Assembly: GCA_016699425.1 (NCBI GenBank) | Contig: CP064975.1 | Span: 258,979-322,978 of the forward strand | DNA: 64,000 bases | Direction of reading: 5' to 3' | Origin: Candidatus Moraniibacteriota bacterium | GTDB lineage: Bacteria > Patescibacteriota > Minisyncoccia > Moranbacterales > UBA1568 | Shown here: positions 1 to 64,000 of the stretch, in pieces | Layout of the letters: every line of letters begins with the position of its first letter | Numbering within the stretch: position 1 is the first letter of the stretch | The notes under the pieces: generated by a model | What the model saw: only the letters and a program-made list of their open reading frames with translations | Told to the model about the DNA's origin: nothing | The model's database searches: none | Position numbers and translations under genes: made by a program

Positions 1-360
1 GACGAAGAACACGAAGAAAAAGATGAGGATGATGGAAAGAAAGCGACTCAGGAAACAGGTACAGGGAGCAAGACGAAAGCGAAGACAGTGAAGGTAGTCA
101 AAGACGTCATCGAGTATCGACCGATCGCGAAGACTGTTATCGTCACCGAAGAAGCATATGCGACCGATACGGATGGCGACTTGCTCGTCGATGCCATCGA
201 TCCTGACCCGAAGGTGCCGCAAAACGAATATTTCACTGATACCGATGGTGATGGCGTACCCAATGCGATCGACCGGCATCATGATGAAGATGATTTTTCC
301 TATTATGAATTCGAAACCGACAACGACAACAACGGTATCCTCGATTCCTACGAAGAGTGA
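1..360 (+). CDS. C-terminal fragment of a secreted protein with thrombospondin type-3-like calcium-binding repeats (starts upstream of the window)
   Basis: The frame is open from base 1. Repeated TDTDGD / DTDGDGVPNAIDR motifs are typical TSP type-3 Ca-binding repeats. Confidence 0.45.
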   Translation, partial: DEEHEEKDEDDGKKATQETGTGSKTKAKTVKVVKDVIEYRPIAKTVIVTEEAYATDTDGDLLVDAIDPDPKVPQNEYFTDTDGDGVPNAIDRHHDEDDFSYYEFETDNDNNGILDSYEE

Positions 361-403
361 TGCTCTGTGGAAAAGTCTTCGTCATGAAGTCCGAGGGGAA
401 ATC

Positions 404-1279
404 ATGAAGACAGATGTCGCTTGCGAGATTCTGTTCTCTGTTGGACAGGAACAGGAAGCGCAGGCTGCTCTCCAGGAAGTATTTGTGCTCTTCCGGGCTT
501 TCGAGGCGCGCTACAGTCGCTTCATTGAAGGGAATGAAATATGGCAGTTCAATCGAGGGTCGGGGAGTGTCGTCTCTCCAGAATTCTTTCGTCTCCTTAG
601 TGAGGCAAAACAGTATTATGGAACAACGGGCGGGTTGTTCGATCCGAGTATCCTACCTGTTCTCGAACGAGAAGGATATGTCGGGGCAGCGAGCGGTATC
701 ACTCCAGAGCTGCGGCGAGGGTTCGCTGAACTCTCTCTGAATCAAGAGACGCTCACAGTAACCAAACCGCGTGAGCTCGTGATTGATTTCGGGGGTATCG
801 GGAAGGGTTTCATCGTGGATCGAGTCGCCGATTTTTTGGGACAGCGTTTCGAGAACTTTCTCATCGATGCAGGTGGGGATATCTATACGAAAGGGGCAAA
901 TCGGAAAGAAGGGTACCCATACTGGGCAATCGAGGTTGAACATACAGCACATGAAGAATCGTCTGTTTTGCTCACTCTTTCCGATATGGCAGTGGCGACA
1001 TCGGGAGTGAATCGACGTTTCTGGAAGAAGGATGGAGAACGGAAACATCACATCATCGATCCAATGATCGGGAGCAGCGCGGCCACTGATTTCATCTCAG
1101 TGACGGTTATCGCTTCAAGCACGACTGCGGCTGATGTGTGGGCGAAGTCGCTATTTATCGCCGGCAAGAATGGGGCGGATGCCCTGGCCGAGAGATTTCA
1201 CATCCCCGCCGTGTTTGTCGGAGCCGACCATAACCAATATGCAAACGAGTATGCAACACCCTATCTGTGGAAATCGTAA
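404..1279 (+). CDS. apbE: FAD:protein FMN transferase (ApbE family)
   Basis: The ApbE signature DFGGIGKGF is present, with a downstream TSG..RRF..HIIDP region. Start chosen at ATG 404 in the same frame as track ORF 158..1279. Confidence 0.8.
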   Translation: MKTDVACEILFSVGQEQEAQAALQEVFVLFRAFEARYSRFIEGNEIWQFNRGSGSVVSPEFFRLLSEAKQYYGTTGGLFDPSILPVLEREGYVGAASGITPELRRGFAELSLNQETLTVTKPRELVIDFGGIGKGFIVDRVADFLGQRFENFLIDAGGDIYTKGANRKEGYPYWAIEVEHTAHEESSVLLTLSDMAVATSGVNRRFWKKDGERKHHIIDPMIGSSAATDFISVTVIASSTTAADVWAKSLFIAGKNGADALAERFHIPAVFVGADHNQYANEYATPYLWKS

Positions 1280-2117
1280 AGCTCGCGTGTTCACTGGTTT
1301 CGCTCGGATCCTACTGTTCTGTGTACTCATGTACTCGGCACAGGTGCACGCATCCGTCAAGGACACGGATGCAGATGGGTTGACTGATGTGGCCGAGACT
1401 GATTTGTATTTCACGAATCCAACAGATTCGGATACTGATGGCGATGGGATTTCGGATTTCCAGGAAATCAAACAAGGGACCAATCCGCTTGTGGTGAATG
1501 TGACGTCATCGCTTGCGAGGCAGCTACAAATGGATGAACAGTTGCCGCTTGCCTGGTATATCGGACGAGCCAGTGGCATCCTGGCATTTATTCTCCTCAC
1601 GATCGTAGTCGTGAACGGACTCCTGATGACGACTCGCCTTGTTTTCCGCTTCCTGCCACCCGCTTTGAATTACGAGATGCATCGGTTTCTCTCTTGGATG
1701 GCACTTGTTGCGGTCATCGGGCACTTCATCAGTTTCACGTTTGATAAGTATCTCCGGATAACCGTCTCCGAGGGGCTGATTCCGTTCACACTCATTCGTG
1801 ACTTCCCTTCTGCTCTGGGTTACAGTCTCCGTTGGACGATCGGTATTGGGACGCTTGCGTTGTACGGGATAGTTGCTCAGGTACTCGTTTCGCAGCTGAA
1901 GGGACGGTTTATCGGGCTCAAGAAATGGCGGTTATTGCATTACACTGGATTTCTCGCTTATGCACTCTTCCTCATTCATGGAATTTTTGCGGGCACTGAT
2001 TCCAAGGAATGGTGGATGATCTGGCTCTACAGTTTGTCTGCTAGCCTTGTCCTGCTACTGACGATGCTCCGTATCGTCGCTTCGATCAGGAATGCCCGGA
2101 AGGTCGCGGTCAGTTAG
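1239..2117 (+). CDS. Ferric-reductase-like transmembrane heme protein (MsrQ/YedZ-like) with an N-terminal signal peptide and TSP3-like Ca-binding repeats
   Basis: Signal-like RVFTGFARILLFCVLMYSAQVHA is followed by DTDADGLTD / DSDTDGDGISD repeats. About six TM helices carry conserved His pairs (HRFLSW...VIGH, HYTGF...LIHG). Alternative starts are 1251 or 1329. The 5' end overlaps apbE. Confidence 0.6.
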   Translation: MQTSMQHPICGNRKARVFTGFARILLFCVLMYSAQVHASVKDTDADGLTDVAETDLYFTNPTDSDTDGDGISDFQEIKQGTNPLVVNVTSSLARQLQMDEQLPLAWYIGRASGILAFILLTIVVVNGLLMTTRLVFRFLPPALNYEMHRFLSWMALVAVIGHFISFTFDKYLRITVSEGLIPFTLIRDFPSALGYSLRWTIGIGTLALYGIVAQVLVSQLKGRFIGLKKWRLLHYTGFLAYALFLIHGIFAGTDSKEWWMIWLYSLSASLVLLLTMLRIVASIRNARKVAVS

Positions 2118-2306
2118 CAGTAGTCGAGGCTGGAGAAATTGACTGAGGAGGCCGAAACCCTGGCCCGTGCGGCCGGTTCTCGCCCGGGTGGGGGGGGCGG
2201 TGGCCTTTAGACCAGAGGATCTTGACACTGGGTAGGGAGTGTCGGATACTTTGGGCGAGTAATCGTACTTTACTCATCACCCCCCCAACCCACCCCAATT
2301 TTTTTC

Positions 2307-2987
2307 TTGCAGGAGGTTCAAATGCCCTTGTTGTTGCTTTTTGTTCTTTACACGATTATTGGATTCCTTGGGTTGGCCTCCTGGACATCGGCTATGGCTG
2401 AGCCGCTACCCTTTCCCGACACCACTGCCCCGACGGGCCGGGGCCTCGTGCTCCGGGCTACTATCCCGCACCAGCAGCCATCAGGTCTTGATCCGTCGTA
2501 CAGGGCGATGGTGCGGGCGATTACCCTCAGTCGAAATGGCTTTGGTTTGAGCCAAGAGCCGCGCGACGTCTTGGGGTCGCCGCAAGCACCGATGATGGGC
2601 CAGTTGGAGCAGGATACTTCGCCAGCATGGGCGAAATCCCGGTCGTCTATCGGAGCCGCATTTCAGAGCGGACCTTGGACGGTCGCTGTTGAGTACCAGC
2701 AGGGGAAGAACCGACAGCCATTCATCGACCGCGGGTATTTCAGGAGTAGCGGGAAGGTATTCGCTGGTCTACAGTACCAGTTTGACAAGTCCACCTCGGT
2801 GTACATGGGGGTCTCGAGCAGTTTCTCAGCGGGTCTCCGCTGGGTAGGAAAGGAGGGTGATGAAGCCGCCCTTACCTTTGCTGGGTCTCCCAATGGGGAG
2901 ATGCGGAAATTGTTCTCTGGTTCGTCACCGGAGAATCTCCGAAATGTCATCACACTGACCTATCGGATACCACTTGGTCCGTGGTAG
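2307..2987 (+). CDS. Hypothetical secreted protein
   Basis: Long ORF with an N-terminal hydrophobic signal/TM (MPLLLLFVLYTIIGFLGLASW). No recognisable domain. Confidence 0.45.
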   Translation: MQEVQMPLLLLFVLYTIIGFLGLASWTSAMAEPLPFPDTTAPTGRGLVLRATIPHQQPSGLDPSYRAMVRAITLSRNGFGLSQEPRDVLGSPQAPMMGQLEQDTSPAWAKSRSSIGAAFQSGPWTVAVEYQQGKNRQPFIDRGYFRSSGKVFAGLQYQFDKSTSVYMGVSSSFSAGLRWVGKEGDEAALTFAGSPNGEMRKLFSGSSPENLRNVITLTYRIPLGPW

Positions 2988-3345
2988 GAGAGAACGGAAA
3001 GGATTTTAGGGTCACTACTCTGACCTGCCGAATGCCCCTCGCCACGCTTGGCAGAGGGGTTATTTCTTGGTAAGCGAGCAGTACCTTTCCTGTGGTGCAG
3101 CCAAAAGAAACCTTTCTCGCTCGTCCCTGTTTTCAAGTTTTTGAGACGCTTCGAAAGCCTCAGAGAGGTGCTATACTTGAGGCGTTATTGAACTTTTCAA
3201 TGGGGCAGAAAGTGTTCCAAATCAAAAAATATGAACATTGTAAACGCTGATAAGAGCCCTGACAGAAGAAGCATTTTTTAAACGATTATAAGTAAATAAA
3301 ACTACGGAAAAGCTTGAAACAGGGCCAGAAAGATTTGGGCGAAAT

Positions 3346-4122
3346 GTGGTCGTAACGGATCACTATCTACGACATGCAGAAAAAGGCAAGGGGCGCATGG
3401 GCGGCGACCTCAGCGCTGCAGGAGAAGGAGCCGCTGCTGCTGTGGGCCACACCCTCTCCGAACAGGATGTTATTAAAGCCTATACGGGCACCGTGCCGCG
3501 CACGAAAGATACAGCTCAATTAATTGTGGGGGCGTCACCAACGGAAAGGAAGCTCGTCCCTCGTATCCGCCAGTCTTTGGATGGGTTTGCTGGCTTCTTC
3601 GTTGACCCTCAGAAATCTCCTCTCTGGCAAAAACTTCTAGATGATTTGGCTCATATTCCGAGGGACCTTCCTCCTGACGAACAAAAAAAGGAAATTGCCA
3701 GAATCGGCGAAGAATTTACGACTCAATGGATTGCCTTTGAAGATAAACGTCCTGATGAAGGAACCTTGTCTCCACTTGAGGTGGCGTTAAACATGGCTAA
3801 GAGTACCGTCACTCACAGCAAAATGGCAGAGAGGCTGAAGAGTGGCACCAAAAACGAACTTATCAACGTCACGCATGAAGGGATGCTCACGGCAATGCTT
3901 CGCTACTTCCTCAGGCGAAAAAATGAGGACGGAACCTATACAGAAGGTAAAGAACTCTTAGAGAAGCTTGGGCCAGTACAATATCTGGATGATATTATTA
4001 TCCGAACAGCCACTGACGCCCAAGGAAAACGAACGAGTACGGCCACTTTTCGAGGAGAAGAGTATGTAGTGACTGGAGAAGAGCTTCTTGCTCACCATAA
4101 GGATTCACAAACTTCCTCTTAA
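3346..4122 (+). CDS. Histidine phosphatase superfamily-like protein (phosphoglycerate-mutase-like fold)
   Basis: An LRHAEKG motif resembles the RHG catalytic motif, and a later VTHEGML resembles the second His motif. It lies in a low-GC island and is tightly linked (12-nt gap) to the next gene. Confidence 0.4.
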   Translation: MVVTDHYLRHAEKGKGRMGGDLSAAGEGAAAAVGHTLSEQDVIKAYTGTVPRTKDTAQLIVGASPTERKLVPRIRQSLDGFAGFFVDPQKSPLWQKLLDDLAHIPRDLPPDEQKKEIARIGEEFTTQWIAFEDKRPDEGTLSPLEVALNMAKSTVTHSKMAERLKSGTKNELINVTHEGMLTAMLRYFLRRKNEDGTYTEGKELLEKLGPVQYLDDIIIRTATDAQGKRTSTATFRGEEYVVTGEELLAHHKDSQTSS

Positions 4123-4133
4123 GATATCTGAGT

Positions 4134-5450
4134 ATGCTTCCGGTTGAACAATACCGTAAAACCGTCCGCCGACCATACCCACCCCTGCAGAGTTTTCTTT
4201 TTTTAAAAGGTTTTGCAAAAGCTGATTACTATAAACCTTTTTTTAATGAACCATATGCTCTCACGGAAATAATAGTGACTGGTGATGCCTGGTACTGCTC
4301 TGACCAGCAGCTTGATCACATCGGAGAGCTCACCATGAAAGCTTGGGACACGCCGGAAGGTCTCGCAAAAGTAAAAGAGTTATTTTTTGAACGCGAAAGA
4401 AAACTCCTCGCGACAAAAGACCTTGTGAGTTTTGGTTTGGCCTTTGAAGAATATCAGCCGGCCGTACTGATGATTTCTTACTCTGAGAAAACACTGGATA
4501 TTCACCTTAGGACTTTATTGAAAGAAAAAATTAACCACGTCAAAGTGGAGCAAATCATGAGCGATCTAAATAGCCCCCTGGAGGATAACTTTTATAAAAA
4601 AGAGGAGTTGGATCTCGTCACCTCCTTGAACCTTTCTCATCACGTGAAAAAGTATGCTGGTTTGAATGCTAGATATGGTTCCGAAAAAGTATATACCTTA
4701 GATGAGGCCCAAAAACGTCTCCAAGGTCTTGATAAGAAAAAGTGGATTAAAAACTATCACAGAGAAAAAGAGGAACTTAAGAAAAGAATTTTGGAAATCA
4801 AATTACTCTTGGGTAATGCGGATGCTCATTGGGTAGATGTAGTCCAGTACAGCGTGTATTACCGGACGCAAAGGGCAGACGTGCTCCATTTGTCTACTTT
4901 TAATATGCTTGGCGAATTGAAAAAAGAAGCTAAAAGAGCCAACCTTTCTTATCCTGAAATTTTACAGTGTTCCGTGGACGAAATTATCAACCGTCGCCTT
5001 CCTTCGAGGACGGAGATAAGAAACCGTCAACGAGCTAATGGTTTCGTATTAGAGAAAGGGCAGATCCAGATTGTCACAGGAAAAGAGTACGAGAGAATAC
5101 GCGACTACTTTCCGACAAGTATCAAAGAGAGGAGACTCCTGACGGGGAACACTGCTTATAAAGGACAGGTGAAGGGACCAGTCTGCGTCGTATACTCACT
5201 TCAGGATTACGAGAAGTTTCGAGAGGGCGATGTTTTGGTAGCCGCCATGACTACGCCGGATATGGTCCCTTTAGTAAAAATGGCTTCGGCTGTTGTCACG
5301 GATGAAGGAGGAATTACTTGTCATGCCGCTATTATTGCCCGCGAACTTAAAAAACCTTGTATCATCGGTACCAAAGACGCTACGGCGATTCTGAAGGATA
5401 CTATGGTCGTAGAAGTGGATGCTACGGCGGGTACGGTAAGAGTTCTTTAA
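4134..5450 (+). CDS. Protein with a C-terminal PEP-utilising-enzyme mobile (phospho-His swivel) domain and an unrecognised ~350-aa N-terminal region
   Basis: The C-terminus reads TTPDMVPLVKMASAVVTDEGGITCHAAIIARELKKPCIIGT, matching the phosphohistidine domain of PpsA/PPDK/rifampin phosphotransferase. No ATP-grasp or PEP-binding TIM barrel is recognisable upstream. Confidence 0.6.
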   Translation: MLPVEQYRKTVRRPYPPLQSFLFLKGFAKADYYKPFFNEPYALTEIIVTGDAWYCSDQQLDHIGELTMKAWDTPEGLAKVKELFFERERKLLATKDLVSFGLAFEEYQPAVLMISYSEKTLDIHLRTLLKEKINHVKVEQIMSDLNSPLEDNFYKKEELDLVTSLNLSHHVKKYAGLNARYGSEKVYTLDEAQKRLQGLDKKKWIKNYHREKEELKKRILEIKLLLGNADAHWVDVVQYSVYYRTQRADVLHLSTFNMLGELKKEAKRANLSYPEILQCSVDEIINRRLPSRTEIRNRQRANGFVLEKGQIQIVTGKEYERIRDYFPTSIKERRLLTGNTAYKGQVKGPVCVVYSLQDYEKFREGDVLVAAMTTPDMVPLVKMASAVVTDEGGITCHAAIIARELKKPCIIGTKDATAILKDTMVVEVDATAGTVRVL

Positions 5451-5484
5451 CACACCCCCTTCTTGTACAAGTTGTTTCATAAAT

Positions 5485-6114
5485 TTATTTCTGATTCTGC
5501 AAAGCCAGCTTAATACCAAACGCAACAAGAGCCACTCCCATTATTTTAGAGAGGTAGTACTGCACCTTCGAAAACTTATTACGGACAAGGGGTGCAGAAA
5601 TAATAAATGCAAGGAGAGAAAACCAGATTCCTACAATAAAAGCAATTTCTATGCCGTACATTCCCTGTACAATCAGTGGTGTTTTTACATCAATGACTTG
5701 AGTGAAAATGCTCAGAAAAAAGAGAGTGGCTTTTGGATTGAGAGCATTTGTGATAAAACCTTCTTTTAGAGCTTGAGATAGAGAGATGTTCCCATCTCCT
5801 TTTTCTACGGAAATCTCTTTGAAACTTTCTTTTTTTGTTCTTACCAATTGAATACCAAGATACAATAAGTAAGCAGCTCCAACATATTTAATGATAGAAA
5901 ATAGAATAATGGACTGAGAAATAATAAGGCCAATCCCCAAAAGTGAATAAGCTACATGTACGAGTATCCCTAGCCCTACACCTAAGGCTGTCATGAGTCC
6001 AATCTTACGGGCATTCAGACTGTTCTTTGCTACCACAATAAAGTCTGGCCCTGGGCTTACAGCAGCCAAAAAGGCGATAATTCCTATTGTAATAGCTGGG
6101 AAAAAATACTCCAT
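5485..6114 (-). CDS. LysE/RhtB family amino-acid exporter
   Basis: 209 aa with six TM helices. The N-terminal IGIIAFLAAVSPGPDF motif is typical of LysE-type translocators. The gene is AT-rich relative to the core. Confidence 0.75.
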   Translation of the reverse strand: MEYFFPAITIGIIAFLAAVSPGPDFIVVAKNSLNARKIGLMTALGVGLGILVHVAYSLLGIGLIISQSIILFSIIKYVGAAYLLYLGIQLVRTKKESFKEISVEKGDGNISLSQALKEGFITNALNPKATLFFLSIFTQVIDVKTPLIVQGMYGIEIAFIVGIWFSLLAFIISAPLVRNKFSKVQYYLSKIMGVALVAFGIKLALQNQK

Positions 6115-6288
6115 ATATTACATATTTTAACATAAACTAAAAAACATCTTCCAGTGGCTTTAAATTGATTTTGCCCTACAAAGCATAGAGGTCATCCAAT
6201 ATAGAAACTTCTTGATAAAAGTCCTGAACCCCTGATTTTCCTTTTAGATAAAACAAAAACAGCCTCCGAAGAGACTGATTTCTTTCCT

Positions 6289-6472
6289 TGGCGGGGACGG
6301 CAGGACTCGGTCAGAGATAATTTACTCGCCGTCGCATATGAATTTTCCCGACCCTGACTCACGGCCTCGTCTACTGACTCGGCAGCGTTCCGTCTTTCTC
6401 ATCCCGACGGAAACCAAGCCCGCCTGCAACGGTGTAGCACTTCGGGCAGGCAGTTGGTTTCCTCTCGCCCCC
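6289..6472 (-). ncRNA. Putative ~185-nt structured small RNA with tRNA-Asp-like terminal segments, bounded by intrinsic terminators
   Basis: The minus-strand unit starts GGGGGCGAGAGGAAACC and ends GAGTCCTGCCGTCCCCGCCA, which are the same acceptor-strand sequences as tRNA-Asp. There is no T-arm. The interior has extended pairing (GGAAACCAA...TTGGTTTCC). Hairpin+T-run terminators sit immediately upstream (6484-6518) and downstream (6251-6277). Confidence 0.3.
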
Positions 6473-6483
6473 ACTATAGAACA

Positions 6484-6518
6484 AAAATCTCTCCCCCAAC
6501 AGGAGGAGAGATTTTGTT
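6484..6518. terminator. Bidirectional rho-independent terminator hairpin
   Basis: AAAAATCTCTCCCCCAACAGGAGGAGAGATTTTGTT has a perfect 8-bp GC-rich stem with T-runs on both strands. Confidence 0.6.
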
Positions 6519-6623
6519 ATGGCGGGGACGGCGGGACTTACCCCTCCGGGGCATAAACTTCTCGTCCCACCATCGTACCAAAAAATCAAAAACCCGACCG
6601 TAAAGGACGGGCTTTTGATTTTG

Positions 6624-6697
6624 CGGGGACGGCGGGACTCGAACCCGTGACCTTCTGCGTGACAGGCAGACGCTCTAACCAGCTGAGCTACGCCCCC
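6624..6697 (-). tRNA. tRNA-Asp (GTC)
   Basis: GGGGGCGTAGCTCAGCTGGTTAGAGCGTCTGCCTGTCACGCAGAAGGTCACGGGTTCGAGTCCCGCCGTCCCCG folds as a cloverleaf with anticodon loop CTGTCAC and discriminator G. It closely resembles E. coli tRNA-Asp. CCA is not encoded. Confidence 0.85.
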
Positions 6698-6862
6698 ATT
6701 TTCTGAACTCACGACCTACAACCGACAACTCACAACGAGAAGAAATGTATTAAAGCATCGCTCACCGTTGTTGGTTGTTCGTGCTGGGTTATCAGTTTTT
6801 TTGGTACCAGGGGCGAGATTCGAACTCGCGACCCCGGGCTTACTCGCCCCGTACCGAAACAG

Positions 6863-6935
6863 TAGCAGGGGTGGGGATCGAACCCACGACATCAGGCTTA
6901 TGAGTCCTGTGCTCTACCAACTGAGCTACCCTGCC
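6863..6935 (-). tRNA. tRNA with CAT anticodon (elongator Met or Ile2/lysidine type)
   Basis: GGCAGGGTAGCTCAGTTGGTAGAGCACAGGACTCATAAGCCTGATGTCGTGGGTTCGATCCCCACCCCTGCTA forms a standard cloverleaf with anticodon loop CTCATAA and a G1-U72 wobble. Confidence 0.75.
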
Positions 6936-7159
6936 GGAAATGTTTTGGTACGGGGCGAATCCCGCTGCTCCCTGCCTGCCGGCAGGCAGGTAACCAACTG
7001 AGCCCCGCCCGCATGATTCGCTTGCTCATCAAGCGTATCGGGCGGGTACCCTGGCGAGGTTTATACGATGAAACCCTGACCGCGTCGCAAGGCACGGAAA
7101 TAAAGCGAGGAGCGGGGAAGATGCCACAGTATCTGTCACCTGCTGATGGCTATATTTGT

Positions 7160-7233
7160 TGCGGGGGGTGGATTTGAACCACCGACCTCTTGGTTATGAG
7201 CCAAGCGAGCTGCCAGACTGCTCTACCCCGCTG
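7160..7233 (-). tRNA. Initiator tRNA-fMet (CAT)
   Basis: AGCGGGGTAGAGCAGTCTGGCAGCTCGCTTGGCTCATAACCAAGAGGTCGGTGGTTCAAATCCACCCCCCGCAA is near-identical in layout to E. coli tRNA-fMet. Position 1 is unpaired against A72 and the T-loop is TTCAAAT. Confidence 0.8.
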
Positions 7234-7496
7234 TATATGATCTCTAGGAACTTCCGACCACCCTTTAAACTTTTGAGATAGTTTTCCCTCTTTCGCGCTT
7301 CGGTGTAACTCGCATAGTCTTCTTTGTGAACGAGTACCCATTGTTGGTGTCTCTTGGTCCACTGGGAGCGACCCTGATTGTGAGCAGTAATCCTCTCCGT
7401 AACGTCAGCGGAGATACCGATGTACCTGCGCCCATTTTCGGATTGTATTACATAAACGCTGAACGGTAAACTCGTGTCGAGCATAGGGAGTCTCAT
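7194..7496 (-). CDS. Small GIY-YIG nuclease (YhbQ/UPF0213-like) inserted at tRNA-fMet
   Basis: MRLPMLDTSLPFSVYVIQSENGRRYIGISADVTERITAHNQGRSQWTKRH...TEARKRENYLKS carries the GIY..YIG and conserved Arg/Glu motifs. The start ATG lies in a CTCATGAG anticodon-loop mimic of a degenerate tRNA-fMet 5'-half copy (7513-7537). The stop TAA is the TAA of the CTCATAA anticodon loop of the intact tRNA-fMet. The track ORF 7194..7673 is an artefactual upstream extension. Confidence 0.7.
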   Translation of the reverse strand: MRLPMLDTSLPFSVYVIQSENGRRYIGISADVTERITAHNQGRSQWTKRHQQWVLVHKEDYASYTEARKRENYLKSLKGGRKFLEIIYSGVEQSGSSLGS

Positions 7497-7637
7497 GAGC
7501 CAATCCCGCCCGGGCGGGACAGACTGCTCTACCCCGCTGTATATTTGAGAACCTATAACCCACCACCCACAACCTACGACGAGACCTACTTTCTTCTTGC
7601 TGTCGGTTGTTAGTCGTGAGTTGTCGGTTATCTCAAG

Positions 7638-7711
7638 TGGGTGATCATGGACTCGAACCATGGACCTCGACATTATCAGTGTCGCGCTCTAACCACCTGA
7701 GCTAATCACCC
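7638..7711 (-). tRNA. tRNA-Ile (GAT)
   Basis: GGGTGATTAGCTCAGGTGGTTAGAGCGCGACACTGATAATGTCGAGGTCCATGGTTCGAGTCCATGATCACCCA folds as a cloverleaf with anticodon loop CTGATAA. Confidence 0.85.
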
Positions 7712-7880
7712 GCTATTGGATGATCTACTCCTCCTGATCGAGTAACAGACATAGGCGATCGCTAGACCACTGGCCTGTCACACTGGGGGGAGAAGCGTAT
7801 CACCCATTGAAAAGCACCCTGAATCCTACAATATCTCTCCAAAACAATCAAGCTGAAACGGGATAACTCATACATGAATG

Positions 7881-7956
7881 TGGTGGACCGTGCCGGATTC
7901 GAACCGGCGACCTCCGCGTTGCAAACGCGGCGCTCTACCAACTAAGCTAACGGCCC
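7881..7956 (-). tRNA. tRNA-Ala (TGC)
   Basis: GGGCCGTTAGCTTAGTTGGTAGAGCGCCGCGTTTGCAACGCGGAGGTCGCCGGTTCGAATCCGGCACGGTCCACCA has the G3-U70 Ala identity pair, anticodon loop TTTGCAA and an encoded CCA. Confidence 0.9.
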
Positions 7957-8051
7957 ATGGGGAGTATGTATTATTGTACCGACGAGAACAAATGGCCCAA
8001 AGGCGTATCAATGGCGATTATACGGAAAAATAGAGAGGGTGTCCAGGTTAG

Positions 8052-8059
8052 TGTATAAT
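8052..8059 (+). promoter_or_regulatory. Extended -10 promoter element (TGTATAAT) upstream of the 8086 gene
   Basis: gtGTGTATAATg sits about 27 nt upstream of the ATG at 8086. Confidence 0.4.
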
Positions 8060-8085
8060 GAACTCGATATCCTAACATTAGTCCT

Positions 8086-8496
8086 ATGGCGATTTCTTTT
8101 TGGGGTACTGCTGGCAAGAAAAAAGACTCGGGTAAGGACGGGAGTCATGGTGGAGGTAGTAATCCGGATGATCAATCATATCGTCACCATATCGGTGAGC
8201 CTGAGGACCCAGAGGAAAAAAAGAAGCACTGGGGCAGTGCTGAGGGCAATGTCTCGGACTACGAGCTCGAGCACGGGTTGCACACCACTCTTCTGGGTAA
8301 GCTGAATCGTCGCAAGGCGGCGATTGTGGAAGAGGCAGCAAAGGGATCGACTAATGAGCTGGGCGGGCAGCGAGGGATGAATAAGGGAGAGTTGGATAAT
8401 ATGATGAAGGCACTGGGTGAAGATGCTATCAAGCTCGGTCTCGACCGGAAGCGTGACCTTCCCATTATCCGGAATGCTTTCGAAAGTCGCCTCTAA
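8086..8496 (+). CDS. Hypothetical protein (Gly/Asp-rich N-terminus)
   Basis: 136-aa ORF downstream of a good -10 element. No recognised domain. Confidence 0.45.
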   Translation: MAISFWGTAGKKKDSGKDGSHGGGSNPDDQSYRHHIGEPEDPEEKKKHWGSAEGNVSDYELEHGLHTTLLGKLNRRKAAIVEEAAKGSTNELGGQRGMNKGELDNMMKALGEDAIKLGLDRKRDLPIIRNAFESRL

Positions 8497-8606
8497 CGTA
8501 TCTCCTTTCCTCGTCGCTACATCAGCGACCAGTGAAGACCCGGTGTGCTCCGAGTGATTGCTGTGAGTGGAAGGAATGGAATATGACTGATTAAGCGGAA
8601 AAAACT

Positions 8607-8957
8607 ATGGCCCTTTTTATTCCTTCACGTCGATCCGAGCGGAAACCGGGAGTCTCCCTCTCGGATCACAGCCGGCAGTCCTCAGCTGCGAACAATCCGA
8701 AGGGTTGGAATCGCTTGCATCTCCGTGAAGCACTCGATCGGCTGGCGCGGGGTGATCTGGGACGACTGGATGAGACTCAGCTCAGTCGGATTCGCGAAAT
8801 CGTCGAACGCTCGGCCGGAGCGGACGGAGACCTGAGTGCTGCCCAGACGCGTGAGGCAATCCATGCTATCGAGATGAACCGAGTGAGTCTCGGTCTAGAC
8901 CAAGGCATGATGGAAAGTCTCGCGACCTTTTTAGCTGATGGCCCGGGCAATTCATGA
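8607..8957 (+). CDS. Hypothetical protein
   Basis: 116-aa ORF immediately upstream of the DedA gene, with a 4-nt overlap. No recognised domain. Confidence 0.4.
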   Translation: MALFIPSRRSERKPGVSLSDHSRQSSAANNPKGWNRLHLREALDRLARGDLGRLDETQLSRIREIVERSAGADGDLSAAQTREAIHAIEMNRVSLGLDQGMMESLATFLADGPGNS

Positions 8958-9652
8958 TCCTTTCTTCCATGCCCGTCTGGATCCAGCATATCGAAATCGG
9001 CATCCGCGAGTTGGCACCTATCGTTCCGCTCGAACTTTTCATTTCTGTGGGTGCCTTTGCCGAGGAAATCATCGCGCCTATTCCTTCGATGCTCGTGACG
9101 ACGACGGCGGGATTCTTTGCTCAGGTAGAAGGTCGCACGGTGCTCTTCGTGTTGTGGCTCGCCATCCTGGGTGGTCTGGGTAAACTCGCTGGATCGTATA
9201 TCTACTATCTGATCGGCGATAAGCTCGAAGATGTCGTTGTTGGACGCTATGGCCGATACTTGGGACTTGGTCATGCTGATATCGAACGGATTGGTCAGCG
9301 TTTCACTGGTCATCACTGGCGAGATGGAGGACTCATATTTGTACTTCGTCTCATTCCGTTTGTGCCAACTATTCTGGTTTCGATCTCGTGTGGCGTCGTG
9401 CGGATAGAGAAGCGTGTATTTCTTTTCGCTTCCTATGCTGGAAATTTTTGCAAGGACCTCTTCTATATCTCCATCGGTTACTACGGAATCCGAGCGCTCA
9501 AGGTTTATCTCATGGATATCGAGCGGGTGCGTTTCGGTGTTGGAGTCGTCTCGACGATAGTGGTCATCGGCAGCCTCATCTTTCTGTACATCCATCGTCA
9601 CCACGGAGTACGCTTTTTCGGATACTTGTGGAAGCGTTTTGGGAGAAAGTAG
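8954..9652 (+). CDS. DedA/SNARE-associated (VTT domain) family membrane protein
   Basis: YLIGDKLEDVVVGRYGRYLGL...IERIGQRF...HWRDGGLIFVLRLIPFVP is the DedA family pattern with multiple TM helices. The long antisense ORF 8777..9700 is a shadow. Confidence 0.7.
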   Translation: MILSSMPVWIQHIEIGIRELAPIVPLELFISVGAFAEEIIAPIPSMLVTTTAGFFAQVEGRTVLFVLWLAILGGLGKLAGSYIYYLIGDKLEDVVVGRYGRYLGLGHADIERIGQRFTGHHWRDGGLIFVLRLIPFVPTILVSISCGVVRIEKRVFLFASYAGNFCKDLFYISIGYYGIRALKVYLMDIERVRFGVGVVSTIVVIGSLIFLYIHRHHGVRFFGYLWKRFGRK

Positions 9653-10031
9653 CTCGGATGCATTCTTTAAAAAAAACGGACCCAGGGAGCGGCGGCTCAC
9701 GAGGGTCCTGCGGGCGGCGGGCTAATTTGCGTGGCGCCGATGGTGTCGCGCTCGGGAATGGGCTTGGGTCGATTCAGTCCCATTGAATCACGATGGGACT
9801 ATCATTTTCCATCTGGTGGCTTCGTTGGTGAGGGCCGGAATGGTCCTGGTCAAGCTCACACAATAATGCCACTCTGAGTCGCGCTAGATCAGCTCCCGCT
9901 GAATTTCTTGTGTACATGGCAATACCGATCGGTTGGGCCAAGAACCAATCTATGCACCGTCGTCTGGAACTGACGATGTCTCCCGAAATGGGTACGAATC
10001 CTAACCGATTTGATCCCCAGAGTACCCGAGC

Positions 10032-11234
10032 GATACCGTTACCTTTTCAGTTGATGGAAAGTGTTGTTCTTGTTAGACTAGAGCCTCAAACCGGCTGTAA
10101 AGTTGACTTTAAGCCTTAAATTTCATTCAGCATGTCAAAAAAAATGGTCACGTCACTGTCCCCGCTGCAGCAGTCGTGAGACGGTGAAGAATGGCTCCCA
10201 AGGCTACAGCCATCACTACCTGTGTCGTGCTTGTGAACATTCTTTTCTCGTTACTTCGGGCATGATCCGAGACTGCTGTGGATCGAGCATATTGATGGGG
10301 TACCGTTTCGTAAATTAGGAGATGAATATGGTCTCTCGGGAAAACAAGCCTTCGTGAGAGTTACAAGAGAATTAGCACAACTTCCTTCCAATGACGCTCT
10401 GACGCAAACCCTCTGTGACCCGAGACGCTTCTCGGGCATCCTTGTCATGGATGGGAAGTATGTGGCGGTCAAAGGCTTTGCGAGAAAGATTCCTTTTCTC
10501 TACGGCATTGATTACTTGACCCACGATATTCCTTCGGGGCTTTGTATACAGCGGAAGATGAGGTGTCCTTCTCACGTTTCTTCCATCAAGTGAAGCAACT
10601 TGGCTATGATCTTCAGATCGTGGTCGCCGATGACCGCTCTGGCCTGAAAAAGGCTCTCCTGAAGGTTTTTCCGTCGGCTCGGCTGCAGCTCTGCCACAAC
10701 CACTACCTGGAGAATATCCGGGTGGCTTTACGGGTGCGGAGTGAAGAGCGATACCGGCCCTTCTTTTACGCTCTCAAGGAGAGCGTGTTTGGAGAACGAG
10801 AGGATGTGACGAACGCCATTCGATCTTTTGCCGCGAGCATCAAGAGAGAGAAACGTCTGCTCAAAAACATCGTAAGTGAGATAGCGTACCGGCAGGAGGA
10901 ACTCTTCAATTACTTGCTGCTGCCAGGCTGTCCCAACAACACCAATCTCATTGAACTCTACAATTCCCATCTCAATGGGAGGCTGAAGACGATCAAGGGT
11001 TTTCAGAGTTTTGCTTCGGCTCAGTGTTGGTTGAATGCGTGGATGATACGGAGGAGAACCAAGCCTTTTACAGATTGTGAAGCTAAATTTAAATATTTGA
11101 ACGGTTACCCTTCACTCTCTTTGAGTATCAAAAAACAGGCTCGCTGGCCTGAGACATTAGTAAAACTAGGCGTAGAAGCAGTAAAACTTTTTGAAAAAAA
11201 GCGCCCTACTATCAACTGAAAAGGTAACGGTAAC
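10032..11234 (+). mobile_element. IS1-family insertion sequence (~1.2 kb) with 22-bp terminal inverted repeats and a 9-bp target-site duplication
   Basis: IRL G(A)TACCGTTACCTTTTCAGTTG at 10032-10053 matches the reverse complement of 11213-11234 with one mismatch. The direct repeat TACCCGAGC lies immediately outside both ends (10023-10031 and 11235-11243). The internal ORFs encode a zinc finger (HCPRC...CRACEH), MDGKYVAVKG...FLYGIDYLTHD, and NTNLIELYN..L.GRLK, which are the IS1 InsA/InsB signatures. Confidence 0.75.
10103..11219 (+). pseudogene. IS1-family transposase (insA/insB) split over three reading frames
   Basis: ORFs 10103-10318, 10354-10593 and 10542-11219 are each shifted by -1 relative to the previous one. 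One shift may be the programmed InsAB' frameshift; the second implies inactivation or a sequence error. An A8 run at 10136-10143 is a candidate slippery site. Confidence 0.6.
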
Positions 11235-11473
11235 TACCCGAGCCTCTCGTTTCAGATCATGAAAGCCCTTGAGAATGAGCCCGTGGTTTCCGGGGTGGTC
11301 GCGTGGACCGCAGCAGAAACAGAAGATCGTCCCTGAAGCGGTTGTCAAAATACCGATCCTGCCACAAACCGTGAGAGGGGTAGCGCTGCTGAGATCCATG
11401 AGATAGCTCCTTGGTATATTGGCGTGTTTGCCAATATGTGATAAAATCATTTAATTCTCACTCTGTCAACTTC

Positions 11474-13534
11474 ATGTCAACCTTCGTGCTTACATCCGAT
11501 TGGCCGCCCGCTGGGGACCAGCCCAAAGCGATTGCTTCACTCGTCGCTGGTCTTAAACGTGGGGATGATTTCCAGACGCTTTTCGGCGTGACCGGATCGG
11601 GGAAGACGTTCACTATGGCAAATGCGATTGCACAGATTGGCCGCCCGACACTCGTCATCGCGCACAATAAAACACTCGCTGCCCAGCTCGCCCAGGAGTT
11701 CGAAGAGTTTTTCCCCGATGCGGCGGTGCATTACTTTGTCTCGTACTATGACTACTACCAGCCCGAGGCGTACATGCCGATCACGGATACGTATATTGAG
11801 AAGGACGCTTCGATCAATGAAGAGATCGACCGCTTGCGCCACGCGTCGACACAGTCACTCCTGACTCGTCGTGACGTCATTATCGTCGCCAGTGTCTCCT
11901 GTATTTACGGCCTCGGGAGTCCGGAAGAATATCTGCACGAGAACATCCTCCTGACCGTAGGTGAAGTTATCACCCGTGAAACACTCCTTCGTCGGCTTAT
12001 CGCGATTTTCTTCGAGCGTACCAATGCTGACATCACGCCGGGCCACTTCCGTTCCATCGGCAATCGCATCGAGGTGATGCCGGTATCCGAGAAGTTTATC
12101 TATTCTATTGAGCTGGGTGCCAATCGGATTGAGTCGATCACACAGATTGATCCCGTTTCACAGACGATTCTCCGAGAGGAGGAAGCGATCACTCTTTTTC
12201 CGACCAAACACTTCATCACGGATGCTGACAAGAAGGAGCAGGCCTTGCTCACGATCCGAGAGGAGCTCACGACGCAACTCGGCATATTTGCGGCGGAGGG
12301 GAAACTGCTTGAGGCCGAACGGTTGAAGCGCCGGACGCACTATGATATCGCCATGATCGATGAGATCGGCTACTGTTCGGGGATCGAGAACTATTCGCGG
12401 CACCTCTCTGGCAAGGCACCGGGTGAGCCACCCGAGACCTTGCTCTCGTACTTCCCGCACCTTCCTGATGGCACGCCGGACTTCCTCACCATCATCGATG
12501 AGTCGCATGTGACGCTGCCGCAGCTTCGCGGTATGTACAATGGTGACCAGGCGCGCAAGAAGACGCTCGTCAACTTTGGTTTCCGATTACCGAGTGCTCT
12601 CGACAATAGGCCACTTCGGTATGAAGAATTCCAGGAACGGGTGGGCTCCATCGTCTTCACCTCGGCAACCCCAGCCGATTACGAGCGCGAAGTGAGTACT
12701 CAGATTGTCGAGCAGGTGATCCGACCGACGGGTCTCTTGGACCCTGAAGTCACGGTCCGCGGCATCCGAGCGATTGGCGAATACCCGGGGCAGATCGGGG
12801 ACTTCATCCGCGAGACGGAGATGGAGGTGAAGCGTGGCGGCCGAGTGATCGCGACGACCCTGACGAAAAAAATGGCTGAGGATCTCGCCCAGTACCTGAA
12901 AGACCCTTCGACACGCTCAGGGCAGGGAAAGCCAATCAAAGCCGAATACCTCCACAGTGACGTGCTCACCATCGATCGGATCAAGATCTTGACCCAGTTC
13001 CGGAAGGGCGAGTTCGATGTCCTGGTCGGTGTGAACTTGCTCCGCGAAGGACTTGATCTTCCCGAGGTGACCTTTATTGGCATCCTCGATGCGGATAAGG
13101 AGGGGTTTCTCCGTTCCGAAACCTCGCTCATCCAGATTATCGGCCGCGCCGCGCGCAATGTCCTTGGCCGTGTCATCCTCTATGCTGACCGGGTGACGGG
13201 TTCGATCGACTATGCCCTGAGCGAGACGGCTCGTCGCCGGGCCTTGCAACTGGCGTACAATACCGAGCACAGTATCACGCCGCAGACGATAAAGAAGAAC
13301 ATTCATGATATCACGGAGCGGCTGCAGAGCGAGCACGATCAGGCGGTAGCCGTATCGCTCGCGCTCGATGCCAAAGGTTTTGCCAAGGATCCAGAAAAAA
13401 TCATCCGAGCGAAGGAACGCGAGATGAAAGCGGCCGTGAAGCTTCTCGATTTCGAGACCGCGGCCATCCTGCGCGATGAGATCCGGGCGCTCGAGAAACG
13501 TCTCGGCCGAAGGAATAAGGAGACTCGGAAATGA
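11474..13534 (+). CDS. uvrB: Excinuclease ABC subunit B
   Basis: GVTGSGKTFTMANAIAQIGRPTLVIAHNKTLAAQLAQEF, YYDYYQPEAY, helicase motifs and a C-terminal UVR domain are present across ~686 aa. Confidence 0.95.
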   Translation: MSTFVLTSDWPPAGDQPKAIASLVAGLKRGDDFQTLFGVTGSGKTFTMANAIAQIGRPTLVIAHNKTLAAQLAQEFEEFFPDAAVHYFVSYYDYYQPEAYMPITDTYIEKDASINEEIDRLRHASTQSLLTRRDVIIVASVSCIYGLGSPEEYLHENILLTVGEVITRETLLRRLIAIFFERTNADITPGHFRSIGNRIEVMPVSEKFIYSIELGANRIESITQIDPVSQTILREEEAITLFPTKHFITDADKKEQALLTIREELTTQLGIFAAEGKLLEAERLKRRTHYDIAMIDEIGYCSGIENYSRHLSGKAPGEPPETLLSYFPHLPDGTPDFLTIIDESHVTLPQLRGMYNGDQARKKTLVNFGFRLPSALDNRPLRYEEFQERVGSIVFTSATPADYEREVSTQIVEQVIRPTGLLDPEVTVRGIRAIGEYPGQIGDFIRETEMEVKRGGRVIATTLTKKMAEDLAQYLKDPSTRSGQGKPIKAEYLHSDVLTIDRIKILTQFRKGEFDVLVGVNLLREGLDLPEVTFIGILDADKEGFLRSETSLIQIIGRAARNVLGRVILYADRVTGSIDYALSETARRRALQLAYNTEHSITPQTIKKNIHDITERLQSEHDQAVAVSLALDAKGFAKDPEKIIRAKEREMKAAVKLLDFETAAILRDEIRALEKRLGRRNKETRK

Positions 13535-13604
13535 TATACTAGAGCCACGATGCGTCTGGAAAAGCCCGACTCACGTAATATCAGCGTAAGCTTACACAAA
13601 CAAT

Positions 13605-13913
13605 ATGTTGATACCCAGAAAAATGCTCGGCTTCGGGTTTGCACTGTTTCTCATGCTTGTCATACTGGCTGTGATCTATTCCCAGTATGCCCTGCAGAGC
13701 CAGCCAAATCTGTCTGACACGGTCCAGCCCAAGTCGACGATGAACGCTGGGAAGAAGTCCGCTCCGACTGTGGATATCGCGACCACTCCGCTCCCGACGA
13801 CCGTTACACCGGAAACGGCGGCGAATGATCTCATCGACGAAGCGCTCGCCGACCGCGATGACCTCTCCGCTTCAGAGGAAGACGAGATGGCTGATCTCGA
13901 AAACGGTAATTAA
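13605..13913 (+). CDS. Hypothetical membrane-anchored acidic protein
   Basis: An N-terminal TM helix is followed by an acidic tail. Confidence 0.35.
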   Translation: MLIPRKMLGFGFALFLMLVILAVIYSQYALQSQPNLSDTVQPKSTMNAGKKSAPTVDIATTPLPTTVTPETAANDLIDEALADRDDLSASEEDEMADLENGN

Positions 13914-13931
13914 TTCGGTAGACTGAAAACT

Positions 13932-14792
13932 ATGAAGTTGATGAATAAACGGTACCTGTCAGCGTTTTCACTCGCAGCGGTATTGGCGATGCCATCGATC
14001 GCTCTGGCAGAAATGGGTGGGGCCAATACGCGCTTTACCCAGCGGGCCGAAGAGGCCAAGGCTCGAATGGAAGGACGCCAGACCAGGATGGAAGAGCGCC
14101 AGGCAGACAGGACAGAAAAGCGTGAGGAGATGAAGGAGAAGCGTCAAGACGCGTTCTGCACGCGCTTCAGTGAGCGCATGGAGAACCAGTCCGACCGTGT
14201 GGATACGCGGGAGACGAATGTGAAGAATCGCGTCGGGGATCGTCTGAGCCGCCGCACCGACCGCCGCGACAATCGCGATGAGTCACTCGACGGCAAGCGC
14301 GATGATCAGGACGAGCGTCGTACCGCACTCTATGCGTTGCTCGATGAGCGAGCGGATACCGATGCCGAGAAAGCTGCCGTCGCCGAATTCAAGTCCACGA
14401 TCGATGCAGCGGTCGTGACGCGTCGCGCCGCCGTCGACAAAGCGATCGAGGACTTCCGCACCGCTGTCGACAAACTCGTTGATACCAAGAAGTCAACTGC
14501 TTCCAGCACATACGGAGAGTTCCGCTCGGCCGTCGATGCCGCGGCGGCAGAGGCCAAGAGTGATTGCGAGGCCGGTACCGATCCGAAGACTGTGATGACG
14601 AATTACCAAGCCGCAGTGAAGGCGGCCCAGGAGAAACTGAAGGGGAACAAGGATGAACTCACCGGTCTCAAGGACGAGGTGAAGGCACTCGCCGAAACCC
14701 GCAAGCAGGCGATCGAGAGTGCGCTCGAGACCTTCAAAGCTGCCGTCGAGGCAGCCAAAACGAAGTTGCAGGCAGTGATGGGTTCAAACTGA
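13932..14792 (+). CDS. Secreted charged coiled-coil protein (paralog of 15887..16705)
   Basis: Signal peptide MKLMNKRYLSAFSLAAVLAMPSIALA. The R/E/K-rich repetitive core and C-terminal 110 aa are collinear with the C-terminus of the 15887 product, including a conserved Cys-containing segment. Confidence 0.55.
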   Translation: MKLMNKRYLSAFSLAAVLAMPSIALAEMGGANTRFTQRAEEAKARMEGRQTRMEERQADRTEKREEMKEKRQDAFCTRFSERMENQSDRVDTRETNVKNRVGDRLSRRTDRRDNRDESLDGKRDDQDERRTALYALLDERADTDAEKAAVAEFKSTIDAAVVTRRAAVDKAIEDFRTAVDKLVDTKKSTASSTYGEFRSAVDAAAAEAKSDCEAGTDPKTVMTNYQAAVKAAQEKLKGNKDELTGLKDEVKALAETRKQAIESALETFKAAVEAAKTKLQAVMGSN

Positions 14793-14825
14793 CGGCTCCC
14801 GAAATCGAACCGGACGTTTCGAACA

Positions 14826-14860
14826 ACCGAAAACGAGGCTAGGCAGAGTCTCGTTTTTTT
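14826..14860 (+). terminator. Rho-independent terminator after the 13932 gene
   Basis: AAACGAGGCTAGGCAGAGTCTCGTTTTTTTG is a stem-loop plus T-run. Confidence 0.5.
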
Positions 14861-14921
14861 GATTTCGGAATCTTGACAGAGGAATCAGTGTGTGAGACAT
14901 TTCGTTCCAGTTCCTTAACCC

Positions 14922-15359
14922 ATGCCGTTTTTGGACATGGATTTCGAAAAAATTGTTCATGAGGAGAGTAGCGTGCATTTAAATCCATTGGATGACGAGG
15001 TTATTGGACCGTCGATTTCATATAGCTTGCAGATGGCACAGCAAATGGGTGAAGATTTGCAAAAAGACAGTGCCGTCCTTTCGGAACTCATTGAAGAAAC
15101 GAGCGATCTATTGACTGCCGTCGACGCTGCGATATCACAGACAGAACTCGTGGGTGACCAGCAGTGGGAGACGATGCGGAGATGCTGGTGTTTCCTGGGC
15201 CCACATATCTTCAAACAGATCGAAATGTTGAAGAACAATGACTCTCCAGTAAAGATGAACGCGTATCAAAGACTGTCGCTTTATAGGAAGGTCGCATTTC
15301 TCCAGATCGTGTTGACGCTTAGGCGGCAGACGCTGGAGATGAACGGTATCGATGTCTAG
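14922..15359 (+). CDS. Hypothetical protein
   Basis: 145-aa ORF with no recognised domain. Confidence 0.3.
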   Translation: MPFLDMDFEKIVHEESSVHLNPLDDEVIGPSISYSLQMAQQMGEDLQKDSAVLSELIEETSDLLTAVDAAISQTELVGDQQWETMRRCWCFLGPHIFKQIEMLKNNDSPVKMNAYQRLSLYRKVAFLQIVLTLRRQTLEMNGIDV

Positions 15360-15519
15360 ATGTGAACAACCAATCCTGACCCGCGAGCAGAAGACTGCTC
15401 CGCCGGGTCTTTTGCTTTTTATAATTGTTCTCAGCTAGATATACGTTTGGATTTGGGGATCAGCCCGCACGCCCTGTGGATTCCAGTAATAGATAAGTAT
15501 TCCAAGTGAAGGGGCTCTC

Positions 15520-15918
15520 GTGGGGGGGTGGTATACTGGGGTCATGACACAGCGTTCACTCATCATCGCTAGTCTCGCCGTCGCCGCTATCATCGTGGTT
15601 GTGGGGTGTTTTTGGTTGGCTGGGAGGGACGACGGTGCCTCAATTTCCGATCGGTCGGATCAGTCATCGGCATCTCCTTCAGGGAATTCCGTTCAGTCGA
15701 CGAACATGGCATCCCAGAGCCTGGACGCGGGTGACGATTCCCGCGCGGCAGCCGATTCGAATGAGAGCATCGAAACGCTCATGGTGGAGATCGAACAGAA
15801 TGCGGCTGGGGACGATACGGCCATGGAGGCTGAAGTGGCGGGCGAGAGCGAGAGCTTTACGGAAGGGGCCGTTGTGATGGAACAACTTGGCCAAAGCTAT
15901 GATGAAACCGAATACTAA
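15520..15918 (+). CDS. Hypothetical membrane-anchored acidic protein
   Basis: A TM helix (LIIASLAVAAIIVVVGCFWLAG) is followed by a Ser/Asp/Glu-rich region. Confidence 0.35.
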   Translation: MGGWYTGVMTQRSLIIASLAVAAIIVVVGCFWLAGRDDGASISDRSDQSSASPSGNSVQSTNMASQSLDAGDDSRAAADSNESIETLMVEIEQNAAGDDTAMEAEVAGESESFTEGAVVMEQLGQSYDETEY

Positions 15919-16705
15919 TATATTCCTGCTCGCATGGTTGGCCCTGCTTCTGCCGGCGACTGTTTCGGCTGCGCCGCTTGAGCTTGTGACGAAGAATCTG
16001 GATCTCAAGGACACGCCGGTTGTGAAATTGTCATATCCGGTGAAGTTACCGAATACTGAGGCCTTTTGTGCTGCACTCGGCGAGACGAAGAACCAGCTGA
16101 GCGAAGGGGTAGCGGCCAAGGAAAAGCGCGTGTCCGAGTATGTCGACGGGCTCTCTCAGCAACTGGAAGACGAGCGGAATGGCCGGGATGCAAAACTTGA
16201 AGAAGCTCGCTCTGAGGCTGATCAGAAACGCAGCGAGTGGTATGCACGGCTCGAGGACCGGGCGAAGGGGGATGATGAGGAAGATGCGGTGGTGAGATAT
16301 CAGAAACGAGTGGAAGAGGCGGTAGACGATCGTCGCGATGCACTCGATGCTGCGATCGCCGAATTTCGGAAGGGCGTGGATGAGCTCGCCGTGAAACGAT
16401 CGACCAGTATGCAAACGGCGCGCGATACGTTCGGGGCCTCAGTCGAGGCAGCGGTGAAAAAGCTTGAAACAGATTGCGCCAATGGTGTGGCGACCGAGAC
16501 GCTGGTCAAGGACTTCAAAGCGAGCCTCAAATCCGGACGGGAAAAGCTGGCGGCTGACAAGAAAGCCGTTGCGACTCTCGAGACTGAAGTAAAGACTTTG
16601 GCAGAGACTCGAAAGAAAAGTATCGCGGCTGCTGTTACGACATTTCGAGCTGAGCTTCAGGCAGCCAATGAAGACGTGCGTGCCTCCTTCACGAGTGGTG
16701 AATAG
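15887..16705 (+). CDS. Secreted coiled-coil protein (paralog of 13932..14792)
   Basis: Signal peptide ...LLPATVSA. The C-terminal half aligns with the 13932 product (AVDDRRDALDAAIAEFRKGVDELA... vs AVVTRRAAVDKAIEDFRTAVDKLV...). Confidence 0.55.
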   Translation: MAKAMMKPNTNIFLLAWLALLLPATVSAAPLELVTKNLDLKDTPVVKLSYPVKLPNTEAFCAALGETKNQLSEGVAAKEKRVSEYVDGLSQQLEDERNGRDAKLEEARSEADQKRSEWYARLEDRAKGDDEEDAVVRYQKRVEEAVDDRRDALDAAIAEFRKGVDELAVKRSTSMQTARDTFGASVEAAVKKLETDCANGVATETLVKDFKASLKSGREKLAADKKAVATLETEVKTLAETRKKSIAAAVTTFRAELQAANEDVRASFTSGE

Positions 16706-16746
16706 GTGACTCACAGTCGTGTCGTTTGCTCTTCTTATGTTTCTCT

Positions 16747-17073
16747 ATGCACGCACCAACCGAAGTGAGTTATAAGAAAGCAGTGGCTCTCACTCCGTTC
16801 CGTCGAGCGGTCTTCCAGACGGTCGCACGGATCCCGAAGGGACAGGTACGGACCTATGGCGAAGTGGCTCGCCAGGTGGATGCTCCAGGTGCCGCGCGGG
16901 CGGTCGGGACAGCACTCAGTCAGAATTGCTACCAGGATGTGCCTTGTCATCGCGTGGTGCGTTCTGATGGGCGAGTGGGCGGCTACTCATTTGGTGGGTC
17001 GCATGCCAAGGCGCGACGCCTCCGACATGAAGGTGTCGAAATTATCCGCGGTCGGGTCGTCTTTCCTCATTAG
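16747..17073 (+). CDS. ogt: Methylated-DNA--protein-cysteine methyltransferase (Ogt/MGMT) DNA-binding/active-site domain
   Basis: TYGEVA...GAARAVGTALSQN...PCHRVV active-site motif with flanking G..GGY.GG. Start taken at MHAPTEV within track ORF 16726..17073. Confidence 0.8.
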   Translation: MHAPTEVSYKKAVALTPFRRAVFQTVARIPKGQVRTYGEVARQVDAPGAARAVGTALSQNCYQDVPCHRVVRSDGRVGGYSFGGSHAKARRLRHEGVEIIRGRVVFPH

Positions 17074-17120
17074 GAAAATCCTGTTATACTTTTTCTCTTG
17101 TCTCTTGTTTGATTTTTGCT

Positions 17121-17837
17121 ATGCACATCACTGAACGGGCCAAAGCGCGCCTCATCCTCTCTGCTGACGACTACGGTATCCGGGACACGGTGCGCCGGAT
17201 TTTGCCGTTGGCTGCGGCGGGGAAATTGCATCGGGTGGCGGTCATGGCACGGTACTGTAGCAAAGAGGATGCCGCCCGACTCCTCGCGACGGGGGTGAAG
17301 ATCGATCTCCATCTCGACCTCATCAGTCTCTTGGGTCGTGGGGCAGTACCGGGCCACGGGACCCTCCGTCGAGGGCTGCACTTTGTGGTTCGCCACTTTC
17401 TGGGCTATATCCCAGCGAGTACCGTTGAGACTGAATGGCGTGCTCAGATCAAACGCTTCCACGAGCTCTTTGGCCGCGCTCCGGACGGCTTGAATAGTCA
17501 TGAACATGTCCATTTCTTTCCAAGCTTCTTCCGTTCCTTACTTGCGTTGGCACATGAATCTCGTATTCCGTATGTCCGTTTCGGCCAGCGGGGGATGCTC
17601 CTGTCGCTCCATCATGCAGCGATCGGCCATGTGCTGCACTCGCTCGCTCGGACCGATCATCGCCGTTTCACCGCGGCTGGACTCGCGACCTCGACCTATC
17701 TCGTTAGTCTCGACTGGGTCCACGGCAAGGAACGTTTCTTCCGGGCGCTCGAAGCCTTACCTGAGGGGGAGACGGTCGAACTCGTCATCCATCCAGAGCA
17801 TGAACGCGAAGCGGCATTCGTTGACCATCATTTCTAG
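17121..17837 (+). CDS. ChbG/HpnK (YdjC) family carbohydrate deacetylase
   Basis: LSADDYG N-terminal motif and conserved His/Asp residues of the YdjC family. Confidence 0.65.
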   Translation: MHITERAKARLILSADDYGIRDTVRRILPLAAAGKLHRVAVMARYCSKEDAARLLATGVKIDLHLDLISLLGRGAVPGHGTLRRGLHFVVRHFLGYIPASTVETEWRAQIKRFHELFGRAPDGLNSHEHVHFFPSFFRSLLALAHESRIPYVRFGQRGMLLSLHHAAIGHVLHSLARTDHRRFTAAGLATSTYLVSLDWVHGKERFFRALEALPEGETVELVIHPEHEREAAFVDHHF

Positions 17838-17845
17838 CCGCCCCT

Positions 17846-20440
17846 ATGCCGAACAAGAAGACAATTGCGAAAGAACCGAAACACCGGAAATCGGCGGGTC
17901 CATCAGACTGGATCACGGTCCGGGGTGCCCGTACGCACAACCTGAAAAACATCACGGTCGCCATGCCGCGGAACACGATGATCGTGTTTACGGGCCTGTC
18001 TGGCTCCGGTAAGTCGTCGCTCGCCTTTGATACGATCTTTGCTGAGGGGCAGCGGCGCTATGTCGAATCGCTCTCGGCCTACGCCCGGCAATTCCTGAAC
18101 ACGATGCAGAAGCCAGACGTCGATGAAATCACCGGCCTCTCACCGGCCATCTCGATCGATCAGAAATCAGCCAGTCGCAATCCGCGTTCGACGGTCGCGA
18201 CGGTGACCGAGATCTATGACTATCTCCGTGTCCTCTATGCCCGGCTTGGTCGACCGCATTGTCTTGAGTGCGGCCGCGAGATTTCTCGGCTCTCGACCGA
18301 GGAGATGCTCGACACCGTGAAGACCAAGGTCCATGCCGTCATGCGTGAGCCCGGTAAGACCGAGGCGCCGGTTATCGTCCTTGCGCCAGTCGTCCGTGGT
18401 CGGAAAGGCGAGTACTATCAGATGCTCTACAATGCACTCGGCCGTGGTTTCACTTCCATCTACCTCGACGGTGTGAGGAAGAGCCTCCGTGAGCAGGTAA
18501 TCCTGAAGAAAAATCACAAACACGATATTGATTTCATCGTCGATGAATTTCTCGCGCGCGATTTTCGTGATTATCAGGACGACACTGAAGTCCGGCTCTC
18601 GGAAGCAGTCCAGAAAGCACTTGAGGAAGCCGAGGGCATCGTGAAGATACAAATCGGTGACGAGGAGTTCTTGCTTTCAGCTAAGTTCACGTGCCCCTAT
18701 GATGGCTTTTCGTACCCGGAAGTCGAGCCGCGCCTCTTCTCCTTCAATTCGCCGTATGGTGCCTGTCAGGCCTGCAACGGTCTCGGGACCAAACATTTCT
18801 TCGGGTCAGATCCGTGTGATACCTGCAATGGTACGCGGCTCCGCGAGGAAGCGCTGCATATCAAGATCGGCGGACAAAATATCGTCGACCTCACCCGTCT
18901 CACGACTGCGCTTGCCTTTGATTTTTTCGCTGGCCTCGACTTGACCAAACGCGAAGAGCAGATCGCCTCTGTTGTCCTCCGGGAAATCGGGAGCCGACTC
19001 CAATTCCTCCTCAATGTCGGACTGAATTATCTGACACTCGATCGCCGGGCGAATACACTCTCGGGTGGAGAGGCACAGCGTATCCGACTGGCCAGCCAAC
19101 TCGGCAGCCAACTCGTCGGCGCCCTCTATGTCCTCGATGAGCCGACCATCGGTCTCCATCAGCGTGACAATGATCGACTGATCGAAACTCTCAAGTCCTT
19201 GCGTGCGCTCGGCAATACTATCATCATCGTTGAACATGACGAGGATACCATTTATGCTTCGGACTACATTGTCGATATCGGTCCGGGCGCAGGCGTACAT
19301 GGCGGTGCGGTCGTAGTAACTGGCTTTCTCGAAGACCTCCTCACGGCCAAGACCAATCAGTCTGGTTCGCTCACCTTGGCCTACCTGCGTGGCGAGGAGC
19401 GCATCCCAGTGCCAGAGCGGCGTGGCAAGGAAAAGGGGAGTCTGAAGATTCGCGGCGGCCGCATCTACAATATCCAGAACATGAATGTCGATATCCCACT
19501 CGGCCGCTTCATCACGGTGACGGGTGTGTCCGGCTCGGGCAAGTCATCTTTCTTGTATGAGATCGTCCACAAGAATCTCCAGGGCCGGCTCGACCGTCGC
19601 TATAAGACCAATCAGGTTGAACACTGTGATACGTTCACGGGGACCGAGTATGTCTCGCGCGTTGTGATGATCGACCAAAGCCCGATCGGTCGTACGCCGC
19701 GTTCGAACCCAGCGACGTACACCGGTGCCTTCAATCATATCCGTGAACTCTTTGCTTCGACGGAAGAGGCGCGGGTGCGCGGCTGGAAGCTCGGGCGCTT
19801 TTCATTCAATCGTCCCGGCGGCCGTTGCGAGACCTGTGAAGGCAACGGTTTCATCGCGGTCGAGATGCACTTCCTCCCGACGGTCTATGTGCCGTGCGAT
19901 GTCTGTGACGGCCGACGCTTCACCAAAGAGACCCTCGAAGTCACCTACAAGCACAAAAACATCCATCAGGTACTCACCATGACGATCGAAGAGGCGTATG
20001 CGTTCTTCCACGAGATTCCGGCCATCGCTGATCGGCTGAAGACCCTAAATGAAGTTGGCCTCGGCTATCTCGAGCTCGGTCAATCCGCCACGACCCTCTC
20101 GGGTGGTGAGGCCCAGCGGGTGAAGATCGCCAGTGAGCTGTATCGGCAGGCAGTGGAGCGGACCATCTATCTCCTGGATGAGCCGACGATCGGGCTCCAC
20201 TATGCCGACGTGAAGAAACTCATCGAAATCCTCGACCGGCTCGTGTCGAAAGGCAACACGGTCATGGTCATCGAACACAATATGGACCTCATCAAGAGTG
20301 CAGACTATGTCATCGACATCGGTCCCGAGGGTGGATCAGGCGGCGGGAAAATCGTCGCGACTGGCACGCCGGAGGAAGTCGCCAAGACGGCCGGTTCACA
20401 TACGGGCCACTACCTGAAGAAGGCACTGAAAAATAAATAG
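17846..20440 (+). CDS. uvrA: Excinuclease ABC subunit A
   Basis: Two ABC ATPase modules ([17 protein letters not shown], Walker B), zinc-finger Cys clusters and an UvrB-binding region (LAPVVRGRKGE) across 864 aa. Confidence 0.95.
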   Translation: MPNKKTIAKEPKHRKSAGPSDWITVRGARTHNLKNITVAMPRNTMIVFTGLSGSGKSSLAFDTIFAEGQRRYVESLSAYARQFLNTMQKPDVDEITGLSPAISIDQKSASRNPRSTVATVTEIYDYLRVLYARLGRPHCLECGREISRLSTEEMLDTVKTKVHAVMREPGKTEAPVIVLAPVVRGRKGEYYQMLYNALGRGFTSIYLDGVRKSLREQVILKKNHKHDIDFIVDEFLARDFRDYQDDTEVRLSEAVQKALEEAEGIVKIQIGDEEFLLSAKFTCPYDGFSYPEVEPRLFSFNSPYGACQACNGLGTKHFFGSDPCDTCNGTRLREEALHIKIGGQNIVDLTRLTTALAFDFFAGLDLTKREEQIASVVLREIGSRLQFLLNVGLNYLTLDRRANTLSGGEAQRIRLASQLGSQLVGALYVLDEPTIGLHQRDNDRLIETLKSLRALGNTIIIVEHDEDTIYASDYIVDIGPGAGVHGGAVVVTGFLEDLLTAKTNQSGSLTLAYLRGEERIPVPERRGKEKGSLKIRGGRIYNIQNMNVDIPLGRFITVTGVSGSGKSSFLYEIVHKNLQGRLDRRYKTNQVEHCDTFTGTEYVSRVVMIDQSPIGRTPRSNPATYTGAFNHIRELFASTEEARVRGWKLGRFSFNRPGGRCETCEGNGFIAVEMHFLPTVYVPCDVCDGRRFTKETLEVTYKHKNIHQVLTMTIEEAYAFFHEIPAIADRLKTLNEVGLGYLELGQSATTLSGGEAQRVKIASELYRQAVERTIYLLDEPTIGLHYADVKKLIEILDRLVSKGNTVMVIEHNMDLIKSADYVIDIGPEGGSGGGKIVATGTPEEVAKTAGSHTGHYLKKALKNK

Positions 20441-20474
20441 GGTGTGGTAGGATGGGGATGAAAACAGATCGTTT

Positions 20475-20951
20475 ATGGAGCGTATCGCTGAAAAACCGCC
20501 GTTCCGACTCCACAGCCCAGCCTTCGCGTATGGGGAGCAGATTCCGCGTGAGTATACCTGTGATGGTCGGAATGTGAACCCGCCGCTCTCGATCGAGCAG
20601 GTACCCGAAGACGCCGAAGCGCTCGCCCTCATCGTGGAGGACCCGGATGCGCCGGGTGGCACATGGATTCATTGGCGCGTTTGGAATATCGCTCCGACGA
20701 CTACACTGATCAAAGAAGACTCGGTCCCCATCAATGCCGTCGTGGGGAAAAATAGTTTCGGTGAGGCGGCTTATGGCGGCCCGTGTCCGCCGCGGGGCGA
20801 GCACAGCTATATCTTCCGCATCTATGCACTGCGTACCCCGTTGCATCTCCCGGCCGAAGCGACTGAACTCATGCTCCGAAACGCACTCCTCGGTAATGTC
20901 GTCGCGGAAGCCGATCTCATCGGCTACTATCGCCGTACTTTGATGGCCTAG
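20475..20951 (+). CDS. YbhB/YbcL family Raf-kinase-inhibitor-like (PEBP) protein
   Basis: DPDAPGGTWIHW and YGGPCPP...H.Y.F motifs. Confidence 0.8.
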   Translation: MERIAEKPPFRLHSPAFAYGEQIPREYTCDGRNVNPPLSIEQVPEDAEALALIVEDPDAPGGTWIHWRVWNIAPTTTLIKEDSVPINAVVGKNSFGEAAYGGPCPPRGEHSYIFRIYALRTPLHLPAEATELMLRNALLGNVVAEADLIGYYRRTLMA

Positions 20952-21014
20952 TGAGAGCATCGTCAACGAACTCTCGCATGCTAGAATGAGGAATAAAAGC
21001 GCTGTCTTTTTTGT

Positions 21015-21701
21015 ATGGCATCCACGGTCTGGCGTCTCCACATCCCGGACGGTACACTCGAGGGTCTGAAGTGGCTCGCGCTCGTTTCGATGATCTATGA
21101 CCACGTCGTGAGGCTGCTCTTCATGGGGCCGGTCCTCGGTAGTGCGACCGCGTTTGGCCGGCTGGCGTTCCCGCTATTCGCTTTCATCCTCGCCTACAAT
21201 CTCGCCCGACCGGGTGTCGACGCTCGTGTCTACCGGCGGCTCATCCTGCGTCTCGTCGGCTTCGGCTTTCTCGCGCTCCCGGCCTCGCTCTATCTCGTCG
21301 GAGTGCAGCAATTCAACATCCTTTTTACCTTTGCCGTGTTCGTCGCGTTGCTCTGGATTTTCCGCTTGCGGCCGCTGTGGTTTGCGTTGCCGGTTGCGCT
21401 CATCGTGTTCGTATCGGCTGGGTCACAAGTGGAGTATGGCTGGTATGGCCTCACGCTCGCGCTCAGTCTCGCCTACTTCGTCCAACGGGGGGTGACCCTC
21501 GATGCGGTCACGGTGCTGACGATTGGTTTCATGGCGCTCGCCGCGAGCAATGGTAGTCACTGGGGGACGCTCAGTCTGCCGATCATCCTCATCGCCTCGC
21601 AAGTGTCGCTGCCGTTTCCTCGCAATAAATGGTTCTTCTACATCTTCTACCCAGCGCATCTCACCGTGATCGCGATTTTGGCTTGGCAATTTGTCCGTTA
21701 G
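21015..21701 (+). CDS. TraX-family membrane protein
   Basis: N-terminal LKWLALVSMIYDHV motif and multi-TM topology typical of the TraX family. Confidence 0.5.
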   Translation: MASTVWRLHIPDGTLEGLKWLALVSMIYDHVVRLLFMGPVLGSATAFGRLAFPLFAFILAYNLARPGVDARVYRRLILRLVGFGFLALPASLYLVGVQQFNILFTFAVFVALLWIFRLRPLWFALPVALIVFVSAGSQVEYGWYGLTLALSLAYFVQRGVTLDAVTVLTIGFMALAASNGSHWGTLSLPIILIASQVSLPFPRNKWFFYIFYPAHLTVIAILAWQFVR

Positions 21702-22405
21702 TGATTCTTCTCGGTTTCGGTGCTCTCGCACGAGAGATTCTTTGCCTGGCGCCAGACACACGCTTGTTCCAGGTAGCGGTCACGACCGGAACCGTTGCGG
21801 TAGTACCGATAGCGGACGGGATTTTTCTTCCAGTAATCCTGATGGTATTCTTCGGCCGGATAAAAATGTTCAAAGGGGCGTACGACGGTCACGATCGGTT
21901 TCGGATAGACTTGGACGTCTGTGAGTCGTTTGATTTCTGCAACTACGGTCTGCCGTTCGGTCTCGGACTGATAGAAGACCGCTGACTGGTAGCTGTCACC
22001 CTGATCTGCAAACTGCCCATTGGGGTCGGTCGGATCGATATGCGCAAAGAAAAAGCGGACGAGTGTCTCGTAGCTGATGGCCTTTGGATCATAGCGTACC
22101 TCGACGGATTCCAGATGTCCGGTCGTATGTGCTGAGACACTGACATAGTCCGGGTCCGTCGTCGTCCCGCCCGAGTAACCCGAGATCACCTCGCCGACGC
22201 CGGGGAGCTTTTCGAAGTCGGCCTCGGTGCACCAGAAACAGCCGCCCGCGAAGTACGCCGTCGCTGTCCCACTTGTTGCGGGGGTGATGGTCGCCGGCTC
22301 AGCATAGCGATGGTCGCGCCAGTACAGGCCGTATGCGGCAGCGCTGACGAGGATGAGTCCGATGAGGATGAGGAAGGAGTGCTTCATGGCATCAGTATAG
22401 CGCAC
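21698..22405 (-). CDS. msrA: Peptide methionine sulfoxide reductase MsrA (with N-terminal TM/signal)
   Basis: GGCFWC active site, ...YHQDYW, and an N-terminal hydrophobic segment. Confidence 0.9.
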   Translation of the reverse strand: MRYTDAMKHSFLILIGLILVSAAAYGLYWRDHRYAEPATITPATSGTATAYFAGGCFWCTEADFEKLPGVGEVISGYSGGTTTDPDYVSVSAHTTGHLESVEVRYDPKAISYETLVRFFFAHIDPTDPNGQFADQGDSYQSAVFYQSETERQTVVAEIKRLTDVQVYPKPIVTVVRPFEHFYPAEEYHQDYWKKNPVRYRYYRNGSGRDRYLEQACVWRQAKNLSCESTETEKNH

Positions 22406-22529
22406 CTATTTCTCGATTTTTCGGAAGTGCTACTATAGGGGTGTAGTCTACCCTCAATGGTCGCTTTGCTTCCTGCCCGCCTCGCTTCTTCATTTATTCC
22501 CTAATACCTAATCACTAACTACTCGCTAT

Positions 22530-22685
22530 ATGGCCAGCACCAAGAAACCCAGTCCCGCTCCCAAGGCGCCCTTCAAGCCCGCGATGCCGCCCTTGTGGCA
22601 GGCCGCTCGCCTCGAAGGCAAAGTACGGAATATGGGCATCAAGAATCTCGGCAAGCAACGCAAAGGCAAGCGCGGCGATCGATAG
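22530..22685 (+). CDS. Small basic protein (51 aa), hypothetical
   Basis: MASTKKPSPAPKAPFKPAMPPLWQAARLEGKVRNMGIKNLGKQRKGKRGDR. It is not in the track because it is under 60 aa. It is intergenic and highly basic, resembling r-protein-like small proteins. Confidence 0.25.
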   Translation: MASTKKPSPAPKAPFKPAMPPLWQAARLEGKVRNMGIKNLGKQRKGKRGDR

Positions 22686-22766
22686 AGCGGGCTATAGCTG
22701 AGTCGTTGCCTGGTCGGATGAGAGTTCGTCGGAGCGTTGCTATGGGTTACCGAGGAAATTACTCTT

Positions 22767-23378
22767 ATGAACTCCAAACGTTACGATATCGTCATCATCC
22801 CGCCACCCGAGATCGCGGCGCAGGCGATCGCACTCAGTCAAGCCCTCGCGTCACAGGGATCGCATTTCACTCTGGATGGGGTGACGCTATATCCGCATAT
22901 TTCGCTGTACCATGTGCCCTTCACTGAGTCAGCTTTGACCACGGTGTTCGGAGCGCTCCGGGATATCGCCGCTCTCACCGTGCCGTTCGTCCTCCGACAA
23001 GAGACTTACTATCCTGACCAAGGTGTCTGGGTGGGGGTGCGCTATGTGGCTGACAAGGCCATCCTCGATCTCCACACATCGATCATCGCGGCGACGCGGG
23101 CGTATCGTGAGTCCGAGGAAGGTGTCCGATACAAGGAGCACTGGGTCGAGATACCGGACCAAGAGCTGAGGAACATTGAGTACTGCGGTTGGGCGCATTC
23201 CTTCACGCTCTATTCGCCGCATCTGACATTCACGCGGTTGGTACGACCCTCTGCCGATGTGCTCGCCCATCTCTCACAGCCGGAGTTCTCGTTCCGCGCT
23301 GACCATATCGGCGTGTATGAAGTCGGCGACCATGGGACCTGCACTCGTTGCGTCGCGGATTTCCATCTCACAGGGTAG
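22767..23378 (+). CDS. 2H phosphoesterase superfamily protein (LigT/ThpR-like 2'-5' RNA ligase family)
   Basis: Two H-x-S/T-x motifs are present (YPHISLYH and YSPHLTFTRL). Confidence 0.65.
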   Translation: MNSKRYDIVIIPPPEIAAQAIALSQALASQGSHFTLDGVTLYPHISLYHVPFTESALTTVFGALRDIAALTVPFVLRQETYYPDQGVWVGVRYVADKAILDLHTSIIAATRAYRESEEGVRYKEHWVEIPDQELRNIEYCGWAHSFTLYSPHLTFTRLVRPSADVLAHLSQPEFSFRADHIGVYEVGDHGTCTRCVADFHLTG

Positions 23379-23470
23379 TGGGCCAACTGAGAGTTTATGA
23401 CTTGAAAATGGGGAAGAGTTTACCTTGTTTGATTGCATTAACTCATAGGGGGGAGTAGCCTAGGGGAACT

Positions 23471-24019
23471 ATGGACATCCTCTCGCATGGGCTTTATGGT
23501 GGGGTCGCCTTCGGCCGGCGGAGTCGGATCAGTTACTGGCTCGCGTTCTTCTTTGGGATTGCACCGGACCTCTTTTCGTTCGGGCTTTTCTTTGCCCTGA
23601 CCATCCTCGGTCTGGCTGAGCATCCGGACTGGCGGTCGGGCCAGCACCCTGATCCTGCTGGTATCCCGGGCTATGTCCACGCGCTCTACAACGGCACGCA
23701 CAGCCTCGTCATCTTCGTGGCCGTGTTCGCTCTCGTCTGGCTCATTCGGAAGAAACCGCTCTATGAGATGTTCGGCTGGCCACTCCATATCCTCGTCGAT
23801 ATCCCGACTCACTCCGAGAAATTCTTCCCCACCCCGTTCCTCTGGCCGGTCTCGGACTTCCATGTGAATGGCCACAATTGGAGTGATCCGCGCATCTTCA
23901 TCCCCAATGTCATCTTCCTCATCGGACTCTATCTCTGGTTCTATGTCATCCGTCCGCGCCGCGTTCGGCAGGCTCAGACAGTAGAGGAGAAGGTTCATCA
24001 ATCCGTTGCTTCCGAGTGA
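23471..24019 (+). CDS. Membrane-bound metal-dependent hydrolase (DUF457/YdjM-like)
   Basis: Multi-TM protein with conserved His/Asp (HSL...HILVDIPTH). Confidence 0.55.
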   Translation: MDILSHGLYGGVAFGRRSRISYWLAFFFGIAPDLFSFGLFFALTILGLAEHPDWRSGQHPDPAGIPGYVHALYNGTHSLVIFVAVFALVWLIRKKPLYEMFGWPLHILVDIPTHSEKFFPTPFLWPVSDFHVNGHNWSDPRIFIPNVIFLIGLYLWFYVIRPRRVRQAQTVEEKVHQSVASE

Positions 24020-24027
24020 AGGCTGGC

Positions 24028-24056
24028 TTGAAAAAGGGTGTTAGTAGGAGTAGAAT
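24028..24056 (+). promoter_or_regulatory. Sigma-70-like promoter (TTGAAA-N17-TAGAAT) for the DUF3800 gene
   Basis: cTTGAAAaagggtgttagtaggagTAGAATcgg. The same TTGAAA/TAG[AG]AT architecture recurs at 24884-24911. Confidence 0.5.
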
Positions 24057-24079
24057 CGGATGAAGTAAAAATCTCTGCC

Positions 24080-24709
24080 ATGTTGGTATTTATCGATGAA
24101 TCCGGAGATACGGGGCTGGATATCGCCAGAGGGGCAACACGCTATTTCTCTATGGTTTTGGTAGCATTTGAGGACCGAGAAGAAGCACAGCTTTGCGATG
24201 AGCGCATCGCTCTCTTGCGTCACGAGCTCGGTAAGCCTCCAGGATTCGAGTTTCATTTTCACGAGAATTCTGATCGGATTCGCGAGGCCTTTTTCAAAGC
24301 CGTCTTACCGTACGGATTCTTTTACTACGGTATTGTCATCAACAAGGGAAAACTTTTCGGGGAGGGATTCCACAACAAGGAATCGTTCTACAAGTATGCC
24401 TGCGGACTGCTTTTTGAGAATGCAAAGGATAAGCTGGAAAATGCAACAGTCATTATTGATGAATCCGGGAGACAGCTCTTTAAGTATCAATTGGCGAACT
24501 ACCTGAAGCGTCGTATGAATGCGGAAAGCGTGACGACTCGGATCAAGAAGGTGAGGATGCAGGATTCCCATCGAAACAATCTCGTTCAGCTTGCCGATAT
24601 GGTAGCGGGAGCGGTGACGCGGAGCTTGAATGAAGGTAAAAAAGACAAGACCGACTATCGGAAAATCGTGCAGTCGCGCGAAGTCTATGTCCAGATTTGG
24701 CCGAAATAA
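24080..24709 (+). CDS. DUF3800 family protein
   Basis: MLVFIDESGDTG N-terminus and C-terminal QLADMVAGAV motif. The track's GTG start at 24038 lies inside the promoter, so ATG 24080 is preferred. Confidence 0.65.
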   Translation: MLVFIDESGDTGLDIARGATRYFSMVLVAFEDREEAQLCDERIALLRHELGKPPGFEFHFHENSDRIREAFFKAVLPYGFFYYGIVINKGKLFGEGFHNKESFYKYACGLLFENAKDKLENATVIIDESGRQLFKYQLANYLKRRMNAESVTTRIKKVRMQDSHRNNLVQLADMVAGAVTRSLNEGKKDKTDYRKIVQSREVYVQIWPK

Positions 24710-24883
24710 GGAAAAAGAAAGCTCCCGGACCTATCCCTTGCGGGAAAGCGGCGATGAACGCCACAGTTTGGTTCGGGAGCACTTCCACCTATAAAATACG
24801 CTTTGCAGACCGTTTTGTCAACACTGAGTCAGCACTGATGTGGCAGTAAGTGAGCAGTCCAGAGTGGGCTAAAAAATTTGGCT

Positions 24884-24911
24884 TGAAAATGGGATAAAAG
24901 GGGAGTAGGAT
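24884..24911 (+). promoter_or_regulatory. Sigma-70-like promoter (TTGAAA-N16-TAGGAT) for the NYN gene
   Basis: gcTTGAAAatgggataaaaggggagTAGGATagg, 10 nt upstream of the ATG at 24922. Confidence 0.45.
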
Positions 24912-24921
24912 AGGGTTCAAT

Positions 24922-25413
24922 ATGAAACAGACTGGAAACAACTTCGCCTTCATTGATGCACAGAACCTGAACCTTTCTGTGAAACGACTTGGTTGGCGTC
25001 TGGATTATGCGCGTTTCAGAGTGTACCTGCGGGAAAAGTATGGCGTCAGCAAAGCGTACATGTTCATTGGTTTCATGGAAGAGCAGTCGAGTCTCTACCG
25101 ATCCCTCCAGGAGAAAGGCTATATCCTCATATTCAAGCCGACGCTTCGTCACAAGGATGGGACCATCAAGGGGAATTGTGATGCTGAACTCGTCCTGCAG
25201 GCGATGATCGATTATCAGGCGTACAAGAAAGCCGTGGTTGTCACGGGTGATGGAGATTTTCATTGCCTCATCCGGTATCTGATCGACAAAGAAAAATTAG
25301 AACAGCTTCTTGTCCCAGATCAGGCGCACTACTCGGCTCTCTTGAAGCGGTTCCCTTCGGGATTTCTTGCTTTTATTTCCCAGCTGCGGAATAAGCTGGA
25401 ATTTCGCCCCTAA
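24922..25413 (+). CDS. NYN-domain (LabA-like PIN-fold) putative ribonuclease
   Basis: FAFIDAQNL ... VVVTGDGDF with conserved acidic residues of the NYN domain. Confidence 0.65.
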   Translation: MKQTGNNFAFIDAQNLNLSVKRLGWRLDYARFRVYLREKYGVSKAYMFIGFMEEQSSLYRSLQEKGYILIFKPTLRHKDGTIKGNCDAELVLQAMIDYQAYKKAVVVTGDGDFHCLIRYLIDKEKLEQLLVPDQAHYSALLKRFPSGFLAFISQLRNKLEFRP

Positions 25414-25721
25414 AAAGAAAAGAACCCCGTAAGGACAGGACCTTAAAGGGCGCTTTTCGTCGTAATTCTACTAGAAGAGTAGCGCCGACGAAGTGCTTTG
25501 TCAAGGGCGGAAAAGTGCAAAGAGGTGGCTTTTTCTCATCTCTAACCAACTCATCCCACGCCCTCGTTTTTGTGGCTTGCCACGGAGCCCGGTTTCGGTG
25601 GTAGCGTGGCTTGAAAATGGGGTAAAAGCTTGCCCTGTTAGATTTGCGTTATCTCATAGGGGAGAGTAGGGTGATTCCTCGGGCTTTGGTATACAATGGA
25701 AAGGCTTGAATAAGGATATTT

Positions 25722-26804
25722 TTGACTATGGAAAAGAAGTCCTCGAATACGAATTTGAATAAGGCAAGCAAGGCAAAGAAAGATGAGTTTTATACTCAGC
25801 TTGTTGATATTGAAAAAGAGCTCAAGCACTGCAAAGATCAGTTTCGTGGCAAAGGGGTTTATTGTAATTGTGATGATCCTTTTGAAAGTAACTTCTTCAA
25901 GTATTTTGCAACCAACTTCAATGCACTTGGATTAAAGAAACTTATTGCTACTAGCTATAAGCCGTCCCCCATAGCTAATACGCAACTAAATCTATTTGGT
26001 GATATTACAGTACTATCTACGCCAAAAGGTCGTCCTAAGATAACCGCCAACAAATTCATTATCAATGAAGTTGATGATATAGATGGAGATGGTGCATTTG
26101 ATTTGCGTGATATTGCCGAACAGCTCAAGGCTAATAAAAACAATGAATGGGCGCCATTAAAGGGAGAGGGAGACTTTAGAAGTAAAGAAAGTATAGAGTT
26201 GCTAAAGCAGGCTGACATCGTGGTGACAAATCCGCCGTTCTCTCTATTTCGGGAATATGTTGCACAGTTGATGGAGCATAGCAAGAAATTTCTTATTCTC
26301 GGAAACCAGAACGCCATAATTTATAAGGAAATTTTCAAGTTCATAAAGGAGAACAAAATGTGGCTTGGGTATGACAATGGTGGAACGAAGTGGTTTCAAG
26401 TCCCAACCGATTACAACATACCAACAGAATCAAGAATAAAAACCGAAAACGGAATAAAGTACTTCAGCATGGGAAGTATAGTGTGGTTTACAAACATGGA
26501 TACAACTAAACGCCATGAGGAGCTGACTTTATATAAAAAATATTCATCAGAAGAGTACCAAAAATACGATAATTATGATGCAATTGAGGTACCAAGGTTT
26601 CTTGATATTCCGATGGATCACGATGGTGTAATGGGTGTGCCGATTACTTTTCTTGATCGGTATAACCCGGAACAATTTGAAATTGTTGGATCAAATCGAG
26701 GCATAGACCAAGACTCGAATAAAATATATGGCCGAGGATCTTTTTTGAATGGTAAAGAAACCTTCAAGCGACTTTTTATAAAAAATAGAATGGCAAAAAA
26801 GTAA
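25722..26804 (+). CDS. N6-adenine DNA methyltransferase (NPPF motif)
   Basis: DIVVTNPPF catalytic motif IV, an N-terminal DEFYTQ region, and low GC. Confidence 0.75.
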   Translation: MTMEKKSSNTNLNKASKAKKDEFYTQLVDIEKELKHCKDQFRGKGVYCNCDDPFESNFFKYFATNFNALGLKKLIATSYKPSPIANTQLNLFGDITVLSTPKGRPKITANKFIINEVDDIDGDGAFDLRDIAEQLKANKNNEWAPLKGEGDFRSKESIELLKQADIVVTNPPFSLFREYVAQLMEHSKKFLILGNQNAIIYKEIFKFIKENKMWLGYDNGGTKWFQVPTDYNIPTESRIKTENGIKYFSMGSIVWFTNMDTTKRHEELTLYKKYSSEEYQKYDNYDAIEVPRFLDIPMDHDGVMGVPITFLDRYNPEQFEIVGSNRGIDQDSNKIYGRGSFLNGKETFKRLFIKNRMAKK

Positions 26805-26805
26805 T

Positions 26806-27909
26806 ATGAAAATCGAACTAAACAGAATTCCGGTTCGTGAAGTGGTTACGGGCTACAAAGATAGTGCCGAGGAGGGCGTTGTTGCCTATGAGGGTAAGCT
26901 TGATGTGCGACCGAAGTACCAGCGTGAATTTGTTTACAAAGATAAGCAGCGCAATGCGGTAATTGATACTGTCCGAAAGGGATTTCCCCTTAATGTGATG
27001 TATTGGGTAAAGACCGACGAGGGAAATTTTGAAGTGCTCGATGGGCAACAAAGAACAATAAGTTTAGGTCAATATGTAAACGGTGATTTCTCTGTGGATT
27101 TTAATGGTCGCCTTGCTATGTTCCATAATCTCACCAAAGAGGAACAGGAGCAGATTCTGAACTACGAACTGATGATTTATTTCTGTGAGGGGACAGATAA
27201 AGAAAAGCTGGATTGGTTCAAGATCATAAATATTGCTGGTGAAAAGCTGACCGATCAAGAGTTGCGTAACGCTGTTTATACCGGTTCTTGGCTTTCAGAT
27301 GCAAAACTCAAATTCAGTAAATCAAACTGTGCCGCATACCTTTTGGCCAATGATGGCGGCTCACTAGTAAATGGTTCGCCAATTCGGCAAGAGTATTTGG
27401 AGACCGCTCTTCTATGGATTAGTAACGGCGAGATTGAGGATTATATGGCCAAACACCAGCACGACGAGAACGCTGAAGAGTTGTGGCAATATTTTCAAAA
27501 TGTCATTGCCTGGGCACATAAAATTTTCACCAAATATCGCAAAGAGATGAAGGGGGTTGAGTGGGGCAGGTTGTACAATAGGTATAAAGATACCGCTTAC
27601 GATTCTCGAGAGATTGAGGAGAAAACACTGGAACTTATCAATGATGATGAAGTTCAGAGTTTAAAAGGCATCTACGAATATATTTTGACGGGCGAAGATA
27701 AACATCTAAATCTTCGTCAATTTGAGGATAAGACAAGAAGAAAAGCTTACGAAAAACAAAAAGGCAAATGTGTTTGGTGTAAAAAAACTTTTGAATTTGA
27801 AGAAATGGAAGCCGACCACATTACCCCCTGGCACGAGGGTGGCAAAACAACTGCGGAAAATTGCCAAATGCTCTGCAAGCAAGATAACCGAACGAAATCA
27901 GGAAAATAG
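26806..27909 (+). CDS. DUF262 (ParB-like, DGQQR motif) plus C-terminal HNH nuclease protein; putative restriction or modification-dependent nuclease
   Basis: VLDGQQRT motif near the N-terminus. C-terminus CVWCKK...ADHITPWHEGGKTTAENCQMLCKQDN is an HNH motif. The start is 2 nt after the methyltransferase stop, so the genes are translationally coupled. Confidence 0.7.
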   Translation: MKIELNRIPVREVVTGYKDSAEEGVVAYEGKLDVRPKYQREFVYKDKQRNAVIDTVRKGFPLNVMYWVKTDEGNFEVLDGQQRTISLGQYVNGDFSVDFNGRLAMFHNLTKEEQEQILNYELMIYFCEGTDKEKLDWFKIINIAGEKLTDQELRNAVYTGSWLSDAKLKFSKSNCAAYLLANDGGSLVNGSPIRQEYLETALLWISNGEIEDYMAKHQHDENAEELWQYFQNVIAWAHKIFTKYRKEMKGVEWGRLYNRYKDTAYDSREIEEKTLELINDDEVQSLKGIYEYILTGEDKHLNLRQFEDKTRRKAYEKQKGKCVWCKKTFEFEEMEADHITPWHEGGKTTAENCQMLCKQDNRTKSGK

Positions 27910-28100
27910 ACCGCCGTGGGGATTTTCAATGAAGAGAAGCAAATTTAAACTTGCCTTTTTCTTTTATTTGTGGCAGTGTGAGAGTATAGAGTAAAAAATA
28001 AAAACCACTCCAAACACAGAAGATCGGAAAGAGTCATAATCCCCAATGCGATTATACCACCACCCCGGACTTCCGGGGTGGTTTTGTTTCATTGTAAGTT

Positions 28101-29285
28101 ATGTGGGTAAAGACATCAGGAGTAAGCGCAGTTGAGATTGACGATGATGTTTTTCGAACAATTCTCAGCTTTTATCCGGAAGAAAAATTGCATGAGTCAG
28201 AATTCTTTCAGAGCTGTTTTAGTCATGGCTCTGTAAGCTATACATTGTTGCGCGCAGAGTCAAATAAAATATTTCTGCCTTGGCAGCTATTCTTCCTGAA
28301 TAAAAAGAATCTCAAGAAGCAGCTCAAGCATATAAATGAACAACGCGAAGACAGGTTGTCTGCGGCCTTTTTTACAAAAAGAAAAGGCTCAGGAGAACAT
28401 ATGTCCAGAAGGATAGTGGATAGACTCATTCGTCTTCAGGGGTTTGTTGTTTCAAAAAAGAAATATCAAAAGAATAGTTTTTGTAATTCGCTTAATTCAT
28501 TAAGCCCAACCGATGCAGCCAATTCTCTCATTGAATACTTCGGGGTTGATCTAGTGGAATTCAGAGGCAAGAAGACAAAGCGAGAAGCACTCGAGTATTT
28601 AATTAAAAAAATAGGAGCAGGACAGATTAATGTGTCTCGGGGAGTAAGAGTCTTGCTTCCTATTTATCAACAAATCGACAAGATATACAAAAACACCAGT
28701 GGATTCGCCCTAAAGGATGACTGCCTGCCTTTTATATTTTTACCAGGAGATATAAATCCTGAAGAGGCTACAGGAAGGCAAATATATAGTCTGTTTTATC
28801 TTCTGGCTTCCATTGGGATAAATGACTATAGCTTTTTTATAGATCAAGATCTTGAAGTTCAGGTAGTAGGCGCAAAAAATCTTGAGAAATGGAAGCATGA
28901 TCTGGTTTCATGCATCATATTGCCAACAGACTCGTTGACTACAATACCGACTAGTCTGGACGATATTATGAAGATGAGCGACAAATATAAGGTAACTCCA
29001 ACAGCTGTCATTGTTGTTCTTAGGGCTCGGGGCATCATTAATAGTGCACTCTTCGACTTCTTAAAGAGTGAATTAAACCTATCTGTAAAAACCTTTCAAC
29101 AAGGATGGTCCGCAAAAATCTCTACTTCTGTAAAAAAATTTTGTGGTCAAGAAGCTTCTGCCGCCATAAATATGCTTATCCGGGGCGGAAAACTGAAATC
29201 AATCACAGCCCAGTATCTTATCTTTGGCCGGGTGAATAAAAGTCAGTATAAGAAATATTTTTCTCAGATACAGAACACTGTATGA
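28101..29285 (+). CDS. Hypothetical protein (394 aa), partner of the downstream PIN-like protein
   Basis: Low-GC ORF with a 4-nt overlap with the next gene. No confidently recognised motif. Confidence 0.4.
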   Translation: MWVKTSGVSAVEIDDDVFRTILSFYPEEKLHESEFFQSCFSHGSVSYTLLRAESNKIFLPWQLFFLNKKNLKKQLKHINEQREDRLSAAFFTKRKGSGEHMSRRIVDRLIRLQGFVVSKKKYQKNSFCNSLNSLSPTDAANSLIEYFGVDLVEFRGKKTKREALEYLIKKIGAGQINVSRGVRVLLPIYQQIDKIYKNTSGFALKDDCLPFIFLPGDINPEEATGRQIYSLFYLLASIGINDYSFFIDQDLEVQVVGAKNLEKWKHDLVSCIILPTDSLTTIPTSLDDIMKMSDKYKVTPTAVIVVLRARGIINSALFDFLKSELNLSVKTFQQGWSAKISTSVKKFCGQEASAAINMLIRGGKLKSITAQYLIFGRVNKSQYKKYFSQIQNTV

Positions 29286-29713
29286 AAGTGATAGATACAA
29301 ATTTTATTATTAACGCATATCGCGAAGAAGTTCTCTTGAAGAACGAATACTTTGCTGCACCCGATGTGTTAGAGGAGCTAAAGATTGATCCAGGCATTAA
29401 AATTCCAAGTAATGTGAAGGACGGAAGAGGGGGTATTTTTTTCAGTATGCCAGTCTATCTAGGGAACTATAGCTACTTTTTGAATAAGTACTGCCCCTCA
29501 TTTTATAATATGACTAGTTTTGGAGACATCTCTACCTTAGCCTTCATAAGAACAGTTCTTGAGAATATCAAAAGACAAGCGACGCTGCCTACGATGGAAG
29601 AAAATATTATTTTGTTTGCAGACGATGAGAAACTCTCGAAGAGGGTGATAAAAGAGTTTTCTAGCGAAGTCAAGATTATTAAATTTGCTAATTCGGAAAA
29701 GAATCTTTTATAG
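29282..29713 (+). CDS. PIN-like domain protein (possibly DUF4411-type)
   Basis: MKVIDTNFII N-terminal strand with a conserved Asp. Further acidic residues (VLEEL, LFADDE) are consistent with a PIN fold. Confidence 0.4.
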   Translation: MKVIDTNFIINAYREEVLLKNEYFAAPDVLEELKIDPGIKIPSNVKDGRGGIFFSMPVYLGNYSYFLNKYCPSFYNMTSFGDISTLAFIRTVLENIKRQATLPTMEENIILFADDEKLSKRVIKEFSSEVKIIKFANSEKNLL

Positions 29714-29916
29714 ATACGAAAACTAGTTGGTTATTGTACTAAAAGTAGTAAAGAATAATGACGAAACTCTATCTCGATATCGATCGGGTGTAGCAAAGGG
29801 AATAACCAGGAGCCTCTCCTCTCTTTTCCGACCAACAACATTCCGACATTCTTGAGAATGTGAGAATGTTTCTCGATCGAGATTGGCGGTATGTGGGGCG
29901 GGTGTAGAATAGGGGC

Positions 29917-30501
29917 ATGAAAGAGATGGAAAAATTCGTCCGGCTCTACCGCGAAAAGAAGTATGAGCAGTGTCTCGTGGCGCTCCGGGCATTCATCGCC
30001 AAGTATCCCAACGAGACGAGTGCACTCGGCTACGCCGGACTGTGCTATCTCGATCTGGAACGATCCTCAGAAGCGGTTCCCTATTTCGATCGGTGCCTGG
30101 AGGAGAAGGCAGGGAGCAATCATTTCTGGGTGCTCCGGGGCGATTGCTACTACGATCAGGGTGACTTCGCACAGGCGATGCACGACTACTCCATCTCGCT
30201 CGCACTGGAACCGGAGAACTGGGCCGTCTACGACAAGATCGGTCACTGCCACCATTTCTTGGGTCAGGGGGAGCGGGGAATAGCGTGGGTAGAGTATGCG
30301 TTCGAACGAGGACGGCAACCGGACACCATGCTGATTCTCAGTATGCTGTTCGAAGAGAATGGCCGGCTCGATGAGGCGCTCGCTCGGGCGCGTGCTGGGG
30401 CCAGGGAGTTCCCGCATGACAAACGATTTCGTGAGCGTTTGCAGGAATTGAAAAGGATCCCGCGATCGCGCGAGGACTCGAAACGTAAACCTGAGAAATG
30501 A
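29917..30501 (+). CDS. TPR-repeat protein
   Basis: Repeated TPR-like helical motifs (ALGYAGLCYLDLERSSEAVPYFDRCLE; WVLRGDCYYDQGDFAQAMHDYSISL). Confidence 0.6.
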   Translation: MKEMEKFVRLYREKKYEQCLVALRAFIAKYPNETSALGYAGLCYLDLERSSEAVPYFDRCLEEKAGSNHFWVLRGDCYYDQGDFAQAMHDYSISLALEPENWAVYDKIGHCHHFLGQGERGIAWVEYAFERGRQPDTMLILSMLFEENGRLDEALARARAGAREFPHDKRFRERLQELKRIPRSREDSKRKPEK

Positions 30502-30634
30502 CTCGACTCTCTCTCGATATCAAATGGTGCTGATCGGGCGGGGAGGGCGGTGGCCCCTTTTCCTGTTTCTCTTGATACTGATATTCCAATATTCTTGAGA
30601 ATGTGAGAATGTTGTGCTAGGGTAGGGGTGAAAT

Positions 30635-30937
30635 TTGGTGTCATGGATAATTATGGCTGGAATTAAAACTTACAAGCAGCTGGAGCGGTATTTCAAGGGT
30701 GTCGCCAACCATCGTCGTATCAGCATCCTACTGCTCGTCAGTCAGTCCGAGGGGATCGCGCTCGATGATATGAGCCGGCGCCTCGATTGCAATTTGAAGA
30801 CCGTCTCTGAGCATACGCGCCGCCTCGTCCAGGCCGGACTTTTGAATAAAACCTACCAGGGCCGCACGGTCGCGCACAGCCTCTCACCTTATGGGAAAAA
30901 GATGCTCGCTTGTCTCGAGATATTCCAACATTCTTGA
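30635..30937 (+). CDS. ArsR/SmtB family transcriptional regulator
   Basis: YKQLERYFKGVANHRRISILLLV...LDDMSRRLDCNLKTVSEHTRRLVQAGLL is a winged-HTH of the ArsR family. Confidence 0.8.
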   Translation: MVSWIIMAGIKTYKQLERYFKGVANHRRISILLLVSQSEGIALDDMSRRLDCNLKTVSEHTRRLVQAGLLNKTYQGRTVAHSLSPYGKKMLACLEIFQHS

Positions 30938-31032
30938 GAATGTGAGAATGTTACCCATTTGGTAATCTTGAGAGGGGCCTGAGAATAACAAGGTGTAGAA
31001 TAGAGGGGGCTAATACATCACATCAATCCATT

Positions 31033-31521
31033 ATGTCAGAAGCGAAATTTACCAAGGATCTGGGGCATGCGACGCTGGTCGTGGAGCGTGTGTTCGACGC
31101 GCCGGTCGCGAGCGTGTGGGACGCCCATACGAAGAGCGAATGGCTCGAACAGTGGTGGGCGCCGAAGCCCTGGAAGGCGGTGACGGTCGAGATGGATTTC
31201 CGCGAGGGCGGACGCTGGTTCTACTATATGCTGGGGCCAGACGGCGAGCGGCACTACTGCATCCAGGCATATGACGGAATCGTGGCGGGCCAGAGCACCG
31301 TCGGCGATGACTATTTCTGTGACGAACAGGGTGTGAAGAAAACCGACATGCCCGTCTCGCGCTGGAAGACGGAACTCTTTGCCGAAGGGACTGGTACCAA
31401 ACTCGTCTCGACGGTGACGTACGCGACTCAGGCTGAGCTCGAGACGGTCCTCGCGATGGGGATGGAAGCTGGATACGCGATGGGGCTGAGTCAGCTCGAG
31501 GCGCTCCTCAAACAGGCATAA
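31033..31521 (+). CDS. SRPBCC superfamily (Aha1/AHSA1-like) protein
   Basis: LVVERVFDAPVASVWDAHTKSEWLEQWWAPKPW is the Aha1-N/START-like fold. It is commonly paired with ArsR regulators. Confidence 0.7.
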   Translation: MSEAKFTKDLGHATLVVERVFDAPVASVWDAHTKSEWLEQWWAPKPWKAVTVEMDFREGGRWFYYMLGPDGERHYCIQAYDGIVAGQSTVGDDYFCDEQGVKKTDMPVSRWKTELFAEGTGTKLVSTVTYATQAELETVLAMGMEAGYAMGLSQLEALLKQA

Positions 31522-31664
31522 GCGGATTTTGTGTTTACTTTGGGACACATCAAGGCGGCGCATGGCGCGGTGGAAAGTGTGGTGGATTTCCCGCGATGTA
31601 AGTGCAGGCGCTCATCACGCTCGGCGTGAAACGTTATGAAGGGATAATTCCGAGTGTTAACCCT

Positions 31665-31961
31665 ATGTCAGAATCAAAAGACAAAACCGGACCACTGCAT
31701 CGGATGCCACAGGATCTGCGGGCGTTCCTCGCGGCGCACCCGAGCGTCGCCACACTCTGGGACACGCTCACTCCGCTCGCGCGCAACGAATGGATCTGCT
31801 ATGTGACGATTGTGAAGAAAGCCGAGACGAGAGTCGATCACCTGCGTCGACTCGGCGAGGACCTCAGTCGTGGAGAGCGTCGGCCCTGCTGCTGGCCCGG
31901 CTGCCCGCATCGCCGCCCGAGCGCCGCGAAGTGGTTCGCCCCGCGTCCGAAGAAGGGTTGA
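31665..31961 (+). CDS. YdeI/OmpD-associated family protein
   Basis: LTPLARNEWICYVTIVKKAETRVDHLRRL motif. Confidence 0.55.
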   Translation: MSESKDKTGPLHRMPQDLRAFLAAHPSVATLWDTLTPLARNEWICYVTIVKKAETRVDHLRRLGEDLSRGERRPCCWPGCPHRRPSAAKWFAPRPKKG

Positions 31962-32042
31962 TAACCTCGATCCCGGCCGAACCATAGCTCCCCCCTCGTA
32001 TCTATTCTCAAATTCTTGAGAACTTGAGAATATCTACGTCCC

Positions 32043-32330
32043 ATGCTAGGATCGGGGGCTATGAAAAACTATCGCCAACTCGAACGCCATATGAAGGGGG
32101 TGGCCAACCATCGTCGGCTCGAGGTCTCCTTCCTCTTGGAGAAGTCACCGGAACTTTCGGTCAGCGAGATAGCCGAAGCACTCGAGGTCAACTTCAAGAC
32201 TATCTCCGAGCACGTCCGGCGCTTGGCTTTGGCGGGTATCGTCATGAAGCGCAATGATGGGAACGCTGTCCGCCACGCCCTCACACCGCTTGGGAAATCT
32301 ATTCTCAAATTCTTGAGAATATTGGAATAG
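32043..32330 (+). CDS. ArsR/SmtB family transcriptional regulator (paralog of 30635)
   Basis: YRQLERHMKGVANHRRLEVSFLL...VSEIAEALEVNFKTISEHVRRLALAGIV. The 3' end encodes the GAGAAT palindrome. Confidence 0.8.
   Translation: MLGSGAMKNYRQLERHMKGVANHRRLEVSFLLEKSPELSVSEIAEALEVNFKTISEHVRRLALAGIVMKRNDGNAVRHALTPLGKSILKFLRILE
32301..32328. promoter_or_regulatory. Palindromic GAGAAT operator-like motif (ATTCTCAAATTCTTGAGAAT); one of five copies
   Basis: Perfect inverted repeat ATTCTCAA-ATT-CTTGAGAAT. Related copies lie at 29847-29868, 30588-30610, 30928-30950 and 32004-32032, all flanking the two arsR genes. Confidence 0.5.
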
Positions 32331-32409
32331 GGCGCATACTTTTCCGTAGCTGAGGAGGGGGAGAGCGAGCGGGTGTAGAATAGAGGTGTAACAATTATCA
32401 TTTTCCAAT

Positions 32410-32778
32410 ATGGCAGCCTATGTAGACGGGTATGTGTTGTCGATTCCGAAGAAGAACCGGGCGGCCTACAAGAAGATGGCGCGCGATGGGGCGGCGGCGT
32501 GGATGAAGTTCGGCGCTATCGAGTATCGGGAGTGTCGCGCCGACGATGTAGCCGGGCAGCCAGGTTGTTCTTCGTTTCCGAAGTTGGCGAAGTCGAAGCC
32601 GGATGAGGAAGTGTGGTTCTCGTTCGTTGTCTTTCGCTCCAAGAAGGATCGAAACCGGATCAACAAACAGGTAATGGAGTACTTCACCAAAAAGTACGAT
32701 GAGAAACAGATGGCGTCGATGCCGTTTGATATGAAGCGCATGGCAATGGGCGGGTTCACCGTCGAAGTCGAAGCCTGA
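32410..32778 (+). CDS. DUF1428 family protein
   Basis: MAAYVDGYVLSIPKKNRAAYKKMARDGAAAWMKFGAIEY is the DUF1428 pattern. Confidence 0.6.
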   Translation: MAAYVDGYVLSIPKKNRAAYKKMARDGAAAWMKFGAIEYRECRADDVAGQPGCSSFPKLAKSKPDEEVWFSFVVFRSKKDRNRINKQVMEYFTKKYDEKQMASMPFDMKRMAMGGFTVEVEA

Positions 32779-32792
32779 CTGACTCAAGGAAG

Positions 32793-33182
32793 ATGAAGAA
32801 GAAAAAAATTACCGATGTCGAAGGATATATATCGGCGGCACCGGATTGGGCGCGTCCGACGCTCCATGAGTTGCGACGAGTGATCCGGACGACAGCTCCG
32901 CGGGCAGCCGAGTCGATCAGCTATGGTGTGCCGTATTACGCGCTCGATGGCCGTCTCGCGTATTTCTCAGTACATCGGGCACACTGCAGCTTTCACTGGA
33001 TCAGTAACGAGGACAAACGTGAACTGACGGACGCACTTGCCCGAGCACGGGTGGTTGGAAATACGCTCCGTATGTTGCGTGGGGAGAATGTGCCCGTAAC
33101 GCTCGTCCGGGCAGTCGTCAGGGCACATGCGAAACGGAATCACGCGGCATCGGGACGAGAGAACAAGAATCGATCTGGCTGA
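32793..33182 (+). CDS. DUF1801 (YdhG-like) domain protein
   Basis: VEGYISAAPDWARPTLHELRRVIRTTAP...YGVPYYALDGRLAYF. Confidence 0.55.
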   Translation: MKKKKITDVEGYISAAPDWARPTLHELRRVIRTTAPRAAESISYGVPYYALDGRLAYFSVHRAHCSFHWISNEDKRELTDALARARVVGNTLRMLRGENVPVTLVRAVVRAHAKRNHAASGRENKNRSG

Positions 33183-33250
33183 CCCAATAACGCCGGGTGT
33201 CGTTGGGGAGGAAGGGGGATCAAGCGAATAATTTGACACGGAGCAATACT

Positions 33251-33997
33251 ATGAATACAGGACTCTCGGGGAAGGTCGCAGTAGTGACTGGGGCAGGCCA
33301 GGGGATCGGGCGAGGGATCGCGCTCGCATTGGCCGAAGAAGGAATGAAAGTGGTCGTGGCCGACTTGAATGGTGAAGCGGCATCGGCCGTCGCGACAGAG
33401 ATCGGCGCGGCACACGGAGAAGCGATCTCTGTTGCTATCGATGTGGCTGTGGCGACGGACGTGGAGGGGCTCTTTGCTCGAACGAAGGATGCGTTTGGAA
33501 GTGTGCATGTTCTGGTGAATAACGCTGGTATTTACCCCTTTGTCGCTTTTGAAAACATGAGCGAAGCAGATTGGATCAGAGTCATGGATATCAATATGAA
33601 GGGGGTCTTTCTCTGTTCCAAAGCAGCCGCTCGCATGATGGGAGAAGGTGGCCGTATTGTGAGCGTTTCTTCCATTGCATCATTTGTCGGATTCGAGGGA
33701 CTTGTTCATTACTGCGCTTCGAAGGGAGGAGTGAATGGGTTCACTCGCGCGCTCGCACTCGAGCTCGCGAAGAAGCGGATTACGGTCAATGCCGTGGCAC
33801 CCGGAGCCATCGCGACACCTGGGGCGAGTGGTGCTCAGTCGGATGAAGCATTGCAGCAGATGATCGCACTAATTCCACTCTCCCGTCAGGGTGTCTCGGC
33901 AGATATCGCCGGCGCGGTGACGTATCTCGCTTCTGATCAGGCGAGTTATGTCACGGGTCAGGTCATCGTCGTCGATGGCGGTTGGACACTGCGCTGA
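33251..33997 (+). CDS. SDR family oxidoreductase (FabG-like)
   Basis: VAVVTGAGQGIGRGIA Rossmann motif, NNAG, catalytic S...YCASK and PG motif. Confidence 0.85.
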   Translation: MNTGLSGKVAVVTGAGQGIGRGIALALAEEGMKVVVADLNGEAASAVATEIGAAHGEAISVAIDVAVATDVEGLFARTKDAFGSVHVLVNNAGIYPFVAFENMSEADWIRVMDINMKGVFLCSKAAARMMGEGGRIVSVSSIASFVGFEGLVHYCASKGGVNGFTRALALELAKKRITVNAVAPGAIATPGASGAQSDEALQQMIALIPLSRQGVSADIAGAVTYLASDQASYVTGQVIVVDGGWTLR

Positions 33998-34019
33998 CCA
34001 TCTGAGTCTGAAGGGAAAT

Positions 34020-34655
34020 ATGAGTGGTATGGAAATTATCAAAAATAGATTTCTCTCCGGGTTACTCGCGGTTTACGCGGTTTTATTCCTGGTGCTCGCG
34101 GTCGCTCCGGTGGATCGCATGACGTGGTTCGCCGAAAATCTGACGGTGTGGATCATCTTGGCCGTCATCCTCGGGCTGTACTGGAGCGGCGTGCAATTTT
34201 CACGGATGGCCTACGCACTCATGTTCGTCCTCATCTATCTGCACACCATCGGTGGGCACTGGACGTTCGCGCTGGTTCCCTTTGATTGGGTGACGAATTT
34301 CTTCGGATTCGAACGCAATCACTACGATCGTATGGCACATTTCTCAGTCGGCTTCTATGCTTTTGCGGTGGCCGAATGGTTGTATGCGAAACGGCTGGTC
34401 GCGAATCGTCTGCTCCTCTTCACCTATCCGGTCTTTCTCATCGCGACGGTTGCGATGAGCTATGAGATCATCGAGTGGTGGTATGCGGCGGGAGCTGATC
34501 CGGCCGCGGGCCTCGCATATCTGGGGAGTCAGGGTGATATCTGGGACGCACAGAAAGACATGCTCGCCGATACGCTCGGTGCTGTTGTTGCTACGGGACT
34601 GTTTTTTCTCGTCCGGCGATCAAAGTTTGAAACAAAACCATCAGACACGGCCTGA
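34020..34655 (+). CDS. DUF2238 (YjdF-like) membrane protein
   Basis: Multi-TM protein with HTIGGHWTF, YDRMAHF and E..EWW motifs. Confidence 0.5.
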   Translation: MSGMEIIKNRFLSGLLAVYAVLFLVLAVAPVDRMTWFAENLTVWIILAVILGLYWSGVQFSRMAYALMFVLIYLHTIGGHWTFALVPFDWVTNFFGFERNHYDRMAHFSVGFYAFAVAEWLYAKRLVANRLLLFTYPVFLIATVAMSYEIIEWWYAAGADPAAGLAYLGSQGDIWDAQKDMLADTLGAVVATGLFFLVRRSKFETKPSDTA

Positions 34656-34694
34656 ATTGGCTCCATCCGATTGCTGAGTTGACCGGTTCATCGG

Positions 34695-35132
34695 GTGTAT
34701 ACTGAGGGCGTAATCCATAGCATCGAACCTATGAAAAAAGGATTCAAGGGCAATCTGGAAGAGCTCACGCTCGCGAATACGAATTTTCGGCAGGTGCTCT
34801 ATACCGCCAAGGATTGTCAGCTGGTGCTGATGTCGCTCCTCCCGGGTGAGGAAATCGGCTTGGAGACGCATACGGAAGGGGATCAGTTCTTCCGTTTCGA
34901 AGAGGGGACCGGCAAGGTCATCGTGGACGAGACTGAGTACGAGGTGGGCGATGGCGATGCAGTCATCATCCCCATGGGCGCGCGGCACAACGTCATCAAT
35001 ACATCCGATACCGACCCGCTCCGACTCTACACCATCTATGCCCCGCCGCATCATCAGGAGGCAATAATCCGCGCGACCAAGGCCGAAGCTGAGTCCGATG
35101 CACCTGAGTTTGACGGTGTGACGACCGAATAG
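34695..35132 (+). CDS. Cupin domain protein
   Basis: GEEIGLETHTEGDQFFRFEEGTGKV ... GDAVIIPMGARHNVINT are two cupin motifs. Confidence 0.65.
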   Translation: MYTEGVIHSIEPMKKGFKGNLEELTLANTNFRQVLYTAKDCQLVLMSLLPGEEIGLETHTEGDQFFRFEEGTGKVIVDETEYEVGDGDAVIIPMGARHNVINTSDTDPLRLYTIYAPPHHQEAIIRATKAEAESDAPEFDGVTTE

Positions 35133-35224
35133 CGGGTGATCTATTGGTCCGCGCCAGGAGTTTCAAAGAAAAAAAGAGCTCGGAACGCGGGTTCCGAGTG
35201 AGAGGGTGTGATGTGCCCAAAAAA

Positions 35225-35587
35225 TCATGGGGTACTGGTTGAGGCGCGCAGGGCATTATTTTCCATGCGTTCCGTCAGCATCTGAAGGAACATGTTCCGT
35301 TCTTCGAGGAGACTGCCGCTCGGGATGATGAGGATGAGTGTATCTTCCCAGTCACCGTTGAGAGAGGCTGGATCAACCGTGCATTCCAAATGGAAACAAG
35401 TCTGAGCAATTCGCGCAACGACTTCAAAGATTGGGTATGGCACAGTCTGGTCTTTTTCAGCAAGCCGGACGGCCCAATTCGACTTGCCGGTCACGCGCGG
35501 CAGAGCGCCTTTGATGTGTTTCATGACGAGTAACGGCATGGCGATCTCCTTTTCTAGGTTGGTTGAGAACCATCTCTTTCTTAACAT
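35225..35587 (-). CDS. Hypothetical protein
   Basis: 120-aa ORF on the minus strand with no recognised domain. Confidence 0.3.
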   Translation of the reverse strand: MLRKRWFSTNLEKEIAMPLLVMKHIKGALPRVTGKSNWAVRLAEKDQTVPYPIFEVVARIAQTCFHLECTVDPASLNGDWEDTLILIIPSGSLLEERNMFLQMLTERMENNALRASTSTP

Positions 35588-35701
35588 GGCTCCCCTCAGC
35601 CGGTCAACGCGAGAGACCTAGGCGGTGCACTGGTAATCCGGTTGCTACCGGCTATCTCGATTTGGCGTCCGGTGAGTGGTAAGATGGAAGGGACAAATGG
35701 T

Positions 35702-36835
35702 ATGAACAAACTCATTTCAAATATTTCCGGGTGGAAGTATCGGCATTTGGTGAAGCCGATCCTCTTCCGCTATCCGCCGGACGATATCCATGAGCTCTTC
35801 CTCTCGGTCGGCAAACAGCTCGGGCGCTTTCGTCCCATACGTTGGCTGTTTGCAGCGATGTGGCGTTATGATGACCCGATGCTCGAGCAGACAGTGGCGG
35901 GGCTGCGCTATCGGAATCCGATCGGGCTGTCGGCGGGCTTCGATTACCGGGCGGACTTAGTCGATGTGCTCCCGAGTCTGGGCTTCGGTTTTCACTCGAT
36001 CGGGACGCTCACGCTGGAGCCGTACGCTGGCAATCCGCCACCGATGATGCAGCGTCTGCCGAAATCACGCTCGCTCCTTGTGAATAAGGGATTCAAGAAC
36101 GAAGGGGTAGCAGCGACGCTCGTGAAGCTCCACCGTGCCGCGCCGCTCGGGGCCATCCGGGGGGTGAGTATCGGCTCGACAAACAAAGTGTACGCGGATT
36201 TTGCGGCGATGGTCGAGGATGTCGTCCTGGGCTTCCAGACGGCCGAACGTTGTCCGCTCTTCGATTACTATGAGCTGAATATCAGTTGCCCGAACCTTCG
36301 CAATCTGGAGAACCTGAAAGAGCAGCTCGCATCACCGACGGGATTGGCGAAGTTGCTCACGCGGCTGCAGACTCTTGAGTTGCGCCGTCCAGTCTTTATC
36401 AAACTACCGCTCGAGCAAAGCGAAGACGAGATGCGCTCGCTCCTCGAGGCCGCCCGACCGTTCACTTTCATCAAGGGACTCATCTTTTCCAATCTCGCCA
36501 AGGATCGACTGAATCCCGCCTTCCATCCCGAGGAAATCGCCCAGGCCGGACCCGGGAACTTCAGTGGCAAGCCGACCCAGGCCCGGTCAAACGCGCTTCT
36601 CAGGTATGCGTATCGCCACTATCACGACCGTTTTGTCTTGATCGGCGTGGGTGGTGTCTTCTCGGCTGAAGACGCGTATATGAAGATCCTGTATGGTGCC
36701 TCACTCGTGCAGCTCATCACGGGGATGATCTATATGGGGCCGCAGGAAATCGGCGTGATCAATGCCGGAATTGTCGCATTGCTCAAGCGTGATGGGTACG
36801 CATCCGTCAGCGAGGCGATCGGCACACGCGCCTGA
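35702..36835 (+). CDS. pyrD: Dihydroorotate dehydrogenase (quinone), class 2
   Basis: GLRYRNPIGLSAGFDYRADL...GFGFHSIGTLTLEPYAGNPPPMMQRL...LNISCPN are PyrD-2 motifs. Confidence 0.85.
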   Translation: MNKLISNISGWKYRHLVKPILFRYPPDDIHELFLSVGKQLGRFRPIRWLFAAMWRYDDPMLEQTVAGLRYRNPIGLSAGFDYRADLVDVLPSLGFGFHSIGTLTLEPYAGNPPPMMQRLPKSRSLLVNKGFKNEGVAATLVKLHRAAPLGAIRGVSIGSTNKVYADFAAMVEDVVLGFQTAERCPLFDYYELNISCPNLRNLENLKEQLASPTGLAKLLTRLQTLELRRPVFIKLPLEQSEDEMRSLLEAARPFTFIKGLIFSNLAKDRLNPAFHPEEIAQAGPGNFSGKPTQARSNALLRYAYRHYHDRFVLIGVGGVFSAEDAYMKILYGASLVQLITGMIYMGPQEIGVINAGIVALLKRDGYASVSEAIGTRA

Positions 36836-36854
36836 TGGCCAATAATCGGAACGG

Positions 36855-37412
36855 ATGATGACCCGACAACGACTCCTCCTCCATTGCTGCTGTGCGCCCT
36901 GCGGCATCGCGGTCATCGATGAGCTGCGCTTTGCGTACATGCTCACGGTTTTTTTCTATAATCCCAACATCGACACCGAGGACGAATACCTACGGCGTAA
37001 ACGCGAAGTCGTCCGCGTCTGTGAGGAGTGGCAGGTGCCGATGATCGACGGGGACTATGAGCCGGGGGTGTGGGCCGAGGCGGTCCGGGGGCGCGAAACT
37101 GAATCCGAAGGAGGATTGCGTTGCCAGGCGTGCATCGGGCTTCGGCTGCAGCGGACTGCCGAGGAGGCCAGAGCGCGCAAGATGGAGCAGTTCGGGACGA
37201 CACTCACCATGGGCCGTCGTAAAAAGGCGAGCCTCATTTTTCCGCTCGCCGAAGCCATCGGAGCATCAACGGGCGTGGCATTCCTCGCCGAGGACTGGAA
37301 AAAGCATGGTCGTGAAGAACGGGCGAGAGCGATGATCGCTCAGCGTGGTATCTATCGCCAGACATATTGTGGTTGTCAGTACTCGCGGGATCGTCAGCTC
37401 GATTTGGATTAG
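36855..37412 (+). CDS. queH: Epoxyqueuosine reductase QueH (DUF208)
   Basis: LLLHCCCAPC N-terminal and C-terminal YCGCQYS Cys clusters. Confidence 0.75.
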   Translation: MMTRQRLLLHCCCAPCGIAVIDELRFAYMLTVFFYNPNIDTEDEYLRRKREVVRVCEEWQVPMIDGDYEPGVWAEAVRGRETESEGGLRCQACIGLRLQRTAEEARARKMEQFGTTLTMGRRKKASLIFPLAEAIGASTGVAFLAEDWKKHGREERARAMIAQRGIYRQTYCGCQYSRDRQLDLD

Positions 37413-37469
37413 AATTTGGAAGCGTGCCGGCTCTGTGTTCTGAGGCTGCTAACATATGAAGAGAATCAT

Positions 37470-37763
37470 ATGCTTTCTCCTGATACATTTCTCCTCGGAC
37501 TCTTTCTCGCGGTGAATCTCATTGCTTTCTTCATCATGGGTTGGGACAAGTGGCGATCTCGACAGACCGGGGCGGAGCGAATCCCAGAAGGACTGCTTTT
37601 TTTCATGGCCATCGCGTTTGGGAGCTTGGGAGTCTTCGCAGGCATGTTCGCTTTCCGGCACAAGACGCAGACCTGGTATTTCCTCCTCGGTGTCCCGCTC
37701 GCCATCATCCAAAATATCGTCACGCTATATGCGCTGTCGGACTTCTTACCGGCGCTTCCCTGA
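37470..37763 (+). CDS. DUF1294 membrane protein
   Basis: GWDKWRSRQTGAERIPEGLLFFMAIAFGSLGVFAGMFAFRHKT. Confidence 0.6.
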   Translation: MLSPDTFLLGLFLAVNLIAFFIMGWDKWRSRQTGAERIPEGLLFFMAIAFGSLGVFAGMFAFRHKTQTWYFLLGVPLAIIQNIVTLYALSDFLPALP

Positions 37764-37811
37764 TGAGGCAAAGGGGATGGTATACTCCTAGTGTAAGCGT
37801 TAAGTCAACCT

Positions 37812-38987
37812 ATGGAGACCGAAAAATTGTCCCAGTATGTGGCCGATCGTATCCGCTCGGGCATCGGGAAAGACGAAGTGAAATCAGAGCTCGTGACGAT
37901 CGGCTGGACCGAGGATGAGGCGGAGGCCGCCTTCCGTTCGGGGGTCATCGCGCTCGGTGCACCAGTCCCGAGCGAAGGCAATCGGCCGACTACCTCAAAG
38001 CAGGCGTCCACGGTCGATGTCGTGATCAACTTCTTCTCCTTTATCTTGCTCGGTATTGTCGCCACAGCCCTCGGCACGCTGTACTTCCAAATCATCAATG
38101 TGTCATTCCCAGATGTGCTGGATGCGACGAACTGGTACGTGTTTGCAGCTGCGACGAGCACTATCCATTACTCCATCGCGGCGCTCCTCATCGGCTTCCC
38201 ACTGTACTTTTTTTCGATGCGGATTTGGTTCCGCAAGTTCCGTGAGGATGAAGGTCGGACGGAATCAAAACTGTCCAAATGGCTGACATATCTCGTGCTC
38301 CTAGTCGCGGCAGTGACGATTGTCGGTGATCTTATCACGACGGTCTACACGCTCCTGCAAGGCGAGATCACGGCGCGCTTCTGCCTGAAGGCGTTGACCA
38401 TCCTCGGTATCGCGGGGTCGATCTTCGGCTTCTATTACCTCGAGCGGCGGCGAATCCAGTACCATGCTGATATTCCACGGCGGACCTTCCAGTCCTTCGG
38501 GCGCGCGGTCGCTCTCGTCGTCTTCATCGGTGTCATCCTCGGTTTCGCGGTGGGTGGATCACCGACGACCGAACGCAACCGCACGTTGGATCAGACACGT
38601 TCGGAACATCTCTCGAGCCTAGCGAGTTGTATTGAGCAGTATGCGTCGAGCCTCGGTGCTCTGCCAGCGTCTCTCACTGAACTCACGCGTTCCAGTCAGT
38701 ACAGTTATTGCGAATCAAGCACGACTGATCCAGAAACGGGAATGGGATATGAATATCGCATCGTCACCTCATCCAAAGCACAAGGGGCAGGGCGGGTCGG
38801 TGAGTTTGAGTTGTGCGCAAACTTCAATCTGGCGACCGATGCCTCGACTGCCTACAAAGGTGGCTATGGTCAGAGCGGTGTCTGGTACGAGCACGGTGCG
38901 GGCCGAAGCTGTGACACGGTCAGCACTCAGCTCACGGTGCCGGCCAACCCAGTCACCTCACCGATGAATAACGGAGTTGGGTTCTAA
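37812..38987 (+). CDS. Hypothetical multi-TM membrane protein
   Basis: 391-aa ORF with four or more predicted TM helices and a C-terminal extracellular region. Confidence 0.45.
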   Translation: METEKLSQYVADRIRSGIGKDEVKSELVTIGWTEDEAEAAFRSGVIALGAPVPSEGNRPTTSKQASTVDVVINFFSFILLGIVATALGTLYFQIINVSFPDVLDATNWYVFAAATSTIHYSIAALLIGFPLYFFSMRIWFRKFREDEGRTESKLSKWLTYLVLLVAAVTIVGDLITTVYTLLQGEITARFCLKALTILGIAGSIFGFYYLERRRIQYHADIPRRTFQSFGRAVALVVFIGVILGFAVGGSPTTERNRTLDQTRSEHLSSLASCIEQYASSLGALPASLTELTRSSQYSYCESSTTDPETGMGYEYRIVTSSKAQGAGRVGEFELCANFNLATDASTAYKGGYGQSGVWYEHGAGRSCDTVSTQLTVPANPVTSPMNNGVGF

Positions 38988-38998
38988 CGTGTAAGTCT

Positions 38999-39697
38999 AT
39001 GCAACAGCACATCACTCGTTTCATCATCGGTCTCGGCGTCGCGTTCGGTCTGATGTTTCTGCTCCTCGCCGTGGCCAGCGCACTCCGTTCTGGTTTTACA
39101 CATAGTGGTAATATCATCCCACGCGGTCCTACGCCGCCAGGGGAGCGGATGTGCACCATGGAAGCAAGGCTCTGTCCGGACGGATCGACGGTCGGGCGAT
39201 CGGGGCCGAACTGCGAATTTGCGTCCTGCCCGACCGGTGTGAATCAAACCGTGTTCGACTTTGACAGCTGTGTGGCACGTGGCAATCCAGTGATGGAGAG
39301 CTTTCCTCGGCAGTGTTCTATGAACGGACGGACTTATATCGAAGAGTTAGTGACTCCTTCAGATGGGACTGATAACCCGCGAATATCCGAGCCGCATGCC
39401 AATTCAATCGTGACGAGCCCGTTGACCGTGCGTGGACAGGCACCGGGCAGCTGGTTTTTTGAAGGTTCGTTTCCCGTCCAATTGTTGGGTGTAGACGGGA
39501 AAATACTCGCGAGTGGATTAGCAACAGCTGAAGGCGATTGGATGACAACGAGCCCTGTCCCCTTTATGGCGACGCTTTCCTTTCCGTCTCCACAGTCAGG
39601 ATCGGGGACTCTGGTTCTCGAGCGAGACAACCCTTCAGGTCTTCCGGAAATGGCTACCAGCGTGAGCGTCCCGATACGATTTGAGTCGAAGAACTAA
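38999..39697 (+). CDS. Hypothetical secreted protein
   Basis: N-terminal TM/signal (FIIGLGVAFGLMFLLLAV) with a Cys-rich N-terminal region. Confidence 0.4.
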   Translation: MQQHITRFIIGLGVAFGLMFLLLAVASALRSGFTHSGNIIPRGPTPPGERMCTMEARLCPDGSTVGRSGPNCEFASCPTGVNQTVFDFDSCVARGNPVMESFPRQCSMNGRTYIEELVTPSDGTDNPRISEPHANSIVTSPLTVRGQAPGSWFFEGSFPVQLLGVDGKILASGLATAEGDWMTTSPVPFMATLSFPSPQSGSGTLVLERDNPSGLPEMATSVSVPIRFESKN

Positions 39698-39794
39698 TCA
39701 CTGTGGATCAAGTAAATCACTTCCGATGTATCATGAACCGAGCAGTGAGTTGCAGAATTGGAACATCAGCGAAGAGGCGGGATAGTTGCGTCTC

Positions 39795-39828
39795 GCTGCT
39801 TTGAAACAAAGAAAAACCCGCTGTTGAG
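39795..39828 (-). terminator. Rho-independent terminator (minus strand) after the 39856..40155 gene
   Basis: The minus strand reads AACCCGCCTCAACAGCGGGTTTTTCTTTG. Confidence 0.5.
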
Positions 39829-39855
39829 GCGGGTTATTGATCGCCTCGGTACCGT

Positions 39856-40155
39856 TCAATTCCTTCCGTAATTCCGCCGGGCCTCCCGATCCTCTTCCTG
39901 GTCGATCCGGGCGAGTCGCTCAAGCTCGACCGCTGGATCCTTGATGCCGGTGCGGAGTTCTTCATCGGACAATTCGCGAAACGTCGGATCTTTGCCGACG
40001 AAGCGCTTATAGCCGGCCGCGAGTTCCAGGCGAGAGAGCTCAGGAAGTGCGGCGAGGATTGCTTCGCGAGTGGTTGTTTTCATATCCACGGACTCACCCC
40101 CGGTAGCTTCTTTGGGGGCGAGGTTAAGCGATAATTGTTCCATCGGACTTCCCAT
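39856..40155 (-). CDS. Hypothetical protein
   Basis: 99-aa ORF followed by a minus-strand terminator. Confidence 0.4.
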   Translation of the reverse strand: MGSPMEQLSLNLAPKEATGGESVDMKTTTREAILAALPELSRLELAAGYKRFVGKDPTFRELSDEELRTGIKDPAVELERLARIDQEEDREARRNYGRN

Positions 40156-40230
40156 AGGTTACGTCTTTAAATGCGTTACACCGCTATTATACACGACTGC
40201 CCAGGCAAGTGGTAAAATACTTTCGTCCCT

Positions 40231-40455
40231 ATGCACCTCTTCGTCACCGTCAAAACCCGTGCCCGGGCCGAGCATGTCGAGCCGATCGATGCGACACACT
40301 TCAGCGTGTCGGTGAAGGCTGCACCGGTCGAAGGGAAAGCGAATATGGCGGTCGCCCGAGCACTGGCCCAGCATCTCGGGGTGGCCGTGAGCGCGCTCAC
40401 GCTTCGCTCGGGTGCTACGGGAAAGCGGAAAGTCTTTGATTGCCAGAGCAAATGA
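40231..40455 (+). CDS. DUF167 (YggU) family protein
   Basis: FSVSVKAAPVEGKANMAVARALAQHLGVAVSALTLRSGATGKRKVF. Confidence 0.65.
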   Translation: MHLFVTVKTRARAEHVEPIDATHFSVSVKAAPVEGKANMAVARALAQHLGVAVSALTLRSGATGKRKVFDCQSK

Positions 40456-40471
40456 TGATGAAAGAGAGTAT

Positions 40472-41047
40472 ATGAAGAATCGAACGATCGAATTGGGGAT
40501 AACGACCTATGCCTACACACTTCGGCAAAGTCTGCGGGCGCGGCGATTGCGCGTTTCGGTCTCGGCTGGTGGGGTCCTCGCTGTCTCGGCTCCCTCGTGG
40601 GTGAGCGGCCGTTTCATCGAACGTTTCCTGCGGGAACATGCGGAGTGGATCGGGGAGCAGGTGCAGCGTTTCTCGCAACGTGTTCCGAATCCATTCTCAC
40701 AAGGGGGGAAGCGCGAATATGCACAGCATAAGGAAACCGCCCGGACCTTGGCCATGGCCCGCCTGGTCCATTTCAATCAGGCCTATGGCTACGATTATTA
40801 TCAGATCAGCATCCGCAACCAGAAGACGCGCTGGGGCAGCTGTTCGAAACAGGGGAATCTGTCATTCAATTATCGCATCGCGCTGTTACCGCCAGCGCTA
40901 GCAGACTATGTCATTCTCCACGAGCTCTGCCATCTCGGTGCCTTCGATCATTCGGCACGGTTTTGGTCGCTCGTCGCGCGGACGATGCCGGATTTCCGGG
41001 AGCGGCGACGCGCTCTGCGACAGCTCGGTGCCCAACAATTGTCCTAG
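40472..41047 (+). CDS. YgjP-like metal-dependent hydrolase (M48/DUF45)
   Basis: WGSC...L..NYRIALLPPALADYVILHELCHL is the HExxH-containing DUF45 signature. Confidence 0.7.
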   Translation: MKNRTIELGITTYAYTLRQSLRARRLRVSVSAGGVLAVSAPSWVSGRFIERFLREHAEWIGEQVQRFSQRVPNPFSQGGKREYAQHKETARTLAMARLVHFNQAYGYDYYQISIRNQKTRWGSCSKQGNLSFNYRIALLPPALADYVILHELCHLGAFDHSARFWSLVARTMPDFRERRRALRQLGAQQLS

Positions 41048-41052
41048 AGCGT

Positions 41053-41298
41053 ATGATGTATCATCTGTATATTCTCCGCTGTGCGGACGACACATATTAT
41101 ACGGGGATCACGACGGACCTGGTGCGGCGGGTGCGTGAGCACAATACTTCCCGGCTCGGGGCGAAGTACACGCGGGGTCGGTGTCCAGTCACGCTCGTCT
41201 ATACTCGACATTTCCGTACTCGCTCGAACGCCGCACGCGAAGAAGCTCGGATCAAGCGGCTCTCACGTTCTGCAAAGCTTTCACTCATTGAATCCTAA
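41053..41298 (+). CDS. GIY-YIG nuclease family protein (YhbQ/UPF0213)
   Basis: HLYILRCADDTYYTGITTDLVRRVREHN. Confidence 0.7.
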   Translation: MMYHLYILRCADDTYYTGITTDLVRRVREHNTSRLGAKYTRGRCPVTLVYTRHFRTRSNAAREEARIKRLSRSAKLSLIES

Positions 41299-41305
41299 TA
41301 CGTCT

Positions 41306-41983
41306 ATGGCCAGTTTCCGCGCTCATATCTCACTCGGTATCGCCTCCGGAATCTTGGGAGCGATGGGACTGATTTCACTCGCCTTTTCGGATGAACTCGG
41401 TTTCATCTCGATTGTCTTCGTCGTGGCAGTGCTCGGCTCGATCATGCCGGATATGGACAGTGACTCGGGCGTGCCCTTTCATGTGACGTTCGGATCGTTC
41501 TCACTCGTCGCGGCGGCGCTTGTCTGCCTCTCGCTCTATCATGAGACGCCCCTCGTCTGGGAACGGTTACTGCTCTGGACGGTGGGTACCTTTGCCTTCA
41601 TCTATCTGGTCGTCGGATATTTCTTCAAACGTTTCACGCGGCATCGGGGGATGGCCCATTCGCTCCCGGCGGCTTTCTTGGCCGGGCTGGTTACGTTCTT
41701 TCTCGCGGTGCATTTCTCATTCGCAGACATGGAGGCATTCGTCTTGGCTGTGGCGATGATCGCGGGATATATCGGCCACCTCATCCTCGACGAACTGTAT
41801 GCGGCGGTGAATTTTCACGGTACACCATTCGTCCCGAACAAGGCGCTTGGGAGCGCGCTGAAATTCACCTCGGACAATCGACTTGTCACCCTGACTGTCT
41901 ATGGCGCGATCCTTTTTCTCTCAGCGGGCCAGGTCGGCCGTTTCGCCAATCTCGCCGAAAAATTCTGGCGGACAATCGTCTGA
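41306..41983 (+). CDS. Membrane-bound metal-dependent hydrolase (DUF457/YdjM-like), second copy
   Basis: Multi-TM protein with MPDMDSD and HLILDE motifs. Confidence 0.5.
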   Translation: MASFRAHISLGIASGILGAMGLISLAFSDELGFISIVFVVAVLGSIMPDMDSDSGVPFHVTFGSFSLVAAALVCLSLYHETPLVWERLLLWTVGTFAFIYLVVGYFFKRFTRHRGMAHSLPAAFLAGLVTFFLAVHFSFADMEAFVLAVAMIAGYIGHLILDELYAAVNFHGTPFVPNKALGSALKFTSDNRLVTLTVYGAILFLSAGQVGRFANLAEKFWRTIV

Positions 41984-42026
41984 TTTTCTGCTAGCATGAA
42001 AAGGCTAATCACTGTGGAAGAATACG

Positions 42027-42611
42027 ATGGCCTACGGAAAGATCATTCCGGAATTGATGATCGATGGCGTTCCAGCACCCTATGGCGTGGTGAATGAACG
42101 CGAAGTCCGAGCGGCGGCGGGTATCATGTTTGCACTCGGCTTTTTTGCCCTGCTTTCGGTGTACTTCGAGAAGAATATCACGCTGGCCTTCTGGGTCGTG
42201 CTCACTTATTGGGTGGATTTCCTCTTGAAGGTTGGTCTCGGACCGGAGTGGTCCCTCTATGGTCGGCTCGGGGCGCTCCTCGTTCGGAATCAGCGGCCGG
42301 AGTATGTCGGTGCGGTCCAGAAACGTTTCGCCTGGGGCATCGGTCTCGTCATGTCGAGCGCAGTACTCTTTTTGATTGGGAAGCAGCTGTATTTCGTGGC
42401 GGCGTGCAATTCCTCGACACTCAGCGGGACATCACCATGCCTGATCCCGATGATACTTTGTAGTCTCTGCCTCGTCTTCATGTGGCTGGAGACAGCGCTC
42501 GGATTTTGTGTCGGTTGTACCATCTATACCTGGCTCGTTCGGAAAGGTTTCATCAAGCCGACTCAGTACGCGCCGGCCTGTCCGGGTGGTGTCTGTGCGG
42601 TGAAGCGATAA
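42027..42611 (+). CDS. DUF4395 membrane protein
   Basis: Multi-TM protein. The N-terminal PELMIDGVPAPYGVVNEREVRAAAG matches the DUF4395 pattern. Confidence 0.45.
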   Translation: MAYGKIIPELMIDGVPAPYGVVNEREVRAAAGIMFALGFFALLSVYFEKNITLAFWVVLTYWVDFLLKVGLGPEWSLYGRLGALLVRNQRPEYVGAVQKRFAWGIGLVMSSAVLFLIGKQLYFVAACNSSTLSGTSPCLIPMILCSLCLVFMWLETALGFCVGCTIYTWLVRKGFIKPTQYAPACPGGVCAVKR

Positions 42612-42622
42612 GTCCGTCATAC

Positions 42623-43021
42623 ATGGGAGCCGAAGGAGAGTGGTATGCCAATCTAATCAAGCCGACTTGGGCGCCGCCCGAGTGGTTGTTCGGTCCGGTT
42701 TGGACGGTCCTTTACATCATCATTGCGGTTAGTTTCGTGGCGGTCTGCATCCGATTTTGGCAAGGCCGAATCGGTCTCGGACTGCTCATCCCATTCCTCT
42801 TGAATCTCGGGTTCAATCTGGCTTTCTCACCAATCCAATTCGGTCTCCGGAATAACTGGCTCGCTGCGGCGGATATCCTCCTCGTCTGGGGGACGCTCGT
42901 CTGGGCTCTGTCACGGATCAGTCCGATCATGCCCTGGGTCGCGTATGTGAATATCCCGTATTTCCTCTGGGTTTCGTTCGCGTTGGTCTTGCAGTTCACG
43001 ATCACCTGGCTGAATCGATAG
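42623..43021 (+). CDS. tspO: TspO/MBR (tryptophan-rich sensory protein) family
   Basis: W...KP.WAPP.W.F.PVWT.LY motif and five TM helices. Start taken at MGAEGEW within track ORF 42482..43021. Confidence 0.7.
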   Translation: MGAEGEWYANLIKPTWAPPEWLFGPVWTVLYIIIAVSFVAVCIRFWQGRIGLGLLIPFLLNLGFNLAFSPIQFGLRNNWLAAADILLVWGTLVWALSRISPIMPWVAYVNIPYFLWVSFALVLQFTITWLNR

Positions 43022-43074
43022 CCAGATTTCAGCGCGGTGTAGCGGGGACGAGAATATTCTACTGGCAAATCATC

Positions 43075-43485
43075 ATGTCTCAGCGAAAGAGTGGTCTGCA
43101 TTCTCATCCGGCACTGTTCTGGCAATTGCGTCAGTCGATTGACTATTGGTCAGTGCCACATTTCCTCCTCGGTACGCTCGTTGCCATGGTGGTCCGAGTG
43201 TTTGAGTATCCGGCGGTACCGCTGTTTTTTGTGACACTCATCGTTGCGATTATCTGGGAAGTTTTCGAAATGCAGGTTCGTATCCGTGAATCCCGGATCA
43301 ATGTCATCTCGGATATCGCCTTGCCACTCGTGGCTTATGGGCTGACCCTCTGGATTACCGATAGTCGGGAAATGGGTCATGAACAACAAGTCGCCCTCCT
43401 CAGTGTCACCATCGTCACGTATGTGCTGGTGAGTTATGCGGCTTGGCGGGCCCGCTTCGACCATGATCCTGATTTCCTGAACTGA
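43075..43485 (+). CDS. Hypothetical membrane protein
   Basis: 136-aa ORF with 3-4 TM helices. Confidence 0.4.
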   Translation: MSQRKSGLHSHPALFWQLRQSIDYWSVPHFLLGTLVAMVVRVFEYPAVPLFFVTLIVAIIWEVFEMQVRIRESRINVISDIALPLVAYGLTLWITDSREMGHEQQVALLSVTIVTYVLVSYAAWRARFDHDPDFLN

Positions 43486-43521
43486 AACGGGTAGTCGCTG
43501 AGACAGTTGAGCGAGTCAGAC

Positions 43522-44070
43522 TTACTTTTCATCCTTCATCGCCTTCACTTCCCGAAGGAGTTCCTCGAGAGCATTTTGGATACGGGTGATTTTCTGAATG
43601 TCTTGGGACCGGTCAGCTGAATATTCGAGGTCGTCTTTCTCAATTTCTTCACCGAGGTCCTCTACTTCTTCACCGATTTCTTTGACATCTTCCTGGATAT
43701 CATCGAGACCTTTGGAGATCTCTTCCACGTCTTCGGAAATACCCTCGACATCCTCGCCGATCTCTTCCACATCTTCGCTGATCTCTTCGACATCCTCGCT
43801 GACTTCAGTGAGTTTCATCGCCTGATGGTTGACGGTGATCTGGATGAAGATGGAGAGATAGATCGCTTCGAGCGAGACGACGGTCGTGAGGATGAGCATG
43901 ATTTGCTCGAACGTGTAGCCGGCCCACTGAAGGGAAAAAATTCCGATAAAAAAGACAGAATGCAGCACGAGTGAAAATGGCGAGCCGATATAGCGCGGTG
44001 CCGCGAGTGCGATCCGTTCGAGACGCGGTGGCTGGTTGCTTGGAGGGGGAGTGTTTGTACTGGGGTCCAT
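43522..44070 (-). CDS. DUF1003 family membrane protein with tandem acidic repeats
   Basis: TM region followed by repeats VSEDVEEISEDVEEIGEDVEGISEDVEEIS. Confidence 0.55.
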   Translation of the reverse strand: MDPSTNTPPPSNQPPRLERIALAAPRYIGSPFSLVLHSVFFIGIFSLQWAGYTFEQIMLILTTVVSLEAIYLSIFIQITVNHQAMKLTEVSEDVEEISEDVEEIGEDVEGISEDVEEISKGLDDIQEDVKEIGEEVEDLGEEIEKDDLEYSADRSQDIQKITRIQNALEELLREVKAMKDEK

Positions 44071-44512
44071 ATGTGGGTCACAGAAAATATTATGAGCGAT
44101 GCATATCCTAGCCTACGGGGTTTCCGGCAGATTGGAAAGGGGAGCGGGTAGTGTCAGATATCACGACCCTAGGCATATGGCAGTCGAGCGCTATAATAGT
44201 GGCATATGGCTCATCAGATTTGTGGACAGTATTGGTTTCGGCCGAAGCGGCTCGTTGGCGGTATCGCCGTCTACTATCCATCTTCGTGGGGCGGTGCTTT
44301 GCTTTTGCTTGTGATGATTCTCAGTGGCGTGGTGCTTTTCCGGTTTATCGACGCGGCGTCTCACTCAACTTCGGATACCCTTATCGGATTCGCGCCTTGG
44401 GCGGTCGCACTTCTCGCCTTCTTCGATCTTCTCTGTTTCCGACTCGGTGAATATCCGAGTTGGTGGAAACAAGGAAAAGCCGCAGCGGAATAATCCACTC
44501 ATCCATAATTCT

Positions 44513-44935
44513 ATGGAAATCAATTATTGGGCGGTGCTCGTGTGTGCGGTCGCGTCGATGGTCATCGGGGCGATCTGGTACGGGCCACTCTTCGGCCGGA
44601 AGTGGATGGCAATCAATGGTGCCAATTCGGACGATATCGCTCGTCGAGAGGAAATGCAGAAAGCTGCCGGTCCGCTCTATGGCGTTCAATTTCTTCTCTC
44701 GTTACTTCAATTGTACGTGTTGGCTCAGCTCATTGTCTGGACTGGAGCGGAATCGAAGGCGGTCTGGGTAGCGTTTTTCATGTGGCTCGGATTTGTCATG
44801 CCGACGGTCGCCGGACTTTCGATGTGGACAGCCCAACCAGCGAAGGTGAAATGGGCGACCTTCCTCATTTCGTCGGGCTATCAGTTCGTCTCCTTCTTCG
44901 TATTCGGTTTCATCCTCGGCCACTGGGGCGCATAG
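44513..44935 (+). CDS. DUF1761 family membrane protein
   Basis: NYWAVLVCAVASMVIGAIWYGPLFGRKW N-terminal motif. Confidence 0.6.
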   Translation: MEINYWAVLVCAVASMVIGAIWYGPLFGRKWMAINGANSDDIARREEMQKAAGPLYGVQFLLSLLQLYVLAQLIVWTGAESKAVWVAFFMWLGFVMPTVAGLSMWTAQPAKVKWATFLISSGYQFVSFFVFGFILGHWGA

Positions 44936-45208
44936 AGGAAACAAAAAAAGCGCTTGCGCGCTGGTCCTCTTTGAATGAAAAGCCCTCAATGCAGGTCGGA
45001 CGACTGAATCCCAAAAATGATAGTGTCGGAAAAATCATTTCCCTGAAGGCCAGGTGGGTTTCAATTTTTCGTGTGACCGTTCTGAAGGCTTTCCTCCCCC
45101 AGTATAGCACTTTCCCAGCGGTGTCAACATCGTGCACGCCACTTGCACGAGAGAGCAGTGATATACTAGAGAAATCCTCCTGTTTTTCTCCCTTTGAAAC
45201 CCCAGAGT

Positions 45209-46255
45209 ATGTGGCGCCTCACCCTCTTCGTCCTCATCATTGTGGTCCTCGGTAGCCTTCTGTTTTCCTGGTTATACCGCTACGCTCCCGCCACTCAACC
45301 GGAGCCGACAGCATCTAGACCAGAGCCCCAATCAGTGGAGCACGAGGCGCCGGAAGCGACTGTCGCGAACGACCCGAACCCCGTTTCACTCGCAGCGCTC
45401 ATGGCGAAGACGTATGACGGTCGTGATTTTCGTGTCGGTCACGTGCTCGACGATCAGGTGGCCTACACTCGGTACTTCATTACCTATAAAAGTGGAGAGT
45501 TCACGATTTCCGGCATCATGAATGTGCCCAAGGGAACGCCGCCAGCGACCGGGTGGCCGATCCTCTTTCTCAATCATGGGCACATCGATACGGCGATCTA
45601 TACCAATGGTCGTGGACTAAAACGTGAGCAAGACTATCTCGCCCGGCATGGTTATGCGGTGATTCATTCTGATTACCGCAATCACGCTGAGTCCGACGAT
45701 GACCCAGAGAATGAGCTGCACTTCCGGCTCGGCTATACCGAAGATATCATCAATGCAATTTACGCGGTGCGCGCGGCCGGGTTGTCGTATCTCGACGGTG
45801 AGCGGATCGGTATGCTTGGCCATTCCATGGGTGGTGGCGTGACGCTGAACGTGCTTGTCGTTGCGCCTGAACTCGTGGATGCGGCGGTGCTTTTTGCACC
45901 GGTATCGGCGAACTATGTCCGAAACTACGAACGTTGGACACAGCGTGACAGTGAAATTGGGAAACGCCTCATCGAACGTTATGGTACGCCGGAAGAAGCG
46001 CCAGATTTTTGGAATGGCATCTCGGCCAAGAATTATTTCAACCGTATACGGACGCCGATTCAGACTCATCACGGGACATCGGACGAGTCGGTTGAGATCA
46101 TGTGGTCCGATGAACTCGACGACTGGCTCACCGAAGCTGACAAAGAGCATGAGTACCTCGTCTATCCAGGCGAACCACACGAGTTTATTATGGCCTGGCC
46201 GACCGTCATGAGTCGGACACTTGCATTCTTTGATCAGCACGTGAAAGCGAAATAA
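45209..46255 (+). CDS. Alpha/beta hydrolase (S9/dienelactone-hydrolase-like), membrane-anchored
   Basis: GHSMGG nucleophile elbow with a later Asp/His. N-terminal TM helix. Confidence 0.7.
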   Translation: MWRLTLFVLIIVVLGSLLFSWLYRYAPATQPEPTASRPEPQSVEHEAPEATVANDPNPVSLAALMAKTYDGRDFRVGHVLDDQVAYTRYFITYKSGEFTISGIMNVPKGTPPATGWPILFLNHGHIDTAIYTNGRGLKREQDYLARHGYAVIHSDYRNHAESDDDPENELHFRLGYTEDIINAIYAVRAAGLSYLDGERIGMLGHSMGGGVTLNVLVVAPELVDAAVLFAPVSANYVRNYERWTQRDSEIGKRLIERYGTPEEAPDFWNGISAKNYFNRIRTPIQTHHGTSDESVEIMWSDELDDWLTEADKEHEYLVYPGEPHEFIMAWPTVMSRTLAFFDQHVKAK

Positions 46256-46313
46256 CGCCCTGTCTGAAGTTAACCAGCAGATAAGCTATACTGGTGGTAC
46301 GAAGCGCACCGTT

Positions 46314-47543
46314 ATGAAGAAATTTCTTTTCAACGCTTTCTTCCTCAGCCTCTCGATCGGCTTGTTTGTCGGTGTGTATTGGTTTCACTGGTTTCGTCCC
46401 ACCCTTCAACCCGGGCAAGAGGTGACATTTATCGCCGAGCCCCCGGCTGCTCCCGAGGTGCCGATCGTGCGTGATGCACCCGATACCGAGGTCCGGACAT
46501 CGGACCGGAATCCGACAATCGACATCGAGGCGGTCGCATCCGGACTCGACACGCCTTGGGACATCGTCTTTACTTCGCCCACGCGCATGCTCGTCACGGA
46601 ACGGCCGGGGCAGATCCGAGTCGTCGAAAACGGCGTCCTCGAGAAGCAGCCGATCCATGTGTTTTCCGAAGTTGTCGAAAAGGGTGAGGATGGACTGATG
46701 TCATTGGCCCTCGATCCGAATTATCCGCAAAACCATTTCCTCTATGCGGCGATCGCCTATGCCGATGGTCAGCGACTTTGGCTGAAGGTGATGCGTTTCG
46801 TCGACGCTGGTGACACCCTCGCGGACTCCTTCATGGTCATCGATCGCATCCCGGCAGCACAGTACCACTCGGGATGCCGCATCGCTTTCGGACCAGACGG
46901 CAAGCTCTATATCACGACGGGGGACGCGACAGATGGGAACTTGGCTCAGGATTTGGAGTCGCTCGCAGGGAAGATCCTTCGCATCAACTCTGACGGAACG
47001 ATTCCGGCGGATAATCCTTTTGTCGGAAGTGCGATCTGGTCATACGGTCATCGGAATCCGCAGGGCCTCGCCTGGCAGCTGGACACGGGTATCCTGTATG
47101 AGACCGAGCATGGCCCGACGGTTTTTGATGGTCCGGCGGGCGGGGACGAGGTGAACGTGATCGAGCGGGGAGGTAATTATGGCTGGCCTCTCGTTTCACA
47201 CGAGAAGAGTCGCGCCGGTATGATCTCACCACTCTTGGTCTTCACGCCGGCCGAAGCGCCCGGCTCGCTCATGATCTATTCTGGTCGCGTCTTCCCGGAG
47301 TGGCGCGGTGACTTGTTCTTCGGGGCGCTCAAAGGTGAGGGGCTGATGCGGATTCGGCTCGATGAAAGTAATCCAAAGCAGATCGCGAGTTACGGCAAAC
47401 TCCGCGAGGTGTCGTTCGGACGCATCCGCGCAGTAGTGGAGGGACCCGACGGCAATATCTATTTCACCACATCGAACCGCGACGGCCGCGGCCAACCCTC
47501 ACCACTCGATGACCGCATCTTTCGTCTCCGTGCGGGAGACTAA
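46314..47543 (+). CDS. PQQ-dependent soluble glucose/sorbosone dehydrogenase (SGDH) family
   Basis: LDTPWDIVF, ERPGQIRVV, HSGCRIAFGPDGKLYITTGD, YGHRNPQGLAW and GGNYGWP beta-propeller motifs. Confidence 0.85.
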   Translation: MKKFLFNAFFLSLSIGLFVGVYWFHWFRPTLQPGQEVTFIAEPPAAPEVPIVRDAPDTEVRTSDRNPTIDIEAVASGLDTPWDIVFTSPTRMLVTERPGQIRVVENGVLEKQPIHVFSEVVEKGEDGLMSLALDPNYPQNHFLYAAIAYADGQRLWLKVMRFVDAGDTLADSFMVIDRIPAAQYHSGCRIAFGPDGKLYITTGDATDGNLAQDLESLAGKILRINSDGTIPADNPFVGSAIWSYGHRNPQGLAWQLDTGILYETEHGPTVFDGPAGGDEVNVIERGGNYGWPLVSHEKSRAGMISPLLVFTPAEAPGSLMIYSGRVFPEWRGDLFFGALKGEGLMRIRLDESNPKQIASYGKLREVSFGRIRAVVEGPDGNIYFTTSNRDGRGQPSPLDDRIFRLRAGD

Positions 47544-47605
47544 GTTTGACTCTGATACCCCACGGGGGTATGATGGAACGGTATGTGATCCGGTAACTTT
47601 TTTGT

Positions 47606-48841
47606 ATGGCCAATCCATTTGAGAGCGCACAACAGCAGCTGCAAGCAGTTCGATCCATAATCCCTATCCCAGAGAATATTTTTGTTCAACTTTGGGAGCC
47701 AGTTCGTGTCCTGACGGTCAACATTCCCGTTAGGATGGACGACGGAACTGTGAGGGTATTCACCGGGTTTCGTTCGCAGCACAATGATGCACGTGGGCCG
47801 CATAAAGGAGGAGTCCGATTTCATCCCGGCGTGACGCTCGATGAGGTGAAAGCTCTGTCTATGTGGATGACGTGGAAAACCGCAGTGGTAGATATCCCAC
47901 TCGGCGGAGGAAAGGGCGGTGTCGTGGTGAATCCGAAAGAACTTTCCAGTGGTGAGTTGGAGCGATTGTCGCGCGGATATGCGAGAGCGTTTGTGAATTT
48001 CATCGGACCAGACACGGATGTGCCAGCCCCTGATGTTCAGACTGATCCACGTATCATGGGCTGGATGCTCGACGAATATGAGGCGGTGGTTGGTCACCAT
48101 CGGCCGGGGGTCATCACTGGCAAGCCTCTGTCTATCGGCGGATCCCGAGTCCGTGAATACGCCACGGCGCAAGGAGCTTTCTATGTTATTGAAGCGGCAC
48201 GGAAAAAGCTACATATCAGGGATGGTGCGACGGTGGCCATCCAAGGGGTTGGGAACGGCGGTAGCTATCTGGCGCGTATTCTCTCTCAGGCTGGCTACAC
48301 GATCGTCGCGTTGGCTGATTCCCAAGCGACCATCTATCGGAGTGAAGGTCTCGATGTCGAAGGAGTTCTCTCGCATAAACGGGCGACTGGCAGCCTCATG
48401 AAGTGCATTGGGTGCGAGGAACTTCCGAGCGATGCCGTGCTCTCGGTACCGACCGATATTCTTGTCCCGGCTGCTTTGGAGAACGCGATTCATGTCGGCA
48501 ATGTTCAGGATATAAAGGCCAAAGTTATTATCGAGGTGGCCAATGGACCGGTAACACCGGAGTCGGAAACCGTGCTGGTGGATCGGAACGTGATTGTGGT
48601 CCCAGATATTCTTGCCAACGCCGGCGGAGTGACAGTGAGTTACTTCGAACAGATCCAGAATGCATTGAACTATGGTTGGGAGGAGCAAGATATTCTCGAT
48701 AAGCTGCGCCGAATCATGGACACTTCCTTTGATGCGGTGTGGCAGGCAAGTGAGACGCACAATTCGACGCTGCGCATGGGAGCGTATGTGGTGGCGGTGA
48801 AACGTGTCGTTCAGGCGATGCAAGATCGAGGACGCTCTTAA
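47606..48841 (+). CDS. gdhA: Glutamate dehydrogenase (Glu/Leu/Phe/Val dehydrogenase family)
   Basis: PLGGGKGGV active-site motif and GVGNGG Rossmann motif. Confidence 0.9.
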   Translation: MANPFESAQQQLQAVRSIIPIPENIFVQLWEPVRVLTVNIPVRMDDGTVRVFTGFRSQHNDARGPHKGGVRFHPGVTLDEVKALSMWMTWKTAVVDIPLGGGKGGVVVNPKELSSGELERLSRGYARAFVNFIGPDTDVPAPDVQTDPRIMGWMLDEYEAVVGHHRPGVITGKPLSIGGSRVREYATAQGAFYVIEAARKKLHIRDGATVAIQGVGNGGSYLARILSQAGYTIVALADSQATIYRSEGLDVEGVLSHKRATGSLMKCIGCEELPSDAVLSVPTDILVPAALENAIHVGNVQDIKAKVIIEVANGPVTPESETVLVDRNVIVVPDILANAGGVTVSYFEQIQNALNYGWEEQDILDKLRRIMDTSFDAVWQASETHNSTLRMGAYVVAVKRVVQAMQDRGRS

Positions 48842-48859
48842 TTCTGTGTACTGTCGAGT

Positions 48860-50017
48860 ATGGCAATGAAAAAGACGGTGAAGAAGAACTACGCCAAGCT
48901 CGCCCTCGCGCTTCACAAAAAACTGCGCGGCAAGGTGGAAGTCATGCCGAAGATACCAGTGATGAATAAAGAGGATTTGGCGGTTGTCTACACGCCCGGG
49001 GTCGGGGCTGTGTCTAGTCACCTGGCGACACATCCGGAGGACGTGGCCCAATACACGATGAAGGGGAATATGGTCGCTGTCGTAACGGACGGTTCGGCTG
49101 TGTTGGGGCTCGGCAATATCGGTCCTGAAGCCGCACTTCCGGTGATGGAGGGGAAATCCATGCTTTTCAAGTCCCTCGCTGATGTGGATGCCTTTCCGAT
49201 CGTGCTCGCCACGCAGGATACGGAGGAAATCGTCGAGACGGTCAAACGGATCGCGCCCGGCTTCGGCGGTATCAATCTGGAAGACATCGCGGCGCCACGG
49301 TGCTTCGAGATTGAGGCGCGACTTCAGGCAGAGCTCAACATTCCAGTCATGCACGATGATCAGCACGGGACGGCGATGGTAGTCTTGACGGGCTTCATCA
49401 ATGCGCTGAAAGTCGTGAAGAAGAAAAAGGAAGCGGTCTGGGTTGTCATCTCGGGCGCGGGGGCCGCGGGGCAGGCAATTGCGGAATTGTTGCTCCTCTA
49501 CGGCGTACAAAATATCGTCATGCTTGATAGTCGCGGTATCCTCGGCCCCAACCGTAGTGATTTGGACCAGCACAAGCAATCCCTCCGCGCCCGGACCAAT
49601 CCCGATGGGATCGACGGTGATCTCACCGTGGCGATCGCGGGGGCTGATGTCTTCATCGGCGTTTCCAAGGGTGGTCTTCTGACCGAGGACCATGTGCGTA
49701 CCATGGCCGAAGACGCGGTGGTCTTTGCTCTGGCCAATCCGGTGCCAGAAATCATGCCGGAGGTGGCGCTGTCGGCTGGTGCACGCATCGTGGCGACGGG
49801 TCGGTCGGATTTCCCCAATCAGATCAATAACTCGCTCGGGTTCCCGGGCATCTTCCGAGGCGCGCTCGATCATCGGGTCCAGCGCATCACTGACGTGATG
49901 CTCGTCAAAGCCGCTAAGTATCTCGCCGCACTTGTCGCGAAACCAACTGCTGGAAATATCATCCCGAACACATTCGACAAGCGTGTCGTCTCGGCGGTTG
50001 CTCGAGCAATCCGCTAG
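48860..50017 (+). CDS. NAD(P)-dependent malic enzyme (short MaeB-type)
   Basis: VYTPGVG, ISGAGAAG and the ...NQINNSLGFPGIFRGALD motifs. The long antisense ORF 48209..50200 is a shadow. Confidence 0.9.
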   Translation: MAMKKTVKKNYAKLALALHKKLRGKVEVMPKIPVMNKEDLAVVYTPGVGAVSSHLATHPEDVAQYTMKGNMVAVVTDGSAVLGLGNIGPEAALPVMEGKSMLFKSLADVDAFPIVLATQDTEEIVETVKRIAPGFGGINLEDIAAPRCFEIEARLQAELNIPVMHDDQHGTAMVVLTGFINALKVVKKKKEAVWVVISGAGAAGQAIAELLLLYGVQNIVMLDSRGILGPNRSDLDQHKQSLRARTNPDGIDGDLTVAIAGADVFIGVSKGGLLTEDHVRTMAEDAVVFALANPVPEIMPEVALSAGARIVATGRSDFPNQINNSLGFPGIFRGALDHRVQRITDVMLVKAAKYLAALVAKPTAGNIIPNTFDKRVVSAVARAIR

Positions 50018-50069
50018 TCTGTTGGGATGCTGCTGACGTGGCGACTCGTGGTTATGATATGCTGACCGT

Positions 50070-50435
50070 ATGCAATGGAAGGAAGTGTTCAGAGTCGCCT
50101 CAGTCCCGGTCATTATTGCTTCATTGTGCTGCCTGTCGCCGGTGATGCTTGTTCTGCTCGGTCTCTCGACGGTTGGATTTGCTGCGTCGCTTTCGGACAC
50201 CTTCTATGGCGAGTACAAGTGGCTGTTCCGTCTGGCCGGACTCCTCGCGCTCGGACTCGCCTATCTCGTTCACTTGCGCCGACAGGGCATTTGTACGCTC
50301 GATCAGGCCAAGCGTGAGCGAAACCGCATCGTGAACGGCCTCCTTGTCACACTCATCGCGGGTGTCATCGGGTACATCTTCTTCCTCTACGTGGTCGTCG
50401 AGTATCTTGGCCGCTGGCTCCAGATCTGGAAGTAG
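50070..50435 (+). CDS. Small membrane protein with a CC motif (MerT-like)
   Basis: TM1 IIASLCCLSPVMLVLLGLS resembles the MerT cysteine-pair helix. Three TM helices. Low confidence. Confidence 0.35.
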   Translation: MQWKEVFRVASVPVIIASLCCLSPVMLVLLGLSTVGFAASLSDTFYGEYKWLFRLAGLLALGLAYLVHLRRQGICTLDQAKRERNRIVNGLLVTLIAGVIGYIFFLYVVVEYLGRWLQIWK

Positions 50436-50448
50436 TCATTCTCATACT

Positions 50449-52215
50449 ATGTTAAACACCCCGATTTTTTATTTGGTCCGGAAGATCTGGCAACTCTCGA
50501 ACGAGAATCGTCGCCAGGTGGTTTTCTACGTGGGGCTGTTTGTGATGTCGAACGCTGTCATGCTGCTCCAGCCAATCATCATGGCGCATATCCTGAACTT
50601 GATCCAGGAGAACGGGGTGAATCAGGAGAATATCGTCTGGCTCATCGCTTTTATGGCCTCGTTGCCGCTGCTTGATTTCGTGACATGGTGTTTCCACGGT
50701 CCGGCGCGTGTCATGGAACGGAGAAATGCCTTCCTCGTTCGAGCCAACTACCGGCAGTATCTCTTGTCAGGGACGATGGCGCTCCCCATGGAGTGGCATG
50801 TCGATCATCACTCGGGCGATACGATCGATCGGATTGAAAAGGGATGCAATGCGGTGTATCAGTTCACCGAGCATGGCTTCCAGGTTGTCGAGGCGATTGT
50901 TCGTTTCGCTGGTTCCCTCATCGCGCTCGCGCTTTTCGACCTCAGTGCGATCTGGGTAGTTTGCCTGGTTGTGTTTGTCGCGCTCCGGATCATCCTGACC
51001 TTCGACAAGCGGCTCGTTCCGCAGTATCGTGAACTCAATCGTGCCGAAAATAAAATTGCGGCCAAAGTCTATGATGCGCTCAGCAATATCTCGACCGTCA
51101 TCATCCTCCGGGTCGAACACCTCATCGAACACGATCTGGTGAAGGCGATTCGTAAGCCACTCACACTCTACATGCACAACAGCCGATTGAATGAATGGAA
51201 GTGGTTTTCGGCGAGTATGAGTGCGGGCCTCTTGCAGTTTCTCGTACTGGGGATGTATACGCTCCTCGCTTTCCGCCATGGAGAGGTACTCTTGGCCGGG
51301 ACCCTCTTCGCCCTCTTCAGTTATACGAATCGGATCAATGATGTCTTTTTCACCTTTGCCTACCTCTACAATGACATCGTGCGTGAACGGACGGCGGTCA
51401 TGAACGCCGAAGAAATCGCCGAGTCATTTCCGACGCAGATCGATCAGGAATCCAAGACTCCGCATCAATGGGAGGTGTGTCGAGTGCACCATCTCAACTT
51501 CACCTATGCAGCCGAGACGCGTGCGAAGCAACAGCTCTCAGATATCGAACTCTCGTGGCGTCGGGGTGAGAAGATCGCAGTCATTGGCGAGAGCGGCAGC
51601 GGCAGGACCACGTTCCTCAAGATCGTTCGGGGACTCCATACGCCTCAATCTGGCGTGGTGGAACTTGATGGACGGCCGTTGAAGAACGGATTCATCAGCA
51701 TGAGCGAGGATATCGCGCTCATCCCACAGGATCCAGAGATTTTCGCGACGACAATCCGGGACAATATCACCATGGGCGTGGATCACTCCGACGAGGAAGT
51801 GCTGCAGTATGCCGAGCGGGCCCGTTTCGCCTCAGTCATCGGACGGTTGCCTCGGGGGCTGGACTCCTCTATCGTAGAGAAAGGCGTTAATTTGAGCGGC
51901 GGGGAGAAGCAGCGTTTGGCGCTCGCTCGCGGTCTTTTGGCTTCCGAGGAGAAATCCATTCTCCTGTTGGATGAGTCGACTTCGAGCGTAGATGCGACGA
52001 ATGAATTGGCGATCTACGAGCAGATCTTCGAGACCTATCGCGACAAGACCGTGATTGCGTCGATTCACCGCCTCCATCTGCTCCAGATGTTTGATAAGAT
52101 TTACATGTTCGAGCACGGGGTGATCGTTGCTCAGGGCTCTTTCACCGAGCTTCTCGAGTCGTCTGAACGCTTTGCGAAGCAGTGGGAACAATACTCAAAA
52201 ACGCACAAGAGTTGA
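50449..52215 (+). CDS. ABC transporter permease/ATP-binding fusion protein (exporter type)
   Basis: Six-TM N-terminal domain, then GESGSGRTT Walker A, LSGGEKQRLALAR signature and LLLDESTS Walker B. Confidence 0.9.
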   Translation: MLNTPIFYLVRKIWQLSNENRRQVVFYVGLFVMSNAVMLLQPIIMAHILNLIQENGVNQENIVWLIAFMASLPLLDFVTWCFHGPARVMERRNAFLVRANYRQYLLSGTMALPMEWHVDHHSGDTIDRIEKGCNAVYQFTEHGFQVVEAIVRFAGSLIALALFDLSAIWVVCLVVFVALRIILTFDKRLVPQYRELNRAENKIAAKVYDALSNISTVIILRVEHLIEHDLVKAIRKPLTLYMHNSRLNEWKWFSASMSAGLLQFLVLGMYTLLAFRHGEVLLAGTLFALFSYTNRINDVFFTFAYLYNDIVRERTAVMNAEEIAESFPTQIDQESKTPHQWEVCRVHHLNFTYAAETRAKQQLSDIELSWRRGEKIAVIGESGSGRTTFLKIVRGLHTPQSGVVELDGRPLKNGFISMSEDIALIPQDPEIFATTIRDNITMGVDHSDEEVLQYAERARFASVIGRLPRGLDSSIVEKGVNLSGGEKQRLALARGLLASEEKSILLLDESTSSVDATNELAIYEQIFETYRDKTVIASIHRLHLLQMFDKIYMFEHGVIVAQGSFTELLESSERFAKQWEQYSKTHKS

Positions 52216-52269
52216 CGTCATGAGCAGAATATGCCAGAATAACCTGATTTCGTAACTAACACTATCCGC

Positions 52270-53472
52270 ATGAGTTTCCATCACCTCGGTATCGCCCCCG
52301 GACTCCTCGCTGTCCTCGACGAGCTTAAGTTCATCACCCCGACGCCTATCCAGGAACGCTCCATCCCGATCGCCATCACCGGCAAGGATGTAATGGGTAT
52401 CGCGCAGACGGGGACGGGCAAGACACTCGCCTTCGGTATCCCGATGATCGGTCGCATCCTCGAAGACAAGACGCGGCAGGGGCTCATCATGCTCCCGACG
52501 CGCGAACTCGCCCTTCAGGTCGATGAGACCTTCCAGCGCATCGGCCGGAAGCTCGGCATCCGCACGGCGGTCCTCATCGGTGGTGACTCGATGGAGAAAC
52601 AAAAGCGTCAGATCCGAGCCAACCCGCATGTCATCATCGCCACACCTGGTCGCCTGAATGATCACCTCGGCCAGCGAACCGTGACACTTGAGCACGTCCG
52701 CATCCTCGTCCTCGACGAAGCCGACCACATGCTCGATATGGGTTTCGCGCCGCAGATCGCGGAAGTCGTGAAGCATGTCCCGAAAGAGCGTCAGACGATG
52801 CTGTTCTCGGCGACTATGCCGAATGAAGTCATCCGACTCGCCACGTCGTATCTCCAGATTCCGATTCGGGTCGAAGTCGCTCCGCCGGGCACCGCGGTCG
52901 AAAAGATCTCTCAGGAATTGTTCTTCGTCCCGCATATGGAGAAGCTCGACCTGCTCCTGAAGCTCCTCGGTGAATACTCGGGCAGCGTACTTGTTTTCAC
53001 ACGGACCAAATTTATCGCCAAGCGCATCGCGTTGTCGCTGCGGAACAAGGGGCATCAGGCGGTGGAAATCCACTCGAACCGTTCGCTCAGCCAGCGCCGC
53101 GAAGCACTCGACGGTTTCAAGGCGGGCCGCTACCGCGTCATGGTGGCGACCGATATCGCCGCGCGCGGTATCGACGTCTCGGGTATCGAGGTCGTCATCA
53201 ATTATGATCTGCCGGAAAAGGCGGAAGACTATGTCCATCGGATCGGCCGCACCGCTCGCGCGGGTCGTGAGGGCCGGGCGATTTCCTTCGCGACACCCGA
53301 TCAAAAGGGCAATGTCCGCGACATCGAACGGCTCATGCGTATCACGCTCCCAATCAAGGGCGGAGTAGTCCCAGAGGGTGAGCCTCGGGCAGTGAAGAGT
53401 GTCCGCCGTGTGGCAACGTCACCACGTTCCTCATCTCGCCCCGGTACACGTCACTTCGGCCGCCGCCGCTAG
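52270..53472 (+). CDS. DEAD-box ATP-dependent RNA helicase
   Basis: Q-motif, AQTGTGKT, PTRELA, DEAD, SAT, ARGID and HRIGRTAR motifs. Confidence 0.95.
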   Translation: MSFHHLGIAPGLLAVLDELKFITPTPIQERSIPIAITGKDVMGIAQTGTGKTLAFGIPMIGRILEDKTRQGLIMLPTRELALQVDETFQRIGRKLGIRTAVLIGGDSMEKQKRQIRANPHVIIATPGRLNDHLGQRTVTLEHVRILVLDEADHMLDMGFAPQIAEVVKHVPKERQTMLFSATMPNEVIRLATSYLQIPIRVEVAPPGTAVEKISQELFFVPHMEKLDLLLKLLGEYSGSVLVFTRTKFIAKRIALSLRNKGHQAVEIHSNRSLSQRREALDGFKAGRYRVMVATDIAARGIDVSGIEVVINYDLPEKAEDYVHRIGRTARAGREGRAISFATPDQKGNVRDIERLMRITLPIKGGVVPEGEPRAVKSVRRVATSPRSSSRPGTRHFGRRR

Positions 53473-53658
53473 CTCTTGTCCTGGGAAATATTTGGTGCTA
53501 GGTTCGGAGGACTATTCTTTTCAAATTCATTTGGAGGAGCACGACGATACGACCTCACTATCGAGCGTTATGGTATTACGGTGGGCCGTATAGGTCACGA
53601 CAGGAAAGCAATCCTTCAACGGTTTTTTCTTTGGTTGAACGAAAGGAGGTTGTACAGT

Positions 53659-54033
53659 ATGAGAGTCGAAATGAATCGATATCGTTCACGGAGCACTGCG
53701 AGTGCCTCTCAGCGGATAAGCGGGGTGGCATTTATCGATCCAATTCAGCTGGAAGGCGAGTCTCTAGCTGAACGCGAGCGACGGGTGAGCGAAGCGGTAA
53801 TGCAAGCCGTCTGTCAATGGCAACATTCGGGTGATCCACGTACACTCGAGGTGACGCGATGCTCAGTCGGGTCGCCGCGTGGACCACACAACAACGTCGC
53901 GTACATCGAACTTGTCTACGGTTTCAAAGGGAGGAAGGAAGGATGGCGATGCGGTTTCTCGGTTTCACATTCTGACGCCAATGGTTTCCGCCTGTGGACC
54001 GAAGTCCGGAATCCGATTCGGACCAGACAGTGA
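53659..54033 (+). CDS. Hypothetical protein
   Basis: AGGAGG sits 8 nt upstream of the ATG. No recognised domain. Confidence 0.35.
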   Translation: MRVEMNRYRSRSTASASQRISGVAFIDPIQLEGESLAERERRVSEAVMQAVCQWQHSGDPRTLEVTRCSVGSPRGPHNNVAYIELVYGFKGRKEGWRCGFSVSHSDANGFRLWTEVRNPIRTRQ

Positions 54034-54101
54034 GTTCCTCATTGTTCCCCTGTTGCGCGCTGCGTGGCGGAGACTTTTCTTTATAATGCTACGATAGAGG
54101 C

Positions 54102-54896
54102 ATGAATTTCCGAAAGGCGATTATTTATATTCTCGGGGCGGCCGCTATCGGTTGGGGAGTTTACTATTCCTTGAAGTATTTTACCGAGCGAGCCGATGAG
54201 GGGATGACATTCGATCAGGCGATTCCTGCGCCGGTTGTCGAGGAAGAGCAAGTGATCGAGGCCGAACCGGTTCCCGTCCCTGAAATTATTCCCGAAGTCT
54301 CGGTAGCCGCCAAGCCGAGGACCTGGCCAGATGTGCCATTTATTTCCCAGGCGCCGACAGGGGAGTGGGCCAGAAGTGAATTTCAAAACGGCTGTGAGGA
54401 AGCTTCGGCGCTGATGGTCGCGGCCTGGCGAACCGGAAGGACATACACTCAAGACGAAGCGAAGCGTGAGCTCATCGCGATGGCACGCTTCCAGGAGAAA
54501 GTGATCGGCCAGGGTATCGATACGGATGTAGCGAATACAGCCGAGATTCTGCTCAGGGACTACTTTGATATCGCTGATTATGAAATCGTCTATGACTTCG
54601 TGCTCGATGATTTGAAACAAGTCACCGGGAAGGGACTCGTCATCGTTCCGACGAATGGCCAAGCCCTGAAGAATTCAAACTTCACTCGTCCTGGGCCGCT
54701 GCAGCACATGCTCGTGGTGACGGGGTATGATGCGGCAGCAAAAGAATTCATCACAAATGATCCCGGGACGCGCAAGGGCGAGGGCTACCGCTATCCGGAA
54801 GGAGTGCTGTTTGATGCAATCCGCGAGTATCCGACGGGCAAACATTTGCCGATTACGACCGAACGCAAAGCGATGATTGTCGTTCCTGGGAGTTGA
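54102..54896 (+). CDS. Peptidase C39-like (papain-fold) domain protein with an N-terminal TM anchor
   Basis: FISQAPTGEWARSEFQNGCEEAS (Cys) and HMLVVTGYD (His) resemble the C39_2/BtrH-like fold. Confidence 0.5.
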   Translation: MNFRKAIIYILGAAAIGWGVYYSLKYFTERADEGMTFDQAIPAPVVEEEQVIEAEPVPVPEIIPEVSVAAKPRTWPDVPFISQAPTGEWARSEFQNGCEEASALMVAAWRTGRTYTQDEAKRELIAMARFQEKVIGQGIDTDVANTAEILLRDYFDIADYEIVYDFVLDDLKQVTGKGLVIVPTNGQALKNSNFTRPGPLQHMLVVTGYDAAAKEFITNDPGTRKGEGYRYPEGVLFDAIREYPTGKHLPITTERKAMIVVPGS

Positions 54897-55232
54897 CTTG
54901 AAGAATTAGCCTCGGTAAAATAGATGTACCTCACAAGGGGTTAATCAATTAAGGAAAGGTCTATGACCCAACTTTTGAGAAACCCCTGCGCTCGAGAGCT
55001 TTCTTAGAGTGACCCAACCCTCTTGTCCCAAAAAGGACTTAAGGAGGCGAATCTGATAAAGCTTGGTGTTGGCTACAGGGGTGAATGTTTTTCCTTACCA
55101 ACACTAAGGAAAGCAACACCCAGTCTGAAAAACTCTTTTAGGCAAAGAGCTGATAAACCTGTGTCGCAGAGAGAACTGCGTTATAAACTCCAGGAGTCTG
55201 TAGGACTGTCGAGTACTATGTGTGTTGGAGAA

Positions 55233-55265
55233 ACCGGTTGCAGGCCTAACTGCACCGGTTTTTAG
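55233..55265 (+). terminator. Rho-independent terminator in the leader upstream of the 55346 gene
   Basis: AACCGGTTGCAGGCCTAACTGCACCGGTTTTT. Confidence 0.5.
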
Positions 55266-55345
55266 TCACCCTTGATTTTTTGGTGTTTTGTGCTAACGTA
55301 GCAGCACAGTTTTTCTGTTCGTTCCACAACTACACGGAGGTTTCT

Positions 55346-55717
55346 ATGGTTGACAAGCTGAAGGTGAGGTATTTCCTCGAAATTAAGTCAGGGGAATCGA
55401 ATGCGGTGGTGGCGGCATATTTGGCCGAATACTGTATCGGTGAAGAGGCCTGGTCGCGCAATCAGGAAGATACGAAGGGGGGGGTTCATGATGTGTGCGA
55501 GGTGCCGGGGTTCAAAGTACTGAAGCTCGCACAGTCCATCGCACGTCAGGATTCGCGTATTCGGTTTGGCTATTGGGAGCGCAAGAGTGTTCGAGCGCGG
55601 CTATCCCCAGCGTCATTCCTTCTCGAACAGGGGAAAACCCGCCGATCGGCAAAGTACCGGAGAGCCGAAGCGGCCACACCACCACCCAAATCAAGGCTCA
55701 CGTCAGCGCTTAGGTGA
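55346..55717 (+). CDS. Hypothetical protein
   Basis: GGAGG sits 7 nt upstream of the ATG. A terminator (55744-55779) follows. Confidence 0.45.
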   Translation: MVDKLKVRYFLEIKSGESNAVVAAYLAEYCIGEEAWSRNQEDTKGGVHDVCEVPGFKVLKLAQSIARQDSRIRFGYWERKSVRARLSPASFLLEQGKTRRSAKYRRAEAATPPPKSRLTSALR

Positions 55718-55911
55718 GTCTTGAAGACGTCGAAAAGTATTAGCCGGTCGGGGAGCAACAGCTTCCCAGCCGGTTTTTTCATGGTCGTAAACTTGGGTAG
55801 TAATTAGGTGAAGCGAGCGTGGGTTATTCAGGAGATAAAAAAAAGACCACGTACCAATTGCTCTGGGTAGTACGTGGTTGGAGGGGGCGCCCCTCCGAAA
55901 AAGGACAATGT

Positions 55912-56247
55912 TCAGGTGAGAGGTTGCTGTTGCGGTGGTGACTTCATGCGAGCCAGGCATTGTCGTACCATCCGCGCGAGAATGCGGTAGTGGGTCAGAT
56001 ACCACTGGTCTCCGAGTATGATCCCGTGTACTTTGGCCACTGCCCGGAAATGTTTCCGAAAGCGACTGTGATCGAGCTGTCGCTTCCCGGCTTGATCCTC
56101 CATGAGCGCGAGAATCTGCGCACGCATGGCGTAGTAGTAATCAGGGTGATTGCGTTTCGCCACATTGCCCTCCCTTTGGTAAGTTACTTTCGTGATAGGA
56201 TACACCGTTAGTACAGGATTGTCAACGAGGTCGAGTTGCGATAGCAT
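55912..56247 (-). CDS. Hypothetical protein
   Basis: 111-aa minus-strand ORF with no recognised domain. Confidence 0.35.
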   Translation of the reverse strand: MLSQLDLVDNPVLTVYPITKVTYQREGNVAKRNHPDYYYAMRAQILALMEDQAGKRQLDHSRFRKHFRAVAKVHGIILGDQWYLTHYRILARMVRQCLARMKSPPQQQPLT

Positions 56248-56258
56248 GACTACTCACT

Positions 56259-57530
56259 ATGTCTCATCCCTGGCAGAAGAAAATCAGTGTGACTCGCTTC
56301 CTGAAAAGGAACTCATTGCCTGAAACCCCGGGCATATATTTCTTTCTGGGTCTGGACGATGAAATCCTCTACATCGGCAAGGCCACAATCTTGTCAGACC
56401 GGGTGAAAAGCTATTTCGGCCCCGACCTGGAGGAGACGCGTGGGCCGAAGCTCGTCCTCATGCGTGAGCGCGTCCTGGCCATCGGTTGGATCCAGCTCGA
56501 TTCGGTGCTCGAGGCGCTCATCCGGGAAGGACAGCTCATCAAGCAGCACTTACCGCCGTACAATACCGATGCGAAGGATGACAAGAGCTATAACTTTGTC
56601 GTCATCACGAAAGAAAACTATCCGCGCATCCTGCTCGTCCGCGAGCGCGACATCGAGACAGGGAAATTCGTCTTCCCGATCAAGGAGAAATTCGGGCCCT
56701 ACCCGCGCGGGGAAGCACTTCGGACGGCACTTCGGATCGTGCGGCAGATCTTCCCGTATCGGGACAAGTGTGTGCCGTATGCCGAACTCACTGATGAACA
56801 AAGGAAAAAAGCGCGCCCGTGTTTCCAGGCGCAGATCGGCCTGTGCCCGGGCGTTTGTGCCGGCACGATCTCGGCGGTCGAGTATCGGAAGACGGTGAAA
56901 CGGATCGCACTATTTTTTGGCGGACAGAAAGCCGATCTCGTGAAGAATCTGGAACGCGAGATGAAAGTCGCAGCCAAGGACTTGCGTTTTGAGGAAGCCC
57001 AGGAGATCAAAAAGCTTCTCTTTGACCTGGGCCATATCCGCGATGTCGCGCTCATGAAGGCGGACCGCGAGGAAACATCCGCAGCGCGGATCGAAGCGTA
57101 TGATACGGCACACCTCCAGGGCGAGGCGACGGTCGGCGTCATGACGGTCGTGCAGCACGCACTCGCGAAGAAGAGCCAGTACCGGTTGTTCAAGCTCCGC
57201 AATGCTCATGGGGGCGATGACCTGTCAGCCTTGGAAGAAATTCTGACGCGCCGCCTGGCGCACAGCGAGTGGACCTTGCCCGAGCTCATCGTCGTCGACG
57301 GGGCACTCCTTCAAAGTGATGTAGCGACCCGGATCTTGAAGAAGCGGGGACTGACCATCCCCGTCGTCGGTGTGGTGAAGAATGCGAAGCACCGGCCTGA
57401 CCGCATCATCGGGCCACGTGGGTTGGTGAAGCGCTTCGAACACGATATCCTCCTCGCCAATGCCGAAGCGCATCGTTTCGCCATCGGCTTCCACCGCAAA
57501 AAGAAACGTGAACAATTCCTCCAGGGGTAG
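56259..57530 (+). CDS. uvrC: Excinuclease ABC subunit C, compact form (GIY-YIG + Cys-rich + UVR + RNase-H-like endonuclease domain, with no C-terminal HhH)
   Basis: PGIYFFLGLDDEILYIGKA..L..RVKSYF GIY-YIG domain, RPCFQAQIGLCPGVCAG, UVR motif AAKDLRFEEAQEIKKLL, and an EAYDTAHLQGE...VVDGALLQ RNase-H-like domain. Only 423 aa. Confidence 0.85.
   Translation: MSHPWQKKISVTRFLKRNSLPETPGIYFFLGLDDEILYIGKATILSDRVKSYFGPDLEETRGPKLVLMRERVLAIGWIQLDSVLEALIREGQLIKQHLPPYNTDAKDDKSYNFVVITKENYPRILLVRERDIETGKFVFPIKEKFGPYPRGEALRTALRIVRQIFPYRDKCVPYAELTDEQRKKARPCFQAQIGLCPGVCAGTISAVEYRKTVKRIALFFGGQKADLVKNLEREMKVAAKDLRFEEAQEIKKLLFDLGHIRDVALMKADREETSAARIEAYDTAHLQGEATVGVMTVVQHALAKKSQYRLFKLRNAHGGDDLSALEEILTRRLAHSEWTLPELIVVDGALLQSDVATRILKKRGLTIPVVGVVKNAKHRPDRIIGPRGLVKRFEHDILLANAEAHRFAIGFHRKKKREQFLQG
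57411..57530. repeat. Direct repeat R1 (uvrC 3' end), partner of 60862-60981
   Basis: The first ~75 nt are identical apart from one mismatch, and the remainder encodes a near-identical peptide (GPRGLVKRFEHDILLANAEAHRFAIGFHRKK...FLQG*). Confidence 0.8.
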
Positions 57531-57646
57531 TGTTTTTTTGGAAATCGAGGTTTTACCCTCTTGAGTAGAGGTTCTAGTGGTGTCTAGACTTCGGAGTAGC
57601 TAAAATTGAGGCTTACAAGTCTCTTTTTTGCACCCCCGGAGAGAAC

Positions 57647-58333
57647 GTGAGAACCTGGTATACTTTGTTTATAATGATGACTCTGGATAACAAAACTACC
57701 TTTGCAGTAATCGCCATGCTCATAAACGCAGGGTGTTTTATTAATTACGTACGAAGTATCCTGCAACATAAAACGAAACCACATGCTTACACTTGGCTTA
57801 TCTGGTGTATCACACAAGGAACGGCTGTAGCAGCTATCTGGTATGGGAATGGCGGTTGGGGAGCTTGGGCATTGATAGTATCCACAATCTTTGTTGCTCT
57901 TGTATTTTTACTTTCTCTTCGGTACGGAACACGAAACATAACCAGGAGCGATACCGCTATTCTTTTCTTCGCCCTGCTTGCAATTGTCGTATGGTGGCAA
58001 TTAGATAACCCATATCTCGCCGTGGCTATGGTTTCCATCATTGATGTTATTGGGTATATCCCTAGTTGGCGGAAATCTATTAGCGCTCCCTGGTCTGAAG
58101 CAGTGTCATCGTGGATAGCTTCCCCAGTTGGGTATATCTTTGCCATGCTTGCGCTGATGGAATACAATTTTCTCACCCTTACCTACCCCGTATTACTTGT
58201 GCTGGCGAACCTTATCCTAGTAACGATTTGTCTTTACTACAGAAGAACAATTCCTAAGCCACTACCAATAGGCTCTAAATATTGTCTGTCGGATGGGATA
58301 ACTAAAAAGAGCCTTACAAAAGCCTCTTTTTAG
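57647..58333 (+). CDS. Hypothetical multi-TM membrane protein (island gene 1)
   Basis: About seven hydrophobic helices in a low-GC region. Confidence 0.45.
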   Translation: MRTWYTLFIMMTLDNKTTFAVIAMLINAGCFINYVRSILQHKTKPHAYTWLIWCITQGTAVAAIWYGNGGWGAWALIVSTIFVALVFLLSLRYGTRNITRSDTAILFFALLAIVVWWQLDNPYLAVAMVSIIDVIGYIPSWRKSISAPWSEAVSSWIASPVGYIFAMLALMEYNFLTLTYPVLLVLANLILVTICLYYRRTIPKPLPIGSKYCLSDGITKKSLTKASF

Positions 58334-58393
58334 TGCTCGTAAAGTACGCGTGCTATATTGAGTATGTATTTATGAAGAGACAAACTTAGCCAT

Positions 58394-59755
58394 ATGTCGA
58401 TTGAATCGAAGTTTTATGCTGTTCCGGATGAATCCAGGATACCTTCAGGAAAAAAAGATAAGGTGATGACTGAGGTGGATAGGTTGCAAGGGACATTAGA
58501 AAGGCTATTTCCCATGCCATGCAAATACGGTGCATGTGGGGTTGGGGAGTACTCGGGGGTGACTATAATGGACCGCTTGATCGACACGGAAGAGACCAGA
58601 ATAGGAAAAGCCCCCACGGACAAGGCAAAAGAACAGCTTACAGGCGTTGCTAACAGAGCTGTGGAAAATAATAACCCGCTTGCTTTGGTTGGAATTTATG
58701 GAACGCCCAGAAGTTTAGATCGACCGGAATTAAATGTTGCTCAGCTTGCGGATTTGTCAGCTATTATGATGGTGCAGGCAGCCATGGATCGGATTCATTC
58801 AGCTCATTCTCCGGGAGTGAGCTATAGGGCTGTTGATGAAGATCTTACCGCTCTCTGGTTAGATATAGCACAGCACCCACTAGGAAAGGAGGGCGGGGAA
58901 AAATTTAAGTCCATTTACAGCAAATACTATAAGGATAGGAAGCGGCTCATTGATTTACTTGAGCAAAAAGGATTAATTAATGTTGGTAAAACCAAGATTG
59001 AGTTGCTTTCGGAGAGTGATCTATATAAGGGTTCATTGGAAAAAAAAGGAGATAGTATGTCTGCGGAAGAGTCTTTTTTAGGGAAGTGTGAGACAGTGAG
59101 GCCGCACATCCTTAATTACTTGACTGCAAGTGGAGAAATAATGGATAAACTTTATGGGGAAGATGACAAGCAATGGGTAAGCGCGGAGGATGATCCTCAG
59201 CTTTGGAGTAGGTATCAACTTTTGATTAGCGAAACAAAGGAGTGTAAGGACCTTCTGAACACGGGATGGCAGGGTCTTATCCCTCCAGAAATGAGGAAAT
59301 ATTATCTAGAGAAGTTTAGATGTATATTAGGCGGGGCTGACTTACGGGCCAGTGACCCGAAACTTCTTTTTCATGTAGCGACGTATCTTTCTTCTACCCT
59401 AGTAAAATTCCAAGCGGGAACTTTAACAGAGGGGATCCCTGCAGGCACTCCTGTTATTCGAGTACCTCTTGTACGACCAGTTGATGGCAGACCCTCTTCA
59501 CATCAGTCTTTGGTCCCCTTGAGGACGTTACCAAAAGTGAAGGGCGATATGGATAAAAGAGTTAGCCACTCTAATAGGGCTGCTTGGTTAAGTGTTGCGG
59601 TCCAGGGCAACAAGAAATTGAGGCTAGTAGATACGGCCGAGTACGCGGAACTTCCGGAGGAGTTAGTAGTTCCCGTACAAATTTACATGGTTGCACCCGA
59701 TAACGGGGCAGGGTCGTATCTCGTAGATACGGCTATCATGTTGTCCGATTCATAG
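58394..59755 (+). CDS. Hypothetical protein, 453 aa (island gene 2)
   Basis: Long low-GC ORF with no recognised motif. Confidence 0.45.
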   Translation: MSIESKFYAVPDESRIPSGKKDKVMTEVDRLQGTLERLFPMPCKYGACGVGEYSGVTIMDRLIDTEETRIGKAPTDKAKEQLTGVANRAVENNNPLALVGIYGTPRSLDRPELNVAQLADLSAIMMVQAAMDRIHSAHSPGVSYRAVDEDLTALWLDIAQHPLGKEGGEKFKSIYSKYYKDRKRLIDLLEQKGLINVGKTKIELLSESDLYKGSLEKKGDSMSAEESFLGKCETVRPHILNYLTASGEIMDKLYGEDDKQWVSAEDDPQLWSRYQLLISETKECKDLLNTGWQGLIPPEMRKYYLEKFRCILGGADLRASDPKLLFHVATYLSSTLVKFQAGTLTEGIPAGTPVIRVPLVRPVDGRPSSHQSLVPLRTLPKVKGDMDKRVSHSNRAAWLSVAVQGNKKLRLVDTAEYAELPEELVVPVQIYMVAPDNGAGSYLVDTAIMLSDS

Positions 59756-59782
59756 TAACTCGAATATCATTCGGAAAGAGTT

Positions 59783-60844
59783 ATGTCCTTAGAATCGCGT
59801 TTAACATTTTCAAGCCGAGAACGCAGTGAAACGATGGATGAAGCCGAAGCGGGTGTGATTCGCTATTTATCCAGAATACAGGAAGCTCAGCGGGAGTTTG
59901 ATGACATTGTAGCAGGGAAAACTGTCTTGCTTGTCGATTCTGGACAAGGTGTTCCACAACATGCGTTTGCCAGGAGGGTAGAGAATCTCAGGGGCATGGG
60001 ATTTGAGGCCCTCTCGAAAATGGTTATCGAAAAAATTTTTGGCGGAAAGGTTCCCGCTAGTGCGCTTGAAAGCTTCCAGCAGTTTTTGGGCCATGGTGTT
60101 CGGATTGTCCATCGAGATGTAGCGGATACAACAAGCCTGCCGAGCGATATTTCCGCGGTGGTATTTTCAGGTTCACCTGCAGATGTCAGTAAGGCATTTA
60201 GCGACCCATCTAGGTCGATACACAGAGATAGTCGGTTGACCCATGGTCAGGTTTTTCAGTTCGTCCGAAGAGTGTATGAGGGGGCGGCGGAAAAAAATAT
60301 ACCCATAATTGGTTTCTGCTATGGGCATCAAGCCATGGCTGCACTAGAAGGGGGGAAAGTAAGCCCCTTGAAAGAGCCTCGACAGAGGTTTCAAAAGATG
60401 GAATTACTGGATGACTCAAGAGAGTTTCTCGGAGGAGTTTTTGTCGATCGCCCCCCTCTTTCCATCCACGGCGGAGAACTTCCGGTCAACCATAGCGAAG
60501 CAGTAACGCCAAACCCGCAGCGCAGTATGCTCCTCATGCATACTACTGAAAGAGATTCATTAGTAGCAGAGGGTCTGCTTCATCTATCTGGGCTGGAAAA
60601 CAAGTATAGCGGCACTCCTCAAGAAAGAGCCGCACTTCTCCAGTCTCTTCTCGAAGACGATAAGGGGGCGGCGAAGCTCGGGATTCAGGCTCACCCAGAG
60701 ATAGCTGGTTTTTATCCCATGATGAACTTTTCGTTGGGAGCTGACCCGAGCGTATTCCGTAGATCAGCAGAAAATGATATATCCCCGGAGATGTTACGAT
60801 TGATTGCGCGGTTCCTCCAGCTTCACAAGAAATTTAGAGCTTGA
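59783..60844 (+). CDS. Protein with a C-terminal class-I glutamine amidotransferase-like domain (island gene 3)
   Basis: IPIIGFCYGHQAMA nucleophile-elbow Cys, with a later QAHPE His/Glu pair. The N-terminal ~180 aa are unassigned. Confidence 0.5.
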   Translation: MSLESRLTFSSRERSETMDEAEAGVIRYLSRIQEAQREFDDIVAGKTVLLVDSGQGVPQHAFARRVENLRGMGFEALSKMVIEKIFGGKVPASALESFQQFLGHGVRIVHRDVADTTSLPSDISAVVFSGSPADVSKAFSDPSRSIHRDSRLTHGQVFQFVRRVYEGAAEKNIPIIGFCYGHQAMAALEGGKVSPLKEPRQRFQKMELLDDSREFLGGVFVDRPPLSIHGGELPVNHSEAVTPNPQRSMLLMHTTERDSLVAEGLLHLSGLENKYSGTPQERAALLQSLLEDDKGAAKLGIQAHPEIAGFYPMMNFSLGADPSVFRRSAENDISPEMLRLIARFLQLHKKFRA

Positions 60845-60861
60845 TCAAGTTTCTCTGGGCC

Positions 60862-60981
60862 GGGCCACGTGGGTTGGTGAAGCGCTTCGAACACGATATC
60901 CTCCTCGCCAATGCCGAAGCGCATCGTTTCGCTATCGGCTTCCATCGGAAGAAAAGGCGTGAGTCGTTTCTCCAGGGCTAA
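60862..60981. repeat. Direct repeat R2 (displaced or ancestral uvrC 3' end)
   Basis: See R1. It ends with an in-frame stop (…SFLQG*). Confidence 0.8.
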
Positions 60982-61207
60982 GAGAACCCTTAGGGAAGCC
61001 CTTACTCGACCCTAGACAGAACAACTGAAAAAGTGTATACTGTCGCTTCGAACCTTAATAATCACAGACCGTTTGCCAAAGCACAGAGTCCTTTCACGTG
61101 GAGGTCGAACCTCCAAGTGAAGAGAGGTTTCTCTGCTCTGGCAAACTCGAATCTTTCGAGAGCTTATAGCGGCTACCCGCAAGGACTAGCATAGTTAGGA
61201 GACTGCA

Positions 61208-61915
61208 ATGTGCACCTCTATTTCATTCCCGCAAGTTACGAAGATTCACGACACTCTCGTGCAAAAGGGTGTCACACCGGAAGTGTTTCAAGAAAGATTG
61301 TTAGGTGAAGGCCGTATCGCGGATGTCGCCGAAGCTTGTGTGGCCGGAACCATCCCGCCTCGCGACGAGTTCCGCAAGTTCCTCGGCCTCGGCCCGCTTT
61401 ACAAGACCGACAAGCACGGCCGTATCCTCGTCACCCTCACTGGCCGTGGCTGGACGAATGAGGAGTGGTTCAAGCACGGCGAGGCTGTCGGGATGAACTT
61501 CACCAAATGGGCGAGCGATATTCTCGGCAAGCCCGACTACAACGAGAAGCATCGTCTGGAACCCGGCAAGCAATACACGGTGGCGCTCTTGTTCGGCAAG
61601 AAGGAGTTCGACACTGATGTCGAGCGCACGACAGCAAACCTGCGGGCCCGAGGCGAGCGTGATTACGGGAAATCCGATGACCTTCGTGGCGAACTTGCAC
61701 TCCTCATCCGGGAAGCCATCTCTGACGAACAGTTGGAGCGTTGGAGGATCGACTACACCGCCGTGCTCCACGAGCCCATCATTAGTTCCGGCGGTAACCC
61801 GAGCATCCTCGGCTCGGACCGTTTCGACGATGGGCAGCAGGTGCGTGCCTACGTCGGTGGCCCGGGCGACCGCTGGGGCGGTCTTGGAGCCTTCGCGTTC
61901 CCCGTCTCGCAATAA
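61208..61915 (+). CDS. Hypothetical protein
   Basis: 235-aa ORF with no recognised domain. Confidence 0.4.
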   Translation: MCTSISFPQVTKIHDTLVQKGVTPEVFQERLLGEGRIADVAEACVAGTIPPRDEFRKFLGLGPLYKTDKHGRILVTLTGRGWTNEEWFKHGEAVGMNFTKWASDILGKPDYNEKHRLEPGKQYTVALLFGKKEFDTDVERTTANLRARGERDYGKSDDLRGELALLIREAISDEQLERWRIDYTAVLHEPIISSGGNPSILGSDRFDDGQQVRAYVGGPGDRWGGLGAFAFPVSQ

Positions 61916-62182
61916 GCACTCTGGACTTTGTATCTTTGGTCTCTTAGACCCTTGATACTGAGTCCTTTGACCCCGCATTTTACCGAACGGTAGCGGCGGG
62001 GTTTTCTTTTTCTCAATCCGACAATGGGGAGCGGATACATGAAATATCGGCGACCTTGGCCGTTGGATGGTCGGGCTCGCTCTCTCAATTCCATACTTTT
62101 CACTCTAGCAGGTGCGGCGGTTTACCCACGCGCAAAAATCTGCTATACTCGGAAACAATTCGTCTTCTGTACCGCACAACGT

Positions 62183-64000
62183 ATGCCAGGAAAAAAGAGC
62201 GTCATTGAAATTCGTGGAGCTCGCGTGAACAATCTGAAGAACATCGACATTGACATCCCGCGGGACTGTCTGGTCGTGGTGACGGGTTTGTCGGGATCAG
62301 GGAAGTCGTCGCTCGCGTTTGATACCCTGTACGCCGAGGCGAACCGGCGCTATGTCGAGAGTCTCTCGGCGTATGCCCGGAACTTCATGGAGGGGTATGA
62401 CAAACCGGATGTCGACACGATCCGCAACCTGTCGCCGGCTATCTCGATCGACCAGAAGAGCGTCTCGCGCAGTCCGCGCTCGACGGTGGGCACAATGACG
62501 GAAGTGTATGACTATCTGCGCCTGCTCTTTGCCAAGGTCGGCCAGCCCCATTGCCCGAAATGTGCTCAGACGCTTTCCCGTAAGACACCGGTCGCGATCC
62601 TCGAAGAAATCCTGTCTTTGCCAAACAATTCGCCGCTGGTCTTTGCCGCCGACAGCCCGCTCCTAGCCGGGAAGAACTGGGGAGAGGCCCTCAGACTCAT
62701 CGATGACTGGGGCTTTGTCCGGGTCTGGTACCGGGACACCGCAGTCGCTTTGGCCGAACTGCGCAACACCGTTGATCTGATGGCACTGGCAGAGTGTCTC
62801 GTCATCGTCGATCGGTTGAATCTCGATACGGCGCGGCCAGATAAGGAACGCATGCTCGATTCGATCCATACGGCCTTTCAGACTGGGCAGGGGGTGATGC
62901 AGCTCTTGGTCGACGGAGAGCGTCTCCATACCTATCACGAGCACTATCGCTGTGAGGCCTGCCAGATCGAACTGCCCGAGTTTTCACCCGCCCATTTTTC
63001 CTTCAATAGTCCCGAAGGTGCCTGTCCGACCTGCGGCGGCCTTGGTGTCACGCTCGAATTCGACCCCGCACTCGTCATCCCCAATGAATCCTTGTCCATT
63101 TCTGAAGGGGCGATCCGACCGTGGAGCAAGATGAACAGCGATCGCGGCAATGGCAATGGGCCGATGGCGCTCCTGCGCGAGATGGCGAAGCGCGAGAAGA
63201 TCCCGCTCGATGTGCCGGTGAAGAAACTTTCACAGAAACAACGGACCTATATCTTGCGCGGTGATGCCAAGCGCGACTTGGCCGACGAATTTGGTTTCCC
63301 TGGTGTGCTCGGCTTGCTCGAACGCAAATACCGCGAGACGAAGTCTGATCACCTGCGGGCGGAAATTGAGACCTTCATGTTCATGCGGCGCTGTCCGGAT
63401 TGCGGTGGGAAACGGCTCCGCTCCGAATCGCTCTCTGTCTTCATCGCTGGAAAAAACATCAACGATTTCGTCGGTCAATCCATTGAAGATCTCCGTGGAT
63501 TTTTCCGGGACCTGCGTCCTCAGCTCTTGCAAGAAGGCGAAGTGAAATCACTCATCGAGCCATTGTTCAATGAAATGGAGATGCGGCTCTCGGCCGTCGA
63601 TAAGGTGGGCCTGGGCTATCTCTCGCTCTCACGAAGCGCGGATACGCTCTCGGGTGGCGAGGCGCAGCGGATTCGACTCTCGGTCCAGATCAAGTCCGGC
63701 CTCTCCGGTATTATTTATGTTCTCGACGAACCATCGGTCGGGCTGCATAGCCGTGATACGGACCGGCTTATCCGGGCGCTCGAGGAGTTGCGTGGTGCCA
63801 ACAACTCGCTCGTCGTCGTCGAACATGATGTCGCGATTATGCGCAAAGCGGATTGGATCATCGACCTCGGTCCTGGTGCGGGCAAAGAGGGCGGTGAGAT
63901 TATCTTCTCGGGCACACCGGAAAAGCTCATGAAGTCGAAACTCTTGACGGGGCAGTACCTGTCCGGTAAACGTCTGGTACAGGAAGCAAGGGCGCCACGC
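62183..64000 (+). CDS. UvrA paralog (second excinuclease ABC subunit A-like protein), truncated at the window end
   Basis: [18 protein letters not shown], zinc-finger cysteines and LSGGEAQR signature. It is diverged from the 17846 copy in the region equivalent to the UvrB-binding domain (no RKGE motif). Confidence 0.85.

Follow-up and report, generated by a model that had tools for sequence, protein, structure and literature searches.

A histidine phosphatase gene paired with a swivel-domain gene in Candidatus Moraniibacteriota, a minimal form of a gene array of CPR bacteria and DPANN archaea

The locus and its composition

The window, i.e. the whole 64-kb stretch of Candidatus Moraniibacteriota DNA analysed here, contains near its left end two genes on the forward strand. 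Gene A (3346-4122, 258 aa, GTG start) encodes a histidine phosphatase superfamily protein into which a helical cap is inserted. Gene B (4134-5450, 438 aa) encodes an RPH-like helical domain followed by a swivel domain, without ATP-grasp. A LysE/RhtB-family exporter gene (5485-6114, reverse strand, 209 aa) is convergent with B and is a neighbour only. Five tRNA genes follow on the reverse strand (6623-7956). All three ORFs lie where a preliminary description of this DNA had located them and its sequence observations are confirmed overall, except that the gap between A and B, given as 12 nt, measures 11 nt (4123-4133, from the A stop codon to the B ATG).

The region is AT-rich and adjoins the tRNA cluster, as had been described: GC content over 3100-6280 is 0.425, compared with a window value of 0.527 (sd of 1-kb windows 0.053). 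The LysE gene has the lowest GC3 of the 50 genes of the window (0.335; gene mean 0.597, sd 0.107), and the values of B and A are 0.434 and 0.453. Other low-GC patches occur at 25.5-29.5 kb and 57.5-58.5 kb. A scan for promoters and terminators returned matches at chance level. What the window carries is a single isolated module and its phosphatase partner, in a patch of atypical composition.

Domains and folds of the two proteins

The C-terminal part of B is a phosphohistidine swivel domain, as the preliminary description had stated. The Pfam PEP-utilizers profile (PF00391) matches residues 362-433 (5217-5432, forward strand) with 87.6 bits (cut-off 23.1; E 4e-25), and His397 (codon 5322-5324) lies in TDEGGITCH, which includes the motif GGITCH. 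B contains DEGGITCHAAIIARELKKPCIIGT. Thr395, two residues before His397, is conserved in at least 90% of the B family. The domain aligns with the swivels of PEP synthase (8a8e) and RPH (5fbs). The reported lack of an ATP-grasp and of a PEP/pyruvate module is borne out by Pfam and NCBIfam searches, which find neither PPDK_N nor PEP-utilizers_C in B.

The N-terminal helical domain (4134-5123, forward strand; residues 1-330) would provide the acceptor-substrate site. It is not unrecognisable. No Pfam or NCBIfam profile matches residues 1 to about 208, and the nearest NCBIfam alignments, both weak, start at residue 209 (Rph) and 262 (RedH), but the predicted fold matches the rifampin-binding domain of RPH. 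With the AF2 model of B (pLDDT 93.8), the only full-length Foldseek matches are the RPH-Lm structures 5fbu, 5fbs and 5hv1 (E 3e-12, TMq 0.54), and all remaining matches are confined to the swivel. TM-scores are moderate (0.5-0.6) for A and B alike. A profile alignment of B to RPH reaches B residue 283. With RPH as its sole full-length structural match, B is probably the part of a split small-molecule dikinase that binds the substrate and carries the phosphate.

B is full length and has retained each of the 26 positions invariant among 58 aligned homologues. Ten N-terminal residues are invariant in its subfamily (R13, R180, Y187, Q238, R244, T245, R247, D249, E283 and R298), and just two of these, E283 and R298, remain conserved in every module. 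B is 100% identical to the NCBI entry 'hypothetical protein IPJ68_01215' of Candidatus Moraniibacteriota. Its architecture recurs in more than 100 full-length homologues of about 440 aa, and some homologues carry the JGI label 'phosphoenolpyruvate synthase/pyruvate phosphate dikinase'.

The assignment of A to the histidine phosphatases holds: His_Phos_1 scores 35.9 bits (curated cut-off 21.7), the PF00300 match being well aligned only over residues 14-75. Of the two motifs described previously, VTHEG is present (residues 175-179), while the first reads RHA (residues 9-11) and not RHG in the window copy, as it does in several A relatives. The catalytic residues are R9, H10 (codon 3373-3375), R52 and H177 (codon 3874-3876, all on the forward strand). 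In an alignment of 40 family members the first three never vary, and H177 is conserved to at least 90%. The helical cap, of approximately 85 residues, is inserted at about residues 80-165.

The AF2 model of A (pLDDT 95.1) has the alpha/beta fold of the superfamily. A Foldseek search against the PDB gives 239 matches at E <=1e-3, including MINPP, TIGAR, PhoE, PspA and RosC (E from 3e-8); the best 50 of the 239 all belong to the histidine phosphatase superfamily. Its closest structural neighbours, MINPP, PhoE, PspA and RosC among them, are phosphatases of small molecules; identity to solved structures is 9-17%. A shares the fold and the R-H-R-H core with the branch-1 histidine phosphatases (PhoE/YhfR, PspA, CobC, RosC, GpgP) and with the cap-bearing MINPP. 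However, it belongs to a small separate family, for which an exhaustive HMMER search recovered 113 clusters among 1.84 billion representatives; a word-based homologue search with A found no relatives. The family has its own features: an N-terminal GxNV motif, the helical cap and, at the C terminus, a beta-sheet that ends in FRGxEY. Of 112 members, five carry a membrane anchor of two helices and none is fused to a module.

The 5' end of gene A is unusual. The in-frame stretch upstream of the GTG (3292-3345, forward strand) encodes VNKTTEKLETGPERFGRNV, corresponding to the N-terminal motif of the family (ME...FGRNV). It contains no ATG, GTG or TTG, and a TAA precedes it (3289-3291). Codon 3304-3306 is ACG where A relatives have ATG. 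From the sequence, the ancestral start codon appears to have been lost and A may therefore be truncated or decaying. The alternative GTG start keeps the first strand of the fold.

Related loci in CPR and DPANN genomes

The B family is large and found in Patescibacteria (CPR) and DPANN archaea, where its members usually form tandem arrays. The 81 related loci include 322 swivel domains, and runs of at least two module or loader genes occur in 56 of them. Arrays reach 12 module genes per 21 kb, and many CPR/DPANN genomes devote 10-20 kb to them. An ATP-grasp domain (PPDK_N) is adjacent or fused to modules in 33 loci. Sixteen genes encode PPDK_N fused to between one and eight modules; examples are a 3761-aa ORF composed of an ATP-grasp and eight modules (L029) and a 1027-aa PPDK_N-module fusion directly upstream of a B orthologue (L002). 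PPDK_N also accompanies B-family modules in L090 and L091. Across CPR the stand-alone ATP-grasp proteins share 65-70% identity; within one array, modules share about 24% in their N-domains and 50-58% in their swivels.

The 64-kb window contains neither a PPDK_N gene, next to B or elsewhere, nor a second module. None of the best 120 ATP-grasp homologues, retrieved with a stand-alone query from Moraniibacteriota, derives from the 1,217,328-bp contig of the window. B orthologues lacking an ATP-grasp within 10 kb are also found in four other loci (L006, L008, L009, L088). Genes for flavokinase and riboflavin functions recur near the arrays and represent one lead to substrates. We found no description of such module arrays in the literature; one paper mentions rph-like matches in CPR in passing.

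The association between A and B is not a matter of chance, in agreement with the linkage proposed previously: genes of the A family are found immediately beside those of the B family in independent lineages and in both search directions. Members of the A family adjoin modules in three loci (L023, L044, L075), and in L090 an A-family gene directly follows the B orthologue, with PPDK_N two genes downstream. In the reverse direction, a scan with a 10-sequence subset of the A family (the 40-sequence alignment being too diverse) yielded six loci, and an A-like gene adjoins modules in 5/5 informative loci retrieved via A alone. Of 17 His_Phos-like genes, 15 adjoin modules, against a background of 24.5% (hypergeometric P 4e-8). 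The closest B homologue (L001) is followed by a member of a related group of His_Phos-like proteins of about 300 aa (hhalign probability 99% with A). L090 and L001 together suggest that the A family may follow a single module subfamily, for instance the B type. Many diverged modules are usually accompanied by one A-like gene. Proteins of about 170 aa with a 'THG' motif located by arrays are weakly related to A (hhalign probability 75%) and were left out of these counts. The link between A and B is supported, and far from being an isolated oddity the A-B pair represents, in minimal form, a gene array that is widespread in CPR/DPANN.

A possible split dikinase with a phosphatase partner

Precedents for two-component dikinases are HpeHI of Rhodococcus, CreHI of Corynebacterium and the phenylphosphate synthase PpsAB of Thauera/Aromatoleum (PMC12167813). 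B corresponds to their HpeH/CreH/PpsA component: both combine an RPH-like substrate domain and a C-terminal swivel in one chain without ATP-grasp, and B has Cys-His at the catalytic His, as HpeH does. In these systems as in the B family, the ATP-grasp forms a polypeptide of its own, about 310-370 aa long. However, B (438 aa) is not a sequence ortholog of these components, judging from its length and from the PRK08296-type (HpeH-like) NCBIfam models: HpeH is about 71 kDa, HpeH, CreH and PpsA measure about 600-640 aa and are about 45% mutually identical, and the models align with residues 318-438 of B only (60-83 bits against 578-730). Moreover, HpeHI, CreHI and PpsAB are single pairs in aromatic catabolism, whereas the B family forms arrays and fusions of one to eight modules and, unlike them, has a histidine phosphatase partner. 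In PpsAB, a CBS-domain protein is the third component.

RPH itself (5FBS, 5FBT, 5FBU, 5HV1) shows the same order of helical substrate domain and swivel as B, and offers the precedent for the His-mediated transfer presumed for both (PMC4844700). It differs in that its own chain includes an N-terminal ATP-grasp, and is 13-15% identical to B. An assignment of B as a rifampin phosphotransferase was rejected because the ATP-grasp is absent and the scores are far too low (NF041857, 57.9 bits against 999; NF000283, 39.9 against 1700). PEP synthase (PpsA) and PPDK share with B the swivel, the TxxGGxTxH motif and the Thr at -2, but include an ATP-grasp and a PEP/pyruvate TIM barrel that B lacks and have a different substrate-domain fold (PMC12167813).

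Taken together, B is probably the carrier/substrate subunit of a split RPH-type dikinase, with A as a phosphatase of the same system. RPH, PpsAB and HpeHI suggest by analogy that His397 of the swivel would be loaded from ATP by an ATP-grasp protein of the PPDK_N type. As no loader is encoded in the 64-kb window, it would have to act in trans in this genome. The swivel domain would then carry the phosphate to a small molecule bound in the helical N-terminal domain of B. We infer this direction of transfer, and likewise the target of A, whose most likely job is the hydrolysis of the phosphorylated product or of a related phospho-metabolite, so that A and B would form a kinase/phosphatase couple.

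The histidine phosphatase superfamily includes the protein phosphatases SixA, PGAM5 and Sts-1, and A could instead act on B itself, stripping the swivel His397 (as SixA does on NPr/HPt) or Thr395. In that case A would serve to reset or regulate the carrier, and not to hydrolyse a small-molecule product. The tight and recurrent adjacency of A-family genes and modules favours such a role, as does the conservation of Thr395, whose equivalent is a regulatory site in PEP synthase and PPDK (PMC12167813). However, the helical cap, the small-molecule phosphatases found as nearest structures, the usual presence of one A-like gene for many diverged modules and the membrane anchor of some family members all speak against it, and we regard a protein phosphatase acting on B as unlikely.

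It is less probable still that the pair is a decaying remnant of a larger array, with a B deprived of its loader, an A deprived of its start codon and no current function. Several observations would agree with decay: B is solitary where most related loci contain runs of modules or loaders, the window has no ATP-grasp, the relatives of A have ATG in place of its ACG, and the composition is atypical. Against this, B is full length with every invariant position kept and a confident model, A keeps its four catalytic residues, its GTG start saves the first strand and its model is equally confident (pLDDT 95), and the B orthologues of the four loci mentioned above also lack a nearby ATP-grasp.

The preliminary description had further proposed that A, B and the LysE gene form a cassette, acquired horizontally, which modifies and exports a small molecule, for instance in antibiotic resistance. 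GC and GC3 are low in all three genes, beside a tRNA cluster, and RPH, the closest solved structure to B, is a resistance enzyme. The exporter is of the LysE type and convergent downstream of B (PF01810, 126.4 bits for a cut-off of 25.6; TIGR00949, 173.2, just below 183.95). However, it is an ordinary member of the LysE/RhtB amino-acid exporters that elsewhere is not associated with the A/B system: a LysE homologue occurs in 0/81 related loci. GC3 is also unequal among the three genes, which therefore do not require one common origin. For the horizontal acquisition, the atypical composition stands while integrase and flanking repeats were not seen. No integrase-like ORF occurs at 1-10 kb of the window, and the tRNA-3'-like repeats all lie on one side of the region (6281-6639), none flanking A-B-LysE; those at 6281-6538 have no Rfam match. 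A tRNA-linked genomic island, which would call for an integrase and flanking direct repeats of a tRNA 3' end, was rejected. Among viral contigs the B family is all but missing (2 partial matches), and its distance from RPH (see above; 58 bits for the Rph model against 999) does not favour a resistance enzyme, a role to which nothing in the analysis points. Such a cassette is thus very improbable. The earlier interpretation is partly supported: the domains of A and B and their linkage stand, in contrast to LysE membership and resistance.

Finally, the idea that B is a fragmentary or misannotated PEP synthase or pyruvate phosphate dikinase of central metabolism, suggested by PEP synthases being its best swivel sequence matches and by the JGI names of some homologues, has a negligible probability and is ruled out by domain content, since PEP synthase models align with the swivel alone (residues 320-435; TIGR01418, 118 bits against 740; NF005057, 126 against 598), PPDK_N and the PEP-utilizers_C TIM barrel are missing and the many full-length homologues share the same architecture.

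CPR bacteria and DPANN archaea have tiny genomes. Automatic annotation names the array modules 'PEP synthase', 'pyruvate, water dikinase' or 'hypothetical', and labels of the 'PEP synthase' type can falsely suggest gluconeogenic capacity. The split RPH-type dikinase, in which diverged substrate modules would share one loader and have a conserved phosphatase as partner, provides a concrete biochemical hypothesis for a large unexplained gene block in these symbiotic microbes. In CPR/DPANN genomes, one well-conserved ATP-grasp would serve many anciently diverged B-type modules, each presumably with its own substrate. More tentatively, A and B might be the minimal form of an undescribed modular system that combines this conserved loader and its many diverged modules with dedicated cap-bearing histidine phosphatases, although we hold this to be doubtful. 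If true, such a system might serve to trap or recycle many metabolites scavenged from the host. In this genome A and B could then even function with no loader encoded in cis, perhaps through phosphate exchange between phospho-metabolites, which HpeH has been shown to carry out on its own. PPDK can run in reverse and, operated in the same way, the modular system could harvest ATP from phosphorylated metabolites.

Architecture of the swivel-domain protein

The gene of the swivel-domain protein (B; 4134-5450, plus strand, 438 aa) starts 11 nt past the stop codon of the histidine-phosphatase-like gene (A; 3346-4122, plus strand, 258 aa, GTG start) and converges with a LysE/RhtB-family exporter gene (LysE; 5485-6114, minus strand, 209 aa). 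ORF calls reproduced this layout, already noted in the preliminary description, and Pfam profiles recognized all three of the domains proposed there: PEP-utilizers in B (residues 362-433, E 4e-25), His_Phos_1 in A (35.9 bits for a cut-off of 21.7) and LysE in the exporter (126 bits).

B is 100% identical to a hypothetical protein in NCBI from a Candidatus Moraniibacteriota MAG. Its full-length homologues (about 440 aa, 36-54% identity) number more than 100 and are hosted by Patescibacteria and a Woesearchaeota. Its AlphaFold2 model (pLDDT 93.8, alignment built on 59 homologues) predicts a mostly helical domain (residues 1 to ~330) followed by the swivel domain. The only whole-chain matches in the PDB were structures of rifampin phosphotransferase (RPH; 5fbu, 5fbs, 5fbt and 5hv1), obtained with a single program, Foldseek, at moderate TM-scores (E 3e-12 to 2e-10, TMq 0.52-0.55, ~540 alignment columns). 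PEP synthase, PPDK, pyruvate kinase and Enzyme I matched the swivel domain only. In the family profile, B residues 283-440 aligned collinearly with RPH 711-866. Since RPH is the sole whole-chain structural match, B is predicted to be an RPH devoid of its ATP-grasp domain. The N-terminus, previously described as having no recognizable ATP-grasp or PEP/pyruvate-binding module, indeed carries no ATP-grasp; its modeled fold is RPH-like. The NCBIfam models for PEP synthase, PPDK, Rph, PigC and RedH cover only the C-terminal third of B, far under their cut-offs, and B cannot be classified as RPH or PEP synthase proper by their curated models.

The same architecture is found in HpeH, CreH and PpsA, each of which is one half of a two-component small-molecule dikinase. 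HpeH also matches only RPH over most of its length; these systems need a separate ~40-kDa ATP-grasp protein, and phosphate exchange between product and substrate is possible with HpeH alone (PMC12167813). The RPH mechanism has been described (PMC4844700). By analogy, B probably functions in the manner of these three proteins. Orthology is nevertheless rejected, since B is shorter and, as compared by NCBIfam models, its sequence resembles theirs in the swivel domain only.

The phosphatase family and its association with modules

A word-based search for A relatives returned A alone, and searching 1.84 billion cluster representatives exhaustively recovered 113 (E <= 1e-3), mostly full-length matches of 250-320 aa. 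In a 40-sequence alignment R9, H10 and R52 are invariant, and conservation is 90% or higher at H177, P136, D137, S142, P143 and E145. The AlphaFold2 model (pLDDT 95.1) exhibits a histidine-phosphatase fold with a C-terminal sheet and a helical insertion (residues ~80-165). The Foldseek matches listed for it are all histidine phosphatases with small-molecule substrates (E from 3e-8, TMq 0.45-0.59), namely MINPP, TIGAR, PhoE, phosphoserine phosphatase, RosC and glucosyl-3-phosphoglycerate phosphatase. Conservation of the catalytic residues together with this fold suggests that A is likely a functional phosphatase, in a family that is small and distinct.

The motif conserved at the N-terminus of this family (ME...FGRNV) is encoded in frame 5' of the A GTG start, as TEKLETGPERFGRNV (3289-3348). 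This stretch includes no ATG, GTG or TTG; the ATG of relatives is replaced by ACG at 3304-3306, and a TAA lies at 3289-3291. This could reflect loss of the start codon, an error in sequencing or initiation at a non-canonical codon. Five of 112 family members (P0158, P0180, P0186, P0191 and P0233), and the gene at 12813-13823 of locus L023, carry an N-terminal two-helix anchor, suggesting that some are membrane-tethered.

The linkage between A and B recurs in relatives. Among loci chosen solely for B relatives, full-length A homologues directly abut a module gene (a module being a helical substrate-binding N-domain plus a swivel domain) in L044 (Portnoybacteria), L023 (Pacearchaeota) and L075 (Uhrbacteria). 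In L090 an A-family gene (profile E 4e-44) begins 6 nt downstream of a B orthologue (44% identical) and precedes a short module and a stand-alone ATP-grasp. In L001 the closest B homologue (54%) precedes a ~300-aa protein of a sister group, present in 10 loci and related to the A family (hhalign probability 99%, E 2e-18, 237 columns). Over 81 loci, 15 of 17 His_Phos-like genes adjoin a module or an ATP-grasp gene compared to 24.5% of the remaining genes (hypergeometric P 4e-8). There is some circularity in this figure, since adjacent genes were used to construct one of the two profiles; with only the independent A profile, the count is 5 of 7. Conversely, a search of metagenomes by A-family alignment only returned six loci, and modules adjoin the A-like gene in all five with flanking sequence, accompanied by an ATP-grasp in two. 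No A-module fusion was found among 112 A-family proteins. The recurrent adjacency, combined with the rarity of the A family, constitutes strong evidence from gene neighborhoods for a functional link.

Module arrays and putative ATP-grasp loaders in relatives

The B family profile retrieved 78 loci of relatives in species-representative genomes, and exact protein look-up gave 3; 4 more were added later. Genes were defined by simple ORF calls made for this analysis and array counts derive from iterated HMM searches of the first 81 loci. By their record labels, the loci span many CPR phyla and DPANN groups, with a few TPA assemblies labelled Gammaproteobacteria or Bdellovibrionales. They include 299 module genes and 322 swivel domains (median 3 per locus; maximum 13, by single-sequence search), nearly every one preceded by a homologous helical domain, in uninterrupted runs of up to 8 module or loader genes. 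A PPDK_N ATP-grasp, the putative loader, is present in 33 loci, either as stand-alone proteins (17, ~290-380 aa) or fused to 1-8 modules (16 genes). Three giant uninterrupted ORFs carry one N-terminal ATP-grasp followed by eight (L029, 485-11767, 3761 codons) or five (L076, 900-8726, 2609 codons; L014, 2799-9920, 2374 codons) swivel-containing modules; their hosts are Woesearchaeota, a Patescibacteria MAG and an unclassified archaeon. In L002 a 1027-aa protein composed of an ATP-grasp and two modules (2909-5992) lies directly upstream of the B orthologue. Such fusions are Rosetta-stone evidence that ATP-grasp and modules work together.

Full-text literature searches found no description of tandem arrays of anciently diverged modules, of multi-module fusions or of a dedicated histidine-phosphatase family; one survey mentions rph-like hits in CPR, but only in passing.

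A short module (~340-375 aa, compared to ~440-500 aa) usually adjoins the stand-alone ATP-grasp (L004, L026, L039, L056, L072, L075, L077 and L090), and the two may form the conserved core pair of the system. A stand-alone flavokinase (PF01687) occurs in or near arrays in 8 of 91 loci (~1.4 Mb; L003, L004, L061, L065, L075, L077, L089 and L091), with an EamA transporter in L003 and L089; L091 includes riboflavin and lumazine synthases, and in the window an ApbE gene (158-1279) lies upstream of A. These neighbors may be a lead to a flavin or vitamin-salvage theme, or a coincidence. Arrays are also abutted by other phosphate-handling genes (L002, 7348-7818, minus strand; L035, 8651-9661): a low-molecular-weight phosphotyrosine-phosphatase-like gene adjoins a B orthologue, and PTA_PTB phosphotransacylase-like genes are present in 4 loci. 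TrmB-family regulators are present in 6 loci.

Proposed mechanism, alternatives and genomic setting

Beside the observed domain identities, catalytic residues and gene associations, we infer phosphate loading in this genome, the direction of transfer, the substrate and the target of A. Reasonably probable is a scheme in which an ATP-grasp protein encoded outside the window would load His397, the catalytic histidine of B; the swivel domain would pass this phosphate on to a small-molecule substrate bound by the N-domain; and A would hydrolyze the phosphorylated product or a related phospho-metabolite. An appreciably less likely arrangement is that A dephosphorylates B itself, at His397 or the conserved Thr395. 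Neither a second module nor an ATP-grasp was found within the 64-kb window, an unusual solitary state which, with the apparent loss of the A start codon, could point to a decaying remnant; however, catalytic positions are intact in both proteins and such decay appears unlikely.

The AT-richer composition reported earlier was confirmed (GC 0.425 for 3100-6280, 0.527 for the window). Among 50 genes, GC3 is lowest for LysE (0.335), seventh lowest for B (0.434) and ninth lowest for A (0.453), atypical but not uniform. The contig of the closest B relative has 33.6% GC. Composition makes the suggested horizontal acquisition plausible, and is its basis, but neither an integrase nor repeats bracketing the A-B-LysE region were found; the B family is almost absent from viral contigs. 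LysE, formerly a possible member of the system, has no homologue in the 81 B-family loci and is therefore a neighbor only; that it forms part of a horizontally transferred cassette for resistance and export is very improbable. That B is a PEP synthase or PPDK fragment is refuted by its domain content and hardly conceivable.

Two other patches of atypical composition were observed. The region 25500-29500 (GC ~0.39-0.40, the strongest tetranucleotide outlier of the window) encodes an EcoRI-type adenine methylase (25722-26804), a GmrSD_N+HNH nuclease (26806-27909) and a 394-aa protein without Pfam match (28101-29285), and is likely a restriction/defence island. Low-GC3 genes at 57647-60841 encode 228-aa and 453-aa proteins without Pfam match and a 353-aa class-I glutamine amidotransferase-like protein.

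A cluster of five tRNA genes occupies 6623-7956. Between 6281 and 6639 a sequence resembling a tRNA 3' end, GGCGGGGACGGC(G/A)GGACT, is directly repeated in three copies, of which one is the real tRNA-Asp. The copies at 6281-6307 and 6512-6538 encode the CCA end, each followed by a terminator-like hairpin (minus strand); 6288-6475 (minus strand) has a predicted multi-branch fold (z = -2.2) with an acceptor-like closing stem. No match was obtained at 6281-6538 with ARAGORN or Rfam, and this stretch may correspond to elements derived from tRNAs or to a structured RNA that lacks annotation. A small GIY-YIG nuclease ORF (7194-7673, minus strand, domain residues 72-138) lies between tRNA-Met (7158-7232) and tRNA-Ile (7637-7711); its maximal extent overlaps both, so that the true start is probably internal.

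Paralogues of one array are old: they share ~24% identity in their N-domains, where E283, R298 and partly R247 are the only residues conserved family-wide, and 50-58% in their swivels. Between CPR lineages, the identity of stand-alone ATP-grasp proteins is 65-70%. This pattern fits a shared loader serving substrate modules of differing specificity.

Follow-up and report, generated by a model that had tools for sequence, protein, structure and literature searches.

The tRNA-linked repeats (TLRs) of Escherichia coli have been known since 1978 (Egan and Landy 1978; Rudd 1999), and they have no known function (Stenum et al. 2021, PMC8144298). In E. coli K-12, the tRNA and rRNA operons contain 22 TLR units, distributed over ten loci with one to five units each, often in tandem, behind 5S rRNA and many tRNAs (PMC8144298). 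Their hallmark is that the last 18 to 19 bp at the 3' end repeat those of the tRNA or 5S gene upstream (PMC8144298). The rrA, rrB, and rrF repeats lie between the dual terminators T1 and T2 and are transcribed via read-through of T1, and it has been suggested that, for cleavage by RNase E, the repeat in RrB is recognized in the manner of the 5S 3' end (PMC8144298). On the rrnB sequence we confirmed that the 5S repeat is located between T1 and T2. An early claim that linked rtT to the stringent response was retracted (PMC8144298), and the mode of action of rttR has been called unknown (bioRxiv 10.1101/2024.07.17.603846). The literature that we searched confines its discussion of TLRs to E. coli and other Enterobacterales.

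The tyrT-tyrV-tpr/rttR region of E. coli contains four units of the Rfam family RtT, each ending in the last 19 nt of tRNA-Tyr. The 5' strand of these units is GGGGAAGGAT in three cases and GGGGAAGGGT in one; it forms 10 bp with the tRNA-end copy and is followed by GAGAAG or GAGAAC.

The window analyzed here, a stretch of 64,000 nt from an uncultivated Candidatus Moraniibacteriota bacterium, carries a tRNA array in the order Ala-Ile-iMet-Met-Asp, at the end of which, behind tRNA-Asp, lie a short and a long TLR-like unit (Table 1). The units end in the last 17 to 19 nt of tRNA-Asp (from A58 or C56 of the T-loop to the discriminator and the C after it) and start with a strand that pairs to this tRNA-end copy and is directly followed by GAYGAGAA. 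The locus probably represents a Moranbacteria tRNA operon whose trailer holds an array of TLR-like units. We classify the feature as TLR-like, in a sequence family and a phylum that are both new for TLRs.

Table 1. Features of the tRNA array, the TLR-like units, and the adjacent island (positions are those of the window)
Feature	Position	Strand	Basis
tRNA-Ala	7956-7881	minus	ARAGORN, Rfam
tRNA-Ile	7711-7637	minus	ARAGORN, Rfam
tRNA-iMet (initiator-type Met)	7232-7158	minus	ARAGORN, Rfam
tRNA-Met	6935-6862	minus	ARAGORN, Rfam
tRNA-Asp(GTC)	6623-6697	minus	ARAGORN; Rfam tRNA model, 67 bits
Copy 1 of the tRNA-Asp end	6623-6640	minus	the tRNA gene's own last 18 nt
Terminator-like hairpin right behind tRNA-Asp (AAAATCAAAAGCCCG...CGGGTTTTTGATTTT)	6582-6622	minus	18-nt inverted repeat I5
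Short TLR-like unit, 60 nt	6520-6579	minus	fold -29.5 kcal/mol, z -3.35; mechanical helix search
Short-unit junction GAGAAG	6563-6558	minus	
Short-unit small hairpin CCCCGGAGGGG	6551-6541	minus	
Copy 2 of the tRNA-Asp end	6522-6539	minus	AAGTCC..., 1 mismatch
Terminator-like hairpin between short and long units, 14-bp stem and T-run	6484-6515	minus	hairpin with T-run
Long TLR-like unit, 184 nt	6289-6472	minus	consensus fold; covariance model R1; pair counts
P1 5' strand	6472-6466	minus	consensus fold
Hairpin A	6462-6409	minus	consensus fold
GC-rich palindromic insertion, 32 nt (GCCTGCCCGAAG...GCAGGCGG), in the apical loop of hairpin A	6420-6451	minus	window-specific
P2 5' strand CGGGAT	6406-6401	minus	consensus fold
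Junction GAGAA	6400-6396	minus	consensus fold
Hairpin B/C	6394-6356	minus	consensus fold
Hairpin D, loop GCGACGGC at 6335-6328	6353-6309	minus	consensus fold
Copy 3 of the tRNA-Asp end	6291-6308	minus	0 mismatches
P2 3' strand GTCCTG	6306-6301	minus	consensus fold
P1 3' strand CGTCCCC	6299-6293	minus	consensus fold
Tail GCCA	6292-6289	minus	consensus fold
Terminator-like hairpin beyond the long unit, with T-run	6260-6277	minus	hairpin with T-run
Low-GC strain-specific island beside the repeat array	3069-6288		GC profile, Pfam, locus comparison

Copies of the tRNA-Asp end were located in the window with the pattern GAGTCCYGCCGTCCCCGC, for which 0.12 chance matches are expected; none of 100 shuffles reached the observed number. 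The 18-nt end from the T-loop to the discriminator, GAGTCCCGCCGTCCCCGC, is present three times on the minus strand, in agreement with a previous sequence-only reading of this DNA, in which the tRNA-Asp 3' end was reported to recur twice more downstream of the gene. Copies 2 and 3 run on into CA, giving the GCCA in which both units end; the tRNA-Asp gene itself reads GCAAAA, so CCA is not encoded there. The units lie 43 and 150 nt downstream of tRNA-Asp, and their 3' identity to the tRNA covers 17 of 17 nt in the short unit (A58 to C74) and 18 of 19 nt in the long unit (C56 to C74). That reading had also seen a degenerate copy of the anticodon stem in front of the first repeat, which we reinterpret: the word concerned, GGACGAGAAG, is the junction of the family, i.e., the strand that pairs to the tRNA-end copy and then GAGAA. 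Because the iMet-linked units described below and the short unit share this junction, GGACGAGAAG is not a decayed anticodon stem. The short unit has a counterpart in the related locus L005. The proposed unit of ~185 nt with GGGGGCG at its 5' end and terminators on both sides was borne out, with a length of 184 nt. The hairpin right behind tRNA-Asp aligns to the terminator portion of an Rfam leader model, and the hairpin between the two units also precedes the long unit in the related locus L022. Fragments of tRNA genes are abundant in the array, among them a 25-nt duplicate of the iMet 5' end beside a GIY-YIG open reading frame (ORF) and a broken ancestral tRNA-Met, and L005 has tandem 75-nt copies of the tRNA-Met 3' end.

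The long unit folds with its ends paired (minimum free energy, -77.7 kcal/mol; z = -3.05), and none of 200 shuffles was as stable. Its 5' end is identical to the 5' acceptor strand of tRNA-Asp. In the consensus fold, helix P1 pairs the 5' end of the unit to the acceptor 3' strand of the tRNA-end copy, with a mismatch at position 3 in most units, while P2 pairs CGGGAY to the T-stem 3' strand and two T-loop nucleotides. As modeled, helix P1 stands in for the acceptor stem of the cognate tRNA and P2 for its T-stem, one hairpin replaces the D and anticodon arms, and two hairpins replace the T-loop. GAGAA and the loop of hairpin D (GCGACGGC) are invariant across the homologues, and CGA precedes the tRNA-end copy. 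The GACG of loop D could pair with CGUC just before P2; since both are invariant, covariation is uninformative for this pairing. Hairpin A varies in length, and its changes are compensatory. The 32-nt palindrome in its apical loop is missing from the L022 unit, which is otherwise 95% identical to the window unit. Palindromes related to this insertion are present elsewhere in the tRNA array (D9/I10).

The host of the window is placed by its UvrB (11411-13534), which has 99% identity to a protein of a Candidatus Moraniibacteriota metagenome-assembled genome; all close matches belong to Moranbacteria or Patescibacteria. The loci of relatives, designated here by L numbers, were taken by synteny with UvrB, and a second clade was reached via the metagenome match L021 and its ABC-transporter gene. 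L021 was the single match of a three-block pattern in a metagenome scan; the same pattern found nothing in viral sequences. Homologues of the long unit lie immediately behind tRNA-Asp in L004, L011/L012, L022, L021, L029, and L034, and the sample comprised seven Asp units of two clades and three to four units linked to tRNA-iMet. A covariance model, R1, built from four homologues, scores 143.6 bits at the window unit and 132 to 171 bits in six other genomes; L029 and L034, which were outside the training set, score ~133 bits.

Pair counts in the seven Asp units agree with the fold. Standard pairs occupy 97.4% of the pair cells, versus 29 to 50% when the partners are slid by 1 to 3 columns, and 23 of the 50 pairs have changed on both sides in the seven-sequence alignment, values that none of 500 shuffles reached; the seven sequences form three tight groups, so the number of independent covariation events is limited. 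The excess of G-U over A-C cells (26 versus 4) assigns the fold to the tRNA-sense strand. The P1 5' strand tracks the acceptor of the local tRNA-Asp, reading GGGGGCG against CGTCCCC in the window and GGTCCGG against CCGGTCC in L021; L021, L029, and L034 differ from the window in their tRNA-Asp acceptor (...CCGGTCC), and their unit strand matches it. When the window is compared with L012, identity reaches 89% in the unit and 69 to 78% in coding DNA, and most intergenic spacers of the array are unalignable. The non-tRNA interior of ~130 nt is kept across the two clades with fixed spacings. On this model, the long unit is a conserved structured element, a folded RNA. It is missing from the close relatives L009/L010, L019/L020, and L027/L028 and is therefore dispensable. 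Rfam gave no family for 6289-6472 or for the short unit at either gathering or lenient thresholds, so that no housekeeping RNA is assigned to them. We saw no conserved promoter for the units. In four loci (L012, L022, L029, and the window), a terminator-like hairpin intervenes between tRNA and unit.

The segment at 6520-6579 is a short form of the long unit. Its 5' strand, GATGGTGGGAC (6574-6564), forms 11 bp with copy 2 (GTCCCGCCGTC within 6537-6520). It has a homologue in L005 and falls within a 101-nt segment that is missing from L022. Units are also present behind tRNA-iMet in L021, L029, and L034. They are 94 to 113 nt long, end in the tRNA-iMet 3' end, and possess hairpin A, and their GUGGGAU pairs to the tRNA-end copy and is followed by GAGAA(G/C). 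Their acceptor-like helix is weak, with 3 bp in the minimum-energy fold and six standard pairs and one non-standard pair when fitted to the model. CCA is encoded in some units only. Three species of clade 2 have retained both the Asp and the Met type. The iMet units are a re-targeting of the unit design to another tRNA, and together with the covariation the two cognate tRNAs suggest that the design is under selection and general, not an accident of one locus.

The same design was sought in E. coli. A mechanical search for an outer helix followed by GAUGAGAA recovered all four RtT units, the long and short units of the window, the Asp units of L012, L022, and L034, and both Met units; L021 and L029 gave a 6-bp tie, and the helices of L004 and L005 are shorter or imperfect. 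Among 4227 Rfam families, RtT gave the top-ranking match to the L029 Met unit, at 21.2 bits (E = 0.029) and in the same register; the L021 Met unit scored 15 bits with RtT, and both values lie far below the gathering score of 45 bits. The RtT model has no match to the long and short units of the window at E values up to 10. Conversely, R1 does not detect RtT (12 bits). The interiors are similar in length (85 nt in RtT and 85 to 88 nt in the Moranbacteria units), and global alignment of RtT to the Asp-unit interiors is at chance level (z = -1.3 to +1.1 versus dinucleotide shuffles). Homology of the interiors via the shared words AGCGAG, CGUUGCC, and CCCGRAGGG was rejected because this alignment does not rise above shuffles. 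With the window units missed by the RtT model and the interiors at chance level, kinship to E. coli rests on the design, one marginal score, and the junction motif, which amounts to 5 to 8 nt in a fixed place.

The arrays differ between strains. The window has the L022 arrangement plus a 101-nt insert bounded by an 18-nt direct repeat; in this insert, a CCA-less tRNA end and a terminator are joined to the short-unit body. Identity of the window to L004, a locus of the same species, is 99% through the array to 6582, whereas the units of the two are only 73 to 76% identical. L004 and L005 carry a terminator and a gene cassette of 123 to 141 amino acids (aa) at the ...A|GTCC junction that is used in the window. 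L021 has 1.4 tandem copies of a unit, and in L029 the tRNA end is duplicated together with its terminator. The window has two units, and L012, L022, L004, L029, and L034 have one each. Comparison of the tRNA-Asp locus among relatives, which the sequence-only reading had proposed in order to tell variable occupancy from conserved spacer, returned a conserved unit and variable insertions.

Integrases that target the T-loop leave an identity block from the T-loop to the tRNA 3' end. Accordingly, the repeats could be attL and attR sites left by serial integration and partial deletion, with a tyrosine integrase crossing in the T-loop and the units being arm DNA without an RNA function. We consider this unlikely, although it is the strongest of the competing explanations. 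There are likenesses to the att repeats of tRNA-targeting integrative elements and to the tandem accretion of degenerate elements: direct repeats of the tRNA 3' segment begin in the T-loop, form serial arrays, and lie beside a tRNA with strain-variable cargo and an island. The identity block spans the T-loop to the 3' end, the 101-nt indel is clean and bounded by its 18-nt direct repeat, and three kinds of cargo, including the 123- to 141-aa gene cassette, occupy the ...A|GTCC junction in L004, L005, and the window. Clade 1 has the units in a patchy distribution, and similarity among units does not follow that among hosts. However, no integrase or other site-specific recombinase was found in or near the ~10 loci, as judged by Pfam on the window neighbors and by the gene tables of the relatives. 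The neighbors in the window belong to the His_Phos_1, PEP-utilizers, LysE, GIY-YIG, and VTT_dom families; an IS256-like transposase (10103-11219) is ~3.6 kb off, outside the repeat-bounded segments, and the relatives' tables list only IS transposases (rve), in L004 and L030/L031. The segments between the repeats measure only 101 and 231 nt and carry conserved RNA-type structure. Arm DNA would not give compensatory changes in 23 of 50 pairs or a G-U strand bias, nor does it fit with the retention of both unit types in three clade 2 species or with the same design in E. coli behind 5S rRNA and many tRNAs (PMC8144298). Of the serial integration and excision proposed earlier, the clean insertions and replacements at the repeats between strains stand, while the integrase, inserts of island size, and a repeat at the far edge of the island are missing.

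The strain-specific island adjoins the array. The GC content drops to 0.36 to 0.49 from ~3000 to ~6250, against 0.50 to 0.58 on either side, as the earlier reading had described, and the island is missing from L004. It encodes a histidine-phosphatase family protein, a PEP-utilizing mobile domain, and LysE (Pfam), and no homology to it was found in L004, L005, L012, or L022. No tRNA-end repeat with three or fewer mismatches lies below 6289, and none was seen when the far edge of the island was read directly; the only other weak matches at this threshold are located far from the island, at 9100-9115 and 15570-15587. We treat the island as a neighbor of the array rather than as a demonstrated part of the element. 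The word GGGACGAGCGAGAAAGG occurs near the far edge of the island (3112-3128) and is missing from L004 and L005. Exact-protein look-ups of the window LysE and of a 136-aa ORF returned no record, and blastn against phages gave matches limited to the tRNA-Asp part.

The units might instead be cis-acting trailers with no role in trans: a structure in the 3' external transcribed spacer would guide or buffer termination of the tRNA operon or its 3' maturation, for example by providing the processing site a second time or through competition for the tRNA 3' half during folding. We regard this as still less probable than integration scars. In every case the unit is located in its cognate tRNA's trailer, its 5' strands could pair either with the upstream tRNA end or with its own copy, and the RNase E cleavage signal suggested for RrB, like that of the 5S 3' end (PMC8144298), favors this reading as well. 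Yet co-transcription is uncertain where a terminator intervenes, and the same tRNA-Asp is matured in close relatives that lack the unit. Neutral debris, i.e., functionless partial tRNA duplications from illegitimate recombination or from repair after cleavage by a GIY-YIG homing nuclease, is the least credible reading and very unlikely: the array is rich in tRNA fragments and has GIY-YIG ORFs, but the ~130-nt interior is conserved in two clades with fixed spacings and compensatory changes, the unit is better conserved than neighboring coding DNA, and the insertion tolerated in the window unit sits exactly in an apical loop.

Several other identities were considered. Like tRNA-like RNAs such as transfer-messenger RNA (tmRNA) and YrlA (RF02553), the units imitate part of a tRNA through a closing helix of acceptor type and a discriminator-(C)CA tail; they differ in having neither a T-loop nor a D-loop and in an order that is not permuted. 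ARAGORN found no tmRNA in the window, and there is no tag reading frame: candidate frames are not conserved, since their AUG is ACG in most homologues. A tpr-like ORF was dismissed because the AUG is present in the window only. A tRNA with introns or a decayed tRNA-Asp does not apply, as there is no D or anticodon arm and both ARAGORN and the Rfam tRNA model (RF00005) were negative. An exact 20-mer search in IMG/VR matched two phage contigs with a YrlA-like permuted tRNA-like RNA, and a phage RNA of this kind shares the 20-mer itself; the window unit is unpermuted and has no YrlA score. GAUGAG resembles the CUGAUGA of the hammerhead core, and by eye the C3 and U4 equivalents and the conserved GAAA are missing, with no match to an Rfam ribozyme. 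Neither signal recognition particle (SRP) RNA nor 6S RNA had an Rfam match. A scan of a genome collection with a two-anchor pattern gave a single match, which is a chance one inside a high-GC coding region.

We therefore return to TLR-like units in an operon trailer. The second proposal of the earlier reading, a tRNA-derived small RNA, lies closer to the evidence, given the compensatory changes in seven genomes and the hallmark shared with E. coli TLRs, with expression as a prediction from the DNA. The units would be transcribed with the tRNA operon, across the terminators by read-through as in E. coli rrA, rrB, and rrF. They may then be cut out by the tRNA-maturing enzymes, because the closing helices and 3' tail copy the acceptor/T-stem stack. 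The resulting RNA might mimic the 3' half of the cognate tRNA and titrate a factor bound to it, which is the weakest step of the scheme. The repeated tRNA ends would also be substrates for recombination, giving rise to differences in copy number and modules and making the tRNA flank a variable hot spot.

The same TLR design in a bacterium of the Candidate Phyla Radiation (CPR), with base-pair covariation and versions matched to two tRNAs, has consequences beyond this locus. Its conserved loops, fixed spacings, and re-targeted strands are comparative material for asking what such RNAs bind and how they arise. It is also a caution for annotation, as repeated tRNA ends beside islands are not necessarily integrase att sites. 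A bolder conjecture, to which we give little credence, is that TLR-like units form a widespread re-programmable class, in which guide strands on a common scaffold of pairing strand, GAYGAGAA junction, and hairpins are rewritten to the 3' end of the adjacent tRNA (Tyr, Asp, iMet, and also 5S) and which spreads by structure- or RNA-templated insertion at T-loop positions 56 to 58, as a new kind of non-autonomous mobile RNA gene riding on tRNA processing. If this were true, TLR-like units would no longer be an enterobacterial oddity.

Compared with the E. coli TLRs, the Moranbacteria units likewise lie in an operon trailer right behind a stable-RNA gene, number one to several per locus, and may sit between two terminators; terminator-like hairpins flank the long unit of the window as T1 and T2 flank rrB. 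They differ in belonging to another phylum (CPR), in being linked to Asp and iMet tRNAs, in an interior that is unalignable to the E. coli units, and in hairpin A, which splits the 5' pairing strand. With RtT (RF00391) they have in common an outer helix in which the 5' strand pairs to the tRNA-end copy and runs directly into GA(U/C)GAGAA, as well as a tRNA-like 3' tail; RtT pairs 10 contiguous nucleotides, and the pairing of the long Asp unit is divided into two blocks (P1 and P2). The feature in the window is no member of the RtT sequence family, and it carries the hallmark by which TLRs are defined: in E. coli and Moranbacteria alike, the last 17 to 19 nt of the unit are identical to the 3' end of the upstream gene.

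Three loci from related Moranbacteria (L009, L019, and L022) have the ancestral elongator tRNA-Met in intact form. In the window it is broken up, and its old 3' half, with the terminal GGTACCA, is the last of the parts (see the table). The complete tRNA-Met sitting in these remains (6935-6862) differs from the ancestral one and is flanked on both sides by an 18-nt inverted repeat (6844-6861 and 6941-6958). In a further relative, L005 (2880-3100, minus strand), two tandem 75-nt copies lie behind the elongator tRNA-Met, each made up of a 16-nt spacer, which shows complementarity to sequence upstream of the tRNA-Met gene, and the 3' three-quarters of that tRNA.

Features in and around the tRNA array, with RNA matches
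Feature	Location	Strand	Remarks
Broken tRNA-Met	window 6795-7050	-	GCCAGGGTA, GC hairpin, CTCAGTTGGTTA, second hairpin, complete different tRNA-Met, old 3' half
GIY-YIG ORF region (Pfam PF01541)	window 7194-7544	-	inside tRNA array
GIY-YIG ORF regions in relatives	L019 8010-8300; L027 2086-2331; L029 5735-5990		inside tRNA array
Small GC-rich palindromes, CCYGCC(C)G...CGGGCRGG	window 6420-6451, 6971-6990, ~7015-7060, 7505-7520	-
CAAC-rich inverted repeat, 40 nt	window 6706-6745 and 7590-7629		arms 70-91% complementary
IS256-like transposase ORFs (10103-11219)	window 10032-11234	+	1.2-kb insertion vs. same-species L004
rve-type transposase gene	L030/L031 9970-10773	+
GGGACGAGCGAGAAAGG	window 3112-3128	-	similar to TLR junction motif; close to far edge of low-GC island
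DUF3800-IX RNA (Rfam RF02968)	window 24717-24780	-	50 bits, above gathering score
Phage-encoded YrlA-like RNA (RF02553)	L002 871-960; L003 4863-4934	+; -	41 bits; permuted tRNA-like; IMG/VR contigs

Before the GIY-YIG ORF of the window, the iMet tRNA 5' end is duplicated (25 nt, exact), with the palindrome TCCCGCCCGGGCGGGA in place of the D-arm. The layout is the same in L019, except that there the duplicate is of the tRNA-Asp 5' end. ORF and duplicate together look like a free-standing homing-nuclease cassette with tRNA genes as its target. The GC-rich palindromes of the window are inserted in loops, both of the TLR-like (tRNA-linked repeat) unit behind tRNA-Asp and of the tRNA fragments; palindromes of this type may represent a miniature insertion element. 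The CAAC-rich arms, 844 nt apart, enclose the GIY-YIG-iMet-Met block and may form a long-range processing stem.

Comparison of the window with L004 gave an overlap of ~9 bp at the junction of the IS256-like insertion, and the start of the L004 contig holds one end of this element. In L030/L031, two contigs that share the ABC-transporter protein of L029, the rve-type transposase gene stands at the position that tRNA-Met, tRNA-Asp, and the unit take up in L029.

The motif look-alike GGGACGAGCGAGAAAGG was not found at the equivalent position in L004 or L005, the two loci compared, and may be due to chance or be a remnant. The exact 20-mer GAGTCCTGCCGTCCCCGCCA, from the 3' end of the window unit, also occurs inside the phage YrlA-like RNA of both L002 and L003; this shared stretch of tRNA-Asp-like sequence is probably coincidental.

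Follow-up and report, generated by a model that had tools for sequence, protein, structure and literature searches.

As a rule, the tRNA genes of bacteria are taken to be uninterrupted, and a complete tRNA gene lying between pieces of a second one raises the question of whether these pieces are the exons of a split, permuted or spliced tRNA or the remains of a gene. Such an arrangement is present in an uncultured ultra-small bacterium of the CPR/Moranbacteria, within the 64,000 nucleotides analysed in this work (in the following, the window). The pieces and the tRNA-Met between them occupy the fourth place of a tRNA operon with the order Ala-Ile-fMet-(relic/Met)-Asp, which lies on the minus strand together with all of its parts described below. 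By prediction the relic is within the transcription unit, as a promoter-like site is found at 8017-8045 (TGGACA-17-TATAAT, 11/12 match) and no terminator is predicted in the operon before 6622-6580.

The initial annotation had described, at 6797-7006, a disrupted or permuted tRNA made of halves without complementary acceptor strands. It was right on the disruption, since what flanks the inner tRNA is left over from a single resident tRNA(CAU) gene. The interval was too short: because the true 5' acceptor strand was found at 7055, the extent of the feature is revised to 7055-6802 (254 nt). This stretch contains a complete collinear tRNA body, interrupted by three helix-closed inserts and thereby divided into four blocks.

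The first block (7047-7055, tRNA positions 1-9) consists of the acceptor 5' strand GCCAGGG (7055-7049) followed by U8 and A9, and is identical to the intact orthologues in the related loci L087, L089, L094, L097, L120 and L122. In the minimum free energy fold it pairs with 6812-6806, where GCCAGGG meets CCCTGGT with 7/7 positions paired, one of them as G-U; the acceptor strand that had seemed to be missing is the one outside the first interval. The second block (6991-7003, positions 10-21) is the D-stem 5' strand and D-loop, GCTCAGTTGGTTA, again identical to the orthologues. It had been described as part of an acceptor plus D-arm lookalike, of which the D-arm holds, while the other component, GCGGGCGGG, is the 3' arm of a 43-nt hairpin (7046-7004). 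The third block (6960-6970, positions 22-31) reads GAGCA, an extra G at 6965 which is missing from 7/7 intact copies, and CGGGA, the anticodon stem 5' strand. The fourth block (6802-6841, positions 37-76) comprises AAGCCCG (the end of the loop and the anticodon stem 3' strand), the variable loop, the T-arm, CCCTGGT and ACCA, and is identical to the orthologues at 38/38 positions; the T-arm with its ACCA 3' end, GCGAGTTCGAATCTCGCCCCTGGTACCA, is located at 6829-6802, as had been recognised.

Insert 1 (7004-7046) is the 43-nt GC-clamped hairpin CCCGCCCG...CGGGCGGG, placed between tRNA positions 9 and 10 (GTA^GCTCAG). By alignment, homologues of it occupy this tRNA position also in L083 (Met), in L097, L120 and L122 (Asp) and in L121 (Lys). 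Insert 2 (6971-6990), between positions 21 and 22 (TTA^GAGC), is the perfect palindrome of 20 nt CCTGCCTGCCGGCAGGCAGG, already noted together with the GAGC that follows it; it is unique in the window when up to 3 mismatches are allowed (0/100 shuffles), and its termini CCTGCC...GGCAGG and its site in the tRNA match those of a hairpin in a tRNA-Ala 5' fragment of L120. Both inserts are closed flush by helices of 8-10 bp, without 3-nt bulges. Insert 3 (6842-6959) has 118 nt in place of CTCAT, that is tRNA positions 32-36 with the CAU anticodon included, and is formed by an 18-bp stem enclosing a different, intact tRNA-Met. An asymmetric internal loop is followed by an uninterrupted helix of 11-18 bp, with the left arm TCGCCCCGTACCAAAACA at 6941-6958 and the right arm TGTTTCGGTACGGGGCGA at 6844-6861. 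The complementary 11-mers reported initially are exact (6957-6947 and 6855-6845), and the stem that was expected to loop out the whole tRNA-Met does so; its pairing extends to 18 nt with one mismatch (94% complementary). The stem core CGTACC/GGTACG is common to hairpins of L120, L121 and L122.

The inner gene, a tRNA-Met(CAU) delimited at 6863-6935, is confirmed by ARAGORN (6935-6862) and by Rfam (tRNA, 68.1 bits). Its allele differs from the resident type and CCA is not encoded. Its 3' half has no counterpart among resident-type genes, and a scan with this half returned 0 matches. The 5' junction of the inner gene has CCGGCAGG in common with the palindrome of insert 2. Folding, which had been proposed as a check, gives a fully nested structure (-131.3 kcal/mol, z = -6.9) in which every outer stem of the window copy is still intact.

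Closer relatives were obtained by protein search and contig look-ups, a UvrB scan of genome contigs having identified the phylum but no locus close enough for synteny. In the related loci the order Ala-Ile-fMet-Met-Asp...DedA-UvrB is conserved, and the fourth gene is an intact, uninterrupted tRNA(CAU) in L087, L089, L094, L097, L120 and L122. The outer gene of the window retains 70/75 positions, and 70/70 of these are identical to the tRNA(CAU) at the same operon position in these six Moraniibacteriota loci. The flanks, whose conservation between genomes the initial annotation had singled out for comparison, are therefore pieces of a tRNA that is conserved and uninterrupted in relatives. With this identity and the z-score of the fold, the outer feature is far beyond chance. 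Two further loci share its peculiarities. L082 (GCA_049645545.1; UvrB 99% identical) has the same 254-nt architecture in an independent assembly with flanks unlike those of the window, and differs within the relic by one substitution only, which breaks a T-stem pair. L083 (UvrB 92%) carries a variant with the same hairpin at positions 9/10, an intact tRNA-Met between 22-nt inverted repeats and a 75-nt tandem triplication. Within this tRNA cluster, breaks occur in several contigs from the L083 population. In the window, the 3' end of tRNA-Asp is triplicated downstream.

The outer gene is securely identified as a relic of the resident elongator-type tRNA(CAU), because CTCAT with the anticodon was lost and one base was gained. 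It shows both properties of a tRNA pseudogene, homology to a functional gene at the orthologous locus and lesions incompatible with function. Its blocks are collinear and contiguous in one operon and its acceptor strands pair from 7055, so that it is neither a split nor a circularly permuted gene, as the term "permuted" had implied. It would be a different matter if the three inserts were excised and the exons ligated, giving a functional multi-intron tRNA of archaeal or of a new bacterial type, and this reading has in its favour that each insert is closed by a helix and that ARAGORN, which like Rfam does not call the outer gene as it stands, accepts the body with all inserts, and only with all inserts, removed. 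The call is then Thr or Tyr and not Met: exact excision leaves this tRNA-Met body with the anticodon of Thr(AGU), in which case one base too many stands at position 26, or with that of Tyr(GUA), and never with that of Met. Hand-spliced constructs also pass ARAGORN as a three-intron tRNA, Tyr(GUA) or a stop-codon suppressor, and were dropped because the orthologues show a tRNA-Met body with its anticodon deleted. Neither a bulge-helix-bulge nor its relaxed form (hBH) is present at any junction of the outer gene, where the helices end flush with the exons, and ligation leaves no sensible anticodon, in disagreement with introns of the archaeal type on both counts. Group I introns were sought in Rfam, where neither the gathering threshold nor E<=10 gave an Intron_gpI match, the latter search giving nothing beyond the five tRNAs. 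With CAU gone, a base added, no Met among the excision products, no bulge-helix-bulge and a T-stem pair broken in L082, splicing cannot turn the outer RNA into a functional tRNA-derived product; and as the orthologues are intron-less and a complete tRNA-Met lies inside the structure, we consider a multi-intron tRNA very improbable. With regard to intervening sequences processed by RNase III, which are cleaved without ligation in structured RNA genes that stay functional, the inserts are helix-closed and their host gene is not functional. An assembly chimera or a chance resemblance could be suspected, since the contig breaks in the L083 population show that the region is hard to assemble; this deserves practically no weight, given the recurrence of the architecture with different flanks in a second NCBI assembly and the identity of all retained positions to the orthologue.

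The hairpins belong to a family. Hairpins with the termini CCYGCCCG...CGGGCRGG are found in 5' tRNA fragments of the sister genomes at the same two TA^G sites as in the window: with TA|CCYGCCCGA...GGGCGGG|G borders, they occupy positions 9/10 of Met, Asp and Lys fragments, and 21/22 is their site in those of Ala and Met. Compared with MITE/REP-like palindromic repeats, the family counts nine related hairpins in five contexts, only three of them within the 64-kb window, with no target-site duplication evident. Hairpin scans of wider collections gave chance matches only; on viral contigs there were 21 matches, all in GC-rich coding sequence and consistent with chance. One family member (6450-6419) is situated in a hairpin loop of a 184-nt ncRNA candidate (6472-6289), unrelated to the tRNAs, for which Rfam gave no match. 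Since it does not lie at a TA^G site, hairpins may move independently of the nuclease described below.

In the sister genomes the hairpins keep company with a small nuclease gene. The UPF0213 GIY-YIG proteins are widespread and uncharacterised. ORFs of this kind (Pfam PF01541) are present at tRNA-Asp, tRNA-Lys and tRNA-Ala genes in L120, L122, L121, L097, L082 and L083. In L120, L122, L121 and L097 the order is a hairpin-bearing 5' tRNA fragment, an ORF of 81 amino acids (frameshifted in L097) and an intact tRNA, and in 4/4 cases the stop codon TAG of the ORF is U8-A9-G10 of that tRNA. A second subfamily precedes tRNA-Ala in L082 and L083, and in the window this cassette is deleted down to 8 nt of a tRNA-Ala 5' fragment, GGGCCATT (7991-7998), just upstream of the intact gene; this remnant is the scar of the cassette still present in the two relatives. 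All four cassettes of the first subfamily and both Ala cassettes have a hairpin in the 5' fragment. Presence varies between close strains: the Ala cassette is found in L082 and L083 and is absent from the window, and the Asp cassette is found in L120 and L097 and is absent from L087, L094 and the window. Among 120 homologues, 36/120 end in G-X-stop and 13/120 in SS[A/V/T]G-stop, which are the translations of tRNA positions 2-10 and 9-22, and the two stop sites that these ends imply are the two TA^G sites split by the hairpins of the window. This association comes from no more than four loci with an ORF and two Ala loci, with the C-terminal signatures as indirect indications. The tRNA-Met site lacks a GIY-YIG ORF in the window as well as in L082 and L083, and the locus of the window is therefore classed as a footprint and not as a member of the cassettes. 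Canonical cassettes leave a 5' fragment only, whereas the window also keeps the 3' fragment and the insert in the anticodon loop, and these need an extra or different event.

Wider searches added little. NCBIfam has no model for the small GIY-YIG proteins, and tblastn of the protein P0121 against phages found only GIY-YIG genes of Rhizobium phages, none beside tRNAs. When the tRNA cluster was compared with phage genomes by megablast, the initiator tRNA alone was matched, a search of metagenomes for the D-arm with or without an insert gave one match in an unrelated high-GC tRNA-Met, and an exact-sequence look-up of the neighbouring LysE protein was empty. In the literature that was searched on tRNA introns or on GIY-YIG proteins and tRNA in CPR the arrangement was not found described.

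The relic with its lesions, the hairpin family, the anatomy of the cassettes and their polymorphism between close strains are read directly from the genomes. Since the hairpin family marks the sister 5' tRNA fragments adjoining UPF0213-type ORFs in the same operon, the locus, which is the carcass of the resident tRNA(CAU) gene, is probably a scar of tRNA-targeting selfish nuclease cassettes, with the gene replaced. We infer the part of the cassettes in the insertions from the shared hairpins and the neighbouring cassettes. Nuclease cassettes would have tRNA genes as the targets of a homing-like process, in which the tRNA is duplicated or replaced, and the ORF would later be lost. The GC-clamped insertions at 9/10, at 21/22 and in the anticodon loop have cut the resident gene into its four blocks, the hairpins presumably acting by disruption of the TA^G target sites. 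The third insertion destroyed the anticodon and brought in the complete tRNA-Met of another allele, which would now supply the function. The whole stretch is likely to be co-transcribed with the operon, and the inner tRNA would be freed by ordinary RNase P and 3' processing, perhaps helped by RNase III cleavage of the 18-bp stem, and the outer pieces discarded.

Two other explanations concern the inserts and the outer pieces. With the outer gene still a relic, the hairpins could be autonomous miniature palindromic inserts unconnected to the GIY-YIG ORFs, either a tRNA counterpart of the ORF-less CPR rRNA inserts and intervening sequences or products of template switching or fold-back repair, which settle in dispensable DNA for structured RNA. 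The family member in the ncRNA candidate, which is placed apart from the nuclease ORFs and outside TA^G, agrees with this, as do the lack of an ORF at the tRNA-Met site of the window and the many short uncharacterised inserts at the tips and bases of stem-loops in CPR rRNA genes (PMC11270868), and the CCGGCAGG shared by the palindrome and the inner 5' junction suggests a local inverted duplication. Independence from the nuclease is hard to reconcile with a hairpin in the 5' fragment of every one of the six cassettes and with the coincidence of the two hairpin sites and the two stop-codon sites of the ORF family, and we judge this explanation unlikely. The nested RNA could also be an exapted scaffold, whose outer helices and 18-bp stem are kept to direct RNase III/RNase P maturation or to stabilise the inner tRNA-Met. 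The very stable, fully nested fold and the intact outer stems would fit such a role, and unrelated long inverted repeats flank an intact tRNA-Met both in the window (18 nt) and in L083 (22 nt), so that recent origin or selection for a processing role could account for these features. Covariation is missing, the stem being identical in the window and L082; an outer T-stem pair is already broken in L082, six related loci mature this tRNA without a scaffold, and the neighbouring cassettes turn over fast between near-identical strains. A scaffold thus seems quite improbable, and the nuclease-cassette scar is the reading that we follow.

A broader proposal, which we put forward tentatively and as somewhat short of probable, is that minimal selfish elements directed at tRNA genes, of a class so far undescribed, may exist in CPR. 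Such an element would have three parts, a UPF0213/GIY-YIG ORF of 79-81 amino acids directly before a tRNA and ending on its TAG (U8-A9-G10 or U20a-A21-G22), a duplicated 5' tRNA fragment, and a GC-clamped hairpin splitting the same TA^G in the redundant copy. If this is true, RNase P processing of the tRNA would strip the stop codon from the ORF mRNA, the hairpin may shield the redundant copy from the element's own nuclease, the tRNA-in-tRNA nest of the window would be a multi-hit footprint of the system, and the UPF0213 family would have its first biological role, on whose function the cassettes offer a testable lead. The tRNA D-arm, the cell's most conserved DNA, would serve selfish elements as a landing pad in these ultra-small bacteria, whose genomes are streamlined, with gene carcasses, nested replacement genes and tandem amplification as outcomes. 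For annotation this is a caution: where a bacterial metagenome-assembled genome shows "tRNA halves" or a tRNA within a tRNA, these may be scars of mobile elements and not split or intron-containing genes of the archaeal style.

Several known systems invite comparison. Integrase att sites in tRNA genes give 3'-end duplications and belong to elements of kilobase size. They likewise leave an intact tRNA beside a redundant fragment of the same tRNA, and the triplicated tRNA-Asp 3' end of the window is a further similarity, whereas the present cassettes have the 5' end in duplicate (from position 1 to about position 20), measure about 300 nt and encode a nuclease instead of a recombinase. Multi-intron, split and permuted tRNA genes of archaea, with their bulge-helix-bulge introns (PMC4390854, PMC3978253, PMC4033280), also have several non-canonical interruptions by helix-forming inserts, the D-arm region included; the window differs in the lack of a bulge-helix-bulge, the bacterial host, the collinear pieces, the missing anticodon and the intact intron-less orthologues. 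A tRNA-Thr of Lak megaphages has a predicted intron possibly itself encoding a tRNA (PMC6784885), and in both cases a complete tRNA is predicted inside an anticodon-loop insert which is polymorphic between genomes. The outer tRNA of Lak keeps its anticodon and is read as intron-containing, while here the anticodon is lost and two further inserts are present.

Within the CPR, rRNA genes carry short ORF-less inserts as well as GIY-YIG-encoding ones which are not introns (PMC11270868; PMC10714607). These are found in the same radiation and in genes for structured RNAs, where they occupy the tip or the base of stem-loops; some have a GIY-YIG gene and belong neither to group I nor to group II introns. 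Their 16S and 23S hosts stay functional, the inserts presumably being removed or tolerated, in contrast to the dead tRNA of the window with its replacement nested inside. The paper on the CPR rRNA inserts makes no mention of tRNA (PMC11270868), and with the present locus the invasion known for rRNA genes of CPR would include tRNA genes as well. A parallel in enzyme type is SegB of the phages T4/T6, a free-standing GIY-YIG homing endonuclease from a tRNA gene cluster; it cleaves within tRNA genes, causes the tRNA region to spread and brings about tandem amplification (PMC2330249, PMC13096335). In both systems a GIY-YIG gene is found among tRNA genes, with presence/absence polymorphism between close relatives. 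SegB cuts a conserved tRNA motif and co-converts tRNA genes, and its nuclease-dependent tandem amplification compares with the 75-nt triplication of L083. SegB is a phage protein of two domains and about 220 amino acids which recognises a T-arm motif, whereas the proteins described here are UPF0213 proteins of 79-81 amino acids consisting of the catalytic domain only, encoded on CPR chromosomes and known from sequence. Their ORFs, unlike SegB, abut the 5' end of the tRNA, borrow its TAG (positions 8-10 or 20a-22) as stop codon and come with a duplicate of the 5' tRNA fragment that a GC-clamped hairpin interrupts.

The tRNA operon on the minus strand of the window runs from a promoter-like site (8045-8017) through tRNA-Ala (7956-7881), tRNA-Ile (7711-7637), an initiator-type tRNA-Met (7232-7158), a disrupted tRNA-Met gene (7055-6802) and tRNA-Asp (6697-6623) to a terminator (6622-6580). 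Nested inside the disrupted gene, referred to here as the relic, is an intact tRNA-Met(CAT) (6935-6862, minus strand; Rfam 68.1 bits). Directly 3' of the initiator tRNA lies a 30-nt spacer, AGCCATCAGCAGGTGACAGATACTGTGGCA (7151-7122, minus strand), which is nearly invariant across syntenic relatives while the remaining spacer is variable, and which may be a processing signal.

The relic is a full, collinear tRNA body with three interruptions, all on the minus strand. Positions 1-9 (GCCAGGG plus TA, 7055-7047) are separated from positions 10-21 by a 43-nt hairpin (7046-7004), and positions 10-21 are followed by a 20-nt perfect palindrome (6971-6990) that occurs once in the window and in none of 100 shuffles. 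Next come positions 22-31, which include an additional G, and then the third insert, 118 nt in length (6959-6842), which consists of an 18-bp stem with the intact tRNA-Met inside. Positions 37-76, ending in ACCA, lie 3' of this insert, the T-arm and ACCA occupying 6829-6802. The predicted fold of the 254-nt RNA has exactly this nested shape (-131.3 kcal/mol, z = -6.9). The initial annotation had placed the feature at 6797-7006 and had correctly recognised the palindrome, the T-arm with ACCA and the exact complementary 11-mers around the inner tRNA, which form part of an 18-nt inverted repeat containing a single mismatch (6958-6941 and 6861-6844). The elements are thus real, with limits to be corrected to 7055-6802 and one assignment to be changed: GCGGGCGGG, read as an acceptor, belongs to the hairpin insert and forms its 3' arm. 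The acceptor strands, described as noncomplementary, do pair, the true 5' strand at 7055-7047 having been overlooked; its GCCAGGG matches CCCTGGT (6812-6806) at 7/7 positions.

By its UvrB (gene at 11411-13534) the window belongs to CPR/Patescibacteria, and Candidatus Moraniibacteriota are the best named relatives. Comparison with contigs whose UvrB is 99% to 85% identical to that of the window showed that the order Ala-Ile-fMet-Met-Asp...DedA-UvrB is kept. An uninterrupted tRNA(CAU) with the sequence GCCAGGGTAGCTCAGTTGGTTAGAGCACGGGACTCATAAGCCCGGGGTCGCGAGTTCGAATCTCGCCCCTGGTAC is the fourth gene in the related loci L087/L088, L089/L090, L094, L097, L120 and L122. The four blocks of the relic cover 70 of the 75 positions of this tRNA with zero mismatches, the five absent positions being CTCAT (32-36, anticodon included), and one G was gained after A26. 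From this match, the CTCAT loss and the extra G, the outer sequence is the resident tRNA-Met gene, disabled, and the original reading as a disrupted tRNA was right. The independent NCBI assembly GCA_049645545.1 (L082) shares the architecture of the nest and has flanks unlike those of the window, which rules out both an assembly artefact and a repeat sampling of one genome. The sole substitution between the two relics changes the T-stem from GCGAG/CTCGC to GCGAG/CTCTC in L082, breaking one pair, as relaxed constraint would predict. Judging from its sequence, the complete inner tRNA-Met can supply the lost function. Its 3' half is unlike that of the resident allele, and neither the retrieved loci nor IMG/VR contain a counterpart; it therefore looks imported or long diverged.

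Other rearrangements were observed in and around these loci. In L089, and also in L090, the operon is broken up, with an insert of about 440 nt (932-1370) between tRNA-Met and tRNA-Asp and a FAD_binding_4 gene (1656-3161) between tRNA-Ile and the initiator tRNA. The DedA-like gene and uvrB of the window are separated by a fragment of a Mutator-family transposase (10542-11219, plus strand; PF00872, E = 7.6e-12), a strain-specific IS remnant, since L082 and L083 have a gap of only about 600 nt at this place. An Rfam match to DUF3800-IX RNA (24717-24780, minus strand; 50 bits against a gathering score of 36.8) is found at the margin of a low-GC region (24-30 kb, GC 0.39-0.46).

The suggestion of a split or permuted tRNA is not sustained, since the blocks are collinear and form a single transcription unit. 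Archaeal-type introns were rejected because the insert ends are flush with helices and lack bulge-helix-bulge geometry, and Rfam detected no group I intron and no family besides tRNA in the nest. As for a spliced outer tRNA, exact removal of the three inserts leads ARAGORN to assign the Met body to Thr(AGU) or Tyr(GUA), removal of insert 3 alone gives no call, and a complete tRNA-Met is already present within the structure.

Hairpins with the common termini TA|CCYGCCCGA...GGGCGGG|G recur in tRNA-gene fragments of the related loci, at two preferred sites. The tRNA-Asp 5' fragments of L097, L120 and L122 and the tRNA-Lys fragment of L121 are split at position 9/10. The tRNA-Ala fragment of L120 (positions 1-31) carries its hairpin at 21/22, the site of the window palindrome, and stops where the 5' part of the relic stops. 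The arms of the 18-bp stem share a CGTACC/GGTACG core with the family hairpins. In L083 (UvrB 92%), GCCAGGGTA is followed by a homologous hairpin and GCTCAG, then by an intact tRNA-Met of the resident type between the arms of a 22-nt inverted repeat, and finally by a perfect 75-nt tandem triplication of the tRNA-Met 3' part (2872-3096). Each repeat unit joins positions 20-76 to the 17-nt TTGGTGTGAGGGTGAAG. In the L083 population, several contigs end within the tRNA cluster.

One family hairpin lies outside any tRNA, in a loop (6450-6419) of a candidate structured RNA, conserved and roughly 150 nt long, present in the window (6472-6289, minus strand), L094 (~8165-8014), L120 (~8730-8880), L089/L090 and L082; this 32-nt insert accounts for the 184 nt of the window copy. 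The candidate has its own TATAGT -10-like box and terminator, starts with GGGGGCG and ends with ...GAGTCC(C/T)GCCGTCCCCGCCA, which are the acceptor stem and 3' end of tRNA-Asp, and has a hairpin and a domain of about 95 nt in place of the D, anticodon and T loops. RNAalifold on five copies gave 53 pairs, 14 with compensatory changes; the single-sequence fold has z = -4.8, and no Rfam family matches. The candidate may be an ncRNA derived from tRNA-Asp, or else a further old relic of a tRNA gene. The last ~20 nt of tRNA-Asp (GTCCCGCCGTCCCCGC) occur in three direct copies, in the real tRNA (6639-6613), in a short orphan fragment between two terminators (6538-6512) and at the end of the candidate (6307-6281), which resembles att-site-like 3' duplications.

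L120, L122 and L121 have, in this order, a 5' tRNA fragment with its hairpin, an intact 81-aa ORF and an intact tRNA; L097 has the ORF in frameshifted form. The encoded protein has a GIY-YIG domain (Pfam PF01541, E = 1.5e-11), the closest solved structures being the UPF0213 proteins 1ywl and 1zg2. The ORF overlaps the tRNA by exactly 10 nt in 4/4 cassettes, its stop TAG being U8-A9-G10 of the tRNA. Cassettes with known genomic context are few, namely these and the tRNA-Ala cassettes of L082 and L083, in which a second subfamily (42% identical, 79 aa) lies between a hairpin-bearing tRNA-Ala fragment and an intact tRNA-Ala. At this site, which corresponds to L082 4883-4659 and L083 4294-4064, the window (7998-7957, minus strand) retains only GGGCCATT (7998-7991) and 34 nt. 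As the cassette is present in L082 (UvrB 99% identical) and gone from the window, cassettes are gained and lost between close strains. A further 81-aa GIY-YIG ORF (41053-41295, plus strand; PF01541, E = 5.9e-16) has its own stop codon and no tRNA near.

The C-termini of 120 database homologues of the L097/L120 ORF (P0121-P0240) were compared. Thirty-six end in G-X-stop (GA, GR, GP, others), the translation of tRNA GGN-NNN-TAG, and thirteen in SS[A/V/T]G-stop, translating AGC-TCA-G(C/T)T-GGT-TAG, which covers tRNA positions 9-22 with U20a-A21-G22 as stop; others end in RP, HP, AP or PL, which fits G+NNN+NNN+TAG. Since these C-termini translate tRNA 5' ends, running into the tRNA gene is a trait of the family. 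The contigs that carry these homologues are mostly very short, which is what repeated or mobile DNA would give. The two stop sites coincide with the two TA^G sites split by hairpins in the window relic.

The cassettes are probably homing-type selfish elements. At the tRNA-Met site they, or the repair of their cuts, would have given rise to the inserts and led to the replacement of the gene. No nuclease ORF is found there in the three genomes with the nest; it would have been lost afterwards, as it was from tRNA-Ala in L120 and in the window. The hairpins may persist only in redundant copies or may shield such copies from cleavage. A weak point is that canonical cassettes leave 5' fragments only, whereas the window relic keeps a 3' fragment too. 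The hairpins could instead be independent palindromic inserts, for which the family hairpin outside any tRNA speaks, although we regard this as unlikely. An acquired role of the nested helices in processing seems more improbable still, and the idea of a processed structured element found no support. RNase P and 3' processing would free the inner tRNA, and RNase III may cut the 18-bp stem beforehand.

In itself, a dead gene with its replacement nested inside is nothing unusual in kind. What is unusual is the setting, in which small GIY-YIG ORFs are fused to the 5' ends of tRNAs and accompanied by tRNA fragments split by hairpins; no description of this arrangement was found in the searchable literature, and it merits a systematic survey. 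A tRNA predicted within a tRNA intron is reported for Lak megaphages (PMC6784885). The closest phenomenon in the same bacteria is that of CPR rRNA genes, whose insertion sequences comprise, among others, short inserts at stem-loop tips that lack an ORF and non-intron inserts that encode GIY-YIG proteins; tRNA is absent from that paper (PMC11270868). The closest experimentally studied analogue of the cassettes is SegB of phages T4/T6, a GIY-YIG homing endonuclease within a tRNA cluster. SegB cleaves tRNA genes at a motif that is conserved among them, and it both spreads the tRNA region and brings about tandem amplification (PMC2330249, PMC13096335). By analogy, the triplication in L083 resembles segmental amplification of the SegB type.
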